Assembly: GCA_046590205.1 (NCBI GenBank)
Contig: JBKJTT010000037.1
Location: forward strand, 5,888 to 69,887
Direction of reading: 5' to 3'
Length of the DNA stretch: 64,000 bases
Source of the DNA: Candidatus Kapaibacterium sp.
Lineage (GTDB): Bacteria > Bacteroidota > Ignavibacteria > Palsa-1295
The stretch's first letter is position 1, and every line of letters begins with the position of its first letter. The position numbers and the translations under genes were made by a program. Below are positions 1 through 64,000 of the stretch, one piece after another. Under the pieces are notes generated by a model. It was not told the DNA's origin and made no database searches. It saw nothing but the letters and a program-made list of their open reading frames with translations.

Positions 1-869
1 ACTTCATCATAAATTAGTAGCGCATCATTCTCATCTGCGAGTGTGCGAAGTGTCTGATGGAAATTCTCGGAGAAATAATTATCGCCGCCCTCACCTTGAA
101 TCGGCTCGATGATGATCGCAGCGATCTGATCAGGATGATTCATAAACGCTTCCTTCATCTGCATGAGCGATGCTTCTTCCGCGTCCTTTGCTTTAGCGAG
201 ATTCACATCATTGAGCGGGAAGGTCAGGAACGGTGCATCAATGCGAGGCCAATCCTTGAACTTCGGGAAGTACATCGTCTTCACGGGGTCAGTGTTCGTA
301 AGTGAGAGCGCATACCCGTTTCGTCCGTGAAACCCATGACGGAAGTGCATGATAAGCTGACCGCGTTCTGTCGTATAACCTTTCAGGAAGTTCTTTCGAA
401 CCTTCCAATCGAATGCAACCTTGAGCGCATTCTCTATCGCCGCGCCGCCGCCTTCGATGAGAAACAAGTGAGGCAAATATTCAGGAATCGCAACTTGACT
501 GAACGTCTCAACAAACTCTGCCATCTCGACGGTATAGGCATCAGAACTTGAGGGTTTATTTATCGCTGCTCCAATCATTCGCTCACGTAGATCAGCCGTC
601 ATCATCTTCGGATGATTTAACCCGACAGGACCTGATGCGAAGAACGTGAAGAAATCTAGGAAGCGCTTACCTGTGCGAGCGTCGTAGATGAAGTTGCCCT
701 GCGATTTATTCAGGTCAACAACAAGATCAAAGCCATCAACGAGCAAATGTTTTGCAAGCGACTCATGCACTTTATCAGGAGCAATATGCACCGAACGAGA
801 AGACATCGTCTCGAGCGTATTCTTTATCTCACTAGTTGTGCGAACTTCTACTGTATTTGTCTTTAGCAT
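1..869 (-). CDS. lat: L-lysine 6-transaminase (class III PLP aminotransferase), runs off the window start
   Basis: Manual translation from ATG at 869: MLKTNTVEV...VHESLAKHLLVDGFDLVVDL...RFLDFFTFFASGPVGLNHPKM..., later NALKVAFDWK and FHGRNGYALSLTN, typical of LAT. Not in the ORF track because there is no stop inside the window. Confidence 0.85.
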   Translation of the reverse strand, partial: MLKTNTVEVRTTSEIKNTLETMSSRSVHIAPDKVHESLAKHLLVDGFDLVVDLNKSQGNFIYDARTGKRFLDFFTFFASGPVGLNHPKMMTADLRERMIGAAINKPSSSDAYTVEMAEFVETFSQVAIPEYLPHLFLIEGGGAAIENALKVAFDWKVRKNFLKGYTTERGQLIMHFRHGFHGRNGYALSLTNTDPVKTMYFPKFKDWPRIDAPFLTFPLNDVNLAKAKDAEEASLMQMKEAFMNHPDQIAAIIIEPIQGEGGDNYFSENFHQTLRTLADENDALLIYDE

Positions 870-961
870 ATTAGTACTCCTATATTCTTCTTCGCTAAGA
901 AATGCAAAAGGCAGTCCATTGTGTAAGGACTGCCTTTTTACTACTTCAACTGTCCTTACGA

Positions 962-2845
962 TTATTTCAACGAAGCAAGGACTTCTTCCACCTTATCAAC
1001 GATCTCCGACGAAGTGAAGGGCAAGCCCTCAACTTTATTGATGCTAATAACATCAATAAGAAACTCCGAACGGATGATACGGCTAAGTTGACCAAGATTC
1101 AACTCCGGTATGATGATCTTCTCAAAGTTCTTAAGAATATCACCAAGATCAGGGGGAAGCGGATTGATCCAACGCAAGTGCGCTGCCGATACACCCTTCG
1201 ATGCAAGTTGCTCTTGTGCTGTTGTGATCGAGCCGTATGTACCACCCCATCCAAGGAGAAGCACTTTCCCGCTCTTTGCGCCGAGTATTTCTGTCGGCGC
1301 AATATCCTTCGCAATTCCTTTTACTTTCTCTGCGCGAAGACGAACCATGAAGTCATGGTTTGCTGGCTCGTAGTTTACGTTACCTGTGATGTGCTGCTTT
1401 TCCAAGCCGCCGATGCGATGTTCTAAACCGGATGTGCCCGGTATAGCCCACGGACGAGCATTATTCTCATCACGAGCATATGGCATGAACTCATCACTTG
1501 TTGACTGCGTCAACCGCTTTGTGACGATCTCCGGAAGCGTATCAGCATCAGGAATAAGCCATGGCTCTGCACCGTTTGCGATGTAACCGTCTGTCAATAG
1601 AATAACAGGCACCATGTACTTGAGCGCGATCTTCGTCGCTTCGTATGCAGCTGCAAAACAATCTACAGGGCTTTTCGCCGCAATAACTGCAACAGGGCAC
1701 TCGCCGTTACGTCCGTAAAGAGCTTGCATAAGATCTGCTTGCTCTGTTTTTGTTGGAAGGCCTGTTGAAGGACCGCCGCGCTGAACGTCAACGATGATAA
1801 GCGGAAGCTCTGTCATTACTGCAAGTCCGATAGCTTCTGCTTTAAGCGCAAGCCCCGGACCGGACGTGGTCGTGAGTGCAATGCTTCCTGTATAAGCAGC
1901 ACCGATAGCAGATGCAATACCTGCAATCTCGTCTTCTGCTTGAAATGTCTTTACGCCGAAGTTTTTATACTTCGATAGCTCATGTAAAATATCCGATGCA
2001 GGAGTGATAGGATATGAACCTAAAAATATCGGAAGCCCTGACTTCACTGATGCAGCAACGAAGCCGAGTGCTGTTGCTTCGTTACCCATGATGTTGCGGT
2101 ACTTACCCGGTGTGAATTTCGCTGGCTTAATCTCGTAACGTGCAGAGAAAAGCTCTGCTGTTTCGCCGAGATAGTATCCTGCCTTGAGCGAACGAACGTT
2201 CGCCTCATAGACCTGCTCGTTCTTTCCGAATTTCTCTTTAAGCCACTGGAGCGTTGGCTCCATCGGGCGATTATAGAGCCAGTAAAGAAGACCGAGCGCA
2301 ACCATATTCTTGGAGCGTCCGCCTTCTTTTGTGCCCATCTTCAGATCACGTACAGAATCGAGTGTGATCTTCGTAAGCGGAAATTTATAGACCGTATATC
2401 CTGCAAGTGTTTCATCAGTCAACGGATTGACATCATACTTTGCAAGCTTCAGGTTCTTCTCATCAAAGGCATCTTCATTGAGAATAATAATGCCGCCTTT
2501 TTTTAGCTGACCTAAGTTCACCTTCAATGCAGCAGGATTCATCGCAACGAGAACATCAGGATGATCACCGGGTGTATGAATATCTCTCGATGAAAAATGC
2601 ACCTGGAAACCTGATACTCCATAAAGAGTACCGATGGGTGCGCGAATCTCTGCTGGATAATCAGGGAAAGTCGAAAGGTCATTGCCGATGAGCGCAGTCG
2701 TATTCGTGAACTGCGTACCCGTAAGCTGCATACCGTCACCGGAGTCACCAGCAAAACGGATGGTTACGTCTTCGAGAATTTCTATTGGGCGTTTGGTTTG
2801 TCCGAGTGATTCGGGCTTGCCGTTAACTGCTACGTCGCTTGCCAT
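962..2845 (-). CDS. korA: 2-oxoacid:acceptor oxidoreductase subunit alpha (gamma-alpha fusion)
   Basis: RFAGDSGDGMQLTG, YPAEIRAP, GNEATALG, YPITPAS, QAEDEIA, DVQRGGPSTGLPTK motifs. Confidence 0.93.
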   Translation of the reverse strand: MASDVAVNGKPESLGQTKRPIEILEDVTIRFAGDSGDGMQLTGTQFTNTTALIGNDLSTFPDYPAEIRAPIGTLYGVSGFQVHFSSRDIHTPGDHPDVLVAMNPAALKVNLGQLKKGGIIILNEDAFDEKNLKLAKYDVNPLTDETLAGYTVYKFPLTKITLDSVRDLKMGTKEGGRSKNMVALGLLYWLYNRPMEPTLQWLKEKFGKNEQVYEANVRSLKAGYYLGETAELFSARYEIKPAKFTPGKYRNIMGNEATALGFVAASVKSGLPIFLGSYPITPASDILHELSKYKNFGVKTFQAEDEIAGIASAIGAAYTGSIALTTTSGPGLALKAEAIGLAVMTELPLIIVDVQRGGPSTGLPTKTEQADLMQALYGRNGECPVAVIAAKSPVDCFAAAYEATKIALKYMVPVILLTDGYIANGAEPWLIPDADTLPEIVTKRLTQSTSDEFMPYARDENNARPWAIPGTSGLEHRIGGLEKQHITGNVNYEPANHDFMVRLRAEKVKGIAKDIAPTEILGAKSGKVLLLGWGGTYGSITTAQEQLASKGVSAAHLRWINPLPPDLGDILKNFEKIIIPELNLGQLSRIIRSEFLIDVISINKVEGLPFTSSEIVDKVEEVLASLK

Positions 2846-3020
2846 AAGTGCTCTGAATATATACGGTTAGAATAATAATAAAATATGCGTTAAATATAGC
2901 TCATTAAGAACAGTAAACTCCTGAAAGCGGTTCGGAACAGGTAATACTTCTGTATTGCTGAGTGATTAGTATAGTAATCGTATTTTTGCACCAAGATTCC
3001 ATAACAAGAAACGCACAACC

Positions 3021-3274
3021 ATGTCTGCATCTAATACAAAGATCGGCAACGTCACGGGAGCGAGCTCATCACTTGCGCTCGCCGAAGAGAATAAAATAAC
3101 ATCCATCGCTTCCCTGCCAACAGCGCGGGGTACTTTCACTTCCCGCTTGAAGAGTGCGCTAAGATTATCTTGGGCACAATAAAAGAATCCGCACCAAATT
3201 TCAAGACGATTGACCATGTCGTCGTCTGTCTCTACGATAAAGAGACCTTCGGAGAGTTCAATAAGATTTTATAA
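3021..3274 (+). pseudogene. Truncated, frameshifted macrodomain (O-acetyl-ADP-ribose deacetylase-like) remnant
   Basis: Frame 1 gives SLALAEENKITSIA. Restoring one T at about 3110 continues FPANSAGYFHFPLEECAKIILGTIKE...IDHVVVCLYDKETFGEFNKIL*, matching the macrodomain SIAFPAISTG..FP motif and C-terminal strand-helix. The N-terminal half is absent. Confidence 0.7.
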
Positions 3275-3302
3275 TGTAGGGGCACACCGAAGTGTGCCCT
3301 CT
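3275..3302. repeat. GTAG-family REP-like palindrome (single copy)
   Basis: tGTAGGGGCACAccgaagTGTGCCCtct; same family as the doublet at 9413-9488. Confidence 0.65.
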
Positions 3303-3312
3303 TTACAAATTC

Positions 3313-3795
3313 TTATGCACCTTCAACGTGCATTTGCTGGGCAAGGTAATTTGCGATGCCTATCTCTTCGATAATCCCAAGCTGACCTTCAAGCCAATCA
3401 ACATGCTTATCTTCATCAATAAGGATATGTTCGAAGAGTTCGCGGCTTGCGCTATCACCTGCTTCGAGTGCAAGCGAGATACAACTGTTCAGACGTGGAA
3501 TTGCTTCATATTCAAGTTGTAAGTCATTCTCAAGCTGCTGCTTGACGGTCTTGCCGATATTAATTTTGAAGTAATCGGTCACATTCGGAATGCCTTCCAA
3601 AAAGAGAATACGCTCGATGAGCTTCTCGGCATGGATCATCTCATCAATGCTCTCTTTTTTGACATACTTTGCAAGACGCATATATCCCCAGTTCTCGCAC
3701 ATCTCCGCGTGAAGGAAGTACTGATTGATAGCGGTCAATTCGCCTTTGAGGACTTCGTTCAAAGCATCTATAATTCTCGGATCAGTTGGTTTCAT
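3313..3795 (-). CDS. bfr: Bacterioferritin
   Basis: ELTAINQYFLH, ESIDEMIHAEKLIERILFLEG, DEDKHVDWLE ferroxidase and heme-Met motifs. Confidence 0.96.
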   Translation of the reverse strand: MKPTDPRIIDALNEVLKGELTAINQYFLHAEMCENWGYMRLAKYVKKESIDEMIHAEKLIERILFLEGIPNVTDYFKINIGKTVKQQLENDLQLEYEAIPRLNSCISLALEAGDSASRELFEHILIDEDKHVDWLEGQLGIIEEIGIANYLAQQMHVEGA

Positions 3796-3870
3796 GTTGG
3801 TTGAGTCAAATTAATTACTTCAAAAATACCACATCTTTCGGCTCGCCACGCAAAGTTCGCTACGCATATC

Positions 3871-3993
3871 AGATAGAGATTTAATCTTAATACCAGCCGA
3901 TATTGCCCGATTCCTTGAATTACGTTCGTAATTTCGTGTTAGAAATAGAACTAAAGTAACGGAATTTTTGTAATTAAGACTGAGTCTAAATAA
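3871..3993. promoter_or_regulatory. Two candidate Fur-family operators in the divergent bfr/fur region
   Basis: AGATT-T-AATCT at 3877-3887 and TAATTAAGACT-G-AGTCTAAATAA at 3971-3993. Both have the same dyad core and spacing; the second ends 4 nt before the fur ATG. Confidence 0.6.
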
Positions 3994-3997
3994 GACG

Positions 3998-4564
3998 ATG
4001 ACGGCTAACGAAAACGAACCAAAACCGAAGAAAACGAAGGAAGTAATTGAAGAAACCGTAAAGGCGACTCCGCATGAAATCTTCAGAAAATTCCTGAAGG
4101 ACGGCGAGTACAGGATTACACCCGAACGATTCGAGGTTTTGGATGCGGTGATGGAATGGGACGATCACTTCGACGCGGATAATCTCTTCATCTATTTGAA
4201 GAATCACAACTCGAAGGTCTCAAGAGCGACGGTGTACAAAACACTCAACCTCTTGCATGAATGCGGACTTGTTTCGCGTTACCGTTTCAGCCAAGGACAT
4301 GCACAGTACGAAAAGACTGTTGACCGTCCGCATCACGATCATCTTATCTGCACCACATGTGCGAAGATCATCGAGTTCGATAACGCTCGTGTCGTACAGA
4401 TGCAAAATGATATTTGCATTGCGTATGGTTTTAAGCCGCTCTATCATTCTTTTCAAATTTTTAGCCAATGCTTGGACGGCGCAACCGATATACAAGATTG
4501 CGAGTATGCCCGTCAACGCAAAGTGGCGCTCATGAACCCGCATAAGCGGAACATTGTACATTAG
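3998..4564 (+). CDS. fur: Fur-family transcriptional regulator
   Basis: RITPER, HFDAD, SRATVYKTL, HHDHLICTTC; flanked by bfr and an FTR1 permease. Confidence 0.9.
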   Translation: MTANENEPKPKKTKEVIEETVKATPHEIFRKFLKDGEYRITPERFEVLDAVMEWDDHFDADNLFIYLKNHNSKVSRATVYKTLNLLHECGLVSRYRFSQGHAQYEKTVDRPHHDHLICTTCAKIIEFDNARVVQMQNDICIAYGFKPLYHSFQIFSQCLDGATDIQDCEYARQRKVALMNPHKRNIVH

Positions 4565-4566
4565 CT

Positions 4567-5364
4567 ATGTTCGAATCGTTACTCAACGCATTTCTTATCA
4601 GTTTTCGTGAAGGTATTGAAGCTGTGCTCGTTGTGATGACAGTACTCGTCGTCCTTCGTAAACGCGGCGAAGAAAAAATGCGAAAGGTAACAATAGCCGC
4701 AGTCATCGCTGCCATCGTCGCCTGTTCTGCGACTGCCTACGCCCTCGGCTCGATAGCACTTGTCAATAATCCCGAACTCGAAGTCGCTCTCTACGGCATG
4801 GCTGCCCTTGCTGTGCTTACTATGGTGATATGGATGATGCGAACTGGCAAATCGTTTAAGAAGGAAATCGAAACGAAGGTTACATCTTATAGTAGCAACT
4901 CATCGCTTTGGGCTGCTATTGGTTTGTTCAGCTTTGTCTTTTTTATGGTAGCACGCGAAGGGTTCGAACTCTCGCTCTTTTTGCTTGCCTTCGGCTCCGG
5001 GATAGGCGGATGGTACTATGTGCTTGCAATGATCGCCGGACTCGCTGGTTCGATAGGTATTGGCTACTTGCTCTCAAAAGGCGTGCTCAAAGTGAACGTA
5101 GGAAAATTCTTACAAGCAACGGCATTCATACTTCTCATACTTGTCATTCAACTTTTGTTTGATTTTATGCACGAAGGAATGGAAGCAGGAATACTTCCGG
5201 AACCGTCAAACCAGAGTGTAGTGAACTTCATTGATTATCTATCGCATGATCTCCCTATCTTTTCATATATCGCTATCGCTGGTTTCCTCGGTATCATTGG
5301 GTATTATGCTATCCGTTCCATCAGCACAAAAGAATCAATGCCTGCTGCAGTCAAGAGCAACTGA
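4567..5364 (+). CDS. FTR1/EfeU-family high-affinity iron permease
   Basis: Two RExxE motifs (FREGIE, AREGFE) and about 7 hydrophobic segments. Confidence 0.9.
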   Translation: MFESLLNAFLISFREGIEAVLVVMTVLVVLRKRGEEKMRKVTIAAVIAAIVACSATAYALGSIALVNNPELEVALYGMAALAVLTMVIWMMRTGKSFKKEIETKVTSYSSNSSLWAAIGLFSFVFFMVAREGFELSLFLLAFGSGIGGWYYVLAMIAGLAGSIGIGYLLSKGVLKVNVGKFLQATAFILLILVIQLLFDFMHEGMEAGILPEPSNQSVVNFIDYLSHDLPIFSYIAIAGFLGIIGYYAIRSISTKESMPAAVKSN

Positions 5365-5457
5365 TAACATAATAATCAAGATGACTCCGGACTTCAGACG
5401 TTGGACTCCGGACATCCCCAAAGAATCATATTTCCATTCTCTGTTGTTATCACACCC

Positions 5458-6630
5458 ATGAAAAAAATAATCCTCGTAGTACTTGTTCTTTCTGCACATA
5501 TTGCATCGGCACAAATATCTGATACAGCATCGAACGGTGTTTATAAACTCGTCTCCCCTTCGATAGGCGTTATCATTCCGAAGGGTAATCAGGATAACTC
5601 CGGTATTGATGTGGCAAAGCAATTCCCCGGTGCGAAGCCATTACCACAGGATAAATACGACTCACGCGAGAAGCACCTCAAAAACATACAACAACTCACT
5701 TTCGCTGGTGAGAATGCCGAAGCGTATTGGAGCTTTGATGAAAAGCACTTGAGCTTTCAGGCACGCGGCGATAAGAAGGGTTCATGCGATCAGATATTTA
5801 CCATGACTGACGACGGCAAGAACGTCAAACGCATCTCAACTGGGTATGGAAGAACAACATGTGCGTACTACTACCCAACCGGCGACCAGATACTTTATGC
5901 GTCAACGCATGAACATTACAACAGTGAATGTCCGCCCGAACCGGATATGTCCAAGGGATACGTGTGGGCGCTCTATAGAGGATTCGATATTCACATAGCC
6001 GATACCAACGGACGCCTTATCAGCCGCATTACACGCGACTCAACAAGCTACGACGCCGAAGCAACGATTTCACCCAAAGGGGATAATATAGTCTTCACAA
6101 GTACGATGGACGGCGACATTGAAATGTATTCGCTCTCACTCGACGGGAAAAACAATTTTACACGCTTGACCGATGAGCCAGGTTATGATGGCGGCGCATT
6201 CTATTCATTTGACGGGAAAAAAATTGTCTATCGCGCATCACGTCCGAAAGGAAAAGACCTTGAGACATTCAAGCAATTACTTAGAGAAGGATTCGTACGC
6301 CCTTCTGCACTTGAGATAATGGTGATGGATGCAGACGGAAAAAACAAAACGCAAGTAACCAGTAACGGCAAAGCAAACTTCGGACCGTTCTTTCATCCTG
6401 ACGGCAAACGTATCATCTTTAGTTCAAACATGGACGACCCAAAAGGACGCGAGTTTGATATTTACATGATCCGCATTGACGGCAAAGGTCTCGAACGCAT
6501 CACTTACACAGGCGGCTTCAATGGCTTCCCTATGTTCACAAGAGACGGTAAAAAGTTAGTCTTCTGCTCGAACAGAAACCCCTCACATCCAAACAACACA
6601 AACATCTTCGTAGCTGATTGGGTGGAATAG
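5458..6630 (+). CDS. Secreted TolB-like/PD40 beta-propeller protein
   Basis: Signal peptide MKKIILVVLVLSAHIASAQ; repeated SPKG/SFDGK/HPDGK/TRDGK propeller blades; ENAEAYWSFD. Confidence 0.85.
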   Translation: MKKIILVVLVLSAHIASAQISDTASNGVYKLVSPSIGVIIPKGNQDNSGIDVAKQFPGAKPLPQDKYDSREKHLKNIQQLTFAGENAEAYWSFDEKHLSFQARGDKKGSCDQIFTMTDDGKNVKRISTGYGRTTCAYYYPTGDQILYASTHEHYNSECPPEPDMSKGYVWALYRGFDIHIADTNGRLISRITRDSTSYDAEATISPKGDNIVFTSTMDGDIEMYSLSLDGKNNFTRLTDEPGYDGGAFYSFDGKKIVYRASRPKGKDLETFKQLLREGFVRPSALEIMVMDADGKNKTQVTSNGKANFGPFFHPDGKRIIFSSNMDDPKGREFDIYMIRIDGKGLERITYTGGFNGFPMFTRDGKKLVFCSNRNPSHPNNTNIFVADWVE

Positions 6631-6638
6631 GGTTTCTT

Positions 6639-6710
6639 ACCGCCAAGACAGAAAGGCACAAATAACACCAAGAATTTCTTGGCGAACTTAGTGCCTTGGC
6701 GACTTGGTGG
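6639..6710. repeat. Imperfect CCAAG/CTTGG inverted-repeat element between convergent genes
   Basis: ccgccaaga...caccaagaatttcttggcg...ccttggcgacttggtgg. Confidence 0.5.
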
Positions 6711-9338
6711 TTACTTCCTCTTCCTTGTCGTTGTAACCTTCTTCTCCTTGAGCGCGACCTTCTCTGCCGGTGTCTTTGTATCAAAGACGATCTGCATTGC
6801 TTGGTCTATGCGTTCGATGGGGATGATGTTCAGCCCTTTTAATACCTGCTTTGGTATTTCGGTAAGTGTCTTCCGATTCTCTTCGGGGATGAGAACAATC
6901 TTGATGCCCTCGCGCTGTGCGGCAAGGAGCTTCTCCTGCAATCCGCCGATAGCAAGTACATTTCCGCGAAGCGTGACTTCGCCTGTCATTGCAATGTCGC
7001 CACGAACGGGCTTGCCTGTGAGTGCTGATGTCATTGCAACGGTCATGGTAATACCTGCCGATGGACCATCTTTCGGAATCGCGCCTTCAGGGAAGTGAGC
7101 ATGAATTTCCTTATCCTTCATGAAGTTCGGCTTTAAGCCAAGCTCTTTTGCTCTTGAGCGAATGTACGAAAGCGCGGCTTGCGCCGATTCTTTCATCACA
7201 TCACCAAGCTGACCTGTAAGCGAAAGTTTTTCCGTGCCTGACATGATAAGCACTTCGACAGGAAGCACATCACCGCCTGTTGATGTCCATGCTAGGCCCA
7301 TCACTGCGCCGACTTTATGGTCAAGCTCTTTTTTCGCTGTCTGGTATTTCTCAATGCCGAGATACTCGACAACTTTCTTATCATCAACCTCAAGTTTGAA
7401 ATCAGGATTGATGGATAATTTTTGGCGTGGCGGAGCTTCTGTTTCAGGAGCAGTCGCGCCTTCGAGCTTCCCTTCTTCTGTTACGATAACTTCTGAAAGG
7501 TCTTTCGACTTCGCATCTTCCTTGACAACATACGCATCAGCAACAGCAAGACGCGCGATCTTTCGGCAAGCAGTTGCGATCTTGCGAACAAGCTCACGCA
7601 CACCAGCTTCCTCGGTATAGTTACGAATGATCTTAAGTATCGAAGCATCGGTGAAGTTCACGTTCTCTTTCGGCAAGCCATGCGCTTCAAGCTGTGTAGG
7701 GATGATATGCGTCTTCGCAATCTCAAGCTTTTCATGTTCGAGGTAACCAGGAAGTTCTATGACTTCCATTCTATCTAAAAGCGGAAGCGGAATGTTATAC
7801 TTCACATTCGCTGTCGTCACAAAGAACACATTCGAGAGATCGTAATCAACTTCGAGATAATGATCGTTGAATGTATGGTTCTGCTCTGGGTCAAGAACTT
7901 CAAGTAATGCTGACGACGGGTCGCCACGGAAATCCGTTGACATCTTATCAATTTCATCAAGCAAGATAACAGGGTTCGTTACGCCTGCCCTCTTCATTGA
8001 CTGAATGATTTTCCCCGGAAGCGCACCGATATATGTACGACGATGACCGCGAATCTCTGCTTCATCACGCACTCCACCAAGGGAGATGCGAACGAACTCA
8101 CGTCCGAGCGACTTCGCAATAGAACGAGCAAGCGACGTCTTGCCAACGCCCGGCGGACCAACGAGACAGAGTATCTGCCCTTTCATTTTGTCAACCAAGT
8201 TCAGAACAGCGATGTGTTCTAAGATGCGGTCTTTCGGTTTTTCAAGTCCGTAATGATCGGCTTCGAGCACTGCCTTTACAGTATCGATATTCAAATTATC
8301 AGCACTGCGCTTATGCCACGGCACACCGACAAGCATTTCGAGATACGTACGTATAACACCTGACTCCGGCGACATAGCCGGTGTCTTCTTTAAGCGTTCT
8401 ATCTCTTCATCTGCCTTGACCTGCACTGCTTCAGGGAGTTTTGCATCTTTAATTTGCAGTGCAAGTTTCCCGAGTTCAGGATGTTCATCAAGTGCATCTC
8501 CATCGAGTTCATTCTGCAACGCCTTCATCTGTTCATAGATAAAATATTTGCGCTGCGTTTTCTGAATGGTGTTCTGCACCTTCTGGTCAATGTCCTGCTC
8601 TATCTTGAGTATATCGATCTCACTTGCAAGAAGCGCAGAGATATGCAAGTACTGCTCACGAATATCGGTAAGCTCTAATACTTTCTGCTTCGATTGCAAA
8701 TCTTTGGCAATGTGTGCCGCAATGTAAAAGAGTTTGCGGCGCGGGTCTGTCATGTTCTCAAAGCTCATCAGCACTTCCGGCGGATGCGACGGGGCTTGGC
8801 GCATGTACTCGCGGAACTGGTCACCCGTATGTCTAACAAGTGCGATAAGCTCTTTATGATCGAGATCGGTCGGCTTGATAATATCAACTTCTGCTTCAAT
8901 GTGTCCGTCGCTCTCGTAATAATTCTTCACGAGTGCTTGCTCAAGTCCGTCAACGAGTACTTTTACAAGTCCGTTAGGAAGTGAGATAACGCGGACAACA
9001 CGAGCGAACGTACCATGACGGTAAAGGTCTTCCTTTGGCGGATCATCGGATGCCGAGTTCTTTTGCGCGACAAGGAAAATATACTTCTGCTCTTTTGCTA
9101 TCGCTGCGCGAGTTGCCGAGAGCGATGACTCGCGACCGACAAGCACAGGAAATACCATGTACGGAAAGATAACGACATCGCGAAGCGTCAGGACGGGGAC
9201 TCTGGACGGGACATCGATAACATCGATCGGTTCGGGGATAGACGACAGGTCAACTTGCGTCGTTACCTGTTCAAGCTCTACTTTCGGCTCAAGCGCTAAT
9301 TGCTTCGCCGATTTCTTTTTGGTGGTTGTTTTTGCCAT
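6711..9338 (-). CDS. lon: ATP-dependent protease La (Lon)
   Basis: LON N domain, Walker A GPPGVGKTS, GHRRTYIGA, LLDEIDK, PKDGPSAG; likely start MAKTTT at 9338. Confidence 0.97.
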   Translation of the reverse strand: MAKTTTKKKSAKQLALEPKVELEQVTTQVDLSSIPEPIDVIDVPSRVPVLTLRDVVIFPYMVFPVLVGRESSLSATRAAIAKEQKYIFLVAQKNSASDDPPKEDLYRHGTFARVVRVISLPNGLVKVLVDGLEQALVKNYYESDGHIEAEVDIIKPTDLDHKELIALVRHTGDQFREYMRQAPSHPPEVLMSFENMTDPRRKLFYIAAHIAKDLQSKQKVLELTDIREQYLHISALLASEIDILKIEQDIDQKVQNTIQKTQRKYFIYEQMKALQNELDGDALDEHPELGKLALQIKDAKLPEAVQVKADEEIERLKKTPAMSPESGVIRTYLEMLVGVPWHKRSADNLNIDTVKAVLEADHYGLEKPKDRILEHIAVLNLVDKMKGQILCLVGPPGVGKTSLARSIAKSLGREFVRISLGGVRDEAEIRGHRRTYIGALPGKIIQSMKRAGVTNPVILLDEIDKMSTDFRGDPSSALLEVLDPEQNHTFNDHYLEVDYDLSNVFFVTTANVKYNIPLPLLDRMEVIELPGYLEHEKLEIAKTHIIPTQLEAHGLPKENVNFTDASILKIIRNYTEEAGVRELVRKIATACRKIARLAVADAYVVKEDAKSKDLSEVIVTEEGKLEGATAPETEAPPRQKLSINPDFKLEVDDKKVVEYLGIEKYQTAKKELDHKVGAVMGLAWTSTGGDVLPVEVLIMSGTEKLSLTGQLGDVMKESAQAALSYIRSRAKELGLKPNFMKDKEIHAHFPEGAIPKDGPSAGITMTVAMTSALTGKPVRGDIAMTGEVTLRGNVLAIGGLQEKLLAAQREGIKIVLIPEENRKTLTEIPKQVLKGLNIIPIERIDQAMQIVFDTKTPAEKVALKEKKVTTTRKRK

Positions 9339-9412
9339 ACCTTCCTTTAACAAATCTTTTGCCAAAGTGTGCGATTTTGGTGAGGGTAAGAACAAATGAC
9401 GAATTTCTTACC

Positions 9413-9488
9413 GTAGGGGCACATTGAATGTGCCCCTCTTCAAGATTAGAAAAAACTAAGAGGACAGGCACATTCAATGCGCCCCTAC
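9413..9488. repeat. REPIN-like inverted doublet of GTAG REP palindromes
   Basis: GTAGGGGCACATTGAATGTGCCCC ... GGCACATTCAATGCGCCCCTAC. Confidence 0.75.
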
Positions 9489-9490
9489 AT

Positions 9491-9617
9491 ACTGACATTT
9501 TGTCAGTTACAACTGACATTTTGTCAAAGTAACTGACAATTTGTCACTGGTGCGATGAATATACACGTCAATTTAACTCGATTTTGGGTGTTTTTCGCTT
9601 TGGCACGATTTTTCATT
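9491..9617 (+). promoter_or_regulatory. Three TGACA-N3-TGTCA dyads followed by a sigma54-like -24/-12 element upstream of hsp20-dnaK
   Basis: ctgacattttgtcag, ctgacattttgtcaa and ctgacaatttgtcac at about 20-21 bp pitch; TGGCACGATTTTTCA at 9601-9615. Confidence 0.65.
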
Positions 9618-9663
9618 AGTATTTATTATAACCAAAACAATTTGATAGAAAGGAAACACAACA

Positions 9664-10095
9664 ATGTTCGCAATACAACGAAACCCACTTTTTCCACAGG
9701 TCATGAAAGACTTCGATTGGTTCTTCAATGACCAAAACCGCCCGACTGGCGGCTCACTCGTTCCGAGAGTTAACATCTCCGAAGATACCAACAGCATCTA
9801 TATTCATGCCGAGCTTCCCGGCTTGAGCCAAGAAGACGTAAAAGTATCCGTTACTGACGGCATCCTCACGCTTCGCGGTGAGAAGAAGAAGGAAGTTAAG
9901 CATGAGGAGCGTAACTACCACCGCATCGAACGCCGGTACGGCGAGTTTGTGCGCCAGTTCACGCTGCCGGAGAACGTAACCCTCGAAGGGATTAAAGCAG
10001 ACTTTAAGAACGGCGTCTTAGAGGTAACCTTACCGAAGGCAACCCCCGAAGCCCCAAAAGAGCGCGAGATTCCGATCAATGTCAGCTTGAATTAA
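9664..10095 (+). CDS. Hsp20/alpha-crystallin small heat-shock protein
   Basis: PRVNISE, AELPG, ERRYGEFVRQFTLP, ADFKNGVLEVTLPK. Confidence 0.95.
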   Translation: MFAIQRNPLFPQVMKDFDWFFNDQNRPTGGSLVPRVNISEDTNSIYIHAELPGLSQEDVKVSVTDGILTLRGEKKKEVKHEERNYHRIERRYGEFVRQFTLPENVTLEGIKADFKNGVLEVTLPKATPEAPKEREIPINVSLN

Positions 10096-10117
10096 GCTAA
10101 CTCAGACAGTTGAGATA

Positions 10118-10150
10118 GAAGGGACGTGCCGAAAAACGGTATGTCCCTTT
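10118..10150 (+). terminator. Hairpin downstream of hsp20
   Basis: aagggacgtgccg aaaaa cggtatgtccctt followed by a short T run. Confidence 0.5.
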
Positions 10151-10206
10151 CAGAGCATAAAAAAGCGGTATTTTTGCAGTCCGTAATTCAAACAAATAAT
10201 AGAAAT

Positions 10207-10314
10207 ATGTTCGTAAAAATACTAATGCTCGTAATCATCGCTTTGACAGCACTTATGATGCTCGCTACAATCGTTACCCGCGGACCGAAGAAGAAATACG
10301 ATTCGGTCAATTGA
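10207..10314 (+). CDS. Small single-pass membrane peptide (35 aa)
   Basis: MFVKILMLVIIALTALMMLATIVTRGPKKKYDSVN; TATTTTTG promoter-like box at 10169-10176. Confidence 0.5.
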   Translation: MFVKILMLVIIALTALMMLATIVTRGPKKKYDSVN

Positions 10315-10374
10315 GTGGGTAGTGGTCAGTGACCAGTGGTTAGTGGCTAGTTGAAATGCAGTGACACCTATGCG

Positions 10375-10491
10375 TGTCATTGCGAGGAACGACCGAAGGG
10401 AGTGACGAAGCAATCTAAACTTTTCCGGATGTAGGCAACATCCGAGATTTTAGATTGCTTCGTCGGGCTAAAGCCGCTCCTCGCAATGACA
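10375..10491. repeat. GTCATTGCGAG...GCAATC / GATTGC...CTCGCAATGAC palindromic repeat element
   Basis: Long terminal inverted repeat tgtcattgcgagga / tcctcgcaatgaca with inner acgaagcaatctaaa / tttagattgcttcgt; half copy at about 40179-40216. Confidence 0.8.
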
Positions 10492-10551
10492 GGCTTTTGA
10501 GTAGTCCTCAAAATGAAATAAAGTTTTTTAAAATGAATTAAATAAATACAA

Positions 10552-12444
10552 ATGAGTAAAATAATAGGAATTGACTTAGGCACAACGAACTCCTGCGTTT
10601 CCGTGATGGAAGGTACGCAGCCAGTCGTTATTGCCAGCGCCGAAGGGGCGCGCACAACACCATCTATCGTGGCTTTCACGAAATCGGGTGAACGCCTCGT
10701 CGGTCAGGCAGCGAAGCGTCAGGCGGTAACGAATCCGCAAAACACAGTATATTCCATCAAACGTTTTATGGGTCGCCGCGCTGATGAAGTAAGCGAAGAG
10801 CAGAAGCTCGTTCCATATAAAGTAGTCGCAGGTGAAGGTAACTCCGCTCGCGTTGATATAAACGGTAAAATATATTCTCCGCCGGAAATCTCTGCAATGA
10901 TCTTGCAGAAGATGAAGCAGACGGCAGAAGATTATCTTGGGCAGAAAGTAACCGAAGCAGTTATCACTGTCCCTGCATATTTCAATGATGCACAGCGTCA
11001 GGCAACGAAGGATGCTGGTGAGATCGCCGGACTTACCGTCCGCCGTATCATCAACGAACCAACAGCTGCGGCACTTGCCTACGGTCTTGATAAAAAAGGC
11101 ATCAACGAGAAAGTCGTAGTCTATGACTTCGGCGGTGGTACGTTCGACGTATCGATCCTCGAACTTGCAGAAGGTGTTTTTGAAGTAAAATCAACCGACG
11201 GTGATACACATCTTGGCGGTGATAACATTGACTCACGTCTTGTCGAGTACTTGGCTGATGAGTTCGTGAAGTCAGACGGCGTTGATCTTCGCAAAGACCC
11301 GATGGCACTTCAACGTTTGAAGGAAGCCGGCGAGAAAGCAAAGATCGAGCTTTCGCAGTTGATGCAGACGGAGATTAACCTCCCCTTCATCACAGCAACT
11401 GCTGACGGACCCAAGCACATGAACCTCACGTTCACTCGTGCGAAGTTTGAGCAGCTCTGCGAGGATATCTTCCAGCGCACTATCGAGCCATGCAAACGCG
11501 CAATGGCAAATGCGAAGGTTACACCGAGCGACATCGATGAAGTTATTCTTGTCGGTGGTTCGACACGTATCCCGAAAGTACAGGAGCTTGTTCGCAACTT
11601 CTTCGGCAAAGAGCCGAACAAAGGTGTGAATCCGGATGAAGTTGTTGCAGTCGGTGCAGCTATTCAGGGTGCTGTACTCACAGGCGAAGTGAAGGATGTT
11701 CTTCTTCTCGACGTAACTCCGCTTACACTCTCTATCGAGACACTCGGTGGTGTTGCAACGGCGATGATTCAGTCGAACACAACGATCCCGACTCGCAAGA
11801 GCGAGACATTCTCGACTGCTTCGGATAACCAACCGTCTGTTGAGATACATATCTTGCAGGGTGAACGTCCGATGGCAAATGATAATAAGTCGCTCGGCAG
11901 ATTCCATCTCGATGGCATCCCGCCTGCACCGCGCGGCGTACCGCAAGTTGAAGTTACCTTCGATATTGATGCGAATGGTCTCTTGAACGTAAGCGCGAAA
12001 GATAAAGCATCGGGTAAAGAACAATCTATCCGCATTACATCATCAGGTGGTCTCTCGAAAGAAGATATCGCAAAGATGAAGTCAGATGCAGATGCGAATA
12101 AAGCTGATGACTTGAAGCGTAAGGAGCAAGTGGATCTACGCAATCAAGGCGACCAGCTTGTCTTTACCTCACGCAAGCAGCTTGATGAGTTAAAAGATAA
12201 ACTCAAACCCGAAGCGCAGGAAAAGATAAACGGCGCAGTGGGTGAACTTGAGAATGCACTCAAAGGCACAGACACAGCAGTTATCAAGACAGCTATCGAT
12301 GTACTTAATAAGGTCTGGAGCGAAGCATCAACAGAGATGTATAAAAACGCCGAAGCCCCACCACAACAAGGCGCATCCACCGGCGGTGAAGAGCCAAAAG
12401 TAGAAAACGCCGAGTACACGGTGATGGATGATGAGAAGAAATAA
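10552..12444 (+). CDS. dnaK: Molecular chaperone DnaK
   Basis: [34 protein letters not shown]. Confidence 0.99.
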
Positions 12445-12468
12445 GCATTGCTAATTTCGTATCTTTGT

Positions 12469-12500
12469 AGAGGGTAGTTCATAACTACCCTCTTTTATTT
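12469..12500 (+). terminator. Intrinsic terminator-like hairpin after dnaK
   Basis: agagggtagtt cat aactaccctct followed by tttattt. Confidence 0.7.
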
Positions 12501-13235
12501 ATGGCAAACACGCTTGTATTTGATATAGAAACTGTCCCGCTCAACTTCGACGAATCATTCGATGACGTGCAGAAGGAATACCTCCTACGAGGACTTGACA
12601 CCGAGGAAAAGATAGAAAACCAGAAAGGTCTCGGCGGACTCAATCCCCTACTCGGGCAAGTTGTCTGCATCGGTATCTATCTGACAGAGCAGAAGCGCGG
12701 CTTCGGACTTTATCTAGGAGATGATGACATTGAAGAAATTATCGAGCTTGACGATATGAAGATAAAGTACAAAACCTTCATGGATGAAGGCGAGATGCTC
12801 GAGCACTTCTGGAAAGGTCTCACTGCCGATAACTATTCTGCGTATGTCAGCTTCAACGGTCGCGGGTTTGACTGCCCGTTCCTTATGCTCCGCTCTGCGG
12901 CACTTGGCATTCGTCCGAGTGTAAACCTCATGGGCGGCACTCGGTGGAAGTTCACCGTCGGCGGTAACAACCGCGAGGTTGAGCATATTGATCTCCTTGA
13001 TAAGTTAACCTACAGCTCCGGCTTTGATAAAGCAGGCGCAACACGCAAATTCAATCTTGATTTTTATACGAAGGTATTTGGTGTACCCTCGCCAAAGTCT
13101 GGTGGCATCACCGGACATGAAGTCCCACAGTTTTATGCTGAAGGCAGAATGCGTGAGATAGTGGAGTACTGCTTACGCGATGTCCGCTCGACAAGTGACC
13201 TTTACGAGAAATGGTGCGAGCTTTTGAAGTTCTAG
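12501..13235 (+). CDS. RNase H-like 3'-5' exonuclease (PolB-type exonuclease domain)
   Basis: VFDIET (Exo I), FNGRGFDCPFL (Exo II), YCLRDV (Exo III). Confidence 0.85.
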   Translation: MANTLVFDIETVPLNFDESFDDVQKEYLLRGLDTEEKIENQKGLGGLNPLLGQVVCIGIYLTEQKRGFGLYLGDDDIEEIIELDDMKIKYKTFMDEGEMLEHFWKGLTADNYSAYVSFNGRGFDCPFLMLRSAALGIRPSVNLMGGTRWKFTVGGNNREVEHIDLLDKLTYSSGFDKAGATRKFNLDFYTKVFGVPSPKSGGITGHEVPQFYAEGRMREIVEYCLRDVRSTSDLYEKWCELLKF

Positions 13236-13318
13236 TTGTTTTAAAATTATAGGGTAATGATTTATGACCAAATTGTTGGGCTAATTATGGTGTCTTATGT
13301 ATATACTAGTCAATACAT

Positions 13319-13990
13319 ATGAAGACTAACTACATATCCAATCTTTTACAGATATCCCTAATTCTTATAGGTTTATCTAGCTGTGTAACGACTTCAGATA
13401 ATACTCAGCCATTTGCCATTGACACCGCAAACTTACATAGTTTTAAGAAAATAGATTTTTCATTTTCTGCTTCTGCGGTCAGCCAACATCAGTTTGTCAC
13501 CCCAATACAGTTGGACACATCTGTTCTAACCATATTTCTCAACACGGATGGCAAGGGAGATTGTTTTTGGACCGACTCAAACAGTGCCATTATATTCCGG
13601 AATGATACGAGTTACTATCGTGGTTCTGAAATCCTTGCTCAACGAGACTTTGTAAGTCTTTATCCCTCCAAAAATGGGACTACAATAGATTCAGGATGCT
13701 ATACCTTCCATCTTGCTAGTGAATTTGTTTCACAACATTATCATGAATTTAAAGACCGTGGGATTTTATTCAAATTTCGCTCTCTAAAGTTAGTATCAAT
13801 GGACAGCACAACAGCACTGTACTCAGCATTCGGGGATGAATTGAGGGATATAATTAAAGATGTTCAAGATACAAGTTACGATAAATATACAAATTCTATG
13901 CGCCCCCCATTCAATGCAGATTACAAACTGACAACAATATTATGGGACAAAGTCCCTACGCCAAACCTCACTATTCGGTTAAGGAAATAA
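13319..13990 (+). CDS. Hypothetical lipoprotein (AT-rich)
   Basis: Lipobox LSSC after a hydrophobic stretch; no recognisable domain. Confidence 0.6.
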   Translation: MKTNYISNLLQISLILIGLSSCVTTSDNTQPFAIDTANLHSFKKIDFSFSASAVSQHQFVTPIQLDTSVLTIFLNTDGKGDCFWTDSNSAIIFRNDTSYYRGSEILAQRDFVSLYPSKNGTTIDSGCYTFHLASEFVSQHYHEFKDRGILFKFRSLKLVSMDSTTALYSAFGDELRDIIKDVQDTSYDKYTNSMRPPFNADYKLTTILWDKVPTPNLTIRLRK

Positions 13991-14115
13991 ATTTGTTTCT
14001 ACCAGATACAGCTTCAACACGGCTTATCCTTAAAAGCAATAAAATTTTCTATTACGATTTAGGACTTCTTTATATGGGTTTGTGTTACCCTTATGAATTT
14101 TTGCAATAACTTTCT

Positions 14116-15360
14116 ATCAAATACCCATTTTACATAGCAAACCGCTACCTCCGCTCACGCAAGGATAACTCGTCGAAGACGGGGCGACGTTTCGTCTCCT
14201 TCGTTACGTGGATCTCTATAGGCGGCGTAGCTCTTGGCACAGCAACGCTCATCGTTGCGCTCTCTATCCTTGCAGGGTTCGAGAAAACATTAACGAACAA
14301 TATCGTCGGCTACACTGCACATGCCGAACTACTTTCTTACAATGCAAAAGGTTTTCCTGACTACGAAAGCACGAGAGCATACCTCAAAAGCAATGTCACA
14401 GAAATAAACAAGCTCTCCCCTTTTGTTGCAAGTGAGATTGTTTTGCGTTCATCGAAAGGAATCACTGGGCTTATCCTTAAAGGCGTTGAGCCGAATGATT
14501 CACTTGCTGTCGCTCTTCGGAAAATCGTTAAAGGAACTGCTGTAAGTTCGCAAGGCGATACGTTACCGCCGATAATTATATCAAGCGGCATTGCAAAAGA
14601 GCTTGGCACAGATGTCGGGAAATCAGTCATCGCATTTCGTTTTCATCAAGGGATGAAATCACGCGAAGACCTGCTTGAGAACTTGCATAAGTTCAGAGTC
14701 GTCGGTATTTATGAAACAGGCATGACGGAGTATGACAATACTCTTGCCTATACAACGCTTGCAAGCGCGCAGGACTTTTTGCATTACACACCAAAGCGAG
14801 CAACGGGGTTTTCTGTTCTTGGCAATGACATCAACGGCTCACGTGAACTCACCGAAAAGATAAATCGTACCCTCCGCTATCCTTACTACGCGACGAGCGT
14901 CTATGATATTTATCAGACCATCTTTGCATGGATTGAGCTCCAAAAGAAACCGATACCGATAGTTCTCGGGCTTATCATTATTGTAGCTGCATTTAATATT
15001 ATCTCGACGCTTCTTATTATGGTCATCGAGAAGACGCGCTCTGTTGGAGTCTTGAAGACCATCGGTGCATCGAATACAGGTGTAGCACAGATATTTCTGA
15101 CCGAAGGACTTGCTATCTCTCTCGTCGGTGTAATCGTCGGTAATGCACTTGGCTTTGTTATTTGTTTTATTCAAGAACATTACCAAGTCTTCAAACTTAA
15201 GAGCGATATTTATTTTATGTCAAGCGTACCAATCTCAATCGAGTGGCAGCACTATGCTATTGTCTCCGGGATAACTATTATAATCTCGCTTGCAGCGACG
15301 CTCATCCCGGCGCGCATCGCAAGCCGCATCCTTCCACTCAAAGCATTGAAGTTCGGATGA
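14116..15360 (+). CDS. LolC/E-type (FtsX-family) ABC transporter permease; probable ATC start
   Basis: Frame open from 14110: (I)KYPFYIANRYLRSRK...FVSFVTWISIGGVALGTATLIVALSILAGFE; C-terminal AAFNIISTLLIMVIEK and PARIASRI. Confidence 0.85.
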   Translation: MKYPFYIANRYLRSRKDNSSKTGRRFVSFVTWISIGGVALGTATLIVALSILAGFEKTLTNNIVGYTAHAELLSYNAKGFPDYESTRAYLKSNVTEINKLSPFVASEIVLRSSKGITGLILKGVEPNDSLAVALRKIVKGTAVSSQGDTLPPIIISSGIAKELGTDVGKSVIAFRFHQGMKSREDLLENLHKFRVVGIYETGMTEYDNTLAYTTLASAQDFLHYTPKRATGFSVLGNDINGSRELTEKINRTLRYPYYATSVYDIYQTIFAWIELQKKPIPIVLGLIIIVAAFNIISTLLIMVIEKTRSVGVLKTIGASNTGVAQIFLTEGLAISLVGVIVGNALGFVICFIQEHYQVFKLKSDIYFMSSVPISIEWQHYAIVSGITIIISLAATLIPARIASRILPLKALKFG

Positions 15361-15761
15361 GCGTGATAAAAGTTGTGACGGGGCTTGTCATGCGTGAGGG
15401 TGCTGTCATGATGTGTCAACGCAGAGAAGATAAATATCTCGGTTTGCATTGGGAATTTCCAGGCGGAAAAGTTGAAGACGGCGAAACGCTCGAAGAAGCA
15501 TTACAACGTGAACTACGTGAAGAACTTGAGATAGAGGCGACAGAATATAGAGAGTGGTTTCAAGACGTGATGAGCTACTCCAACGGACATACCTACGACG
15601 TAACATTCTTTGTTATCAGTGGTTTTTCAGGGGAGCCCGTCAATACAGAATTCGCTGATATTATGTGGGTCACGCCGGAAGTAATACCGACGCTTCTTCA
15701 CCTTGCCGGCAATACGAACACGATAGCGAAGTTACAACTCGAAGGTTTTCCAACGAAGTGA
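15357..15761 (+). CDS. mutT: MutT-family NUDIX hydrolase (8-oxo-dGTPase-like)
   Basis: WEFPGGKVEDGETLEEALQRELREEL NUDIX box; ATGA overlap with the upstream gene. Confidence 0.8.
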   Translation: MSVIKVVTGLVMREGAVMMCQRREDKYLGLHWEFPGGKVEDGETLEEALQRELREELEIEATEYREWFQDVMSYSNGHTYDVTFFVISGFSGEPVNTEFADIMWVTPEVIPTLLHLAGNTNTIAKLQLEGFPTK

Positions 15762-16678
15762 AACTCAGTCTGACAGATAAAAAGCGGCTACTAAAAGCGC
15801 GGCGGACACTTCTTACATGGTTTGCGAAGAACGGACGTTCGTTCTTTTGGCGGCGCAAGGAGCGCGATCCGTATATAGTCCTCGTCGCAGAACTCATGCT
15901 TCAGCAAACACAAGCATCGCGAGTTGATGAATACTTGCCGAAATTCTTAGACCGCTTCCCTACTATCAATCATCTTGCAAAAGCAAATACATCTGATGTA
16001 ATAAAGATGTGGCAGGGACTTGGATATAATCGACGAGCATTAAACTTGCAAAAAGCAGCACAGCAAGTCATTAACGAACATCACGGCATCTTCCCTTCCG
16101 ATGAGAGGTCGTTACTCTCGCTCCCTGGTGTCGGGCTTTACACAGCACGAGCATTGCAAGCATTTTCATTCCGCATGGATGTATCGGTCGTAGATGTAAA
16201 TATAGAGCGAGTCATCTCACGGCTGACAAAGAAGATGAAATCGCCTTCGGATATGATTGCGATGAATGACGTTCATACGATTAACGAAGCTATCTTGCCG
16301 AAAGGTAAATCAGAGCAATGGCATGAAGCACTAATGGATCTTGGCGCAACAATATGCAAGAAGAATCCGAAGTGTGATATATGTCCTCTACAAAAGAATT
16401 GTGCATCGTACACTACTCTCTCAAAACATGAAGCGACAGCTACACCGAAGAAGTCAAATGAAAAGCAATACTTCGGCTCACCAAAACGTATCTGGCGTGG
16501 AAGAGTATTAAAACATATCTCATCAGCAGATAAAACCACAACTAAAGAAATTCTGAACGCAATCAAAAGCTACTCAACCGATTCAAAGGAATTTGAGGTA
16601 TTCATTGATGTAGTGATTGGCGACCTCATCAATGACGGATTTATTACAAAGAGCGGAAGGAGTATCTCACTTCGATGA
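15758..16678 (+). CDS. mutY: A/G-specific adenine glycosylase
   Basis: ELMLQQT, WQGLGYNRRA, LPGVGLYTA, VDVNIERV, Fe-S motif CKKNPKCDICPLQKNC; GTGA overlap. Confidence 0.9.
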   Translation: MKLSLTDKKRLLKARRTLLTWFAKNGRSFFWRRKERDPYIVLVAELMLQQTQASRVDEYLPKFLDRFPTINHLAKANTSDVIKMWQGLGYNRRALNLQKAAQQVINEHHGIFPSDERSLLSLPGVGLYTARALQAFSFRMDVSVVDVNIERVISRLTKKMKSPSDMIAMNDVHTINEAILPKGKSEQWHEALMDLGATICKKNPKCDICPLQKNCASYTTLSKHEATATPKKSNEKQYFGSPKRIWRGRVLKHISSADKTTTKEILNAIKSYSTDSKEFEVFIDVVIGDLINDGFITKSGRSISLR

Positions 16679-17298
16679 AACAACTTCCCGAACCGTGGCT
16701 GACTACCTACAAGGAACGTCGCGATGCAATTCATACCCGACTCGAAGATTTTCGCAATGTACCAAAGTCCGAGTACTTTTATGAGCTCATCTTTTGCATC
16801 CTCACGCCGCAATCGCATCAAAAAAATGCGGAGCAAGTCATTCAAAAGCTAAAGGCAGATAATTTCTTTGATGAAGGTTTCGATCCTACAAGCTATCTCC
16901 GCGACCCTCTACACTACATCCGCTTTCACAACGTAAAAGCAAAACGCTTGCTTGCTATCCGGCAGATATATCCTATAATAGAAACAACACTCTCCACTAT
17001 TACAGATTCATCAGCTCTTCGTGATACGATAGTAAATCTAGTACCTGGCTTTGGATTAAAAGAGGGTGCACACTTCTTACGCAACATCGGTCACCTCGAT
17101 AATGCCATCCTCGACCGCCATATCTTCAAACATTTGCTTCGACTTGAGGTGATTGACGAAATCCCGAAATCTCTTTCAGCAAAAACGTACTACGAAATTG
17201 AAAAGAAATGGAAGGTGTATGCGAAGGAGATAGGAATACCGATGGACGAGCTTGACCTGCTCTTTTGGAGTATGGAGACCGGTGAGATAAAAAAGTGA
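16675..17298 (+). CDS. ogg: 8-oxoguanine DNA glycosylase/AP lyase, OGG2 (archaeal/Thermotoga) type
   Basis: ELIFCILTPQS, IRFHNVKA, GFGLKEGAHFLRNIG, AILDRH, LDLLFWSMETGEIKK with a C-terminal Lys. Confidence 0.88.
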   Translation: MKQLPEPWLTTYKERRDAIHTRLEDFRNVPKSEYFYELIFCILTPQSHQKNAEQVIQKLKADNFFDEGFDPTSYLRDPLHYIRFHNVKAKRLLAIRQIYPIIETTLSTITDSSALRDTIVNLVPGFGLKEGAHFLRNIGHLDNAILDRHIFKHLLRLEVIDEIPKSLSAKTYYEIEKKWKVYAKEIGIPMDELDLLFWSMETGEIKK

Positions 17299-17333
17299 GG
17301 AGTCCGCATCCGCGAACTCCCCACACGTAATAA

Positions 17334-18614
17334 TTACATAGACTTCAAGAATTCTTTGTTGCTTCTTGTGCCACGCATTTTCTCCAAGAGGAATTCCATC
17401 GCCTCGACAGGATTCATCTCCGCAAGTATCTTGCGTAGGATATAAATACGGTTAAGATCATCTGCCGAAAGAAGAAGCTCTTCTTTGCGTGTACCCGATG
17501 TGAGTACGTTGATCGCAGGGAAGATACGGCGGTCAGAGAGTTTGCGCTCTAGCACAATTTCCATATTGCCTGTACCCTTAAACTCTTCAAAGATAACTTC
17601 GTCCATACGTGAACCAGTATCAATGAGAGCTGTTGCAATGATTGTCAGCGAGCCGCCTTCTTCGATGTTACGCGCTGCGCCAAAGAAACGCTTCGGCTTA
17701 TGAAGTGCATTCGCATCAACACCACCCGAAAGAATCTTTCCTGAATGAGGAATGACAGTATTATGTGCACGAGCAAGACGAGTAATAGAATCAAGCAGAA
17801 TTACTACATCATGCTTTGCTTCGGTCAAGCGCTTTGCTTTTTCGATAGCCATATCAGCAACCTGTACGTGACGCTCCGGTGGTTCGTCGAATGTCGAGGC
17901 AATAACCTCGGCACGTACCGAACGCTGCATATCAGTCACTTCTTCAGGACGTTCGTCAATAAGTAGAACAATAAGTTTTACTTCTGGATGATTACGAGCT
18001 ATCGAGTTCGCAATTTTCTGGAGGATAACTGTCTTACCTGATTTCGGCTGCGCTACGATAAGTCCGCGCTGACCTTTACCAATCGGGCTGACAATATCCA
18101 TGATACGCATCGAGTACTCGCCGGGCGATGTCTCAAGTACGAGATGCTTGTTCGCATAAAGCGGTGTAAGATTATCGAAGAGAGCACGGTCGCGTGTTGT
18201 CTCTGATGGAAGATAATTAACTCTGTCAACTCGTGTGAGTGCAAAGAAACGCTCCGAATCTTTCGGCGGACGAACCGCACCTTCGACCGTATCACCTGTG
18301 CGAAGATTAAATTTCTTTACTTGCGAAGGAGATACGTAAATATCGTCGGGAGATGGGAGGTAGTTATAATCGGGAGAGCGAAGGAAGCCGAAACCATCAG
18401 GAAGCAGTTCAAGGACACCGGAGGCGAGATTCACATTGTCTTCGTCGCGTCCGTTCTGTCCGCGCTTTGTCAGCGCTTCTGCTTCGAGGATTCGGAAGAT
18501 GAGGTCTTGCTTGCGGAGCTCCTGAAAGCCGTCGATGCCGAGCTTTTTGGCAATATCATTAAGCTCGACGATCTTCTTCGCTTTTAAATCATTGGCATTA
18601 TAGAGTGTAGCCAT
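17334..18614 (-). CDS. rho: Transcription termination factor Rho
   Basis: [54 protein letters not shown]. Confidence 0.99.
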
Positions 18615-18863
18615 TCGTGGTTGTTAACGTTCGGTAAAAAAAGTGAAATAACAGTGAAAATAAAGGCAGTCCTCGTTTAGATTCGGGCTTTACGTGGAAG
18701 TAAATAATTGATCCTTCTAAAGGAAAAAACCGAAACGCCCAATCGTTGAAATATGCGGGATGTGCCTGTAAGGTTCTGCAAATATACGGAATATATTTGT
18801 CAGATGCAAATCTAAAACGAAAATGCTGGCATACCAGTTGCAGAAATATACCATAAAAAATCC

Positions 18864-18974
18864 CCCTCCGCAAACGCGGAGGGTTTACGACTCTTGTTTC
18901 CCCTCCACAAATGTGGAGAGGGTTAGGGGGTTGCACTCTTGCTCCCTTCTCCCTTGCAGGGAGAAGGGCTGGGG
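18864..18974. repeat. Cluster of three C-rich/G-rich hairpins (REP-like) upstream of rho
   Basis: ccctccgc aaac gcggaggg; cccctccac aaat gtggagaggg; cccttctccct tgc agggagaaggg. Confidence 0.6.
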
Positions 18975-19091
18975 TCGAAGATTCGCCGTGACGAGGTGGC
19001 TCTTTGAATCTGAAATTTCTTTGTCTATACTACCTGAACTTATATCTCGTTAAGCGGCGTTCTTTTACGTCTTCATAATGTACGTATATCA

Positions 19092-19733
19092 ATGAGATCA
19101 TCTACCCTATCACTTCTTGCTCTTGCATCTCTATTCATCTTTTCTGCTTGCGTTGATGAAACGATCGATGCTTGGGATTATACCATCAAACAGGTATTCC
19201 CTGTAAAAGTTGGTTCAAAGTGGGAGCTGAAGCAAACTGATTATGATATTACAAGAGATGAGATCATAAGCATTGATACAACAGAGATCCGTATCGAAAG
19301 CGACACCACTTACTATGGTAAGCCTGCATACTATGCTTTTACGTTTGATGATCATCGCGCTCTCTTTTACTCAAATGACGACCTTCAGATAGGAATTTTT
19401 GGGTTCAACGTCAGTGCATCATTCTCCTTTCTGCGTTACCCCATGGCTGACGGGGAAATATATGTCATCTCTGATACTACCTACCCTGATCATTTTCGCG
19501 AACGGACTACATTACGCATACTATCTAGAAACGAGAAAGTAACAGTACCTGCCGGTACTTTTGACTGTGTCAAATATGAACGACTAATAATCGGCGGGCT
19601 TGTCGATGCTTTTGATACTACGAGCACTAGCCATATTTATCTTGCCCCTTTTACGGGCTATATTAAGGAAAATGTATTGTCACATTCGGGAAAGTTAATC
19701 AGAACCTATGAACTTATCAAATATACTAAGTAA
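19092..19733 (+). CDS. Hypothetical lipoprotein
   Basis: Lipobox FSAC; FPVKVGSKW and VTVPAGTFDCVK motifs, similar to 29502-30098. Confidence 0.7.
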   Translation: MRSSTLSLLALASLFIFSACVDETIDAWDYTIKQVFPVKVGSKWELKQTDYDITRDEIISIDTTEIRIESDTTYYGKPAYYAFTFDDHRALFYSNDDLQIGIFGFNVSASFSFLRYPMADGEIYVISDTTYPDHFRERTTLRILSRNEKVTVPAGTFDCVKYERLIIGGLVDAFDTTSTSHIYLAPFTGYIKENVLSHSGKLIRTYELIKYTK

Positions 19734-19839
19734 AAATAAAATTAAATCGTATATCTACTTAAATATCAATTAGTTAGCCCAAGCAACACCCTGAAGCATT
19801 TGGATTTCGCCAAATCTTTTCGTATATTTGTGGATAATT

Positions 19840-20382
19840 ATGGTAAACCGCCTTATCAAAGAGAGCGATAGTGCTGGTGTGATTGAGTGTCAGGGTTCGG
19901 TGAACCTTGCCAAACTCTTGCACGCCATCCACACTGATACTCGCGCCCGACTCGTCGGTGCTACTTCGCCCGATGGACGAGGGGTAATCTCTGTTGTTAT
20001 CGCAGGTGGTCTGGCAGAAGTCCAACATGCCGTCGAGACCGTCAAAACTTCCAGTGGCGTTACCGAATCGGTTTTCTTCGCACGTCCTGATACCGATGCA
20101 ATGAGCATACTCTTGAAGTCGCTCAACATTGCAACCCAAGAGAAAGCCGAGAAGAAAGCTTCGTCACATGTCCGCTCAGTAAACGAACTCGATATCACCG
20201 AGATGGAGAACTGGAACGTGCATGAGCTTCGCCGCTATGCCCGAAGCATTAATAGCTTTCCTATTGGCGGCAGAATGATATCGAAAGCAAAACGCGACGA
20301 GTTAGTCCGTATGCTTACCCCGCTCGTCTTCCCGGCAAACTCACCAAGAGCGTACCCGACGCAAGAGATGATGCCAAGTTAG
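19840..20382 (+). CDS. Divergent BMC shell-domain protein with C-terminal helical extension
   Basis: SAGVIECQG...ISVVIAGGLAEVQHAVE...FFARP aligns by eye with the BMC-H pattern (ALGMIETKG...VTVMVRGDVAAVKAAV...VIPRP); C-terminus NVHELRRYARSI...ISKAKRDELV. Confidence 0.65.
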   Translation: MVNRLIKESDSAGVIECQGSVNLAKLLHAIHTDTRARLVGATSPDGRGVISVVIAGGLAEVQHAVETVKTSSGVTESVFFARPDTDAMSILLKSLNIATQEKAEKKASSHVRSVNELDITEMENWNVHELRRYARSINSFPIGGRMISKAKRDELVRMLTPLVFPANSPRAYPTQEMMPS

Positions 20383-20475
20383 TGATTAGTGGCGAGTGGT
20401 TAGTTGTTAGTTGAAATGCAGTGAACTCTTACCTCTAAATCCGTTTTTTCATCATTCATAATTCATCATTTCCCC

Positions 20476-21414
20476 TTGGGACTCGGACGCAAACTACTTA
20501 TACTTTTTACAGCTATCTTTGTAGCGCTTATCCTCTGGACGTATGTCCACTTGGCAGGCAGCTACGAGGTTGATCTTGATATTCCTATTGAGGTAACGTC
20601 TCCTCCGGGCTTTGCGCTTGCGAAGGAGTTACCGTCGAGCGTCCATACCAAACTTCGCGGACCGGGCTGGCGTCTGTTACTGATGGATTTCACAGGGAAT
20701 ACCAAGTTCTCTGTTGATCTTGCCAAACGCGACCCGAACCTGTTTATGAACTCGCGATTTTTCATTACGCTCGAAGATCTCTCGAGTTCGCCTTCATTAC
20801 CGAGCGAAGTAAAGCTCCTGAAGATAGAACCCGATTCGCTCGAGCTGACCTTCTCACGCGAGATGACAAAGCGAGTACCAATTGCACTGCGAACTGATAT
20901 AGAATGTGCTTCGGGCTTCACCGTTGTCGGTCAGCCACTTATTGCGCCTGTATCGGTCACACTTCAGGGATCTAACACAATACTTGATTCGCTTTTGTAC
21001 TTCCCTACAAAGACACTCAAACTTCGCGGGCTTCGAGAAGGAGTAACCAAGCAGGTAGAGTTATCAGATTCATTGCGTGATGCCGTTACTTCGCGATCGG
21101 TAAATGTGATCTCGGTAAAGATAGATGTGCAGGCAGTCGCCGAACGGCAGTTCATTGATATTCCAATCAGCATCGAAGCGCTTCCGCCTGATAGAGAAAT
21201 GACGCTCATCCCAAGTTCTATATCGGTCATGATACGCGGCGGCGTAGATGAACTTGCAAAGCTTGACCCAACGAAGATTCGAGCATCGGTCATTTATGAT
21301 ATGGCAGCCTTCGATACCTTGACAAGTACGAAACCAAGTATCTTACTTCCCAAGGGTATCGAGTTCTTAAACGCCGATCCGCCAAGTGTAAAATTTGTTA
21401 TTAGGAAAAGATAA
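20476..21414 (+). CDS. YbbR/CdaR-like domain protein
   Basis: N-terminal TM anchor (ALILWTYV) and repeated YbbR-like units (PDSLEL, PVSVTLQG, PSSISVMIRG, PPSVKF). Confidence 0.8.
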   Translation: MGLGRKLLILFTAIFVALILWTYVHLAGSYEVDLDIPIEVTSPPGFALAKELPSSVHTKLRGPGWRLLLMDFTGNTKFSVDLAKRDPNLFMNSRFFITLEDLSSSPSLPSEVKLLKIEPDSLELTFSREMTKRVPIALRTDIECASGFTVVGQPLIAPVSVTLQGSNTILDSLLYFPTKTLKLRGLREGVTKQVELSDSLRDAVTSRSVNVISVKIDVQAVAERQFIDIPISIEALPPDREMTLIPSSISVMIRGGVDELAKLDPTKIRASVIYDMAAFDTLTSTKPSILLPKGIEFLNADPPSVKFVIRKR

Positions 21415-21416
21415 TC

Positions 21417-22598
21417 GTGTCAAACATTACAGACCGCATTAAACAACTTGCTGATAAATACTACGACGATGTGGTAACCCTTCGCCGTACAATTCATGCA
21501 AACCCGGAGCTTGCATTTGAAGAGAATGAGACATCAGCTCTTGTTGCCTCGACACTTGAGAAGTACGGAGTTGAAGTCAGACGCGGCGTCGCGAAGACGG
21601 GAGTCGTCGGGACGATTCGCGGCAAGAACAAAGGCAAGGTCATTGCACTTCGCGGTGATATGGATGCCCTTCCGATTCTCGAAGCAACAGGACTCCCCTT
21701 TGCTTCAAAGAACACTGGCAAGATGCATGCCTGCGGACATGATGCTCATACATCCATTGGTCTCGGTGCGGCAATGATACTTTCAGAACTCAAAGATGAG
21801 TTGAACGGCGAAGTACGTTTTCTTTTTCAGCCGAGCGAAGAACGAGTCCCGGGTGGTGCCCCATTCATGATCGAAGACGGTGCTCTCGACGGCGTTGATG
21901 AAATTTACGGACTTCATGTCATCGCACAAAATGATGCTGGCACTGTCGGCTTCTTCCCTGGTGAGATGATGGCTTCGGCTGATGAGTTGTATTTTACTAT
22001 TAAGGGCAAGTCAGGTCACGGCGCACGTCCGCAGTATGCGATAGACCCTATCGTTACAAGTGCGCAGGTCATCACAGCTCTTCAGACACTTGTCTCACGC
22101 AATCTTGATCCGTTCTCGCAAGGTGTTATTACTATCGGTTCAATCCATGGCGGATTTGCGCCGAATATTATTCCTGAAGAAGTAAAGCTCGTAGGCACAG
22201 TACGAGCTATGACAAAAGAGTGGCGCGACTATACACATAAACGAATTGTAGAAATTGTTGAAGGCATTTGTGCTGCAAACGGCGCTACGTGCGACATACT
22301 TATCGATAAAGGATACCCCGTTCTCAATAATCATCCCGAACAAACGATGTTCGCTGATGAAGCGGCGCGCGAGCTATTCGGCTCCGACCGTGTCTTCAAG
22401 GCAGAGCGGCTTATGGGTGCAGAGGACTTTGCATATTACTTAGAGAAAGTCCCCGGCACATTCTACCGCCTCGGAATCCGCAACGAAAAGATGGGCATCA
22501 CTGCCGACATCCACAACGACCATTTTACGATTGACGAAGAAGCACTGCGAACAGGTATCGCGATGCAAGCATATTTAGCGGTAAAGGCATTGGGATAG
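21417..22598 (+). CDS. M20D-family amidohydrolase
   Basis: HANPELAFEE, LRGDMDALP, MHACGHDAH, FQPSEE, GAEDFAYY. Confidence 0.93.
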   Translation: MSNITDRIKQLADKYYDDVVTLRRTIHANPELAFEENETSALVASTLEKYGVEVRRGVAKTGVVGTIRGKNKGKVIALRGDMDALPILEATGLPFASKNTGKMHACGHDAHTSIGLGAAMILSELKDELNGEVRFLFQPSEERVPGGAPFMIEDGALDGVDEIYGLHVIAQNDAGTVGFFPGEMMASADELYFTIKGKSGHGARPQYAIDPIVTSAQVITALQTLVSRNLDPFSQGVITIGSIHGGFAPNIIPEEVKLVGTVRAMTKEWRDYTHKRIVEIVEGICAANGATCDILIDKGYPVLNNHPEQTMFADEAARELFGSDRVFKAERLMGAEDFAYYLEKVPGTFYRLGIRNEKMGITADIHNDHFTIDEEALRTGIAMQAYLAVKALG

Positions 22599-22680
22599 TC
22601 ATTGGGGCAGTCGTTAGTTTGTAGTCGTTAGTCGTTAGAGAAAAGATGTTGTATTTTTGCATTGCTAAATACTAACGACT

Positions 22681-23001
22681 ATGGACTACCAGTTCAGCCA
22701 CTGCATTTCCATCGAAACGCCTGATAGTGATGCGGCGGCGAAGTTCTATCAGGATGTCTTCGGTATGGAATTCTCGATGAGAGATGGTGATTCCATCGAG
22801 CTCAAATCAGGCGACCGTCTGATCTACTTCGATAAAGCACCAGAACACAAGACAATCTTCGAGTTTTTTGTTGACGATCTTGATGCAGCTCGCGCCGACC
22901 TTGAATCGAAAGGATGCATCGTCGTCCGCTGGGGTGGCAAAGGGAAACCATGTTATATGCAAGACCCGTTCGGTAATGTGTTTAATTTGTATCAGCCGTA
23001 A
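22681..23001 (+). CDS. VOC (glyoxalase-like) family protein
   Basis: AAKFYQDVFG, FFVDDLDAA, YMQDPFGNVF. Confidence 0.85.
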   Translation: MDYQFSHCISIETPDSDAAAKFYQDVFGMEFSMRDGDSIELKSGDRLIYFDKAPEHKTIFEFFVDDLDAARADLESKGCIVVRWGGKGKPCYMQDPFGNVFNLYQP

Positions 23002-23357
23002 TGATATTTGAGATTACGTTTATTACTTTAGTTGTCATTCTCACTCCCGTTGGAGTATTCCTCGGAAAAAAGCTTTACGTCGTTGCATTGCGAAAAGGAT
23101 GGAAGAAGCCAGATCAATATGCTTATTTTTTTGGAAGTTTCATGATTATGCCTGCAATGTCGACGATGAATCTTCTTGCAAAGATAACTGGGTCTGACAT
23201 CTTTACCACAGGCGGTGATTCTGAAACGATTGGTGGTTGGTTGCTCTATGCTTGTATTGCAATACTACTGATAGCTTGCTTTAGAATTCCACATGATATG
23301 ATGATTAATAAGTATCTTAGTGAAAAAGATATAACTTCTGAGAATAACCTGCTATGA
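23001..23357 (+). CDS. Small hypothetical membrane protein
   Basis: Three hydrophobic segments; overlaps both neighbours in operon fashion. Confidence 0.6.
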   Translation: MIFEITFITLVVILTPVGVFLGKKLYVVALRKGWKKPDQYAYFFGSFMIMPAMSTMNLLAKITGSDIFTTGGDSETIGGWLLYACIAILLIACFRIPHDMMINKYLSEKDITSENNLL

Positions 23358-25363
23358 TTCTTCGCTTTCTCTCTCGACCGCTCTTTGGTGCGGTGTTCGT
23401 TTTTCTTGTGAGCTTCATCGTGTATATGATGACGCTTGCGCCCGGGCTTGGTTTTATTGATGCGGGCGAGCTTGCAACGACTGCCTCGACGCACGGGATT
23501 GCACACCCGACGGGCTACCCGCTCTTTACACTTATCGGGCATCTCTTCTCTATTCTGCCGATCGCCGCGACCGTCATCGTACGGCTGAACATCATGTCCG
23601 CTTTCTTTGCGGCAATGGGTGCAGGAGCATGTGTCTATCTTGTGCATGAGATACATCTTAATTGGCTCGTCGCGAAGACAAAAGTTAAAGTTGAGACAAA
23701 AAGTAAGAAGAAAGATGAGAAACCCATAGAGCTAACAACAAACGAGACAAAAGCACAACAAGCAACAGCGGCAGGCATTTTTACAGGCATCATCATTGCA
23801 TTCAGCGAGACGTGGTGGGCGAATGCGACTTCTATCGAAGTATATCCATTGCATCAGTTCTTCCTACCTGTTATCCTGACGTTCTTCTTACGAATGCTCC
23901 GAACCGATAGCAAACGCGATGGCTTTCTCTTTGCTCTTACGCTCGGATTAGCATTTAGCAACCATCTAACAACTGTACTCCTCGCCCCTGCATGTCTCTA
24001 TGGGTTCTTTGCGAGATTCGGTTTTGGCGGTGAATCATGGAAGCGCATCGGCAAACTTGCACTGCCCTTCGCACTCGGCTTACTTCCGTATGCTTATCTA
24101 TACATCAATGCAAGCAGTAACCCGCTCATGAACTGGGGTGACCCATCAACGTTCGACAACTTCACAAAGCACGTAACAGGTGGACAGTATAAAGTATGGA
24201 TGTTCACAGGAAATAATGCAGGCAAACAATTCGCGGAGTTTTGGAGCGGATTGCCGAGTGAGTTTAGTTATTTAGTTCTTCTTCTGGCTGTCGCTTCATT
24301 CCTAATCTTTACACGTACGATATTCATCCATAGAATTCATATACTTATTTTCCTTCTTTTTCTTTTCTTTGGATGCTTGTTTTACGCCATTAATTATGAC
24401 ATTCATGACATTGATTCTTATTTTCTCCTCTCTTATTTGGTTATAGGCATCATCTCATCATTCTTTTTCCATCATGTTGGAATGAGAATTCCTGCATTCT
24501 CCACAAATATCAGAAGTTATGCATATATTGCGTTATGGTTTGCTGGGCTTCTCGGATTACAGAACGCATGGAATCATTATAACAACAGCGACGAATCCGG
24601 CAACCACATGGTTGATGATTTTACGATGAACATGCTGCAGAACTTGCCAAAGGATGCTATCGTCATCTCAAGCGCATGGGATTTCTGGGTGAGCGGTTCG
24701 TTCTATTATCAGTTTGTCGAGAAAGTACGACCTGATATAACAGTAATTGACGTTGCACTCCTTCGTGATAGACCTTGGTACTACAAACATCTTGAGCAAG
24801 TCGCACCTAGGCTGCTTGCCAATAGCCGGAAAGAACTTGATGCATTCATGCCGCACCTCATTGCCTTTGATAGAGGTGATGTAATTGACGGTCTAGCTAT
24901 CTCAATAACATATCGCAACTTCACCGAAGCACTAGTCCGAAATAATCAGGATAGACCGATTTTTATCACGACAGAATCTGTAAGCGAACGTGATCCGTTA
25001 TTCGCTCCGTCGTTCATGCCGATTGCTACCGGAGTAGCATTCCGACTTGTCGAGCGTGATACACTCATTGATGTTCCGCTTCCAAAAATAAACTGGCGCG
25101 ATGCGAATTACAAGAAACGCAACTACTATACTGACAATGCTCGTCTCTTGCAAGCCCTTCCCCTTGCCGCAACAGCGCAGAGCTATCTCGATCGCGGAGA
25201 TAAATCAACAGCACTGAAATTCATTGATCTTGCGCTGGGCTTTAAACCTGACATGACCGTTGATATTGAATCGCTCAAAGGTCGCGACAAAGACTTCGCA
25301 AGAACGGTCAACGACCGCTTCGCACAACTCGAGAACGGACGAGCTACCCTGATTAGCCGATAG
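23354..25363 (+). CDS. DUF2723/TMEM260-like GT-C membrane glycosyltransferase
   Basis: DAGEL...GIAHPTGYPLF, EVYPLH, SNHLT, NWGDP. Confidence 0.85.
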   Translation: MILRFLSRPLFGAVFVFLVSFIVYMMTLAPGLGFIDAGELATTASTHGIAHPTGYPLFTLIGHLFSILPIAATVIVRLNIMSAFFAAMGAGACVYLVHEIHLNWLVAKTKVKVETKSKKKDEKPIELTTNETKAQQATAAGIFTGIIIAFSETWWANATSIEVYPLHQFFLPVILTFFLRMLRTDSKRDGFLFALTLGLAFSNHLTTVLLAPACLYGFFARFGFGGESWKRIGKLALPFALGLLPYAYLYINASSNPLMNWGDPSTFDNFTKHVTGGQYKVWMFTGNNAGKQFAEFWSGLPSEFSYLVLLLAVASFLIFTRTIFIHRIHILIFLLFLFFGCLFYAINYDIHDIDSYFLLSYLVIGIISSFFFHHVGMRIPAFSTNIRSYAYIALWFAGLLGLQNAWNHYNNSDESGNHMVDDFTMNMLQNLPKDAIVISSAWDFWVSGSFYYQFVEKVRPDITVIDVALLRDRPWYYKHLEQVAPRLLANSRKELDAFMPHLIAFDRGDVIDGLAISITYRNFTEALVRNNQDRPIFITTESVSERDPLFAPSFMPIATGVAFRLVERDTLIDVPLPKINWRDANYKKRNYYTDNARLLQALPLAATAQSYLDRGDKSTALKFIDLALGFKPDMTVDIESLKGRDKDFARTVNDRFAQLENGRATLISR

Positions 25364-25461
25364 TTTCCAGACTATTTTAATAAAAACCTAAGAAGTTAGA
25401 GGGCGTGATTCTAAGTGGGGATCTATGAAAAATTTATACGGCGAAAAACGAGTGGACCTTT

Positions 25462-25597
25462 AAAAAAACAGCGCTTCGGGATCTACGCAGGCGGTGTGAG
25501 AAATTGGTCCTCCCTTTGTGAAACATACGTCAGTCTCCGAAGCGCCCCTATTGTTTCTGAACTAAGTGCCGCATTGAGAAAATAGCGGCGAAGTCTT
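25462..25597 (-). ncRNA. Candidate structured small RNA (~135 nt)
   Basis: Minus-strand TATATTTG box at 25603-25610, 5' hairpin gccgc/gcggc, long stem gcgcttcgg/ccgaagcgc followed by a U-tract; no convincing ORF. Confidence 0.5.
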
Positions 25598-25672
25598 ATA
25601 TACAAATATAAGCAATTCTCTTAAGAAAAACAAATAAATCGTTTCCGAGTTCAGCTAAAATGAGAAAATAAT

Positions 25673-25706
25673 GACTCCCAGGAAAGGACTGCTTCCGGGG
25701 AGTCGT
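25673..25706 (-). terminator. Hairpin downstream of the 25740-26279 gene
   Basis: gactccc-ggaa...ttcc-gggagtc followed on the minus strand by an AU-rich tract. Confidence 0.5.
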
Positions 25707-25739
25707 TATAGGACGTCGTCCATTTTCACTATTACCGAC

Positions 25740-26279
25740 CTATTCTTGGTCGGTTGTTACATAGTTTCCAAGCCACGTTATTACCGAGGCAAGGTCTTTA
25801 ATACGCTCATGTAGTGGACTAATGTTTGCAATATCTTGCGCTGGCATTAGCTCCTCATTAATCACTTTATAAAGTTTTGCAGAAGAACGGTAAAAATAAC
25901 CGTATCCTTTTATATGCGCCAAACGTGGCTCGCTGAACCCAACGATCCAGTCTGCGCCCAGTTCACGGGCTTTCTCTTCAAGTACTTCTATAATTTCATC
26001 AGCAGATTCTGCCTGAATTGTTATCATGCCAATTTCTATCGCTGACTTCGGCATTAAGTTATCAGGGAGCGGCTCGTGATAAACAAGTCCGACCGTATCG
26101 CTTACTTCGCTAAGCGCAACCATTGAGCGGCGTTCGATACGAATAGTATCTTTTCCTGATGCTTTTACTAGGTCAGTCCGCCATGTGCTTTCGGGGTCAA
26201 CAAAGTTTTGTGCCTGGAGTGAACTTGCACCCAAAAGTGACCCAAAAACAAACATCGATATATACATTAACTTTTTCAT
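25740..26279 (-). CDS. Hypothetical secreted protein (possible YbjQ-like fold)
   Basis: Signal peptide ending SLQA; LEEKARELGADWIV motif. Confidence 0.6.
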   Translation of the reverse strand: MKKLMYISMFVFGSLLGASSLQAQNFVDPESTWRTDLVKASGKDTIRIERRSMVALSEVSDTVGLVYHEPLPDNLMPKSAIEIGMITIQAESADEIIEVLEEKARELGADWIVGFSEPRLAHIKGYGYFYRSSAKLYKVINEELMPAQDIANISPLHERIKDLASVITWLGNYVTTDQE

Positions 26280-26463
26280 ACGTCTATCTCATCCTTTTCT
26301 AAAACCTAATCGAATCAATTATCTGCTGGTATTCCTTTCCGTTAGCAAGTAATATATGGGTAATAGCAATTCTCGTACCAAACTTACATGGTATGATTTG
26401 GGTGAAACTGTTCTTGTAGAAAATGATTTGAAATGGGGTAAATACTGGCTATTAACGCCCATT

Positions 26464-26535
<72 letters not shown>

Positions 26536-26623
26536 CTCTATAAATAGTGGGATAGTGAAGGATACTTCATAGTCAAACTGTTTCTCCCACTTCTTACCAC
26601 GAAATTGACCAATCCTTAGTGCA

Positions 26624-28351
26624 TTATCCCTTCGGGACTTCGAGCGGACGCTCACGATGATGAAGCAGCCAATCACCATTCTCAGCTAATGCTTCTCTGC
26701 CGAGTTCGAGGACGTACTCGGTTGCTTCTTTACGGTTACCTGCATTAAGATGTCGCTTAATCGATTCGTTCGCTTGATGAAAGAGCGTACTCATACGCTC
26801 ATACTGTTTTATATGACCGACAAGCCCATTCTTCTCTAAGTAACTTCCGATAAGTGCAGCGATGATAGGCGCAAGACCGATAGCTACGATAAGATAGTGA
26901 TTCGGATGCGCGAGGAAAAGTTGAACTGCGGCAAGCGCTACACCAATAAAAAAAATCCAATTGATGTTCCGCTCCATCTTATGAAGTTTATGATGATCGC
27001 GATGGAGCGACTTCTTGTAATACTTCGCCTGATCTTCAACCCATGAAGTTTGCGTTACCTGCAAGCGATGCATCCGGCTTTCGGTTGAATGTTCTTCCTT
27101 CGAGAGTGATTCATCATCGGCGGGGATCGCAAATGTACGTAATGCAAAACGTATCCAATCAAGCTCGCTCTTTTGTTTACGCATATAGAACTCGCTTGCC
27201 GAGTTTCTTATGCCTGCATACTGCCAATAGAACTGTACGCGAAGCCCTTCGGCAAGCGCGCGATAGTCGAGATACTTCGATTGGAATTTCCCCCGCTTTG
27301 CTCGTTCATACCACAAGAACGCAACGATGAACGTCAGAAAATATCCAACAAGGACTGCCCTCTCTTCATAGAGAAGATGTGCATAAAAATCAAAGAACGA
27401 CGCAGCAGTGAAGACAAGTAGGAATAACCCTTTGAAGGCGCGAGACGTATGCTTCTGGAAGTAAGTTGCAAGCGTATCAGCAAGGGTGAAGTTATCTATC
27501 GTTTCTCGCAGCGCAGGAGAAAGCCCACCGAAGTGGTGCTCGGGGAAAAGATACTTTTTACTTTGCTCACGTTCAGCCGATAGTGTGCCCGAATGCAGCA
27601 CCACATCATTATTGAACTGCTCCATCTGGTCGTAAATACGCAAGCTCGAACGCTCTGCCGCCCCGTCATCATCATACCATTTTGGATAGTATATTTTGAG
27701 CGTAAGAGGTTCGCCTTCTGTGCCAGTATGTCTTGAACGCGGAGTAACGATATGATAGACCGGACCGGATTCCGGCGGGTCGAGCGGATTTTGCACTGCA
27801 TCTTCAAGTATCGCTTTGCCTTCAAGCTTCATCCGCACAACGCTTGATGTGCCGCCCTGGAGTTCAAGCCGCTTACCATCCCACAGAGCAACAAGTATCT
27901 GGCTGTAGCGGGAAATGTATGCGCCAACCTGCCCATATTGCAAATCTCTGAAATACGGCTCGTGAAGATTATGTGCATCAACGCCTTCGGCGAATGGGAC
28001 AACGAACTTCCTACTCGCCTTCGCGAGTAGAGCATCGAACTCAGGAATGGAATTCGGATCTTGAAAATCCTTTTTGTATTCATCTTCTGCGAACGGCAGC
28101 GGAACGATAACCTCTATCCCCATCTCATACGCTACTTCCGCACCAAGACGGTCTGCGCCTTCAGCAAGCGAGGTCAGGAGCATTAACGGGGTGGAAGGGT
28201 ACTTACCGGCAAAGTCATCAAGAACGCCGCGGAACAACCGCTTGAGCTGCGGTATATCTTCGGTACGAATATCCCGATGCCCCGTCATCCCAATGACGAT
28301 TGGCAGCGAACCTCTTCCGTGGCTATGTGATAGCAGTGAAGAAAACTCCAT
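26624..28351 (-). CDS. SLOG (YpsA/DUF1273-like) domain fused to two SLATT-like 2TM modules
   Basis: IGMTGHRD, SLAEGAD, VPLPF, LVALWDG, GGTSSVV (SLOG), then TM pairs with YLDYRALAEGLR and WVEDQAKYY...EALAENGDW. Confidence 0.7.
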   Translation of the reverse strand: MEFSSLLSHSHGRGSLPIVIGMTGHRDIRTEDIPQLKRLFRGVLDDFAGKYPSTPLMLLTSLAEGADRLGAEVAYEMGIEVIVPLPFAEDEYKKDFQDPNSIPEFDALLAKASRKFVVPFAEGVDAHNLHEPYFRDLQYGQVGAYISRYSQILVALWDGKRLELQGGTSSVVRMKLEGKAILEDAVQNPLDPPESGPVYHIVTPRSRHTGTEGEPLTLKIYYPKWYDDDGAAERSSLRIYDQMEQFNNDVVLHSGTLSAEREQSKKYLFPEHHFGGLSPALRETIDNFTLADTLATYFQKHTSRAFKGLFLLVFTAASFFDFYAHLLYEERAVLVGYFLTFIVAFLWYERAKRGKFQSKYLDYRALAEGLRVQFYWQYAGIRNSASEFYMRKQKSELDWIRFALRTFAIPADDESLSKEEHSTESRMHRLQVTQTSWVEDQAKYYKKSLHRDHHKLHKMERNINWIFFIGVALAAVQLFLAHPNHYLIVAIGLAPIIAALIGSYLEKNGLVGHIKQYERMSTLFHQANESIKRHLNAGNRKEATEYVLELGREALAENGDWLLHHRERPLEVPKG

Positions 28352-28597
28352 ATTGCTACGAAAATACGAAGGAAACGGAAATAGGGGATAAAGATTAAGG
28401 AATTGAGAACCGTGTGTATCAGAAAAAAAAATCAGACTATATTATCTTCAGCTAATAACAAAAATTGCGCCGTAAACACAAGATTCTTCCTGTATTTTAA
28501 AATTAAGTATAAATAAAGTTTGTAACCTTGAGCTCCTTTAAGTGTTTTAAACCTATAATAACTTAACACACTCATCATTATCTAAAGGAGAAAAAGT

Positions 28598-29476
28598 ATG
28601 TCTAAAATAACTACCTATGTCTTAAGCATTTTTTGCTCGATAACTCTTTTTCATTCAATAGCATTATGTCAAGCAGATGCTTGGGTAACGGCACCCGAAC
28701 AAGCTGCTTATCTCATACCTGCAAATTTCCTCCAAAATAGTCATGGACAATTAGGAATTGGAACCCGTTTTCCATTTGTAAACGATGCTATTCAAATACA
28801 CCATATACCTGGACTTATTAGTGCACCTTCTCCAAGATTCTCACCTTTCCCTGCTCTAAAGATTGCTATCGGAGATAATGAAACAGACCACTACCGTAGT
28901 TTAGAACTTGCATTGGCCCATTGTAATTCGTGCTACTCTAACATTGCAGACATGTGGGATGCAGTACTAAAGACAACATCAGGTGATCTCATACTTGGGT
29001 CTGATAAATGTGTAAATGATCCTTTTCTACCTACTGATTTAAAAGCTGCATACCCTGAGGGTGGTGCTGTCCGTTTCTTTACTCGTGTTGATAGAGCACA
29101 ACCTCAAAAAGAGAGAATGACTATTCTCAATGATGGTAAAGTACTAATCGGAATTACAAGCATAACTTCTCCTACCGTACTTCATCAGAATTTAAAGCTT
29201 GCTGTTAATGGTGCAATCTTTGCAAAAGAAGTACTGGTTCGTCTCGACGGTTGGTCTGACTTTGTTCTTGATGGAAATTATAAGTTATTGCCATTAGACA
29301 AGCTCGAACAAAGTATAAAGGAAGATAAACATTTACCGGGAATCCCATCCACAGAGGAAGTTCTAAAAGATGGTGTTCTTATCGGAGACATGCAATCAAA
29401 GCTCTTGCAGAAAATTGAAGAGTTAACTTTGTACGTTATTGCCTTGAATAAACAAAATGAGACATTAGCTAAATGA
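28598..29476 (+). CDS. Secreted protein with Bacteroidota tail-fibre/chaperone-like C-terminal domain
   Basis: Signal peptide; KLAVNGAIFAKEV...WSDFVL...HLPGIPS...LLQKIEELTLY coiled-coil end; possible premature TGA (see findings). Confidence 0.75.
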   Translation: MSKITTYVLSIFCSITLFHSIALCQADAWVTAPEQAAYLIPANFLQNSHGQLGIGTRFPFVNDAIQIHHIPGLISAPSPRFSPFPALKIAIGDNETDHYRSLELALAHCNSCYSNIADMWDAVLKTTSGDLILGSDKCVNDPFLPTDLKAAYPEGGAVRFFTRVDRAQPQKERMTILNDGKVLIGITSITSPTVLHQNLKLAVNGAIFAKEVLVRLDGWSDFVLDGNYKLLPLDKLEQSIKEDKHLPGIPSTEEVLKDGVLIGDMQSKLLQKIEELTLYVIALNKQNETLAK

Positions 29477-29501
29477 GTTGAAGAACTTGAAAGGAAGTAA
29501 A

Positions 29502-30098
29502 ATGAGATACATACTTCCTACACTATTTTTGACGAGCGTACTCATATTGACAGGTTGTGATTCTGGGAGTGATCCAAAGCATCAGGAAACACCAACTGAT
29601 TCAACGAGTTATGCTTACTACCCATTAGAGGTGGGTAATTATTGGGTGTATTCGTGGTATAACTTTCCGAATGACACTGTTCGAATAAAACATGTTATTG
29701 ACACAGCCATCATTAATGGTATGTCATATTTTTTAATTGTTGATTCAATATTTCGATTTAACAATAAATTTCTACGGACAGACACTACTTTTGTTAGATA
29801 TTCAGCTGACAACACGATAGTTGAAAGGGTTAGAGACAGTGAAAGAGTCTATATAGATTTCAACAAGCAGTTTGTAACTATGGAAGGCCCATTTTACCCT
29901 GGTATCATTTTCGAGAAATATCAAGTCGATTCTTCTACATATCATAGATTCTATGATTGCTATGATATTATTTTTCGTGAAGTTGAACCACTTACTATAA
30001 CTCTATCAAAAAATATTGGAGAAGTTAAAAGGAATGGTTTATACACAGATATTGGTATACTTATCAGTGCAAGTGTTAATGGAATTAGTTACCCATAA
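29502..30098 (+). CDS. Hypothetical lipoprotein
   Basis: MRYILPTLFLTSVLILTGC lipobox; YYPLEVGNYWVY. Confidence 0.75.
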   Translation: MRYILPTLFLTSVLILTGCDSGSDPKHQETPTDSTSYAYYPLEVGNYWVYSWYNFPNDTVRIKHVIDTAIINGMSYFLIVDSIFRFNNKFLRTDTTFVRYSADNTIVERVRDSERVYIDFNKQFVTMEGPFYPGIIFEKYQVDSSTYHRFYDCYDIIFREVEPLTITLSKNIGEVKRNGLYTDIGILISASVNGISYP

Positions 30099-30127
30099 GT
30101 AATCACCCAATAAACAATGATGACATC

Positions 30128-31678
30128 ATGAAAGAACATGTTGGTTATATCCATTTTTTCAGTACAGTTTTTACTGTGCTATTTATTTGCATATGTAGCA
30201 AAACACACGCTCAAGACACTAACTTTGTGTTTTGTTCTGCTTTAGATACATCTGATGTAGGGTACTCATTTGTTCTGACTCAGGAACAACAGAACAATAC
30301 TGGTGTAAGAGTTTTTCCAGTAGTTGTACATGTAGTTTACTCAAATGAAGAGGAAAATGTGTCAGATGCTCAAATATTGAGTCAAATCAATGTACTGAAT
30401 GAAGATTTCAGAAAAATGATTGGTACTCCAAGCGAATCTCAACATCAGTTAGCCGTAGATACAAGAATTGAATTTCGTCTTGCAGATACAGACCCGAATG
30501 GTGACCCGACTAATGGGATAACACGCACAGAAACTACCCACGGATTATTTCATGACTCCGAAGTTAAGTATGCTTCCAGCGGTGGTATTGACTCTTGGGA
30601 TCCTACCAAATATCTAAATATTTGGGTATGTAACTATGCGCAGGGTGGAAACGGTCAGTTTCCTACAAGTAGTAGATCAGCCGATGCAGGTCCACTTGAA
30701 TCTTACGGTGTTATCGTTAATTATACAAACTTCGGAGACAATGTTGGTACATCTATACACCCATATTGGAAGTATGGAAATATTGCTACTCATGAAGTGG
30801 GGCATTATCTTGGGCTCTTCCATCCATTTCATCCACAAGTCATTGATAATGGTAATTCATGCCACAACGAGGAATGCAATATAAATAATGACCTTTGTTG
30901 CGATACTCCCCCTACAACTTCTAAGACTATAGCATGTACCAACTTAATTACCTGTGGGAGTAGTACCCCTCAGTTGGAGAATTTTATGGATTATACTTGC
31001 GATGAAGTGCGAGATATGTTTACCAATGACCAAAGGTTAAGGATGCTATCATTCATCATTAATGATGATGTTCTTAAGACAGTCCCCAACTCATTGGGTT
31101 TTCAGAATGTGTCTAAAGATTTTATAGTCTTTGGATTTCACTCTACCGAAGGCTTAGGTAACAATCAAATCTATTATGATTACAATTGTACAGCACCAAT
31201 AGTGAGTATTGCTTCAGAACCTTACTCTGATTTAACTTTAGGCCAAGATGCAGTAGTTAATATGCGTTCAAAGAAAGCAGTACAACTGGTTGGAGCAAAT
31301 AACGGAGGATTTCATACAGCTGAATACTCTGATTTTCACGCATGGATTGACACAGACCTCCCAGCAGCACCAAAACTAGCTGGTAATTATTATAGCACTT
31401 CTATTGAGTTGCCTAAAGTTGAGTTTTTGTCTCTCTCTCCGAATCCAACTACTAACTTTGCAAAAATTGAATTCTTTCTTCCTCAAGAAGCGGAGGTAAC
31501 AGTTTCTATTTATGACTTATTAGGAAGAAGAGTTCTTTTACTTCTTAACTCTGAAGTATACCAACCGGGCAATAACTTTTTTGCATTTAGTACAAGTGAG
31601 TTACACGAAGGCGAGTATTATTGCAGACTACAAGTTGGTAATTACGTTTCAAGCCGAAAGCTAATTGTTACACGATAG
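30128..31678 (+). CDS. M43 (pappalysin/ulilysin-like) zinc metalloprotease with T9SS sorting domain
   Basis: PVVVHVV, HEVGHYLGLFH zinc motif, ENFMDYT Met-turn, C-terminal SPNPT...IYDLLGR...GEYYCRL...RKLIV. Confidence 0.9.
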   Translation: MKEHVGYIHFFSTVFTVLFICICSKTHAQDTNFVFCSALDTSDVGYSFVLTQEQQNNTGVRVFPVVVHVVYSNEEENVSDAQILSQINVLNEDFRKMIGTPSESQHQLAVDTRIEFRLADTDPNGDPTNGITRTETTHGLFHDSEVKYASSGGIDSWDPTKYLNIWVCNYAQGGNGQFPTSSRSADAGPLESYGVIVNYTNFGDNVGTSIHPYWKYGNIATHEVGHYLGLFHPFHPQVIDNGNSCHNEECNINNDLCCDTPPTTSKTIACTNLITCGSSTPQLENFMDYTCDEVRDMFTNDQRLRMLSFIINDDVLKTVPNSLGFQNVSKDFIVFGFHSTEGLGNNQIYYDYNCTAPIVSIASEPYSDLTLGQDAVVNMRSKKAVQLVGANNGGFHTAEYSDFHAWIDTDLPAAPKLAGNYYSTSIELPKVEFLSLSPNPTTNFAKIEFFLPQEAEVTVSIYDLLGRRVLLLLNSEVYQPGNNFFAFSTSELHEGEYYCRLQVGNYVSSRKLIVTR

Positions 31679-31684
31679 ACACTT

Positions 31685-33415
31685 ATGAGTTCAATAAGTA
31701 AGGGCAGGGCATTGGGTATAGTCCTGCCTTTCGTTTGCGCTATAGCTACTTTTTTTGTTTGGCGTGGCTCTGACGGAGCAGACTTCACCGCCGATGACTA
31801 CATGGTCATCCATGTTCAGTCGCCTATACGCTCGTTCACTGATGCTATCAGTATGTTCTGGCGGGTTGACCCGAACCCACAATACTGGCGGCCGCTGACG
31901 AACTCATCGGTCTCCTTCGATTTCTGGCTCCGAGGTTATGACCCCGGCGGCTTCCACCATACGAATCTTATACTACACTGCCTGGCAACGATTCTCATCT
32001 ATCATTTTACGCGGCGAGTGTTTCGGCTTACTGCTGCACTTGCATTTGTCGTTGCGATATGCTTTGGAGTGTCGGCTTCGCATGACTCCAACTTGCTCTG
32101 GATCGCGGCACGAAGCGATGTTATCGCAACCATCATGATGCTCTCGGTTTTGCTTACGGCTTGGAAAGCAGAAATCACAGAAAAGAAAACCTTGTGGCTT
32201 ATCTTGTCGTACATCTTCTTCTTTTTATCTCTTTGCTCGAAGGAAGTCAGCGGTATCGGCATTGTTTTGCTTCCGCTTATCATTTATACATCTTCGCCGA
32301 AAGAGTTTTGGCAGAAGAAGATGATGATAGCGAAGAAACTTGTGCCATACATCATCATTGCCGCAATCTTCCTTGTAATTCGTATGCAGTTCACGGTTCC
32401 GCTATCGGATATGCAGCCGCTTACGGCAGAGGGTAGTCGTTCGCTCGGAGCGTTCGCGAAGAACTTCTTCTATAGCATCGGCTACATTATTATGCCGATA
32501 GATTTCGCAAGTGCATCGCTCATTATCAATGAGTATCTTGCTTATGGTGTCATTACCGCAACTGTTCTTATCGCCGCATCGGCATTCTTGCTCTGGAAGT
32601 TCGGGACGAAAGAGTTATACGCCTCTCTCTATAAACCACTTGTCGTAACGCTTGTGATGGGGCTTGTCTCGTTCCAGTCCTTCGAGCGGTGGCGGGTCTA
32701 CTTCCCTTCCGTCGGCGTCTTTGTTATCATTGCACTGGTCGGATATAGTATCTGGAAGAGTACGAATTACCAGCGACTAAAACATCTGTATCTCGCTATC
32801 TTTGCAACCGTGTTTATTTTCTTTCACGGTATGCAATCGGTTGTGAATGTCGGCGTGTGGGGGAAGTCAACCGAATTGCTTGCGAAGATCAAAGATGATA
32901 TTCGTGTTATCCTTACCGAACATACAGAGCGTCCGCTCATGCTGAACTTCGTGCTCTCGCCCATAAAGCTTGGCGGCGCGCCCGTCATGCAGCTATCACA
33001 ATCATACACAGCCATCATGGCAGAAGCTGAACGGCTCAAGCTGCAAAGTCTCTCATACGGCTCACTCGGTACGCTTCCCGATTCCGTATGGCTTGTCACG
33101 AGCGTTGATGCTTATGCGCTGAATACCGAACTGGGATTTATGGGATTACAAGTTAAGGAGCTTGATAGGAAAACGATTGCGGTAGAGTGCAACCCCGAGT
33201 ATATCGGCTTGCAGCCCAATGCCTCGCTTGCCGATGGCGTCGCCCGCCGCGACAGAGTCTATAAAGACGGTGACATCGTCGAGACCTACGGCGCAAGCGT
33301 AAAGATGCTTCGCGCAAAAGGCGCATTCGCATCACGCGCCATCATCACCATAAAAGACACATCAGGCCTACCGATCTATTTTGATGGGGAGAGGGTGAGG
33401 GTTGTGTATAGATAG
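31685..33415 (+). CDS. Multi-pass membrane GT-C/TMTC-like glycosyltransferase
   Basis: ADDY, YWRPL, HHTNLILH, WIAARSD, LCSKE, ERWRVYFP. Confidence 0.7.
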   Translation: MSSISKGRALGIVLPFVCAIATFFVWRGSDGADFTADDYMVIHVQSPIRSFTDAISMFWRVDPNPQYWRPLTNSSVSFDFWLRGYDPGGFHHTNLILHCLATILIYHFTRRVFRLTAALAFVVAICFGVSASHDSNLLWIAARSDVIATIMMLSVLLTAWKAEITEKKTLWLILSYIFFFLSLCSKEVSGIGIVLLPLIIYTSSPKEFWQKKMMIAKKLVPYIIIAAIFLVIRMQFTVPLSDMQPLTAEGSRSLGAFAKNFFYSIGYIIMPIDFASASLIINEYLAYGVITATVLIAASAFLLWKFGTKELYASLYKPLVVTLVMGLVSFQSFERWRVYFPSVGVFVIIALVGYSIWKSTNYQRLKHLYLAIFATVFIFFHGMQSVVNVGVWGKSTELLAKIKDDIRVILTEHTERPLMLNFVLSPIKLGGAPVMQLSQSYTAIMAEAERLKLQSLSYGSLGTLPDSVWLVTSVDAYALNTELGFMGLQVKELDRKTIAVECNPEYIGLQPNASLADGVARRDRVYKDGDIVETYGASVKMLRAKGAFASRAIITIKDTSGLPIYFDGERVRVVYR

Positions 33416-33419
33416 CTTA

Positions 33420-34157
33420 TTACTCTATCCCGAACTCTAGTCTTGCTGTTATGGATGCTTTTTTGTTCTTTGAGCTGGTGTTGAATGACCCGCCGTAAGA
33501 ATAGCTTTCATCGTTTGAGTACGGGGCTGTTATCTGGAAAACACCCATTGCTGCATTGCGCAGTGTGCCGAGCCCGCCGCCTGCATTTGTTGCTATTGTT
33601 TCCGCGCGTTTACGAGCATCGGTGGATGCGGCGGCAAGCATTTCGAGCTTTAGCTGTGCAAGCTTTGTATAGTAATAGCGTGGCGGATAGGATTGAAATT
33701 CGAGCCCCATATTTAATAGTTCGGTGACTTCGCGAGCAACAGTTTCCATCTTATCGACATCATTCGATTCAACGTTCACGCTTTGGCGAAGTCGGTATCC
33801 CTCGAATACACGGTCGATCTCTACCCCTTTATCATTTGTGACTCTTCTATATTCTTTATCTGAATTTACTGCGCTAAAGGTTATAGCTTTCGGGGCAACA
33901 CCTTTTGAGATGAGATACTGCCTTATCTGCTCGGCATCACGCTGGAGCGCTGCATACGATTCCTGAACTGTCATCATGCGGCGCGTGAATGCCCCGTCCC
34001 AAACAACCAGATCGGATACAAATTCTTTTTCCGCAAGTCCGACGACCTTTATCATTTCTTTGGTCTCATGGGTCTTGCGCCATGTACCGCCAAGTATTGA
34101 TGCGGCGACAACAATAGCTATCGAGAAGATGAGAGCACCTATCCAGTAACGTACCAT
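33420..34157 (-). CDS. SIMPL (DUF541) domain protein
   Basis: IKVVGLAEKEFVSDLVVW, YYYTKLAQLKLEMLAAA, GVFQITAP, GGSFNTSS. Confidence 0.85.
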   Translation of the reverse strand: MVRYWIGALIFSIAIVVAASILGGTWRKTHETKEMIKVVGLAEKEFVSDLVVWDGAFTRRMMTVQESYAALQRDAEQIRQYLISKGVAPKAITFSAVNSDKEYRRVTNDKGVEIDRVFEGYRLRQSVNVESNDVDKMETVAREVTELLNMGLEFQSYPPRYYYTKLAQLKLEMLAAASTDARKRAETIATNAGGGLGTLRNAAMGVFQITAPYSNDESYSYGGSFNTSSKNKKASITARLEFGIE

Positions 34158-34320
34158 AATATTCGAAGGTTAGTAGGAGCAAATATACGAAGAAAAACAT
34201 GGTGAAAGCTTCGCCCGCCAATAAAATGACGAGCTAATTTCAACCGTTCCTCCGAGACGAAGTACCGAGAGCCGCACCTAACGGCGAACTGTTTGCGGCA
34301 TCCTTTTGGTTACACCTTAT

Positions 34321-34527
34321 ATGTTTATAGAGCGCACAAATAAAGAAGTCATTATCCGCATCCCTGCATCGGTTGATACAGCGGAGATACAGGATGTGCT
34401 CGATTTTATCCGCTACAAAGAGATAACCTCCAAGTTCAAAGTCCCGCAAAAGACGGTAGATGTGTTGGCGCGAGCTGTCGGCAAAAAACGCAAAGCAGAA
34501 AGCAAACCACGCCCCAGAGCGAAGTGA
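34321..34527 (+). CDS. Putative antitoxin
   Basis: 68-aa ORF with GTGA overlap directly upstream of a PIN toxin. Confidence 0.65.
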   Translation: MFIERTNKEVIIRIPASVDTAEIQDVLDFIRYKEITSKFKVPQKTVDVLARAVGKKRKAESKPRPRAK

Positions 34528-34964
34528 AAGTAGTCGTTGATACGAATATTGTTTTCAACGCGATCCTGAATTCATCCTCCGGCATCGGAAAACTCCTTTT
34601 AACGCAAAACAATAAACTCGATTTCCATAGCTGCGAATATCTCTATGACGAAGTTCAGGAACATCGGGCAAAACTTAAGAAGCTGACAAAACTCGCTGAC
34701 GATGAACTTGACACATTGATAAGTCTTGTACTTCGGAATATTACGTTCATCAACGACAAGCTTATCCCCGCTAAACGTACCGCCGAAGCAGTAGAACTAA
34801 CCACCGGTATAGATACAGATGATTCACCGTTCGTCGCACTTGCACTTCATCTGAAAGCTCTACTCTGGACAGGTGATAAAAAACTACTTAGTGGTCTAAG
34901 AAAAAAGAAAGTAAACCTTGTGGTCAGTACGAAAGAGTTGTTACAGATAACGGCAGGTTTATAG
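34524..34964 (+). CDS. PIN-domain toxin
   Basis: VVVDTNIVF, DTDDSPFVALA, LWTGDKKL. Confidence 0.88.
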   Translation: MKVVVDTNIVFNAILNSSSGIGKLLLTQNNKLDFHSCEYLYDEVQEHRAKLKKLTKLADDELDTLISLVLRNITFINDKLIPAKRTAEAVELTTGIDTDDSPFVALALHLKALLWTGDKKLLSGLRKKKVNLVVSTKELLQITAGL

Positions 34965-35005
34965 GGCTCTTTCCGTACCTATTCTTTCACGCATTATCCT
35001 TTTAA

Positions 35006-35857
35006 TCAATACGTATAAAACCCTTGCCCGCTCTTCTTACCGAGCATGCCGGCGGCTACCATCTTTTTGAGGAGCGGCGACGGACGGTACTTGGTATCGC
35101 CCAAGCCGTCGTGGAGGACGTTCATTATCGCGAGGCAGACATCAAGCCCGATAAAATCAGCCAGCGCAAGCGGACCCATCGGATGAGCCATCCCGAGCTT
35201 CATCACGGTGTCAATATCTTCGGGCTTGGCTACGCCTTCCATGACGCAGTAGATCGCTTCGTTGATCATCGGCATCAGGATGCGATTCGAGACAAAGCCG
35301 GGGAAATCATTGACCTCCACAGGCGTCTTGCCAAGTTTCTCGGAAAGTTCTTTGACAGTTGCATAGACCTCGTTAGTCGTTTTGATACCCCTGATGATCT
35401 CGATGAGCTTCATCACCGGCACCGGATTAAAGAAGTGCATCCCGATAACACGCTCGGCGCGGCTTGTCGTCGCTGCAAGCATCGTCACCGAGATAGAACT
35501 CGTGTTGGTCGCAAGGATAACTCCCTCTTTTGCATTCTGGTCAAGCGTTGCAAATATCTTCGTCTTGAGTTCGTAGTTCTCCGTCGCCGCCTCGACGATG
35601 AAATCGCTTGCCTTGGCTGCGGCAGCCATATCGGTCGAAGAAGTGATACGGCCAAGCGTTGCAGAGGCATCAGCGTCAGTGATGACGGCTTTCTTGACTT
35701 GTCTATCAAGATTGGACTTGATCGTCCCGAGCGCCTTATCAAGAAACTCCTGCTTGATATCAACGAGGGTTACATTGAATCCGCTTTGTGCGAAGACATG
35801 AGCTATACCGTTGCCCATCGTCCCTGCACCGATAACCGTTACATTCTCGATTGCCAT
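35006..35857 (-). CDS. hbd: 3-hydroxybutyryl-CoA dehydrogenase
   Basis: GAGTMGNG, ATNTSSISV, GMHFFNPVP, HPMGPLALAD. Confidence 0.95.
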   Translation of the reverse strand: MAIENVTVIGAGTMGNGIAHVFAQSGFNVTLVDIKQEFLDKALGTIKSNLDRQVKKAVITDADASATLGRITSSTDMAAAAKASDFIVEAATENYELKTKIFATLDQNAKEGVILATNTSSISVTMLAATTSRAERVIGMHFFNPVPVMKLIEIIRGIKTTNEVYATVKELSEKLGKTPVEVNDFPGFVSNRILMPMINEAIYCVMEGVAKPEDIDTVMKLGMAHPMGPLALADFIGLDVCLAIMNVLHDGLGDTKYRPSPLLKKMVAAGMLGKKSGQGFYTY

Positions 35858-35859
35858 AA

Positions 35860-36870
35860 TTATTCTAAACTATCTAATAATGAATCTTCTTCTTCGTACC
35901 GTAGTCCTCGCGAACCAAGCTCCCATTTTGTTGTAAAATCATAATACTTGATCGACGTATCAACCGAATCGCGGTACGGAGTGAAAGTTATTCCAAAATC
36001 TTTTTCTGTTTTTGCTATATCATAAACAAGCATATCATTTCCTGCAGTACAAGGAAACGCTTTATTCGATTCAAACCCCTTCGCTTTGAGCTCATCATTC
36101 ATGATGCTGATGAATTCAGGATTCTTCTCCATCACATCGGCTATCGTATCGAGCTTGTCATTAAGCGAATTGACAGGATGCGTCACAGCATTATAAATGC
36201 CGTTATGTTCTTTAAGAGAGATACTAGAGATAATCAAACGAGAGAGGTCATCAACGAATGTCATGTTGCCACGCTCTGTGCCATCATCCGGAATAAGTAT
36301 CTCATCACGCATCTTGATGCGCTGGAGCCAGTAGTAATACCGCTCGGTGTAATCGTATTTTCCATAAACGATGCTTGGTCGGAGGATGATAGAATCAAGC
36401 CAGTGATTCTCTCTTATAACTCTCTCACATTCTGCTTTCTTCTGACCGTAATGTTCGCTCCAGGAGCCGCCACGCTGCTCATCAGTGCAAGCCAAGAGTG
36501 GATGGTCTTCACCAACGAGAAAACTCGGGTCGTTCTTCGGATATGCACTAGTATCATAGACAGAAACCGTCGAGACGAAGATGTATCGCCCTACTCTGCC
36601 TTTGAGCTTCGGCAAAAAACTTTCGATCGAATCAGGATAGTAGCCGGAAATATCAATCACAGCATCCCAATGATCGAAGAGTACTTTCTCGATGTCGCTT
36701 GTTTCGCGGTCACCGTTGATGGTCAGCGCTTCGGGGAAGAGCGTCGGATGGGTGATGCCGCGATTAAAAAGCGCAACATCAAATTTATCGTCCATCTCAA
36801 GGAGATCTTCGACAAGAACGCGACCGATAAAATGCGTGCCGCCGAAGATGAGAATTTTCTTCCGTGACAT
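35860..36870 (-). CDS. NAD-dependent epimerase/dehydratase (SDR, isoflavone-reductase-like)
   Basis: GGTHFIG, FNRG, YIFVSTVSVY, YGQKK, RPSIVYG. Confidence 0.85.
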   Translation of the reverse strand: MSRKKILIFGGTHFIGRVLVEDLLEMDDKFDVALFNRGITHPTLFPEALTINGDRETSDIEKVLFDHWDAVIDISGYYPDSIESFLPKLKGRVGRYIFVSTVSVYDTSAYPKNDPSFLVGEDHPLLACTDEQRGGSWSEHYGQKKAECERVIRENHWLDSIILRPSIVYGKYDYTERYYYWLQRIKMRDEILIPDDGTERGNMTFVDDLSRLIISSISLKEHNGIYNAVTHPVNSLNDKLDTIADVMEKNPEFISIMNDELKAKGFESNKAFPCTAGNDMLVYDIAKTEKDFGITFTPYRDSVDTSIKYYDFTTKWELGSRGLRYEEEDSLLDSLE

Positions 36871-36879
36871 TACGTGAGA

Positions 36880-38055
36880 TTAAATACGCTCGATGATAAT
36901 ACTTGTAGCTTCACCTCCGCCAATGCAGATAGAAGCAAGTCCGAACCTCTTGTTGTTACGCTTCAATGCGTTCAACAAGTTAATAATAATTCTCGCACCG
37001 CTTGCGCCGATAGGATGCCCCAGAGCAATAGCGCCACCCAGAACATTGATCTTCTCGCGCGGAACGCCAAGATTCTTCTCGACTGCCATCGGGACAACAG
37101 CGAACGCTTCGTTTATCTCGAAGAGGTCAATGTCGCCTATCTTCATGTTCGCCTTAGCAAGAACCATCTCAATAGAGTTGACTGGTGAAGTAGTGAACCA
37201 CTCCGGTGCCTGTGCAAAACTTGAATATGCGATGATCTTCGCCGTTGCAGTAAGTCCATTAGCTTTTGCATACTCTTCGCTCGATAGGACAAGAGCAGCA
37301 GCGCCGTCATTGATAGAACTTGCATTGGCAGCAGTTATTGTACCATTCTTATCAAAGACTGGTTTAAGAGTCGGTATCTTATCGTATCGAACTTTGCGCG
37401 GACCTTCATCTTCGGTCACCATTACCATCTCTTTGCCCTTCGGTACTTCAACGCCGACGATATCATCAGCGAAGTATCCGTTATCCATCGCTTCGTTGGC
37501 AAGTTTAAAACTGCGGATAGCGAATTCATCCTGCGCTTCGCGGGTGAAGTTCAACTCACGGGCACAAAGCTCGCCGCAGTTACCCATGTGGACATTGCCG
37601 TAAGGGTCCCAAAGTCCGTCATGAATCATCGAATCAACAAGCACGCCATTACCCATGCGGTATCCGCCTCGTGCCTTCGGCAAAATGTACGGAGCATTGG
37701 TCATGGATTCCATACCCCCTGCAACGACGATGTTATTATCACCGAGCAGGATAGTTTGTGTACCAGTAATAACTGCCTTCATCCCCGAACCGCATACTTT
37801 ATTAATAGTAGAAGCAGGGACAGAATCTGGGATACCGGCATAGATCGCTGCCTGACGGGCTGGGGCTTGACCGACACCGCCTGTCAGGACATTGCCCATA
37901 AACACTTCACCCACTGATTCCGGCTTGACGCCTGATCTGGCAAGAGCGCCTTTTATCGCAACAGAACCAAGCTTCGGAGCCGCAAGCTCGCCAAGAGCGC
38001 CGGAGAGCGTACCAATCGGGGTACGAGCGCCGGATAAGATAACTGGGGTTGGCAT
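36880..38055 (-). CDS. Acetyl-CoA C-acetyltransferase (thiolase)
   Basis: ARTPIG, NKVCGSG, GGMESM, NEAF, GHPIGASG, CIGGG. Confidence 0.96.
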   Translation of the reverse strand: MPTPVILSGARTPIGTLSGALGELAAPKLGSVAIKGALARSGVKPESVGEVFMGNVLTGGVGQAPARQAAIYAGIPDSVPASTINKVCGSGMKAVITGTQTILLGDNNIVVAGGMESMTNAPYILPKARGGYRMGNGVLVDSMIHDGLWDPYGNVHMGNCGELCARELNFTREAQDEFAIRSFKLANEAMDNGYFADDIVGVEVPKGKEMVMVTEDEGPRKVRYDKIPTLKPVFDKNGTITAANASSINDGAAALVLSSEEYAKANGLTATAKIIAYSSFAQAPEWFTTSPVNSIEMVLAKANMKIGDIDLFEINEAFAVVPMAVEKNLGVPREKINVLGGAIALGHPIGASGARIIINLLNALKRNNKRFGLASICIGGGEATSIIIERI

Positions 38056-38113
38056 AGAATAATGAAAATTAATCGGCGTGATAAACAATATCAGCATCGG
38101 ATTCGTCCCTTTC

Positions 38114-38662
38114 TCAATTCCGCCAGAGAGTCAGGAATTTCTTCTTGGATTCTATATATGTAATCCCATAGAGCTTATCTCTGCCTGCATAGACTGAGAA
38201 TATCGTATGAGGAGCGGTAAGGAATTCCTTCTCTTCGGATGAGTTCGTCTTTATGTCAACCCGTTCAAGCAGTGTAAGTGACTCGATGATAGTGCTGTCA
38301 CTCGATGAAGTAAAATTTTGGATCGAGAAGAAGTATGTCATAATTCTCCGAAGCCGACGCCACTTCACCGAATCAGCGAGCTTATCTTTCGGGTCAAAGT
38401 AATCCTTTGCTTTCCATTTGTCCGAATAGATAAGTTTACGACCGGAATAAACTCCAAACTTCACAACGATATCATCAACACGTTTTGCTTTTGAAGTTTC
38501 TATCTGCAGTACTTCTTTTGTGGTATCGCCGAAGATGTCGTACGAACGAACAGTCCGAAGAACAGAGCCAAGCTTCGGTTCTTTAACGACGGTATCAACA
38601 AAGTCTTGTGCAAAACTTACGAGAGGAAACAGGAAAAATAGGAGTACGAACAGTTTTATCAT
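38114..38662 (-). CDS. Hypothetical secreted protein
   Basis: Signal peptide MIKLFVLLFFLFPLVSFAQ; resembles the C-terminal half of the upstream gene. Confidence 0.7.
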   Translation of the reverse strand: MIKLFVLLFFLFPLVSFAQDFVDTVVKEPKLGSVLRTVRSYDIFGDTTKEVLQIETSKAKRVDDIVVKFGVYSGRKLIYSDKWKAKDYFDPKDKLADSVKWRRLRRIMTYFFSIQNFTSSSDSTIIESLTLLERVDIKTNSSEEKEFLTAPHTIFSVYAGRDKLYGITYIESKKKFLTLWRN

Positions 38663-39531
38663 TTTCCCATCTCTACGTTCATGATACGTTTGCGTTTCGC
38701 ATCCCAAAGAATTGCTACGCTTGCTGTGCCGTTATCATAGGTAAATATCTCGATCTCTTTTTTCCCAAGTTCGCGAGGAAGATTCGGATGACCTGCAACG
38801 ATCAGCCCATGTAGATCAGGACGAGTTGCAAGAGAATCAAACTCAATAAAGTGCGATCCCTTGAAGAAACGCTCTATCTCGTCGGTAAAAATTCGCTGCT
38901 TATCGGCATCGGTCAAGTCGAGACGTCCTCGAACCCACGAGCGAAGCTTCCACTGGTCTTTGTAAAGAGTAACCTCGCCATCTGTGAGATCGAAAAATAC
39001 AGTATCTCGTTCCGGGTCTAGCCCTGTGATTTTTAACATGAACTCGATCGAAGAATTTTTCCCTTTGAACGAACGAACAGTCCGACGTATGATTTCACCG
39101 GTCTTCGCACTTTTTGCCTGCATAAAAACATCATCGCCTTGCCCTTCTTCGTCTGTACCGTCAATGCCAATCCAGTAAAGCGTATAAGGACCTGCGCCGA
39201 TAGTTGCCGGTGAGCGGTAAATGATCTTATTCCTCCGACTGCCGATTGCTATGTAATTTGTCTGTTCTTTTTCGTTGCGATAAAGATGTGCGGGGTCTAT
39301 CGGGATGACATAATAATTTTGCAGAGTATCATAGAGGAATACCTCCGTTGATTTCGGATATGCGCCGTTCTTCTCGCGGTAGTTCTCAAGTGCAAGTTCT
39401 GTCGCACGTAACGCTTCCTGAGCTGATTGCAACGTTGCTTTATCGCTTGCATCTTCAAGCTTGCGGAAACCGACTTCCTTACAGGAAGTTATAGTAAAAC
39501 AGAGAAAAAGAAAAATTATGAGTTGTCTCAT
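38659..39531 (-). CDS. Lipoprotein with a GspG/pseudopilin-like globular domain
   Basis: Lipobox ITSC; ALENYREKNGAYP ... YTLYWIGIDG...GDD. Confidence 0.6.
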   Translation of the reverse strand: MRQLIIFLFLCFTITSCKEVGFRKLEDASDKATLQSAQEALRATELALENYREKNGAYPKSTEVFLYDTLQNYYVIPIDPAHLYRNEKEQTNYIAIGSRRNKIIYRSPATIGAGPYTLYWIGIDGTDEEGQGDDVFMQAKSAKTGEIIRRTVRSFKGKNSSIEFMLKITGLDPERDTVFFDLTDGEVTLYKDQWKLRSWVRGRLDLTDADKQRIFTDEIERFFKGSHFIEFDSLATRPDLHGLIVAGHPNLPRELGKKEIEIFTYDNGTASVAILWDAKRKRIMNVEMGK

Positions 39532-39534
39532 ATA

Positions 39535-40233
39535 TTACTTAGTGGTTGTTCTAAGATACTCGCTCGGTTTTGAGATTAGCGCTCGTTTATCACTTGTTGC
39601 AAAGCGCATCCCATCTTCATTTGCTTGCGTATCCCGCTGGTCGTTCACACCGCCGACGATAAACGCCTCTTCGCCTGCTTCAACAAACGAACCGATTAAC
39701 CGAACGAACGAGTTCATCCCCAAAGTTCGCTTCAAATATGCCGAAAGAAAAAAATGCTGCATTTTATCTTTGTCTTCGGTCGAGTCATTATAAACTTTGC
39801 TCGGTAATCTATCGACTCGTTTTGTAAAAATCTCTTCCGGCTCAAAGGTAAGCGGCAATGTGATAGATGCACCAAATAACAGCTTCACTTCAATGACCCG
39901 GTGGTCGAGCGTAGCAACTGCACTCGTTAATTGAGCGGCTTGGAAGTCTCCACGAGAAAGGATGTACGCCTCATCGTAGATATAGTCAAGCTTTTCGCGG
40001 TCAGTCATACCTTTGGCCTCTTCTATATAAATATCACTGCGGATATGATCGCGGAGTTGGTACCCTTCGATGTACCCCTTCGGCGTGAAGAGAGCACCGA
40101 AGAACATGAGCGGAGTTTTGGATTGAGCTTGTGATACTTGTGCAAGTAATAGGGCGGTTAGTAAAGTGAAGTATATTAGATTGCCACGTCGGGCTAAAGC
40201 CCTCCTCGCAATGACAGAAAAAATTGTTTTCAC
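39535..40233 (-). CDS. Hypothetical secreted protein (probable GTG start at 40233)
   Basis: MKTIFSVIARRALARRGNLIYFTLLTALLLAQVSQAQ signal-like N-terminus; DKMQHFF...D..AN.DG motif. Confidence 0.6.
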   Translation of the reverse strand: MKTIFSVIARRALARRGNLIYFTLLTALLLAQVSQAQSKTPLMFFGALFTPKGYIEGYQLRDHIRSDIYIEEAKGMTDREKLDYIYDEAYILSRGDFQAAQLTSAVATLDHRVIEVKLLFGASITLPLTFEPEEIFTKRVDRLPSKVYNDSTEDKDKMQHFFLSAYLKRTLGMNSFVRLIGSFVEAGEEAFIVGGVNDQRDTQANEDGMRFATSDKRALISKPSEYLRTTTK

Positions 40234-40270
40234 GCGGTAATCAACTATCAAACTATAAACTATCCAACTA

Positions 40271-41482
40271 TCAACTTTTGAGTATCTCACCGATCTTCTG
40301 CTCTGTCAGCTCATCAAGCATACGCATCGAGAGCTTTTCGATACGCATTTGCATTATCCGACGGCGTTCGGATTGCGGAGCATCAGCGGCAAGTGGCTCA
40401 ACAAAGAGAGGTATATCGGCAAGCGAATACACTCCGACAAGTTCAGGTATCTTTCCTTTGTAACGGGTAACCGAAGCGGGCTTTGCTGACTCTTCGGTAA
40501 CAATGACCAAAGGACATTTTGCTTCCGATGCTAAACGTATCACTTCTTTCGCTGCGGCGGATGCCTTTTCACTAGCTATATCTTCGATGCGTTCACCAAA
40601 GAAAAATATCGTACCCGGATTTGCGAGCAGTGATGATTGTAGTTGCGATGCCTCGAGCGAGAGCATTGCACCATCCTTTATCTCCGCATTCAAAAAAGCT
40701 GTAAGAGCAAAATCAATGTAACTCCCACCTGAACGTAACGACGATACATTGATGGAGATATTATTATCCTTCTTGAGTATATCAGCAATGCGTGAGAGTT
40801 CATCCTCGATGAGCGTATCATCTACCGAAAGCTGTCCCTTGCTTTTCGGATGTGAGACCGATGCAGAGCGCGCTACAAAGAAGCGCGATGAAAGAAGCTG
40901 AAACGGACGTGATGAAAGATCAATACTTTTTACTTCATGGATAGGTGTTTCTTTTTTGAAGTCAAGTTCTTTGCCGTCTTTATCCAAGAACTTGATACCC
41001 AGTGCTTGCGCCATTCCAAAGCCTGCATCCCTTGCTAGCGGTTCATCCCAGCCAAGGATGATACTGAATGCTCCTTCATCAAGACAGTCTTGTATGAGTT
41101 CACCGATGCCGAAGGTCGTGCCGACAAACTTCAGCCCCTTTCCCTTTTTCCCTGATGGCTTTGCGTTCTGTACCGGCTCGGCAGCGATTTGCTTCATTTC
41201 GATGACACCAATGGTGCCGTTCTCGCCCGAAAAACCAAGTGGCACAACAAGCTGCTCGCCGTCAGCGCCTGTTGCTTCCACTTCGAGGAATGAGCCGAGC
41301 GAAGACGTGACGATATGTTCTATCGTGCCATCGCCGCCATCGGCTAGTGGATACTGCTTAACTTTTGCTTTGCGGTCTTGAGCACGTAATCCTTTTGCCG
41401 CAATGCTTGCTGTTTCTGTCGCGGAGAATCCGGACGTTGGTTGTGTGATGATGTAGTATTGTTCGTTCACTCGCGCTGCCAA
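40271..41482 (-). CDS. Glycerate kinase family protein (divergent)
   Basis: PLADGGDGT, TTFGIGELI, DAGFGMAQALG; several family motifs altered. Confidence 0.7.
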   Translation of the reverse strand: MAARVNEQYYIITQPTSGFSATETASIAAKGLRAQDRKAKVKQYPLADGGDGTIEHIVTSSLGSFLEVEATGADGEQLVVPLGFSGENGTIGVIEMKQIAAEPVQNAKPSGKKGKGLKFVGTTFGIGELIQDCLDEGAFSIILGWDEPLARDAGFGMAQALGIKFLDKDGKELDFKKETPIHEVKSIDLSSRPFQLLSSRFFVARSASVSHPKSKGQLSVDDTLIEDELSRIADILKKDNNISINVSSLRSGGSYIDFALTAFLNAEIKDGAMLSLEASQLQSSLLANPGTIFFFGERIEDIASEKASAAAKEVIRLASEAKCPLVIVTEESAKPASVTRYKGKIPELVGVYSLADIPLFVEPLAADAPQSERRRIMQMRIEKLSMRMLDELTEQKIGEILKS

Positions 41483-42795
41483 TTAAATACGCCGTTCGGC
41501 GGCGCTGCCGATACTAACCGATAATCGTTAACCATAAATTGATCAACGAAATAGAACCGTATATTGATGTCGCTATACTCCCACATTTCATACGGTCTGG
41601 AATTTACATCATACGGACGTTTCTCTATCGAAGTTGGTTCTCCGAGTTGAATATAAATACGTCCCCTATCTGTTTTCCATCCGTCCATCGATGTTCTAAA
41701 ATTCCTATTCGCAAACCCAACACGCCTATAAAAGACCTGCATTGGTCGGTTATAGGTATCCATCTGATATGGCTTCATTCGGCTCCAGAAATCAACGATG
41801 GCAGTTCGTTTGTCTTGTGTCGTTTCTGCAGATGAGAGTGAATCATATGCGCTTCCTGTTGCAATATAAAAGAGCTGTTCAATTGCATCTTCTATCCTCA
41901 TACCTGAGATCGGTATGCCGCGTGGTATCTTCACCTCTATAGATTTCTCCGATGAACTCAGTGCCGCTTTATGCAGTGCTTGAGATGAAGCATTCATTGT
42001 ATCTCCGGCGCGGGCAAATAGGTATTGCTCTAAGATATATTTCCCTGTCCAAATATCATCAAAATCCATTTCGACAAAGATCGGCATACGCTTGGCGCCG
42101 CTGCCGACAAGAACGTTCGTTACGCGAAATACATCTTCGTCACCGGTATGTTCTCGCAACCTCTGCACTAACCAAAGCGGATGGCTCTGTTCTGCATTAT
42201 ACAACTCGAAGAACAATCCCGATTCGCCGACATGAAGCGGCGAAATATCACTGCCAATATGCGGCACGATGCGCGAATTAAATTTTGAACGGTAGATGAG
42301 CGCATCGCTCATTGCTGGCGCATCTGCGGAGAACGTCTTCGTCAGGAATTTCCCACGCTCGGTGAATTGCCTCTTTGTCGAGAGGTCGCGTACAGTTATT
42401 ATTAAGCTGTAGTTTGTGCCTTGACGTAAGATGAACATATGCTGCGAAGCATTTGCCCGTTCGAGGCGAAGCTCATCAAGCTTTTCCATCTCTGCGCTTG
42501 TGAGGAGTATCGTCTTCATATCAGTGCCGGAGTATAATCCACTATCACCGGATGATGGTGTGATAGTAATAGTCACCGTATAATCTGCGACATACTTATC
42601 AACTGCATTCAGAAACTTCAGGAGTCCGTACGGAACAGCAACATATATATCAACTCGTGTGCTATCTGTCGAGAACGGCTCGGTTTGGAATGAAAGGGTC
42701 TCGTATGAAAAATGCGGGAGAGATGAATCGGCTTGCTGCGCAACGCTACTTTGCACAAAGAAAAAACAAAGTATGAAGCCGACTACGAGTTTCAT
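41467..42795 (-). CDS. GWxTD domain protein
   Basis: RRVGFANRNF...GWKTDRGRIYIQLGEP...WEY...FVD; signal peptide. Confidence 0.9.
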   Translation of the reverse strand: MKLVVGFILCFFFVQSSVAQQADSSLPHFSYETLSFQTEPFSTDSTRVDIYVAVPYGLLKFLNAVDKYVADYTVTITITPSSGDSGLYSGTDMKTILLTSAEMEKLDELRLERANASQHMFILRQGTNYSLIITVRDLSTKRQFTERGKFLTKTFSADAPAMSDALIYRSKFNSRIVPHIGSDISPLHVGESGLFFELYNAEQSHPLWLVQRLREHTGDEDVFRVTNVLVGSGAKRMPIFVEMDFDDIWTGKYILEQYLFARAGDTMNASSQALHKAALSSSEKSIEVKIPRGIPISGMRIEDAIEQLFYIATGSAYDSLSSAETTQDKRTAIVDFWSRMKPYQMDTYNRPMQVFYRRVGFANRNFRTSMDGWKTDRGRIYIQLGEPTSIEKRPYDVNSRPYEMWEYSDINIRFYFVDQFMVNDYRLVSAAPPNGVFNWQRE

Positions 42796-44111
42796 TCATA
42801 GACTCCGATAAGGTCGAACTCCTCGGCTTCGGTCACCTTCACATCAACCATCATCCCAGGCTCAAGCTTTTTCTTTGACTTGAAGCGTATTTCTGCATCT
42901 ATCTCCGGCGCATCGGCTGTCGTTCTGCCGTGATAGGTTCTATCGAAGTATCCTTCGATGAGTGTCTTTTGCGTCGTGCCGATCTTCGCTTCGTTCTTTT
43001 CGGCAGATACTTCGCGCTGCAAGTCCATAAGTCGTGCTTGTCGAGCGCGTTTCTCTTCTTCGGGCACAGGATCTGCAAGCGGGACGGCTGTTGTGCCGTC
43101 TTCAACTGAATAGGTAAAGACACCCAACCTATCAAACTTCATGGTCTCGACAAACTCTTCAAGCTCTGCAAATTCTTTTTCGCCTTCTGCGGGGTAACCG
43201 GTGATAAGCGTTGTACGAAGTGCAATGCCCGGGACTTTCTCGCGTATCGTACCGATGAGGTCTTCTGTCGCGCGACGTGTAATACCTCGTCGCATTGACT
43301 TCAATACTTCCGTTGAAGCATGTTGCACCGGCATATCAAGATATTTAACGATCTTCTCTTCGCCTGCCATCACATCAAGTACATCAAGCGGAAACTTCGC
43401 GGGATAGGCATACATCAAGCGAATCCATTCGATGCCGTTGACTTTTACAAGACGACGGAGCAAGTCGGCAAGAGTTCGTTTGCCTTCTGTATCGAGTCCG
43501 TAGTATGTTAGGTCTTGCGCGATGAGGATGAGTTCTTTCACTCCGCTTGAGGCAAGCATCATTGCCTCGAATGCTAATTCATCGGGCGACTTCGAGCGAT
43601 GTCCGCCGCGCATGATGGGGATGGCACAGAACGAGCAAGGATTATCGCACCCTTCGCTTATCTTGATATACGAAAAATACTTTGGCGTCGTCTGGACTCT
43701 CTCGCCGAGCAGTTCGTACTTCAGCTTTGTAGAATCATCTAACTCTGCTTCGGGTACAACCGTCCTGATGATATTGACGAAATCTTCGGTACCGAAATAT
43801 CCGTCAACGTCAGGTATCTCAAGCTCGAGTTCGCTTTTATATCGCTCGGAAAGACACCCTGCAACATAGACCTGCTTGACTTCGCCATTCTTTTTCATCT
43901 GGACTGCTTCCAGAATGGAATTAATGGATTCCTGCTTTGCGCTTTCGATGAAGCCACAGGTATTGAGGATGATGATATCCGAGAGCGACGGGTCGTTCAC
44001 GAGCTGCACGCCCTGATGCTTCAAGCCGCCCATGAGGACTTCGGAATCAACAGTGTTCTTTTCGCAGCCAAGCGTTACAATCGAGACGCGTTGTGGTTTG
44101 TTTTGAGCCAT
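42792..44111 (-). CDS. rimO: Ribosomal protein S12 methylthiotransferase
   Basis: LGCEKNTVDSE, NTCGFIESAKQES, CDNPCSFC radical SAM motif, DAPEID, TRAM domain. Confidence 0.96.
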   Translation of the reverse strand: MAQNKPQRVSIVTLGCEKNTVDSEVLMGGLKHQGVQLVNDPSLSDIIILNTCGFIESAKQESINSILEAVQMKKNGEVKQVYVAGCLSERYKSELELEIPDVDGYFGTEDFVNIIRTVVPEAELDDSTKLKYELLGERVQTTPKYFSYIKISEGCDNPCSFCAIPIMRGGHRSKSPDELAFEAMMLASSGVKELILIAQDLTYYGLDTEGKRTLADLLRRLVKVNGIEWIRLMYAYPAKFPLDVLDVMAGEEKIVKYLDMPVQHASTEVLKSMRRGITRRATEDLIGTIREKVPGIALRTTLITGYPAEGEKEFAELEEFVETMKFDRLGVFTYSVEDGTTAVPLADPVPEEEKRARQARLMDLQREVSAEKNEAKIGTTQKTLIEGYFDRTYHGRTTADAPEIDAEIRFKSKKKLEPGMMVDVKVTEAEEFDLIGVYE

Positions 44112-44171
44112 TCACCCTTTCAAACAGAATAGAACGGGGAGGCATTCCGAAGGAAAGAGGGACTTGCAATA

Positions 44172-44423
44172 TTAAGCAGCCCTTCGAGCTGAAGTTCTTG
44201 GGGTTTTTATAAGCGGATATGCTTTAATTAGAGCACGGAGGGCATTCGTTACTTCTTCGGGTGTACGAAAAACGCGGGTAATATCAGAGTCTAGAGCAAC
44301 GACCATCTGCTCCTTCTTCCGATTCGCAAAACGGTTCGGCTTTGCTTTCGAGTAATCAAACTCTATATGCGCAGGTATATCATCAGCTTCCTTCTTTGGT
44401 TTCCTTTTCACCCTACTCATCAT
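44172..44423 (-). CDS. Small BrnA/CopG-like antitoxin-type protein
   Basis: FDYSKAKPNRFA...VALDSDI...F...VTNALRALI. Confidence 0.55.
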   Translation of the reverse strand: MMSRVKRKPKKEADDIPAHIEFDYSKAKPNRFANRKKEQMVVALDSDITRVFRTPEEVTNALRALIKAYPLIKTPRTSARRAA

Positions 44424-44490
44424 ATTTCTTATATCTTCTTAAGATGTAACAAATCTAATCATATAAGGTTTATCAAGGAAACAGCATCTC

Positions 44491-46020
44491 TTGACCAAAC
44501 GCATTATCATATTCTTTCTGCTCTTTTCTCTTCCTGCGCTCGGGCAAGTCGCCGAGAAGCCGGGGCGGTATGACTATCTTTCTGTTGATATTGGAATGAC
44601 CTATTCCTGGCTTACGGGATACGAGAATTTCTTCTGGCCCATTGTCTATCCGTATGACTCTCGCCCTATTCCACCAGCCCAATATATCGGTTTTACACAA
44701 CAAGGAAGTGGACTCGGGGTTAAAACAGGACTTGCGGTAGATATGCGCATCGCAGGTACGTTCGCACTTCGTCTCGGACTTTTTTACCGAACACATTCAA
44801 TAGGTAATACAGAAAGACGTATATCCGAACCGACTTCTCGATTATCCGGCAGCCCACTTCCTGAAATCGAACGAACCTATACAAGCACATGGCAATTTGC
44901 AGGGGCGGAGATAATGGGTCGCATTCCACTCTTCACTGAATATCTTTACGGACTCGCAGGTGTCTCACTTTCGTATATGATAAGTGATAAATTTGCATCT
45001 GACGAGCGGATCACTGATGATACCTATACCGGCTCATATCTTAGTTTACCATCGGGTACACCCAGTGGTGTCAGAAGTTATTCGGTCGCCGATCAAACGA
45101 GCAATAATTTTTACAACCTGGTCCAGTTGGGCGGGAAGTTCGGGCTTGGCTATTTTATCCCTCTTAGTGAAAGCATAGTCCTAACACCAGAGATAACGAC
45201 GACAATACCATTTGGAAAACTCACTTCCAATGAAGTTGAATTGTACTATAATAGTAATGCTGCAAAAACACCGGCGTTATCATACATAGAATTCCAACTC
45301 GGAATAAAGTTTGTCATCGGAGAGGAAAAGAGAGTATATGAATCAACACCGTCGCCCGGGTCAACCGCTATCCCTCGCAGAGAAACATCAAGTGTTCTGA
45401 TGAAACCTACTTCGTTCGCCGAGCTTCACGGCAGAGTCCGTAACCGCTCGACGAACTCTCCGTTGCAAGCAAATCTAACAATCACACATTTGGATTTGGA
45501 TAGTTCATGGAGCACTTCAACGTCGATAACGGGTGATTACAAGATACCTGTTCCCCGCGAAGGACGCTACAGCATCACTGCCGAGACCCGTGAGCATATT
45601 TTTAGCTCTACTCTCTATACGGTATCATCGGCAGGCATAGCAGAACCATCAACCGTTGATATTCAACTCTTTAAAGACCAAGGCACGCAGCGATTGCTCG
45701 TCTTTTATGAAACCGATAAGTATGAGCTTCAAAAAGAATCAATGACAGAACTTGAGCGGCTTGTCAGATTCATGAAGGAGACACCCGGTGCGCTTCTTGA
45801 GATAAGCGGACACACTGATTCACAAGGCGATGACGAGTATAATAAAAAACTGTCGGAGCGTCGTGCTAATGCAGTGATAGAGTATCTTGCAACTCGCGGC
45901 ATCGCGCCTGAAAGATTAAAAGCAACGGGCTTTGGCGAAACAAAATCCGTATCAACCAACATCACAGAAGAAGGCAGAGCCAATAATAGACGCGTCGAGA
46001 TGACAGTCAGGAAGAAGTGA
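44491..46020 (+). CDS. Outer-membrane beta-barrel + carboxypeptidase-regulatory-like + OmpA C-terminal domain protein
   Basis: Signal peptide; SGHTDSQG, NKKLSERRA, NRRVE. Confidence 0.9.
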   Translation: MTKRIIIFFLLFSLPALGQVAEKPGRYDYLSVDIGMTYSWLTGYENFFWPIVYPYDSRPIPPAQYIGFTQQGSGLGVKTGLAVDMRIAGTFALRLGLFYRTHSIGNTERRISEPTSRLSGSPLPEIERTYTSTWQFAGAEIMGRIPLFTEYLYGLAGVSLSYMISDKFASDERITDDTYTGSYLSLPSGTPSGVRSYSVADQTSNNFYNLVQLGGKFGLGYFIPLSESIVLTPEITTTIPFGKLTSNEVELYYNSNAAKTPALSYIEFQLGIKFVIGEEKRVYESTPSPGSTAIPRRETSSVLMKPTSFAELHGRVRNRSTNSPLQANLTITHLDLDSSWSTSTSITGDYKIPVPREGRYSITAETREHIFSSTLYTVSSAGIAEPSTVDIQLFKDQGTQRLLVFYETDKYELQKESMTELERLVRFMKETPGALLEISGHTDSQGDDEYNKKLSERRANAVIEYLATRGIAPERLKATGFGETKSVSTNITEEGRANNRRVEMTVRKK

Positions 46021-48090
46021 TTATCGTATCTTCAAGAGCCGCGCATTTATCGCAACAACTATCGTACTTACCGACATCAAGACTGCGCCTACTGCCGGCG
46101 AAAGGATGATGCCCTGCCCAACAAGCACACCTGCAGCAAGTGGGATAGCGATGGCATTATATCCTGCTGCCCATATAAGATTCTGTACCATCTTTCTATA
46201 GGTAGCTCGCGCAAGTGAAATAAGTGCTGCGATATCTTGCGGATTGCTGCGGATTAAAACTATGTCAGCTGATTCGACTGCTACATCCGTACCTGCGCCG
46301 ATAGCAATGCCGATATTTGCTTGTGCAAGAGCCGGAGCGTCATTGACTCCGTCCCCGACCATAGCGACTACCCTTCCCTGTTCCTGCTCACGTTTTACTT
46401 CGCGCGATTTATCACCGGGCAGAACTTCAGCGCGAACATCATCTATCTTGAGTTCGGATGCTACTGTTTGGGCAACAGAGCGGTTATCGCCTGTAAGCAT
46501 GACGGTCTTGATACCAAACGAGCGAAGTGTTTCTATAGCTTTATATGACTCGGGGCGAATTGAATCCGCAAGTGCAAAAGCCGCAGAAAGCACATCATCA
46601 ATGATAAGAAATACAACTGTCTTCCCTTGCTGTATTAGTTGTGATGCTCCTTCAGGAATTGCAATGTTTGATGATATGAGATAACCAGGACTTACAACAT
46701 GGACACTTTTGCTATCAATAACTCCTCGAATCCCTTTTCCGGGAATAGCCGAAAAATCGGTAACGGGCAGATAGGAAGATGTCAGTTCTGCAATTGAATG
46801 TGCTATCGGATGCTCTGAATTCTTTTCAAGCGATGCGGCAATCTGCTCTACTTGTTCTTTACTATAGGCATCATTGAGCACAAGCGTATCTGTTACACCA
46901 AAGTTACCTTCGGTAAGTGTGCCAGTCTTGTCAAGTATGATAGTATTAACATTGCGCACCTCTTCAAATGCCGCACGATTGCGAATGAGTAATCCGTTAC
47001 GGGCAGCGAGTGTCGTAGAAACAGAAACCACAAGCGGCACTGCAAGCCCAAGTGCATGAGGGCAGGAAATGACCATCACCGTAACGGCACGTTCAAGTGC
47101 ATACGATAGTGATACGTCAGATAGAGTAAGCCAAAGTATGAACGTGACTACGCTTGCACTAATAGCAACAATTGTGAGCCAGAATGCTACCCTATTAGCA
47201 AGATCTTGCGTGCGAGAGCGACTTGATTGCGCTTCGCGAACAAGTGCTATAACCTGTGAAAGGAATGTCTCATCGCCTGTCTTATCAATGGTCACAGTTA
47301 TCGCACCATCGCCATTGAGGGAGCCGCCGATAACGCGGTCACCTGCTTTTTTTGAAACAGGTTTTGACTCACCGCTGACAATAGATTCATCTACATATCC
47401 CGAACCACCGGTGATGATACCATCAGCAGGGAATTTCTCACCCGGCTTGACGATAACTCTGTCATTCTTAACAAGTGAACTGATAGCAACTTCTGTTTCT
47501 GCACCATCGGATGAAAGTTTATGTGCAGTAGAGGGAAGAAGCTTCACAAGTACTTCCAGCGCATCGGTCGCCTTTGTAAGGGTTTTCATCTCTATCCAAT
47601 GCCCGACAAGCATGATATCCACAAGTGTAGCAAGCTCCCAATAAAAATCCATTCCTTCAAGCCCGAAGGTAACAGCTACACTATAGAGATATGCGGCAGA
47701 GATGGCAATAGCTACGAGTGTCATCATCCCCGGCTCGCGCTGCGATAGCTCTCGCTTCATTCCGCGAAGGAATGGAATACCTCCATAGATATAGATAACT
47801 GTACTTAATCCGAAGAGAAGGTAGTTTATCCAATTCTCCCCATGAAGCATCTCAAGTCCGATGAATGAGCGAACCGTATTACTGAAATACAGTATTGGAA
47901 CCGTCAGCGCAACAGATACCCAGAACCGGATACGGAAATCAGCAGTGCTGTGCCCAGCGTGTGCATTGTGTCCGGAGGGTGAGTGATGATCCTTATGTTG
48001 GGCATGTCCTTCGAGTGATGGGCTCTTAGCTAAATGATCGTTGTGATCATGACCTTGATGTTCATCATGTGAATGTGTATGGTCTTGCAT
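46021..48090 (-). CDS. copB: Copper-translocating P1B-type ATPase, CopB (P1B-3)-like
   Basis: His-rich N-terminus, CPH, DKTGT, SEHP, GDGVND, YN and MSVST signature. Confidence 0.9.
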   Translation of the reverse strand: MQDHTHSHDEHQGHDHNDHLAKSPSLEGHAQHKDHHSPSGHNAHAGHSTADFRIRFWVSVALTVPILYFSNTVRSFIGLEMLHGENWINYLLFGLSTVIYIYGGIPFLRGMKRELSQREPGMMTLVAIAISAAYLYSVAVTFGLEGMDFYWELATLVDIMLVGHWIEMKTLTKATDALEVLVKLLPSTAHKLSSDGAETEVAISSLVKNDRVIVKPGEKFPADGIITGGSGYVDESIVSGESKPVSKKAGDRVIGGSLNGDGAITVTIDKTGDETFLSQVIALVREAQSSRSRTQDLANRVAFWLTIVAISASVVTFILWLTLSDVSLSYALERAVTVMVISCPHALGLAVPLVVSVSTTLAARNGLLIRNRAAFEEVRNVNTIILDKTGTLTEGNFGVTDTLVLNDAYSKEQVEQIAASLEKNSEHPIAHSIAELTSSYLPVTDFSAIPGKGIRGVIDSKSVHVVSPGYLISSNIAIPEGASQLIQQGKTVVFLIIDDVLSAAFALADSIRPESYKAIETLRSFGIKTVMLTGDNRSVAQTVASELKIDDVRAEVLPGDKSREVKREQEQGRVVAMVGDGVNDAPALAQANIGIAIGAGTDVAVESADIVLIRSNPQDIAALISLARATYRKMVQNLIWAAGYNAIAIPLAAGVLVGQGIILSPAVGAVLMSVSTIVVAINARLLKIR

Positions 48091-48212
48091 AATTACTCTT
48101 AATCATTAGCAAAGTTCTCTAACACATTCAAAGCGGGGAGGAATGCGTTTGAATTCAGGGTCAGTTACATCATTTTGATGATCAAAGAAGATAGACTTAG
48201 CATCTATCTTCA

Positions 48213-49658
48213 TTACGTTACCTCTACATTCACCATCATGCCGTCGTCTTCGTGTTCGAGGTTGTGGCAGTGGAACATATAGATGCCTTTGTTTTCGTTG
48301 AAGCGGACTGCTATGCGGACGAACTCGCTGCCGTTAATGAGCACCGTATCTTTCCAGCCGAAGTCATTCGGCTTTAGCGCATCAAAGCTTCTATCTATAA
48401 TCTGAAATTGCAACCCATGTATGTGCATCGAGTGAATTGCATCCCCCTGATTCTCCATCTCCCATATTTCAAGGTCGCCTGCTTTGACGGTATAGTCAAT
48501 ACGATCCATATCAAAGACAAGGCCATTTATCTGATGCTGTCCGTACTCAGCAGTGTGGTTCATTGTGAACTGGAAGTACCTTGTATTCACAGCTTTCGTT
48601 GGGTCAAGCTTTTCGTAGGTGGAAAGAGTTGTGGGGATAGTGTATGAATTGGTATTCGTCAGCTTCACGTCAAAACGAACAAGGTCATGCTCTGCGCCTT
48701 GCGGATAACTTGGGTTCTGATGCGATGAGTTAAATACATATTCAAGCGTCTTTAACTTAACAGAACTGCCAAGGAGATCGCTCTTAAAATCTACTAGCAC
48801 ATCAACTCGTTCACCGGGCGATACTTTTATCTCTGTCATTGGATACGGCTTATCAAGCAAGCCGCCGTCATTTGCGATAAGGTGCATCGTACGCTTATCT
48901 TCAAAGCCGAGCATATAAATGCGAGCATTTGAAGCATTTACAAAACGCAGACGGTAAAGTCCACGCGCAACTTCGTGATATGCGTCAGGTGTACCATTGA
49001 CGAACATCGTATCACCGAGATAACCAGGCGGGATGTCATCGTTCGTTCTATCCCAGATGATTTTATTTGCTGTATCAAGACGTTTATCCTGAAGGACAAG
49101 TGGAATATCGAACTCACGAGCAGGCAGGTTGAGTGCATCCTCTTCGTCATCGTTTACGATCAGCACTCCTGCAAGTCCCATATATGCCTGATAGCCCGTT
49201 CGCATATCAGGATGAGCATGATACCAATACGTCCCTGCCCTATCAACGATAGGGAATGTATAACGTTTGCTCGAACCGGCGGCGGCGGCGTCCTTCGGAT
49301 GACCATCCATATCTGCAGGCACGTTCAAGCCATGCCAATGAATATTAGATAGTTCTGTGAGTGCGTTCGTAAAATTAATATTGAGTGTATTGCCTTTCTT
49401 GATGCGTATCGTCGGACCAAGGAATGCGCCGTTGATAGTAATAACGTTCGACGGAATCCCCCTCCATATATCAACACTTCCCATTGCAGCGATGAATTCG
49501 CCGGAGCCATAGTTGGTAGCTGGAATGCGTAATGCTTGTGAGCCGCGCTTTGGCGTATCAACAGGCGGAATTTCTGAGTCGCATGATGTGAGGAGACTCC
49601 CCGACGTGCCAACAACAGAAAGCGCGCCGAGGGATTTGAGGAAGTTGCGTCTATTCAT
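48213..49658 (-). CDS. Three-domain multicopper oxidase (CueO-like), Tat lipoprotein
   Basis: NRRNFLK twin-arginine signal with LTSC; HWHG, WYHAH, HSMHIHG, HCHNLEHEDDGM all intact. Confidence 0.93.
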   Translation of the reverse strand: MNRRNFLKSLGALSVVGTSGSLLTSCDSEIPPVDTPKRGSQALRIPATNYGSGEFIAAMGSVDIWRGIPSNVITINGAFLGPTIRIKKGNTLNINFTNALTELSNIHWHGLNVPADMDGHPKDAAAAGSSKRYTFPIVDRAGTYWYHAHPDMRTGYQAYMGLAGVLIVNDDEEDALNLPAREFDIPLVLQDKRLDTANKIIWDRTNDDIPPGYLGDTMFVNGTPDAYHEVARGLYRLRFVNASNARIYMLGFEDKRTMHLIANDGGLLDKPYPMTEIKVSPGERVDVLVDFKSDLLGSSVKLKTLEYVFNSSHQNPSYPQGAEHDLVRFDVKLTNTNSYTIPTTLSTYEKLDPTKAVNTRYFQFTMNHTAEYGQHQINGLVFDMDRIDYTVKAGDLEIWEMENQGDAIHSMHIHGLQFQIIDRSFDALKPNDFGWKDTVLINGSEFVRIAVRFNENKGIYMFHCHNLEHEDDGMMVNVEVT

Positions 49659-50408
49659 TTACCGAATGATATTGAACTGCTTCGAGAGCGTTGTGCCATC
49701 AGCAAGCATAAGCACGAGGGAATACGCTCCGTTTGCAAGCGAAGAGGTATTGATCTCATTACCGGTAATAGTACCCGAAAGCATAACTTTACCAACTGCA
49801 TCAATTATCTCAAATGAACGAGGCATATCGCTTGTCGTCTCGATGCGAAGCAAGTTCGTTGCAGGGTTCGGGTAAAGTGTATAGAATGCACTCTTTGCTG
49901 CGTCCATCTTGACGCTTGACTGTGCCAATCCGTTCGAGATTGCTGTCTTCATGGCATCAACCTTCGCACTTGAGAAACCTATGCTTGTATAAAGCACTTG
50001 TTTATCTTGTCCGACAACTGCAATAGTTGGCATTCCCATCTCTCCATAGGGTGCAAGCATCTCTTTGCCGTTAGCAATAACAGGCCACTCACATCCGGCA
50101 TTCGTCTTCCACGTCCTGAGTGCTGCGCATGTCGTCGTATTATTAAAGCTTATCGAAAATATCTTCACTCTGCCAGGGTGTGATTGCTCGAACTCCGCGA
50201 CAACCTGCTTCAACTGACCTGCAGCCGTTACGCAAGGCGAACAGTTCATCATTACAAATTCCATGATAACTATATTGCCGGAGTCACACATATCATAGAG
50301 ACCATAGGTGTTGCCGTCGCAGTCGGCTTTCTGCCAATCCTCGGCTATTGTTTGGGCATTCGCAGATACTGAACATACCAAAAAGAGAACTATAAGTAGC
50401 TGTTTCAT
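49659..50408 (-). CDS. TlpA/redoxin-like thioredoxin-fold protein with T9SS sorting domain
   Basis: Signal peptide, CSPC, GMPT, C-terminal YPNPAT...NGAYSL...KQFNI. Confidence 0.85.
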   Translation of the reverse strand: MKQLLIVLFLVCSVSANAQTIAEDWQKADCDGNTYGLYDMCDSGNIVIMEFVMMNCSPCVTAAGQLKQVVAEFEQSHPGRVKIFSISFNNTTTCAALRTWKTNAGCEWPVIANGKEMLAPYGEMGMPTIAVVGQDKQVLYTSIGFSSAKVDAMKTAISNGLAQSSVKMDAAKSAFYTLYPNPATNLLRIETTSDMPRSFEIIDAVGKVMLSGTITGNEINTSSLANGAYSLVLMLADGTTLSKQFNIIR

Positions 50409-50434
50409 AAGCGTTATTGTTTTAATAAAAAAAA

Positions 50435-51658
50435 TTACTGTACCTTTACAAATCCTTTAGAAATCACGGTCCCATCCTCGAACGTAATATATGCATTGTA
50501 CCTTCCAGATGTTAGCGAACCAATCGGGATAATGAAATGATCCGATTGATCTATAAACTTGGTGTTTAGTATAGATCCCTTCGAGTCTATTATTTCAGAC
50601 TTCTTTATCCTTTTGTCGTTATGTAACAAAACTAATAGATGATCAGATGCAGGGTTCGGGCTAATAGTAATAGACTCATTCTCAGCATGTTTTCGGATAT
50701 GCTTTGATCCTAAAATTGTCACTGGTATAAACTCTTCACCACCTATTGTGTGTGTGTTCATATTAACATACTTGATACACACTGAGTCTTTTAGAGTAAC
50801 TTTGGGTTCAAGCAATACATCGTAGCGTTCGCCAGGGGAAATAAACACAGAATCGGTTCGAAGTTGATTCGGCAGTGGTCTTCCATCGGAAGCAATAACA
50901 GTCGCACCAAGTGCCGCAGGAAAAATAATCACATTATCATAAAAACCGATATTGCCTATGCGAATAAGAATTTTTTCTGAAGCAGTAGCATGTATTGATT
51001 GCATACTGTCTTCAGAAATTTGTTGGCGAGAGCGTCCATTCAAAAGAAAATATTCAGGACGATACAAGGGCAGATGCACTGTATCAACATTCGGGTCATG
51101 CTTAGGAACAGTGTCATGCCATGACTTATCTAACTCCGATGTAAGCCATTCGTATTCTTTGTCAAAAGCGGGACCATCAGTCCAAGCAGTGTTTCGTCCG
51201 TCTTTTGCGCGAACAACAACAAGCCCGTACATCCCCATTTGAACATGAACAACATCTGCCGCATGACAATGATAGAGGAATGTACCCGCATGGTCAGCAA
51301 TAAATGTATATATCGTATCTTGTGCATGCTCGAGCCAAAACGAAGTTGCAGGATCACCGTCATTACGGGTATCTACGTCAAGTCCGTGTAAATGAATAGT
51401 ATGATGATCGCCTTGAGATATACTTTTCGCATTAATAATTACGGTATCTCCTTCATTAGCATAGATTGTTTCTGCCGGAAGAGTAGGTTCAGCAGAGAGT
51501 GTTCTCGCAAATCCGAATATCTTTGTCACTTTTCCATCCCAAAGCGTAATGGTGCCAGTGTTGCTTCGTAAAATAATGGTATAGCGTCGTGTGACTCCTG
51601 CGCAGATAGATACGGTGCAAAGGACAATGAGAAGCAATGTTGCTAACCGAATTCTCAT
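50435..51658 (-). CDS. Two-domain multicopper-oxidase subunit (Cu ligands in domain 1 only) with T9SS sorting domain
   Basis: HHTIHLHG and YHCHAADVVHVQMGM in domain 1; domain 2 has no His motifs; SPNPAS...SGRY...KGFVK CTD. Confidence 0.85.
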   Translation of the reverse strand: MRIRLATLLLIVLCTVSICAGVTRRYTIILRSNTGTITLWDGKVTKIFGFARTLSAEPTLPAETIYANEGDTVIINAKSISQGDHHTIHLHGLDVDTRNDGDPATSFWLEHAQDTIYTFIADHAGTFLYHCHAADVVHVQMGMYGLVVVRAKDGRNTAWTDGPAFDKEYEWLTSELDKSWHDTVPKHDPNVDTVHLPLYRPEYFLLNGRSRQQISEDSMQSIHATASEKILIRIGNIGFYDNVIIFPAALGATVIASDGRPLPNQLRTDSVFISPGERYDVLLEPKVTLKDSVCIKYVNMNTHTIGGEEFIPVTILGSKHIRKHAENESITISPNPASDHLLVLLHNDKRIKKSEIIDSKGSILNTKFIDQSDHFIIPIGSLTSGRYNAYITFEDGTVISKGFVKVQ

Positions 51659-52533
51659 TGTATCGTCATAATAGTAAACATTCCGTTCGGGTGAGTACCT
51701 CCACCTGAAACTGCGACAAGGTTATGGTCATGGACGCTGTATCTTCCTACTTTATCCGGTATGAGCACCAAAAGTAGCGCATCCATCGGCGACATTGGGA
51801 ATGTATCTTTTGATGTACCTACTTGAATCCGAGTTGTTGAACTTTGTATGGCAGTACAATGAAACCCATGAAAATGAATAGAGTGGCTCGATTGCCCTGT
51901 ATTAGCTAAGTATATATATATTGTATCGGAGACTTGTCCGACTATCGTAGCCGAAGAGTCACTTTGAAGATCTGGGAAGCTCTTACCATTGATGGTAAAG
52001 TAATCAGGTTCATAAAATCGCCAATCAACCTCATTCCCACTTGAAAGTATAGTAGAAAATGTTGTACTATGCTCCTTAATGTTCCAATAATACTTTTTCA
52101 CCGGCTGTTTACTCTCGACACATATCATTCCCCCCAAACCGAGATACCGATTCGAAGGATAGTCCGTACTATCATAATAAATGTAGGTACCTCTCTTCTC
52201 GAAATAATATATTCGCGTAAGAGAATCTCCGGCTAGTATTGAAAATCCGCCTCGCCCTTTTACATAAAATCCATGAGCCGTCGTATCTCGATTAACAACT
52301 GTTATCTCAAGAGAATCGCCATCCGCAATAGATACGACAGTATTCGTTGAATTAAATACGGGAGTAGTATTATATGCTAGCGAAGGGAATGTGGTTTTTT
52401 TGACCGTCGTAAACTCACCCCTGTTAATATAGAGAGTCTTCTGTTTCACAACGGCGTATGACACCCTAAATGAACAGAGTAATACTGCCATAACGAGGAT
52501 ACACCTATATAATAACAATATCTTGCCTGACAT
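51655..52533 (-). CDS. Two-domain multicopper-oxidase subunit (Cu ligands in domain 2 only)
   Basis: HSIHFHG and VHDHNL...GTHPNGM in domain 2; domain 1 has AHGFYVKG and YIYYD instead of ligand motifs. Confidence 0.85.
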   Translation of the reverse strand: MSGKILLLYRCILVMAVLLCSFRVSYAVVKQKTLYINRGEFTTVKKTTFPSLAYNTTPVFNSTNTVVSIADGDSLEITVVNRDTTAHGFYVKGRGGFSILAGDSLTRIYYFEKRGTYIYYDSTDYPSNRYLGLGGMICVESKQPVKKYYWNIKEHSTTFSTILSSGNEVDWRFYEPDYFTINGKSFPDLQSDSSATIVGQVSDTIYIYLANTGQSSHSIHFHGFHCTAIQSSTTRIQVGTSKDTFPMSPMDALLLVLIPDKVGRYSVHDHNLVAVSGGGTHPNGMFTIMTIQ

Positions 52534-53244
52534 TTATCTGGATACTTCGACTTTTCTCATTGCATGGCGACCGTTACCAGTAACAATACTCACAAAATAC
52601 ATACCATCACTTAGTCCAGCAATGTCAATTTGTTGTGAAGTAGTACGATTTCCGGACTGCCTCAAGACTAAGGAACCCGAAACTGCAAAGATCTCAATAG
52701 ACTCAATAGGGGAACTCTCCGATTTGCAGGTGAGTACAGTAGAAACGACAGACGGATATACTTGGACAAGTAATGTAGGTTTGAGGTCATCACTGACGTT
52801 GCTTGTTGCAGGGTTAATAAACCATGTTAACGTATCACCTGTATTAGGTGAATCCGTTCGATACATATATATCTTCACTGTCGAAGGTTTTGCAGAAGCG
52901 TACGGTGTTATATTCATCGCCATGAATCCTTGCTTACCCGGCATTAGAGAATCCATCATGCCTCCTTCAGAAGGAAGTCCGGCATAACAATGTCCGTAAT
53001 CACAAACAGAATAGTCCCATTCACCGCTAAAGCCATTGTGAACAGGTTTCCATGCCAAGCTCAATGGCTTATCTGTTATATTTACAAAATAAAAATCAAA
53101 TGCTGACAACTCATCTGGTGGCGCAGTACCAACCAGCACTTTCGATTCGGGTTCGAGAGTATATCCCTGTGCATTTGTCATCTGCGGACCGACAAGCAGT
53201 ATAAACAGTCCGATTGCTATTCCAAGAGTGTGTGATTGTTTCAT
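52534..53244 (-). CDS. Secreted Ig-like protein with T9SS sorting domain
   Basis: Signal peptide, WDYSVCDYGHCY Cys pair, VYPS...GMYFV...KVEV CTD. Confidence 0.8.
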   Translation of the reverse strand: MKQSHTLGIAIGLFILLVGPQMTNAQGYTLEPESKVLVGTAPPDELSAFDFYFVNITDKPLSLAWKPVHNGFSGEWDYSVCDYGHCYAGLPSEGGMMDSLMPGKQGFMAMNITPYASAKPSTVKIYMYRTDSPNTGDTLTWFINPATSNVSDDLKPTLLVQVYPSVVSTVLTCKSESSPIESIEIFAVSGSLVLRQSGNRTTSQQIDIAGLSDGMYFVSIVTGNGRHAMRKVEVSR

Positions 53245-53289
53245 GATTGTAATACAAGAAATAGTAAATGTAAAAAACTTAAGCGGCTA

Positions 53290-54111
53290 TCAGTAGAATA
53301 CCCGTTCAAACTTAATATAAACCGCATTTGCCGAGCGGTGCGGAGCATTCGAGTACAATGTTGTCTTGAAAGCAAGATCAATACGTGCTATCGAGTTGAG
53401 TATTACTTGAGGACCAACCGAGAGGACAACTTCATTTGCAGTCCCCGGTGTCGCCATATCATGCTCAACAACATTATAACTCCCGTATTTTCCCAATAAT
53501 TCAGCATATATGTTGAAGTTTGGGTCTGAATAACTTACATATTCAGTAGGGTAAACGAGATACCCCGCTGATAATGAATAGTTGTAGTTCGTTATGTTAC
53601 GATATGCAACATGTTCCTCATTTGAGATGTCGGGTATCCCTGCCACTGCGCCGAGAGTTACAGATACCGCAAGATGATCTATCAGAAGCGTTGATATTAT
53701 CCCTCCGCCATACCCCGGCGATGCCCCGTCAAGTCCGACAAGAGGCGATACCCCTTTTTGCGAACCGAAGAGTGCCTTCGCATAGAGTGCCGAGCGGAAA
53801 TGATACTTGAAATCATCATCCGTAAAGAATCGGTACTTTGCATACATACCTGCATTCTCAAATGCGTACGTTCCCAAATGATCAGACGCATATAGCTCGC
53901 CATGAAGCATGATCTCTTTTGATAGACCATACATCACTTCAAACTGCAACCGCGTTCTTACAACATCATCCATAAATGAACCCTCAACAGCTGCTCGCAC
54001 ACCAACCGAACCTTTAGGCATATTGCTTGCTGGTTCAGTGGCAATAAAGAGCTCCTGCGAATATGTATGACTACTAATCACAAGAAATAGTACGATAAGT
54101 ACATACCTCAT
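53290..54111 (-). CDS. Putative outer-membrane beta-barrel protein
   Basis: Signal peptide, TEPASNMPKG, alternating beta-strands, aromatic C-terminus KFERVFY. Confidence 0.65.
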   Translation of the reverse strand: MRYVLIVLFLVISSHTYSQELFIATEPASNMPKGSVGVRAAVEGSFMDDVVRTRLQFEVMYGLSKEIMLHGELYASDHLGTYAFENAGMYAKYRFFTDDDFKYHFRSALYAKALFGSQKGVSPLVGLDGASPGYGGGIISTLLIDHLAVSVTLGAVAGIPDISNEEHVAYRNITNYNYSLSAGYLVYPTEYVSYSDPNFNIYAELLGKYGSYNVVEHDMATPGTANEVVLSVGPQVILNSIARIDLAFKTTLYSNAPHRSANAVYIKFERVFY

Positions 54112-54647
54112 GTACGTATTGTTACGTGATAAAGATGTCCTTCGGTTTTACAGCAGCTCGACGCTATTCCTTTTGTATAGCACTCGAACTTCGTCTTTTT
54201 AGCAAGTTCGCCAAACTCACGTTTATTGACAAATTGTTTGTCAACAAAACGGAGATTGACGGGACCAGAAAGGATTTGTTCTTTCGTGCCGATAAAGTGA
54301 TAGGTATTCCCTGCATATACAAAATGAAAATCTTTCCCAACAGAAGTATTCTCAAAATTGAAAGTAGTCTCTAATGAGCGGACAGAAAAACCTGCGTCTT
54401 CTATCATTTCACGAAGCTCATCTATTTGTACAGTCGAGTTCTTTTTGAAGTTGATCGTTGCTATGAGCTTATTAAGATCGATTGTAACGTTCTCAATAAA
54501 ATCAAGCTGCTTAAGAGATTCTTCAACCCCTTTCGCACACATCGAGCATGTCAAGCCATCAACCCCAACGGTTGCAGAGACGAACTCTGCACGAGCAGTC
54601 AGTGATGCAAATACAAGCATCACTACGGTAATAATCTTTTTTGTCAT
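54108..54647 (-). CDS. Secreted heavy-metal-associated (HMA) domain protein
   Basis: Signal peptide MTKKIITVVMLVFASLTARA, GLTCSMC, C-terminal C-x7-CC. Confidence 0.88.
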   Translation of the reverse strand: MTKKIITVVMLVFASLTARAEFVSATVGVDGLTCSMCAKGVEESLKQLDFIENVTIDLNKLIATINFKKNSTVQIDELREMIEDAGFSVRSLETTFNFENTSVGKDFHFVYAGNTYHFIGTKEQILSGPVNLRFVDKQFVNKREFGELAKKTKFECYTKGIASSCCKTEGHLYHVTIRT

Positions 54648-54709
54648 TGTTATTTCCTTTCTTACAACCCCCTCCACCAAAGCGGAGGGGGTGGAATTAT
54701 GTTATCTAT

Positions 54710-54901
54710 TTACTTCGAGCAAGTACTACCTTCGCTACAGCATGCGCCGTTCGGGCAGTTGCAGTTATCACCGCAGCATGATGCGCAGTCCTTGCAGCAA
54801 CATGCATCTGTTTTTGTGGTAGCGGTTGTGTTCGATGCGAAGAATAAGCCGGCTGCGCCAAGCATAAGTGCTGCTGCAGCGATCATAAGATTCTTTTTCA
54901 T
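54710..54901 (-). CDS. Secreted or membrane-anchored metallothionein-like Cys-rich peptide (63 aa)
   Basis: Hydrophobic leader followed by ACCCKDCASCCGDNCNCPNGACCSEGSTCSK (11 Cys). Confidence 0.75.
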   Translation of the reverse strand: MKKNLMIAAAALMLGAAGLFFASNTTATTKTDACCCKDCASCCGDNCNCPNGACCSEGSTCSK

Positions 54902-54902
54902 T

Positions 54903-55041
54903 GTCGTATTTCTAAAAGTTCTAAAAAATGGTTTTGTTTTGTACGGCTTCGTATATCATATCTCTCCACTCATCCCGAGCAAAGACATACGCCATTACCA
55001 AGTGCCGTACGCACTCATCATGTAGGTTTAGGAAATACGAC
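54903..55041 (-). promoter_or_regulatory. Intergenic RNA stem linking the upstream stop codon to the downstream start codon
   Basis: 10-bp perfect inverted repeat GTCGTATTTC (54903-54912 and 55032-55041) plus inner gtacggc/gccgtac. Confidence 0.65.
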
Positions 55042-55434
55042 TTACAACCGGAAAACTTGGTTGCTTAGGTAGATCGGGGGTCCCGAATCAGTGAGGATAG
55101 TTGTCGCTGCTTGATGTGCTATACTTCTATATATAGTAGTTGGCACATCTATAGGGAGAATAACAGCAAGTAAGACGACCGAAGCAGTGTTCGGCTCGAC
55201 TAACAATTTTATTTGGGGTGACGCATTGGAGTTACAGATGTTCTGCGTACAGATGGGGCAGGTGGTTTCCGTATCGGCGCTGCAATGAGATGTCTTCGTT
55301 TCCGGCTTTTCGCAGCAATCAGGGACATTCTGTTTTGCTTCTGTCATTTGGCAGAAAGCCATCGGCGCAGCCGACACCACTCCTGTAAAGAGAAGCGTAA
55401 AAACAAGCAGAATATGTGTGACTTTGCGTACCAC
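55042..55434 (-). CDS. Cys-rich leader protein with C-terminal GPP motif (HYC_CC_PP/DUF2946-like)
   Basis: Signal-like N-terminus, FC..DCC..HC..CPIC..C, C-terminal DSGPPIYLSNQVFRL; first gene of the copper operon. Confidence 0.7.
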   Translation of the reverse strand: MVRKVTHILLVFTLLFTGVVSAAPMAFCQMTEAKQNVPDCCEKPETKTSHCSADTETTCPICTQNICNSNASPQIKLLVEPNTASVVLLAVILPIDVPTTIYRSIAHQAATTILTDSGPPIYLSNQVFRL

Positions 55435-55690
55435 TACAAAGTACTACGGTTTATTACGAGGAATTGTTCCGGGATTACCTGATAGTCTCCATTTATAACG
55501 CTGCTTATTCATCATGCCATTAGCATTTATGTGTAGTTAAAGAGTACTACTTTGTGTGAATTATGCAACAAACTCGTAAGGTTATATAACAGTTTTAGCA
55601 ATACATATCCGTACATTTGTACCGTAATAACTCTGTTATTCTCCTTTTGGGACTTTTATTAGGTGTACCATGTAAGGTGGTCAAAAAAAA

Positions 55691-56371
55691 ATGAAAAACA
55701 AAATCATAATCATATCGATGCTATTTCTCGGAGCATACTCCCTACTCTCATGTAGCAAGTCAAATAACGACACCGCTAGACTTGAAACGGACTCCTCCAC
55801 CTCACACATGGCACATACAGATCCATTGCATTCGGGATCAAAGCAGATGGATCATCCGAGTATGCACTCAATGGCTGGTACGATGGCAAAAATGGACAAT
55901 CTAAAAATGACAGGTGACTATGATCTTGACTTCGTCAACATGATGATACTTCACCATCAGGCAGCGATCGACATGAGTGAAGTAGAGGTTGTCAATGGAA
56001 CAGATGCAAAGGTAAAGACTATGGCGCAGAATATCATCTCTGCACAAAAAGCCGAAATAAGTCAGATGCAACAGTTTGCAAAAAGCTACAAGATGCCAAA
56101 AACAAAATCCAGTATGTCTGAAATGCACAATGAGTTTAGTGAGATGATGCGAGAAATGAGGGACTCAATGAAAAACATGCACATGAGCGGCAATGTAGAT
56201 AAGGATTTTGTAATGATGATGATCCCTCACCATGAAACAGCACTTACCATGGCTGAGGCGGAGTTAAAGCATGGTAATCAATCACAAGTCAAAAAGATGG
56301 CAAAAAAGATGATCGTCGATCAAACAAAGGAGATTGCTGAATTCAAGGTATGGCTCTCCACCTTAAAGTAG
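55691..56371 (+). CDS. DUF305 (CopM-like) Met/His-rich lipoprotein
   Basis: Lipobox LLSC; DLDFVNMMILHHQAAIDM and DKDFVMMMIPHHETALTM repeats. Confidence 0.9.
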   Translation: MKNKIIIISMLFLGAYSLLSCSKSNNDTARLETDSSTSHMAHTDPLHSGSKQMDHPSMHSMAGTMAKMDNLKMTGDYDLDFVNMMILHHQAAIDMSEVEVVNGTDAKVKTMAQNIISAQKAEISQMQQFAKSYKMPKTKSSMSEMHNEFSEMMREMRDSMKNMHMSGNVDKDFVMMMIPHHETALTMAEAELKHGNQSQVKKMAKKMIVDQTKEIAEFKVWLSTLK

Positions 56372-56455
56372 CAATCGATTACAAAAGACGTAATATTAGG
56401 TAAAGTTTATATGAGATAGATGACACGGAAGTGCTCTTTAGTGTCAAATGTAAAC

Positions 56456-57460
56456 CTACATCTTGATAAACCGACCAGTTGAGACATTGCCATTTCTATC
56501 ACGGATAGTAACAAAGTACATCCCACTCGGCAATTCACTTACTACAATCTCATTTTTCCCTTCTGAAATAGCCAAAGTCCTCAATTCTATGCCATTAACA
56601 TTGCTAATGACAACTATCCCCCGCTCTTCTGCTTCGATGATGAGTTTGTCTGTGACGGGGTTGGGGTAGAGGGAATGTAAGGACAAGTTATCATTCCTGA
56701 CAAATAGTGGAGGTAATTGATTGCCAAAGGAAGTTTTGAGCGTAACCATGCAATCTTCTGTAACTATAAACATCCAATAATGTCTGTAATCACAACTAGT
56801 GCTGTTACATCTCCAAGCATAAGAAAAAGTAACTATAAAGCCCGTATCTGACTTCTCCGCATGTAACCAATGTTTTTCAGTATAAAATGGTAAAGCCCAA
56901 CTACAAAATTCAACTCCTTCTAAACTGCTGATTTTATTTGCCAACGCTATCGCATTGCAATCATCTTTCGTCTTAAAAAATATAACTGCAATGGAATCTT
57001 GACCCGGATACTGAACTAAATCGTAGAGACTAATACTATATTGCTTGTATAAACTATCGAACACGACATTGCCGGTAGGAAATTGTTTTTGGGCTAAACG
57101 TTTACACCAATTATATGTGGTATCTACATTCATGTAAAATTCGTGTAGAGCTACTGATTGAGACTGATGAACTGAATCAGTATAATGAGCGACCTCTGCT
57201 CCAAAAAAAGGAAGGGCATTCTTAACTGCCAAGATTGCACCCAACATTAAGTCAGCTCTTTGCATCGGTATATCCAGACTGTCTTTATAAAAAGGATTAA
57301 TGCGATAGAATGGATCGAAAATAGCTGACCAAGCCGCATCCGCCCGATACAACTCCTTCACCGAATCAGGAGCATCACATGAGGATGGGACGGTATGGGC
57401 TGATGCGAGTGATGCGAGTGATGCGCATACGCAGAGGAAAAACACACATACTACTTTCAT
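56456..57460 (-). CDS. Hypothetical secreted protein with T9SS sorting domain
   Basis: Signal peptide; LYPNPV...LPSGMYFV...RFIK. Confidence 0.8.
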   Translation of the reverse strand: MKVVCVFFLCVCASLASLASAHTVPSSCDAPDSVKELYRADAAWSAIFDPFYRINPFYKDSLDIPMQRADLMLGAILAVKNALPFFGAEVAHYTDSVHQSQSVALHEFYMNVDTTYNWCKRLAQKQFPTGNVVFDSLYKQYSISLYDLVQYPGQDSIAVIFFKTKDDCNAIALANKISSLEGVEFCSWALPFYTEKHWLHAEKSDTGFIVTFSYAWRCNSTSCDYRHYWMFIVTEDCMVTLKTSFGNQLPPLFVRNDNLSLHSLYPNPVTDKLIIEAEERGIVVISNVNGIELRTLAISEGKNEIVVSELPSGMYFVTIRDRNGNVSTGRFIKM

Positions 57461-57773
57461 ACTATTCCCTTTCTACTCTATCACGTTATAGGTAACGAGT
57501 ATCGTCCCGACAAGATTCGTCGATGCGCCCAGAATATATCCCGAATTTGATTGCTTGTTTTCATGGCTACACTAACACAAGATTGATAATAATTGTCGTT
57601 TCCATGCGTAAATTCGGCACCTTGAAAAAAAACTGAAAAATATTTTAAAAATGTTTGGAAACCGAAAAATGTTTGCTTATATTGGTACATGCTTTCATAG
57701 GCACCTGTTTCAAGCTGAAAGCTCAAACATAGAAGCATAAAGAATACGACATAAGTTATTGAAAGGCAACAAC

Positions 57774-58463
57774 ATGCAGTTAAAGAGCAACATATTACAG
57801 CGCACTGACCTCCCTGACCGGCAGGCGCAAGTGCTTGATTTCCTTGAGGAATACATCGATGTGGCGGGATATCCGCCTTCGATCCTCGAAATAGCCGATT
57901 CGCTCGGGGTCGCCTCGACGTTCGGCATCCGTAAACATCTCGAAGCCCTTGAAAAGAAAGGGTTTATCCGCCGAGCCGAGGCAGGCAGCGCGAGGTCGCT
58001 CTTGGTGCTTCGCCCTTCGCAGGAGCGCCGCGGCGTCCGCCGCGCGTCCTCGATCCCCGTCCTTGGTCGGGTAACTGCCGGCGAACCCATCCTTGCCGTC
58101 GAGAATATCGAGGGCTGGCTTGCATTCAAGCCAAATAAGAGCGCCGAAAGCATGTTCGCCCTCCGCGTCGAGGGGCATAGCATGAAAGATAAAGGCATCA
58201 TGAGCGGAGACTATGTCATTTGCCGTCAGCAGAACACAGCAGAGAATGGCGAGATAGTCGTTGCGCTCTTGGATGATTCGGCAACGGTCAAGACATTCCG
58301 TCGTATGCGCGGCGGGGCGATACAGCTTGAACCGGCGAACGACAGATTCCGCCCCATCCCAATCGATGAGGACTCGAACTTCCTGATTCTCGGCAAGGTA
58401 GCAAGCGTCTTCCGCGCCATTGATGACAGAAGACCGGGTCTTATCCAGATGAACTACTCGTAA
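57774..58463 (+). CDS. lexA: LexA SOS repressor
   Basis: RQAQVLDF, GYPPSILEI, LEKKGFI, VTAGEP cleavage site, GHSM Ser and ATVK Lys dyad. Confidence 0.93.
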   Translation: MQLKSNILQRTDLPDRQAQVLDFLEEYIDVAGYPPSILEIADSLGVASTFGIRKHLEALEKKGFIRRAEAGSARSLLVLRPSQERRGVRRASSIPVLGRVTAGEPILAVENIEGWLAFKPNKSAESMFALRVEGHSMKDKGIMSGDYVICRQQNTAENGEIVVALLDDSATVKTFRRMRGGAIQLEPANDRFRPIPIDEDSNFLILGKVASVFRAIDDRRPGLIQMNYS

Positions 58464-58624
58464 GAGTTTTCACCGGTTTGTGAGTTTTTTGAGTTTGGTG
58501 AGTTCGTAAGAATTACACCAACGGGAGAGATTTGTCCGATAGAGGATGAATAACTATTCATGGTTTTTGACATTAAACGAATTGTAACAGTCAGACATCA
58601 TATACGTAAAGAAAGGTAATAAAA

Positions 58625-58945
58625 ATGGAAGTTATGAGAGTTATTTCAACAATAGAGTCCCCCCCACCCGAAGCGCCCCTACGTAAACGCGGTTATGAGA
58701 GTATGCAGATCGATAGCGAAATTGCTGCAGCCCGTGCCCGCAACTCATGGGGACATCAGGAACAGGTCCGTATTGAAGCACTCCGCAGAGAGCTTACGAA
58801 CTCCTACGACATGAATGCATCAACGTATGCAGGTATCGGCTTTCGCCGCGTCCTGCCTGAAGATGTAAGCACAGCCGTCACAACAAACGCCGCGCTCCAA
58901 AAACGTTTGGACGGACTTTGCGAACGCCTACGAGCGAGATACTAA
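58625..58945 (+). CDS. Hypothetical protein
   Basis: 106-aa ORF with AAGG upstream and a terminator downstream. Confidence 0.55.
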   Translation: MEVMRVISTIESPPPEAPLRKRGYESMQIDSEIAAARARNSWGHQEQVRIEALRRELTNSYDMNASTYAGIGFRRVLPEDVSTAVTTNAALQKRLDGLCERLRARY

Positions 58946-58975
58946 CTCGGTAGTTTTTAGTCGTTAGACTTTATA

Positions 58976-59002
58976 GGGCGGACTTTTAGTCCGCCCTTTT
59001 TT
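58976..59002 (+). terminator. Intrinsic terminator
   Basis: agggcggact ttt agtccgccct ttttt. Confidence 0.85.
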
Positions 59003-59613
59003 CCTTATAACATACGGGTTTCAGCGGAAGTGAGAACCTAAAGTGAGAACCTATCCCATACTTTTCTGTATCCTGAACTAACCCTAATACTTCAATTTTT
59101 CCGTCAAATTTGACATTGGAATTGACTTGTATTTTGGGTGATTCTTCCGTACCTTTGAACAGCGAAGCGATTAATGATGGATACCCTTCTTTCATTTTGA
59201 CACTTCGGTATTCAGATATGGCACTAAATCGGTAGTTCTACCAATGGAGTAGATAGGAGATCGTAGGAAGAGATGGTACATCGTAGCCCATTTCACTGTC
59301 ACCCTACAACACTGTCCGTATCTTTGAGGAGCAAAGCGACAAATGGAGGAATACACCCTTTTGTTCGTCTCTTTGCAAGTTCTTACATAGAATATCAATA
59401 ACTTAGTCTATTAGTGCGCATTAGTACCAATTCGCTCTAATAGATCGAAAGTTCTTGGATTTTGAAGAATTTCTTCGTATATTGAGGAGCAAAGCGACGA
59501 AATAAGAAAAGGGGGGAGTCCCTATTCTTGATTCAGAGCTTTTGCAACAGGTAAAAAGGACATATAGCCGTAGTAGCATTTCACAGGATGATGAATGGAT
59601 AATTCTGAATCCT

Positions 59614-60870
59614 ATGTCTAAATACGTGAAAGCTACAAATCCCTTTGAGATCGAAGGGCGGGCATGTTGGTATGTAAAAATTACCAATACGGACCCTGAT
59701 ACCGGACGCAAAAGACACCTAAAAAAGACCACAGGCGTTCGTGTTGACGAAAAAGACTCTTATAAAAAGGCACTCGAAGCAGGGCTAAAGGTGCTTGCTA
59801 AGTACCAGACTAACTTTGATCCTTCCTCTCCTAACAGACTTCGTGACTTTGCCGAAAACTATATAGCCGAACGTGAAGCCGAAGGACTCTCTGCACGGAC
59901 CATTGAAGATATTAAGAATACATTCAATGCTTTCATTTTCTCACAAGGGGCAACTGTGTTCATCTCACAGATTAGCGGAAGAGATGCACGGACATTTCTT
60001 TTCAAAGAACAAAAGTCCGGGTTCTCCGCAAACAGGCATTTTAAGTATCTTCGTACTGCATTTAATAGGGCTGTACGAGATGGACAAATACCCTCAAATC
60101 CGTTCGATCAAATTGATACGAAGGCACTTCGTAAACGAATGAAACCGCGTCCGCGTGGACTTCTTACTTCCGAAGAGGTAATACAAATATTTTCATTAAT
60201 GCCAAAAGCATCATTTGCAGAACGAACGTATGCAAACTTCTTTCTCTTCCTTTATGGGACTGCATTCCGAAGAGGTGAAGCATGTTTTCTCGAAACAAAA
60301 GACTACAGCTTTAACGAAAGGGTTATCCGTGCCGTAGATAAGGAAGAACACTCGCTAAAAACAGAAGCATCACAAGGTGAGATACCAATGATTTCGTACT
60401 CTGAATTGGCATTAAAAGAACAGCTTAAAAACAAAAACCAACACAAAGACGAACGTATCAGAGAGTCCCGGTATGTGTTCTGCAAACGGGAAGGTGAACA
60501 TTATGACCCCGAAACATTAACGTGTGCCATACTAACTCGTGTTCGTGCCGTATGCAAGCTATTAGGTATTAATTCTAATGGGGTTGACTTACATTCACTC
60601 CGGCACTCCCTTATTCAACATCTTATTGATAGTGGAGTTGAGCCAATTACTGTATCTAAACTTGCAAGGCATGAAAATCTTAGTACCACTCTGAATTTCT
60701 ATCATAAAACAAAAGATACCCATGCTAAATTTGAAGCAGTTCTTCGAGTTACGGACCAATTTCCATTACCTGTATCTGTAGTTAAGCCGGAAGGCGTTTC
60801 AATGTTTATTGATGCTACACTCCGAGAAACGAAAGTAGTCATACCTGAATATGAAGGGAGCGTAGTATGA
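59614..60870 (+). CDS. Tyrosine recombinase/integrase
   Basis: SAM-like domain (GLSARTIED, LRTAFNRAV...NPF); catalytic R (TAFRRGE), K (LKT), HSLRH, H (ARHENL), Y (NFY). Confidence 0.92.
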   Translation: MSKYVKATNPFEIEGRACWYVKITNTDPDTGRKRHLKKTTGVRVDEKDSYKKALEAGLKVLAKYQTNFDPSSPNRLRDFAENYIAEREAEGLSARTIEDIKNTFNAFIFSQGATVFISQISGRDARTFLFKEQKSGFSANRHFKYLRTAFNRAVRDGQIPSNPFDQIDTKALRKRMKPRPRGLLTSEEVIQIFSLMPKASFAERTYANFFLFLYGTAFRRGEACFLETKDYSFNERVIRAVDKEEHSLKTEASQGEIPMISYSELALKEQLKNKNQHKDERIRESRYVFCKREGEHYDPETLTCAILTRVRAVCKLLGINSNGVDLHSLRHSLIQHLIDSGVEPITVSKLARHENLSTTLNFYHKTKDTHAKFEAVLRVTDQFPLPVSVVKPEGVSMFIDATLRETKVVIPEYEGSVV

Positions 60871-61148
60871 CAAACGAACTTAACACCATACATCAGTACC
60901 TGCATTACTTGATACTACTACGAGAACCGCGCTCGGTTGAAGGGCTACAAGATATTCTGCAATCGGAAGTGCCTTTTGATTGCTATTCAGAGATAATGCC
61001 TGTTTACTCGTATGAAGATATGCTGTGTGTCAGGGTCCGTATCTATAGCACATTAAGAGGAAAGCCCTTCGAGCTGCCATTAGCACGGGATGAAGCGTAT
61101 GCCCTCAAACAATCAACACTCTTAACATCCGAGATGGAAATACATTAG
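60867..61148 (+). CDS. Hypothetical protein coupled to the integrase
   Basis: ATGA overlap with the integrase stop. Confidence 0.55.
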   Translation: MTNELNTIHQYLHYLILLREPRSVEGLQDILQSEVPFDCYSEIMPVYSYEDMLCVRVRIYSTLRGKPFELPLARDEAYALKQSTLLTSEMEIH

Positions 61149-61155
61149 TACCACT

Positions 61156-62184
61156 ATGCGATATACATCTGTAGGTTTTGATACGATAGAAGCGGTAAAA
61201 GTGCTTCAAAAGAACTCGATTCGTCACTTCCTTTCACACTGTGAAAGGATATATACTAACGATGATGGTTTCCTATACAGAGATAAGGCAACACATACTC
61301 TATACTCTAAAGTGGAAGGGAATGCAGTAACCATACAGACTTCAATTCCACATTTTCTAAAAGGACATAACATCGAGCTATCCGGCTATAAGGATGTTAC
61401 ACGGTTCTTAGAACTCTTTGAAAATCGTTTTGACCAGTCATTTGAGACTGCACAGGTCACTCGATTAGATGTTACTACCACTATTGAAACAGAAAATCCA
61501 TTTGTTGATTACTTGAACGTCTTTACAAACCCTCGTTACTTTGGATTGCCGTATATATTTGACACCAGTTTTTACATCAATAGCAAGAATGTAATCATTC
61601 ATTGTTACGATAAGTCAATTCAAAGTAGCAAAAACCTGAAATATGTTCGGAAGCAGTGTTCTGACACCCTCCATCCAAATCTAAGCAGATTAGAGGTACG
61701 TTTAGTAAGGAAAGTATGTCAGACGTTGCGGAAGAAAGGGGAATGGAGCTTCCAACAGATACAGCTTGGCGATCTTGCAAAGAAAGAACATTTCTTCGCT
61801 GTTATCCGATATGCCGAACGTGTAATGAACAGCATAATCATTACTCCAAAAAACTCTATAATCAGAAGCAAGAAAGGGTTTGCAGAGTGGTATCTATTGA
61901 AGCAATTAGTTACGGACCCTGCTACTGCTTGTGAGGTAGAAGAGATGTTCCGTAAAGGCGGTATGACAAAAGCTGTTTACGATTCACTGCAAAATGATAT
62001 ACAGAATGGTGCAAACGAGCGGAAAAGGATAGAGATACAATCGCTGTTAAAAATAGCATTTGATAAAATCTATGCAGCCAAAGAGAAACGACCCTCTATC
62101 AAACGAGATGAACCAACTCCGAAAGGTATCTTGATTAAGATACCCCCTAAATTATACATTCCACAACCTACACCAGTCCACTGA
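61156..62184 (+). CDS. Phage/plasmid replication initiation protein (gene II/X, Rep_trans-like)
   Basis: GFDTI, SIPHFLKGHNI, VTRLDV, CYDKS, RLEVRL. Confidence 0.75.
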   Translation: MRYTSVGFDTIEAVKVLQKNSIRHFLSHCERIYTNDDGFLYRDKATHTLYSKVEGNAVTIQTSIPHFLKGHNIELSGYKDVTRFLELFENRFDQSFETAQVTRLDVTTTIETENPFVDYLNVFTNPRYFGLPYIFDTSFYINSKNVIIHCYDKSIQSSKNLKYVRKQCSDTLHPNLSRLEVRLVRKVCQTLRKKGEWSFQQIQLGDLAKKEHFFAVIRYAERVMNSIIITPKNSIIRSKKGFAEWYLLKQLVTDPATACEVEEMFRKGGMTKAVYDSLQNDIQNGANERKRIEIQSLLKIAFDKIYAAKEKRPSIKRDEPTPKGILIKIPPKLYIPQPTPVH

Positions 62185-63789
62185 CTAAAACATCCCTTCC
62201 TGTCCTGTCTGTTTTTTACTCTTACTTGCTTTCTTGAAGGTTGCGGCTCCGAGTGAGTAGTCTTTGTATTCGGGACGTTCGGTTTTGTTTAGCAGCCCTT
62301 CAATCGTTAGTATCTGTACTTTGGGTACAGGTGTATTGCCGGGGGATTCGTAAAAACCCTCTTTGATCGCTTCCTTTCGCATAGGGTCCGTAGGGGCTGC
62401 TAAGGTAACGAATAACCCCATCTCTGCTTTTTCCCGTTCTACAACGTGTGCTAAGTCACGGACCATTGACACAGAGACGTTCTCTCCACCTTTAACCGAT
62501 ACAACGATCTTCTTTGCATCCCCGGTATCATCATGGAAGAATATGAGTCCATCAATTCCACCATCTGATCCTTTCTTCTTTCCCTGATAGGGTTGCGCTC
62601 CTACAAGCGAACATGCCCACCATTGGAACTGGTATTTGTCCCGCTCTGCAAGATTACGCGCTCCATCCAAATCTTTCGGCGTACCCTCTACATCAAACTC
62701 GATAGTAGGGAAAGCATCCCGCAACCGTTTTTCTATGAGTGAGATTGCAAGATGGGTAATGTCTATTCCTATCCATTTACGGTTTAGCTTTTCGGCTCCA
62801 TGAACAGCCGTACCACAACCACAGAACGGATCAAGAACTACATCCCCTTCATTTGATGATGCTTGTATGATACGCTCTAATAATATAAGCGGCTTTTGGG
62901 TCGGATAACCAATTGATTCATTACCACTAACAAGTTCTATGTCATTCCAAACATCATCAACAGGAATCCCTTCCTGTTCATCTAAGAAACGCTTGTAACG
63001 TGGAATTCCTTTTCCACCTCTTGGTACTATGATGTTACCTTTCCTATCCTCTTCCATCATACGATCTCTTGTCCATCTCCATACTTTAGTCACACCCTTA
63101 AACTCGTAGGTAAGATTAGGACGGTCCGGGTTTGGATTTAGTAAAGAAGTCAGTTGATAATACCTTCCATTTTCATCTTTCAAAGAGTATTGTTTCTTGA
63201 CTCTTTCAGGATCGTATGCCTTATATGAAGGATTCCATTTTGTTTTTGAAGTGTCTTTTGCATATCCTAAAATTACATCATGGTTATTTGCAAAACGAGT
63301 AAACGCCTGCCCTTTTGGGTGCGAACGTCTCCATATAATCTCATTTCGATAGTTCTCTTTTCCAAATACACCATCTAATACTATTTTGAGATAGTGAGAT
63401 GCAGTTGGATCACAATGGAGATATAGACTCCCTGTATCTTTCAGAACGCGGTGTAATTCTATGAGACGGTTTGCCATCATTACGAGGTATGCCATCATGT
63501 CATTCTCTCCTAAGAAAGAACGAAGGGCACGGACCATCTCTGCAACTTCGGTATTTGACTGTGAAAGTATCTCTCTATACTCCCGTTCAGCTTGTTCACC
63601 CCAATGCCATGAATCCTCAAATGCCGTTATCTGTGCATCAGACGTATGCCCCTTCGGGGTTTTGAAGAGGACGTTATAGTCCCGTTTCGAGTTGAACGGC
63701 GGATCAAGATAGATAAGGTCAACTGACTGGTCCGGGATATGCTCCCGTAAGATATGCAGGTTATCCCCGAAAAAGAGTTGGTTTGTCAT
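62185..63789 (-). CDS. N6/N4 DNA methyltransferase (beta class) fused to a C-terminal restriction-endonuclease-like domain
   Basis: LIYLDPPFNS, YPTQKP, DPFCGCGT; C-terminal DGGIDG...VVSVKGG, VRDL. Confidence 0.9.
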   Translation of the reverse strand: MTNQLFFGDNLHILREHIPDQSVDLIYLDPPFNSKRDYNVLFKTPKGHTSDAQITAFEDSWHWGEQAEREYREILSQSNTEVAEMVRALRSFLGENDMMAYLVMMANRLIELHRVLKDTGSLYLHCDPTASHYLKIVLDGVFGKENYRNEIIWRRSHPKGQAFTRFANNHDVILGYAKDTSKTKWNPSYKAYDPERVKKQYSLKDENGRYYQLTSLLNPNPDRPNLTYEFKGVTKVWRWTRDRMMEEDRKGNIIVPRGGKGIPRYKRFLDEQEGIPVDDVWNDIELVSGNESIGYPTQKPLILLERIIQASSNEGDVVLDPFCGCGTAVHGAEKLNRKWIGIDITHLAISLIEKRLRDAFPTIEFDVEGTPKDLDGARNLAERDKYQFQWWACSLVGAQPYQGKKKGSDGGIDGLIFFHDDTGDAKKIVVSVKGGENVSVSMVRDLAHVVEREKAEMGLFVTLAAPTDPMRKEAIKEGFYESPGNTPVPKVQILTIEGLLNKTERPEYKDYSLGAATFKKASKSKKQTGQEGMF

Positions 63790-64000
63790 TACGCAAAAAT
63801 ACAACAATACTTGACACATTTATCCCTTTTTATAGTGTCGGATTTGTCGGGTTTTGGAGGGGGAGATATTTTCCGCCGGAAAATATTACACTAATGGCAG
63901 TCCTTTTCTTATGTCATATTTGCTCCAATCCATGTGGTTGCTTAACGTCTGTTGGATTCCGATAGTGTTGAGGATAGGATAGATACGGTCCGCTTTCCTT

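What the first reader, a model, noticed from the sequence alone, without database searches (positions are those of the whole stretch)
50435..52533. Split two-domain multicopper oxidase: two adjacent genes with reciprocally lost copper ligands
Seen: two translationally coupled genes (ATGA overlap at 51655-51658) each encode two cupredoxin-like domains. Gene B (50435-51658) keeps HTIHLHG and HCH-x5-H-x4-M (T1 site plus trinuclear His) in domain 1, while its domain 2 has no His motifs. Gene A (51655-52533) keeps HSIHFHG and HDH...HPNGM in domain 2, while its domain 1 is degenerate (AHGFYVKG, YIYYD). Established: in type C two-domain MCOs the T1 site is in domain 1, domain 2 carries HxH and HDH-type ligands, and the T2/T3 cluster forms between domain 1 of one subunit and domain 2 of its neighbour. 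Inference: neither homo-oligomer can build a trinuclear site, but an A:B complex supplies exactly 4+4 His plus one T1, i.e. an obligate heteromeric MCO arising from duplication and complementary degeneration. Only B has a T9SS sorting domain, so A may be exported piggy-back or assembled in the periplasm. I am not aware of a characterised example.
Basis: partly seen in the sequence, partly recalled or inferred. Interest (0 to 1): 0.85.

Follow-up and report, generated by a model that had tools for sequence, protein, structure and literature searches.

The report
Split copper oxidase made of two half-enzymes
Two neighbouring genes of a soil Bacteroidota bacterium each encode half of the copper-binding residues of a small multicopper oxidase, so the oxygen-reducing copper cluster can probably form only where the two different proteins meet, an arrangement I found nowhere in print.

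Summary
Genes A (51655-52533, 292 aa) and B (50435-51658, 407 aa) overlap by ATGA. Both are colinear paralogues of type C two-domain multicopper oxidases; their best solved relatives are 3g5w and 2zwn.

B keeps the domain-1 blue-copper site and four cluster histidines. A keeps only the four domain-2 cluster histidines. This split is invariant in 118 B and 119 A relatives, and in every one of 41 loci where the sequence covers the sites.

B follows A directly in 34 of 35 loci that can be judged. In 26 of those 34 the start codon overlaps A's stop. One locus carries a true in-frame A-linker-B fusion.

A complex model scored 0.95 (best control 0.51). It puts A domain 2, with H217, H220, H222 and H270, against B domain 1 (H89, H91) and B domain 2. 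Only this interface is conserved; the paralogous surfaces are not, which favours a 1:1 heterodimer with one cluster.

The pair sits in a conserved module with a secreted Ig-like protein and a redoxin, inside a copper-resistance island.

Binding, copper content, activity, stoichiometry and piggy-back export are all inferred, not shown. Six literature searches found no such heteromeric enzyme.

The parts
51655..52533 (-). Gene A, 292 aa. It has an N-terminal signal peptide and two cupredoxin domains. Domain 1 has no cluster or T1 set. Domain 2 carries four cluster histidines. There is no sorting domain.
   Evidence: ORF, Pfam. PDB sequence hits: 2zwn 1.4e-13 and 3g5w 9.5e-09. AF2 model: pLDDT 94.0, pTM 0.89. 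Foldseek best matches: 3g5w_A TMq 0.74 and 2zwn_A TMq 0.73.
50435..51658 (-). Gene B, 407 aa. It has a signal peptide. Cupredoxin domain 1 carries T1 plus four cluster histidines. Domain 2 has no ligands. It ends in a T9SS C-terminal sorting domain.
   Evidence: ORF, Pfam. PDB sequence hits: 3g5w 3.6e-17 and 2zwn 1.5e-15. Invariant ligand columns are listed.
51655..51658 (-). ATGA overlap: A's stop codon and B's start codon share 4 nt (translational coupling).
   Evidence: Read. Of 34 related loci with A followed by B, 21 have a 4-nt overlap, 5 a 1-nt overlap, 5 short gaps and 3 a single ORF.
51865..51885 (-). A residues 217-223, HSIHFHG (domain-2 HxxHxH motif). H220 and H222 are the putative cluster ligands.
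   Evidence: Invariant in 119 sequences. It aligns to HAMHSHG of 2zwn. H217, H220 and H222 are in the modelled interface.
51724..51732 (-). A residues 268-270, HDH. These are two putative cluster histidines, with Asp where T1-bearing domains have Cys.
   Evidence: H268 and H270 are invariant and D269 is at least 90% conserved. It aligns to HDH of 2zwn and 3g5w. Residues 269-273 are in the modelled interface.
51383..51403 (-). B residues 86-92, HTIHLHG. H86 is the putative T1 ligand. H89 and H91 are putative cluster ligands.
   Evidence: Invariant in 118 sequences. It aligns to HTIHWHG of 3g5w and 2zwn. H89 and H91 are in the modelled interface.
51230..51271 (-). B residues 130-143, HCHAADVVHVQMGM. 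H130 and H132 are cluster ligands. C131, H138 and M143 complete T1.
   Evidence: Invariant columns. It aligns to YHCH...H..M of 3g5w. All eight positions are present in every locus that covers them.
50456..50665 (-). B residues 332-401, the T9SS C-terminal sorting domain.
   Evidence: Pfam PF18962 scores 26.3 bits against a cut-off of 27. NCBIfam TIGR04183 scores 18.7 against 23. Most listed B relatives carry PF18962. The genome encodes SprA.
52534..53244 (-). Upstream module gene C236, 236 aa. It has a signal peptide, an Ig-like beta-sandwich with conserved C81 and C86, and a T9SS sorting domain. Its stop codon abuts A's start codon.
   Evidence: Pfam; junction. AF2 pLDDT 90.4. Foldseek gives only generic beta-sandwich matches. 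A homologue lies upstream of A in 27 of 30 loci that can be judged.
49659..50408 (-). Thioredoxin-fold redoxin (AhpC/TSA, ResA-like, CSPC motif) with a T9SS sorting domain. It is a recurrent module member.
   Evidence: Pfam and NCBIfam. A homologue is present in 9 of 21 loci that have at least 1600 nt upstream of A.
46021..49658 (-). Context: a copper P-type ATPase (46021-48090) and a TAT-exported CueO-like three-domain oxidase (48213-49658).
   Evidence: ORFs, Pfam and NCBIfam. ATPase homologues lie near the pair in L009, L012 and L020.
53290..54680 (-). Context: a 273-aa protein with no family match (53290-54111) and a secreted HMA/CopZ-like protein (54108-54680).
   Evidence: Both are also found beside the pair in L018.

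Best explanation
A and B are paralogues descended from one type C two-domain multicopper oxidase gene. Each has lost a complementary half of the copper ligands.

They assemble through one specific interface. A domain 2 supplies H220, H222, H268 and H270. It docks onto B domain 1, which supplies H89, H91, H130 and H132, and it is buttressed by B domain 2. Together the eight histidines form one trinuclear copper cluster. The cluster is wired through the H130-C131-H132 triad to the single blue copper of B (H86, C131, H138, M143). The complex would then hold four coppers, like a three-domain laccase, spread over two chains and four domains.

The most likely stoichiometry is 1:1. Both chains are made in step by coupled translation, cross the inner membrane by Sec, and fold and take up copper in the periplasm. 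B's sorting domain then takes the complex to the cell surface through the type IX secretion system, with A carried along.

Given the copper-resistance island around it, the likeliest job is oxidation of Cu(I), or another reduced metal, outside the cell.

Shown by computation: ligand complementarity, conservation, gene pairing, the fusion, and a confident modelled interface. Inferred: binding, copper loading, activity, substrate, stoichiometry and co-export.
For: 1. Ligand complementarity is complete and conserved.
- A family: 120 of 120 listed relatives have H..H.HG, 119 of 120 have HDH and 0 of 120 have HCH.
- B family: 120 of 120 have H..H.HG and 120 of 120 have HCH..H..M.
- The invariant columns are listed. 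Per-locus residues show no intermediate forms in any of the 41 loci.

2. Both are colinear relatives of solved type C enzymes, and 2zwn has the same domain-2 motifs as A. A and B are colinear paralogues.

3. Pairing.
- B follows A in 34 of 35 loci that can be judged.
- 26 of those 34 have overlapping stop and start codons.
- A and B occur in the same 4 of 34 other genomes of the order.
- Among 400 other genomes of the phylum, A was found in 0 and no ligand-bearing B in any.

4. L026 (= P0182) is an in-frame A-linker-B fusion. B's signal peptide is replaced by a 20-residue hydrophilic linker, and the other two frames are closed.

5. Complex model.
- Score 0.95; best of 3 controls 0.51.
- The tool's pass mark was reached by 58 of 80 solved complexes and 2 of 110 mismatched pairs. 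These counts hold only roughly here because my own alignments were used.
- The three runs agree in at least 99% of contacts, and the partner's pLDDT is at least 94.
- The interface holds A H217, H220, H222 and H270, and B H89 and H91.

6. Interface conservation.
- A's interface residues: 0.771 against 0.635 for the rest, p 0.0004.
- B's interface residues: 0.792 against 0.677, p 0.0012.
- With the ligands removed: p 0.0028 and 0.0018.
- The paralogous surfaces are not conserved: B 0.578 against 0.715, A 0.616 against 0.667.

7. Context: copper ATPase, CueO-like oxidase, HMA protein and DUF305 nearby. SprA is present in the genome.
Against: - No experiment bears on any of this.
- The complex model contains no copper and returns no coordinates, so the eight-histidine geometry was not measured. 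A H268 and B H130 and H132 are not in the listed contacts.
- Solved homotrimeric two-domain oxidases exist, so the pass may only reflect likeness to them. One control reached 0.51.
- Within-domain conservation tests are weaker: A interface against the rest of A domain 2 gives p 0.09, and B's domain-2 part gives p 0.034.
- Known two-domain oxidases are trimers (PMC13151041, passages). Two chain types cannot fill a three-chain ring symmetrically, so the stoichiometry is unsettled.
- In one locus (L030) A is followed by an unrelated kinase-like gene within the 340 nt available.
- Fully ligand-less B-like proteins exist in two genomes, so members of this lineage can persist without copper chemistry.
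- I know of no precedent for piggy-back export through the type IX system (recalled, not searched).
- The substrate is a guess from neighbouring genes. Copper genes lie within reach of the pair in only some loci.
Confidence: 0.72

Rival explanations
1. The shared-cluster idea is right, but the particle is a closed heterotrimeric ring (A2B or AB2) like the homotrimers of known two-domain oxidases. It would have one complete cluster, one orphan half-site and one empty interface.
For: Known 2dMCOs form trimers with the cluster between protomers (PMC13151041, passages). A keeps an invariant H87 and D121 in domain 1, and B keeps invariant H111 and H181. None of these is explained, and they could serve a second interface.
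Against: The surfaces that a ring would need are not conserved. B's equivalents of the donor face score 0.578 against 0.715 for the rest. A's equivalents of the acceptor face score 0.616 against 0.667. Coupled translation in 26 of 34 loci and a 1:1 natural fusion fit equal amounts. A ring would waste a strictly conserved half-site. Only the A+B pair was modelled, so no ring was tested.
Confidence: 0.17
2. A and B work apart. B is a surface blue-copper electron carrier or partial copper site. A is a periplasmic copper-binding protein. They are merely co-regulated.
For: Only B has a sorting domain, which on its face sends the two proteins to different compartments. L030 has A without an adjacent B.
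Against: Four cluster histidines are invariant in each protein even though a half-site has no known function. Pairing is near-universal and the genes are coupled. The natural fusion puts both on one exported chain. The modelled interface is confident and conserved.
Confidence: 0.07
3. The pair is a non-catalytic copper-sequestering or structural surface protein, an oxidase relic.
For: Ligand-less B-like proteins paired with C236-like proteins exist in G123 and G343. The module always travels with an Ig-like surface protein of unknown role.
Against: The full canonical set of T1 plus eight histidines is kept without exception across about 240 sequences at 37-60% identity. That is the signature of a working redox site, not a relic.
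Confidence: 0.04

Closest known systems
Type C two-domain multicopper oxidases: Nitrosomonas europaea blue copper oxidase (PDB 3g5w) and the metagenomic mgLAC (PDB 2zwn)
   Same: Both have the two-cupredoxin fold and are colinear over both domains. T1 sits in the N-terminal domain. The motifs match: HxxHxH and HCH..H..M in domain 1, HxxHxH and HDH in domain 2. The cluster forms between domain 1 of one chain and domain 2 of another (definition from PMC13151041, passages).
   Different: There, one polypeptide carries all twelve ligands and forms homotrimers with three clusters. Here the ligands are split between two paralogous chains, only one interface type can hold a cluster, and export is by Sec plus T9SS. 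The canonical relatives seen in L053-L061 instead have twin-arginine leaders.
Six-domain oxidases such as ceruloplasmin (recalled; no call tested this)
   Same: They derive from two-domain units, with all but one inter-unit cluster lost. The decayed interfaces are kept as structure. The A-B fusion of L026 links a domain 2 to the next domain 1, as ceruloplasmin does.
   Different: Ceruloplasmin is a single chain of six domains with three T1 sites, and its cluster lies between the first and last domains. Here there are two chains, four domains and one T1, and the cluster sits at the junction that the fusion bridges.
Three-domain bacterial oxidases (CueO, PcoA, CopA), such as the neighbouring gene at 48213-49658
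   Same: The predicted copper count is the same: one T1 and one trinuclear cluster formed from 4+4 histidines of two cupredoxin domains. The genomic setting is copper resistance.
   Different: These are single chains, TAT-exported and periplasmic. A and B are separate two-domain chains and are not close in sequence to the neighbour (B against that gene: E 5.4e-8).
Nmar_1354 of Nitrosopumilus maritimus, an alpha-alpha-alpha' 'heterotrimer' (PDB 9cck; PMC11761707, passages)
   Same: It is a two-domain oxidase whose crystal trimer holds non-identical chains. It is a sequence and fold relative.
   Different: Its chains come from one gene and differ only by the loss of an extra cupredoxin domain. 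Every chain has the full ligand set.
Fungal NLAC/POXA3 heterodimeric laccases (PMC10443355, search listing and start of abstract only) and the Mnx complex of Bacillus (recalled)
   Same: These are multicopper oxidases that work as hetero-oligomers.
   Different: In those enzymes the large subunit is a complete oxidase and the partners are small, unrelated proteins. No catalytic cluster is shared between paralogous chains.

Membership tests
Type C two-domain multicopper oxidase | Two cupredoxin domains with the 2dMCO fold | tested here: met
   Pfam domains are found in both proteins. The best PDB sequence hits are 3g5w and 2zwn. The A model matches 3g5w_A with TMq 0.74 over 288 columns. Both chains have pLDDT 92-95 in the complex model.
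Type C two-domain multicopper oxidase | T1 site (His, Cys, His, Met) in the N-terminal domain only | tested here: inconclusive
   B meets it: H86, C131, H138 and M143 are invariant. A does not: it has no Cys ligand anywhere, 0 of 120 relatives have HCH, and D121 and D269 stand at the Cys positions.
Type C two-domain multicopper oxidase | All eight cluster histidines on one polypeptide (four in domain 1, four in domain 2) | tested here: not met
   B has only the domain-1 four and A only the domain-2 four, in every sequence examined. Only the pair together meets the feature.
Type C two-domain multicopper oxidase | Homotrimeric assembly | not testable with these tools
No homo-oligomer or ring was modelled.
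Type IX secretion cargo | C-terminal sorting domain (PF18962 / TIGR04183) | tested here: inconclusive
   B scores 26.3 bits against a cut-off of 27 and 18.7 against 23. Most listed B relatives carry PF18962. A has none.
Type IX secretion cargo | The host encodes the translocon | tested here: met
   SprA (TIGR04189) scores 604.6 bits, or 740.1 with its neighbours in the frame, against a cut-off of 200, in a 2421-aa open frame.
Copper-containing nitrite reductase (NirK) | Match to the NirK equivalog model; T2 site with three His instead of a trinuclear set | tested here: not met
   TIGR02376 scores 46 bits against a cut-off of 296.3 for B and gives no hit for A. B has the oxidase-type HxH and HCH pairs.
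CueO/PcoA-type three-domain copper-resistance oxidase | Three cupredoxin domains on one TAT-exported chain | tested here: not met
   A and B have two domains each and no twin-arginine leader. The CueO model scores 41.8 bits against 525 for B.
Obligate heteromer by paralogue complementation (a concept, not a curated family) | Reciprocal loss, conserved pairing, physical binding, and activity only when the two are together | tested here: inconclusive
   Reciprocal loss and pairing are met. Binding is supported by a model only. Activity cannot be tested here.

The most novel reading that the evidence does not exclude
A and B form an obligate 1:1 heterodimeric, four-domain multicopper oxidase. Its only oxygen-reducing cluster is built between two different polypeptides. 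That would make it a living counterpart of the intermediates proposed between homotrimeric two-domain oxidases and single-cluster enzymes such as ceruloplasmin and laccases. The copper-loaded complex would be exported whole through the type IX secretion system, with the tag-less A subunit hitch-hiking on B's sorting domain. To my knowledge that would be the first piggy-back cargo described for this system.
Probability: 0.3. Interest if true: 0.85.

Novelty: new variant of a known kind. Interest (0 to 1): 0.7.

Why it matters
Multicopper oxidases are a textbook case of enzyme evolution by domain duplication. The accepted scheme goes from homotrimers with three inter-subunit clusters to single chains with one cluster. 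That path needs stages in which interfaces become unequal, and no such natural stage has been characterised.

This pair, with hundreds of relatives in Bacteroidota, would be one. It also comes with a natural fused form, which shows the next step.

In practice it gives a clean system in which the cluster's two halves sit on separable proteins. That would help in studying cluster assembly and copper delivery outside the cytoplasm. It also gives a direct test of whether the type IX secretion system can carry a pre-assembled hetero-oligomer.

For annotation, it warns that both genes are currently labelled 'multicopper oxidase' although neither can be one alone.

Tried and rejected
- Structure of the natural fusion. 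I wanted an AlphaFold2 model of P0182 as an independent check of the interface. The alignment needed for it (A4) put the B family on top of the A half, because the two families are homologous. Three MAFFT modes run locally all collapsed one family onto the other. I dropped that job and spent the second structure job on A alone.
- Second 'fusion'. P0241 (689 aa, 61 member sequences), which is the ORF seen in L044/L045, is not a real fusion. The frame shifts inside a run of eight G. The next frame gives the normal A C-terminus, a stop codon and B's signal peptide.
- Genome collection scan. The genome-contig scan with a single protein gave only 5 loci. I then used the genome search and one metagenome scan with the alignment.
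- C236. Pfam finds only the sorting domain, even at E 10. Foldseek gives generic beta-sandwich matches with TMq no higher than 0.43. The protein atlas gives unnamed Bacteroidota clusters at 0.87-0.90. It is not a recognisable cupredoxin and so not an obvious third ring subunit. Its role stays unknown.
- Expression. No RNA holder was listed for the stretch. The only full holder may be the source sample.
- tRNA as an island border: none in 40000-64000.
- NirK reading of B: rejected (and the ligand pattern).
- Literature. One search was badly set (min_terms 1) and returned unrelated papers. Searches found no heteromeric two-domain oxidase with split ligands. These searches cover only the held open-access library. 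PMC2665071, the 3g5w structure paper, is not held. Trimer contact details, the Nakamura-Go scheme and ceruloplasmin geometry are therefore recalled, not read.
Full report
WHAT IS THERE

On the minus strand, gene A (51655-52533, 292 aa) and gene B (50435-51658, 407 aa) are read one after the other. The junction reads caATGAga, so A's TGA stop and B's ATG start share four bases. The gene before A (52534-53244) ends in TAA directly followed by A's ATG. The three genes therefore form one tightly packed unit.

Pfam finds these domains:
- B: Cu-oxidase_3 at 58-152, Cu-oxidase at 200-286, and a Por_Secre_tail at 332-401 (26.3 bits, just under the cut-off of 27).
- A: a weak Cu-oxidase_3 at 87-143 and Cu-oxidase_2 at 182-273.

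WHICH FAMILY

A sequence search of all PDB chains gives the same two best relatives for both proteins. These are the type C two-domain oxidases 3g5w (Nitrosomonas europaea) and 2zwn (metagenomic mgLAC).
- B: E 3.6e-17 and 1.5e-15.
- A: E 1.4e-13 for 2zwn and 9.5e-09 for 3g5w.

The printed alignments put B's HTIHLHG and HCH..H..M opposite the domain-1 motifs of both structures. They put A's HSIHFHG and HDH opposite HAMHSHG and HDH in domain 2 of 2zwn. Opposite the remaining two motif sites, A (in domain 1) and B (in domain 2) have non-ligand residues.

An AlphaFold2 model of A (pLDDT 94.0, pTM 0.89) has 3g5w_A (TMq 0.74, 288 columns) and 2zwn_A (TMq 0.73) as its best Foldseek matches. So even A's 'degenerate' domain 1 is a well-formed cupredoxin.

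A profile-profile comparison of the two families is colinear over 284 columns (probability 99.6%, E 4.4e-23, 20% identity). The two genes are thus whole-gene paralogues.

A 2026 paper states the definition used here. Two-domain oxidases form trimers, with residues of two protomers holding the cluster, and type C has T1 in the N-terminal domain (PMC13151041, passages).

IS THE COMPLEMENTARITY CONSERVED?

Searches found 399 relatives of A and 1613 of B at E 0.001 or better. The B figure includes other oxidases. Among the 120 best of each:
- A-type proteins: 120 of 120 have H..H.HG, 119 of 120 have HDH and 0 of 120 have HCH.
- B-type proteins: 120 of 120 have H..H.HG and 120 of 120 have HCH..H..M. 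Three of 120 have an HDH; I did not locate these three, though P0182, the A-B fusion, is in the B list and contains A's HDH.

In the alignments, A's H217, H220, H222, H268 and H270 are invariant in 119 sequences. B's H86, H89, H91, H130, C131, H132, H138 and M143 are invariant in 118 sequences.

I also read the residues at these sites, and at the paralogous 'lost' sites, in 41 loci. Every locus that covers them has the same pattern, and no intermediate form was seen.

- H281 of 'HPNGM' varies between H, Y, P and A, so A has no T1-like site.
- A's domain 1 keeps H87 (invariant in the family alignment, but R in loci L044/L045), opposite B's H91. It also keeps D121, which never varies in either set, opposite B's C131. 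Their role is unexplained.

ARE THE GENES ALWAYS TOGETHER?

I gathered 41 loci with an A homologue: 5 from genome contigs, 4 from genomes of the same order and 32 from metagenomes (L021-L052). The other 15 metagenome loci are weak hits to canonical oxidases.
- Of the 41 loci, 35 have at least 200 nt after A's stop. In 34 of these a B homologue follows at once on the same strand.
- The exception is L030, where the 340 nt after A encode the start of an unrelated kinase-like protein.
- Among the 34, the B start overlaps A's stop by 4 nt in 21 and by 1 nt in 5. Five have gaps of 2-17 nt and three are single ORFs.
- Some loci are near-duplicates (L044/L045, L049/L050), so the independent count is somewhat lower.

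In the order that holds the window's genome, A and B are each found in the same 4 of 34 other genomes, on the same contigs. In an even sample of 400 other genomes of the phylum, A was found in none. Only two distant B-like genes turned up there. The window's genome has one pair only. The pair is therefore a patchy accessory unit, and its two halves travel together.

FUSIONS

L026 encodes the same protein as P0182. It carries one open frame in which a complete A (through ...HPNGMFLIMDM) runs through a 20-residue hydrophilic linker into mature B. B's signal peptide is gone, and the other two frames are closed across the junction. This is a genuine gene fusion and puts both halves on one exported chain.

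A second apparent fusion (P0241, L044/L045) is a frameshift in a run of eight G. It does not count.

DOES THE MODEL PUT THE HALVES TOGETHER?

The one complex job went to mature A (residues 28-292) and B without its sorting domain (22-325), each with its family alignment.
- Verdict: the model supports binding; it does not show it.
- Score 0.95, best of 3 controls 0.51.
- The tool's pass mark was reached by 58 of 80 solved complexes and 2 of 110 mismatched pairs. These counts hold only roughly here because my own alignments were used.
- The three runs agree in at least 99% of contacts, and the partner's pLDDT is at least 94.

Only A's domain 2 touches B. The listed residues include H217, H220, H222 and 269-273. 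On B they include H89, H91, 94-106 and 134-140 of domain 1. They also include 192-199, 238-241, 257-266, 272-277 and 300-304 of domain 2, which cover the invariant DSDGRP, PGER and NMNT motifs.

Limits of this result:
- Homotrimeric two-domain oxidases are solved, so the pass may reflect that likeness.
- The model has no copper and returns no coordinates.
- A H268 and B H130 and H132 are not among the listed contacts.
- The eight-histidine geometry is therefore inferred, not measured.

ONE INTERFACE OR A RING?

I mapped the modelled interface onto family conservation.
- A's interface residues are more conserved than the rest of A: 0.771 against 0.635, p 0.0004 against random sets.
- B's are more conserved than the rest of B: 0.792 against 0.677, p 0.0012.
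- With the ligands removed the result holds: p 0.0028 and 0.0018.
- Within single domains it is weaker: p 0.09 for A domain 2, p 0.034 for B domain 2, and below 0.0002 for B domain 1.

The surfaces a closed trimer would also need are not conserved. B's equivalents of the donor face score 0.578 against 0.715. A's equivalents of the acceptor face score 0.616 against 0.667. Together with coupled translation and the 1:1 fusion, this favours a heterodimer with one cluster and one T1, four coppers as in a three-domain laccase. An A2B or AB2 ring was not modelled and stays open.

SURROUNDINGS

The upstream gene C236 has a signal peptide, an Ig-like beta-sandwich with two conserved cysteines (C81, C86) and a sorting domain. 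Its AF2 model has pLDDT 90.4, and it has no specific structural or family match. A homologue lies upstream of A in 27 of 30 loci that can be judged.

A redoxin with a CSPC motif and a sorting domain lies at 49659-50408 here. A homologue is present in 9 of 21 loci with enough upstream sequence.

So three of the four module proteins carry a sorting domain and A does not. The genome encodes the SprA translocon.

Around the module lie:
- a copper P-type ATPase
- a TAT-exported CueO-like oxidase
- a secreted HMA/CopZ-like protein
- cysteine-rich small proteins
- a DUF305 protein
- about 7 kb further on, a tyrosine recombinase and a methylase-endonuclease fusion

G+C is about 0.41 in the module against 0.45-0.48 to its left. 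This looks like a mobile copper-resistance island.

A and B have plain Sec-type leaders (read by eye). The canonical relatives in L053-L061 have twin-arginine leaders. A and B must therefore fold and take up copper outside the cytoplasm.

MECHANISM PROPOSED

A and B are made in equal amounts and cross by Sec. A's domain 2 docks on B, and the eight histidines bind the trinuclear cluster next to B's T1. Electrons from a substrate at T1 pass through the H130-C131-H132 triad to the cluster, where O2 is reduced. B's sorting domain takes the complex through the type IX system.

The substrate is most likely Cu(I), given the neighbours, but this is the weakest link. Shown by computation: ligand pattern, conservation, pairing, fusion and modelled interface. 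Everything else is inferred.

COMPARISON AND NOVELTY

Each protein alone fails the defining feature of a type C enzyme, which is all eight cluster histidines on one chain. The pair together meets it. The nearest published hetero-oligomers differ in kind:
- Nmar_1354 is an alpha-alpha-alpha' trimer of one gene product, with or without an extra domain (PMC11761707, passages).
- Fungal NLAC laccases pair a complete oxidase with a small unrelated subunit (PMC10443355, listing only).

Six searches found no heteromeric two-domain oxidase with split ligands and no multicopper oxidase studied as a type IX cargo complex. The library is open-access only and supplements were closed.

I rate it a new variant of a known kind. 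It is real, widespread in uncultured Bacteroidota and wholly untested at the bench.

Noticed in passing
L068 (G123) 1050-2436 and L069 (G343) 1429-2816: Two genomes of one genus carry a 313-aa B-like two-domain protein. It has lost every copper ligand and has no sorting domain. Beside it is a C236-like protein with the same W-D-x-S-x-C...C motif. No A-like gene is in the stretch fetched. This looks like a copper-free offshoot of the module.
   Followed up: partly
L030 3367-4582: This is the one locus where an intact A homologue is not followed by B. Two C236-like genes lie upstream, and a sugar-kinase-like ORF starts in the 340 nt downstream.
   Followed up: partly
L044 and L045, about 6740-6800: A run of eight G shifts the frame near the end of A, so A and B read as one 689-aa ORF (cluster P0241, 61 member sequences). 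It could be a sequencing error or a real slippery homopolymer.
   Followed up: partly
window 54710-54901 (-) and 55042-55434 (-): Two small secreted cysteine-rich proteins with no family match. The 63-aa one has a dense Cys cluster like a metal-binding peptide. Homologues of the 130-aa one lie beside the A-B pair in L018 and L019.
   Followed up: no
window 53290-54111 (-): A 273-aa protein with a signal peptide, no Pfam match and a C-terminal aromatic residue. It could be a small outer-membrane barrel. It overlaps the HMA gene's end and is also found next to the module in L018.
   Followed up: no
window 55691-56371 (+) and 56456-57460 (-): A DUF305 protein rich in Met and His, and a further 334-aa protein with a T9SS sorting domain and an unknown N-terminal part. 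Both lie at the edge of the copper island.
   Followed up: no
window 59542-60870 (+) and 62185-63819 (-): A tyrosine recombinase (Phage_integrase) and a DNA methylase fused to an Mrr-type endonuclease domain lie just beyond the island. No tRNA gene was found in 40000-64000. This is the likely border of a mobile element.
   Followed up: partly
window 46021-48090 (-): The copper P-type ATPase starts with a histidine-rich stretch instead of, or before, the usual CxxC metal-binding domain.
   Followed up: no
L053-L061, L065, L066: High-G+C metagenome contigs encode canonical type C-like two-domain oxidases with twin-arginine leaders. Their domain-1 motif, HSIHFHGFH, is letter for letter the motif that A carries in domain 2.
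   Followed up: no
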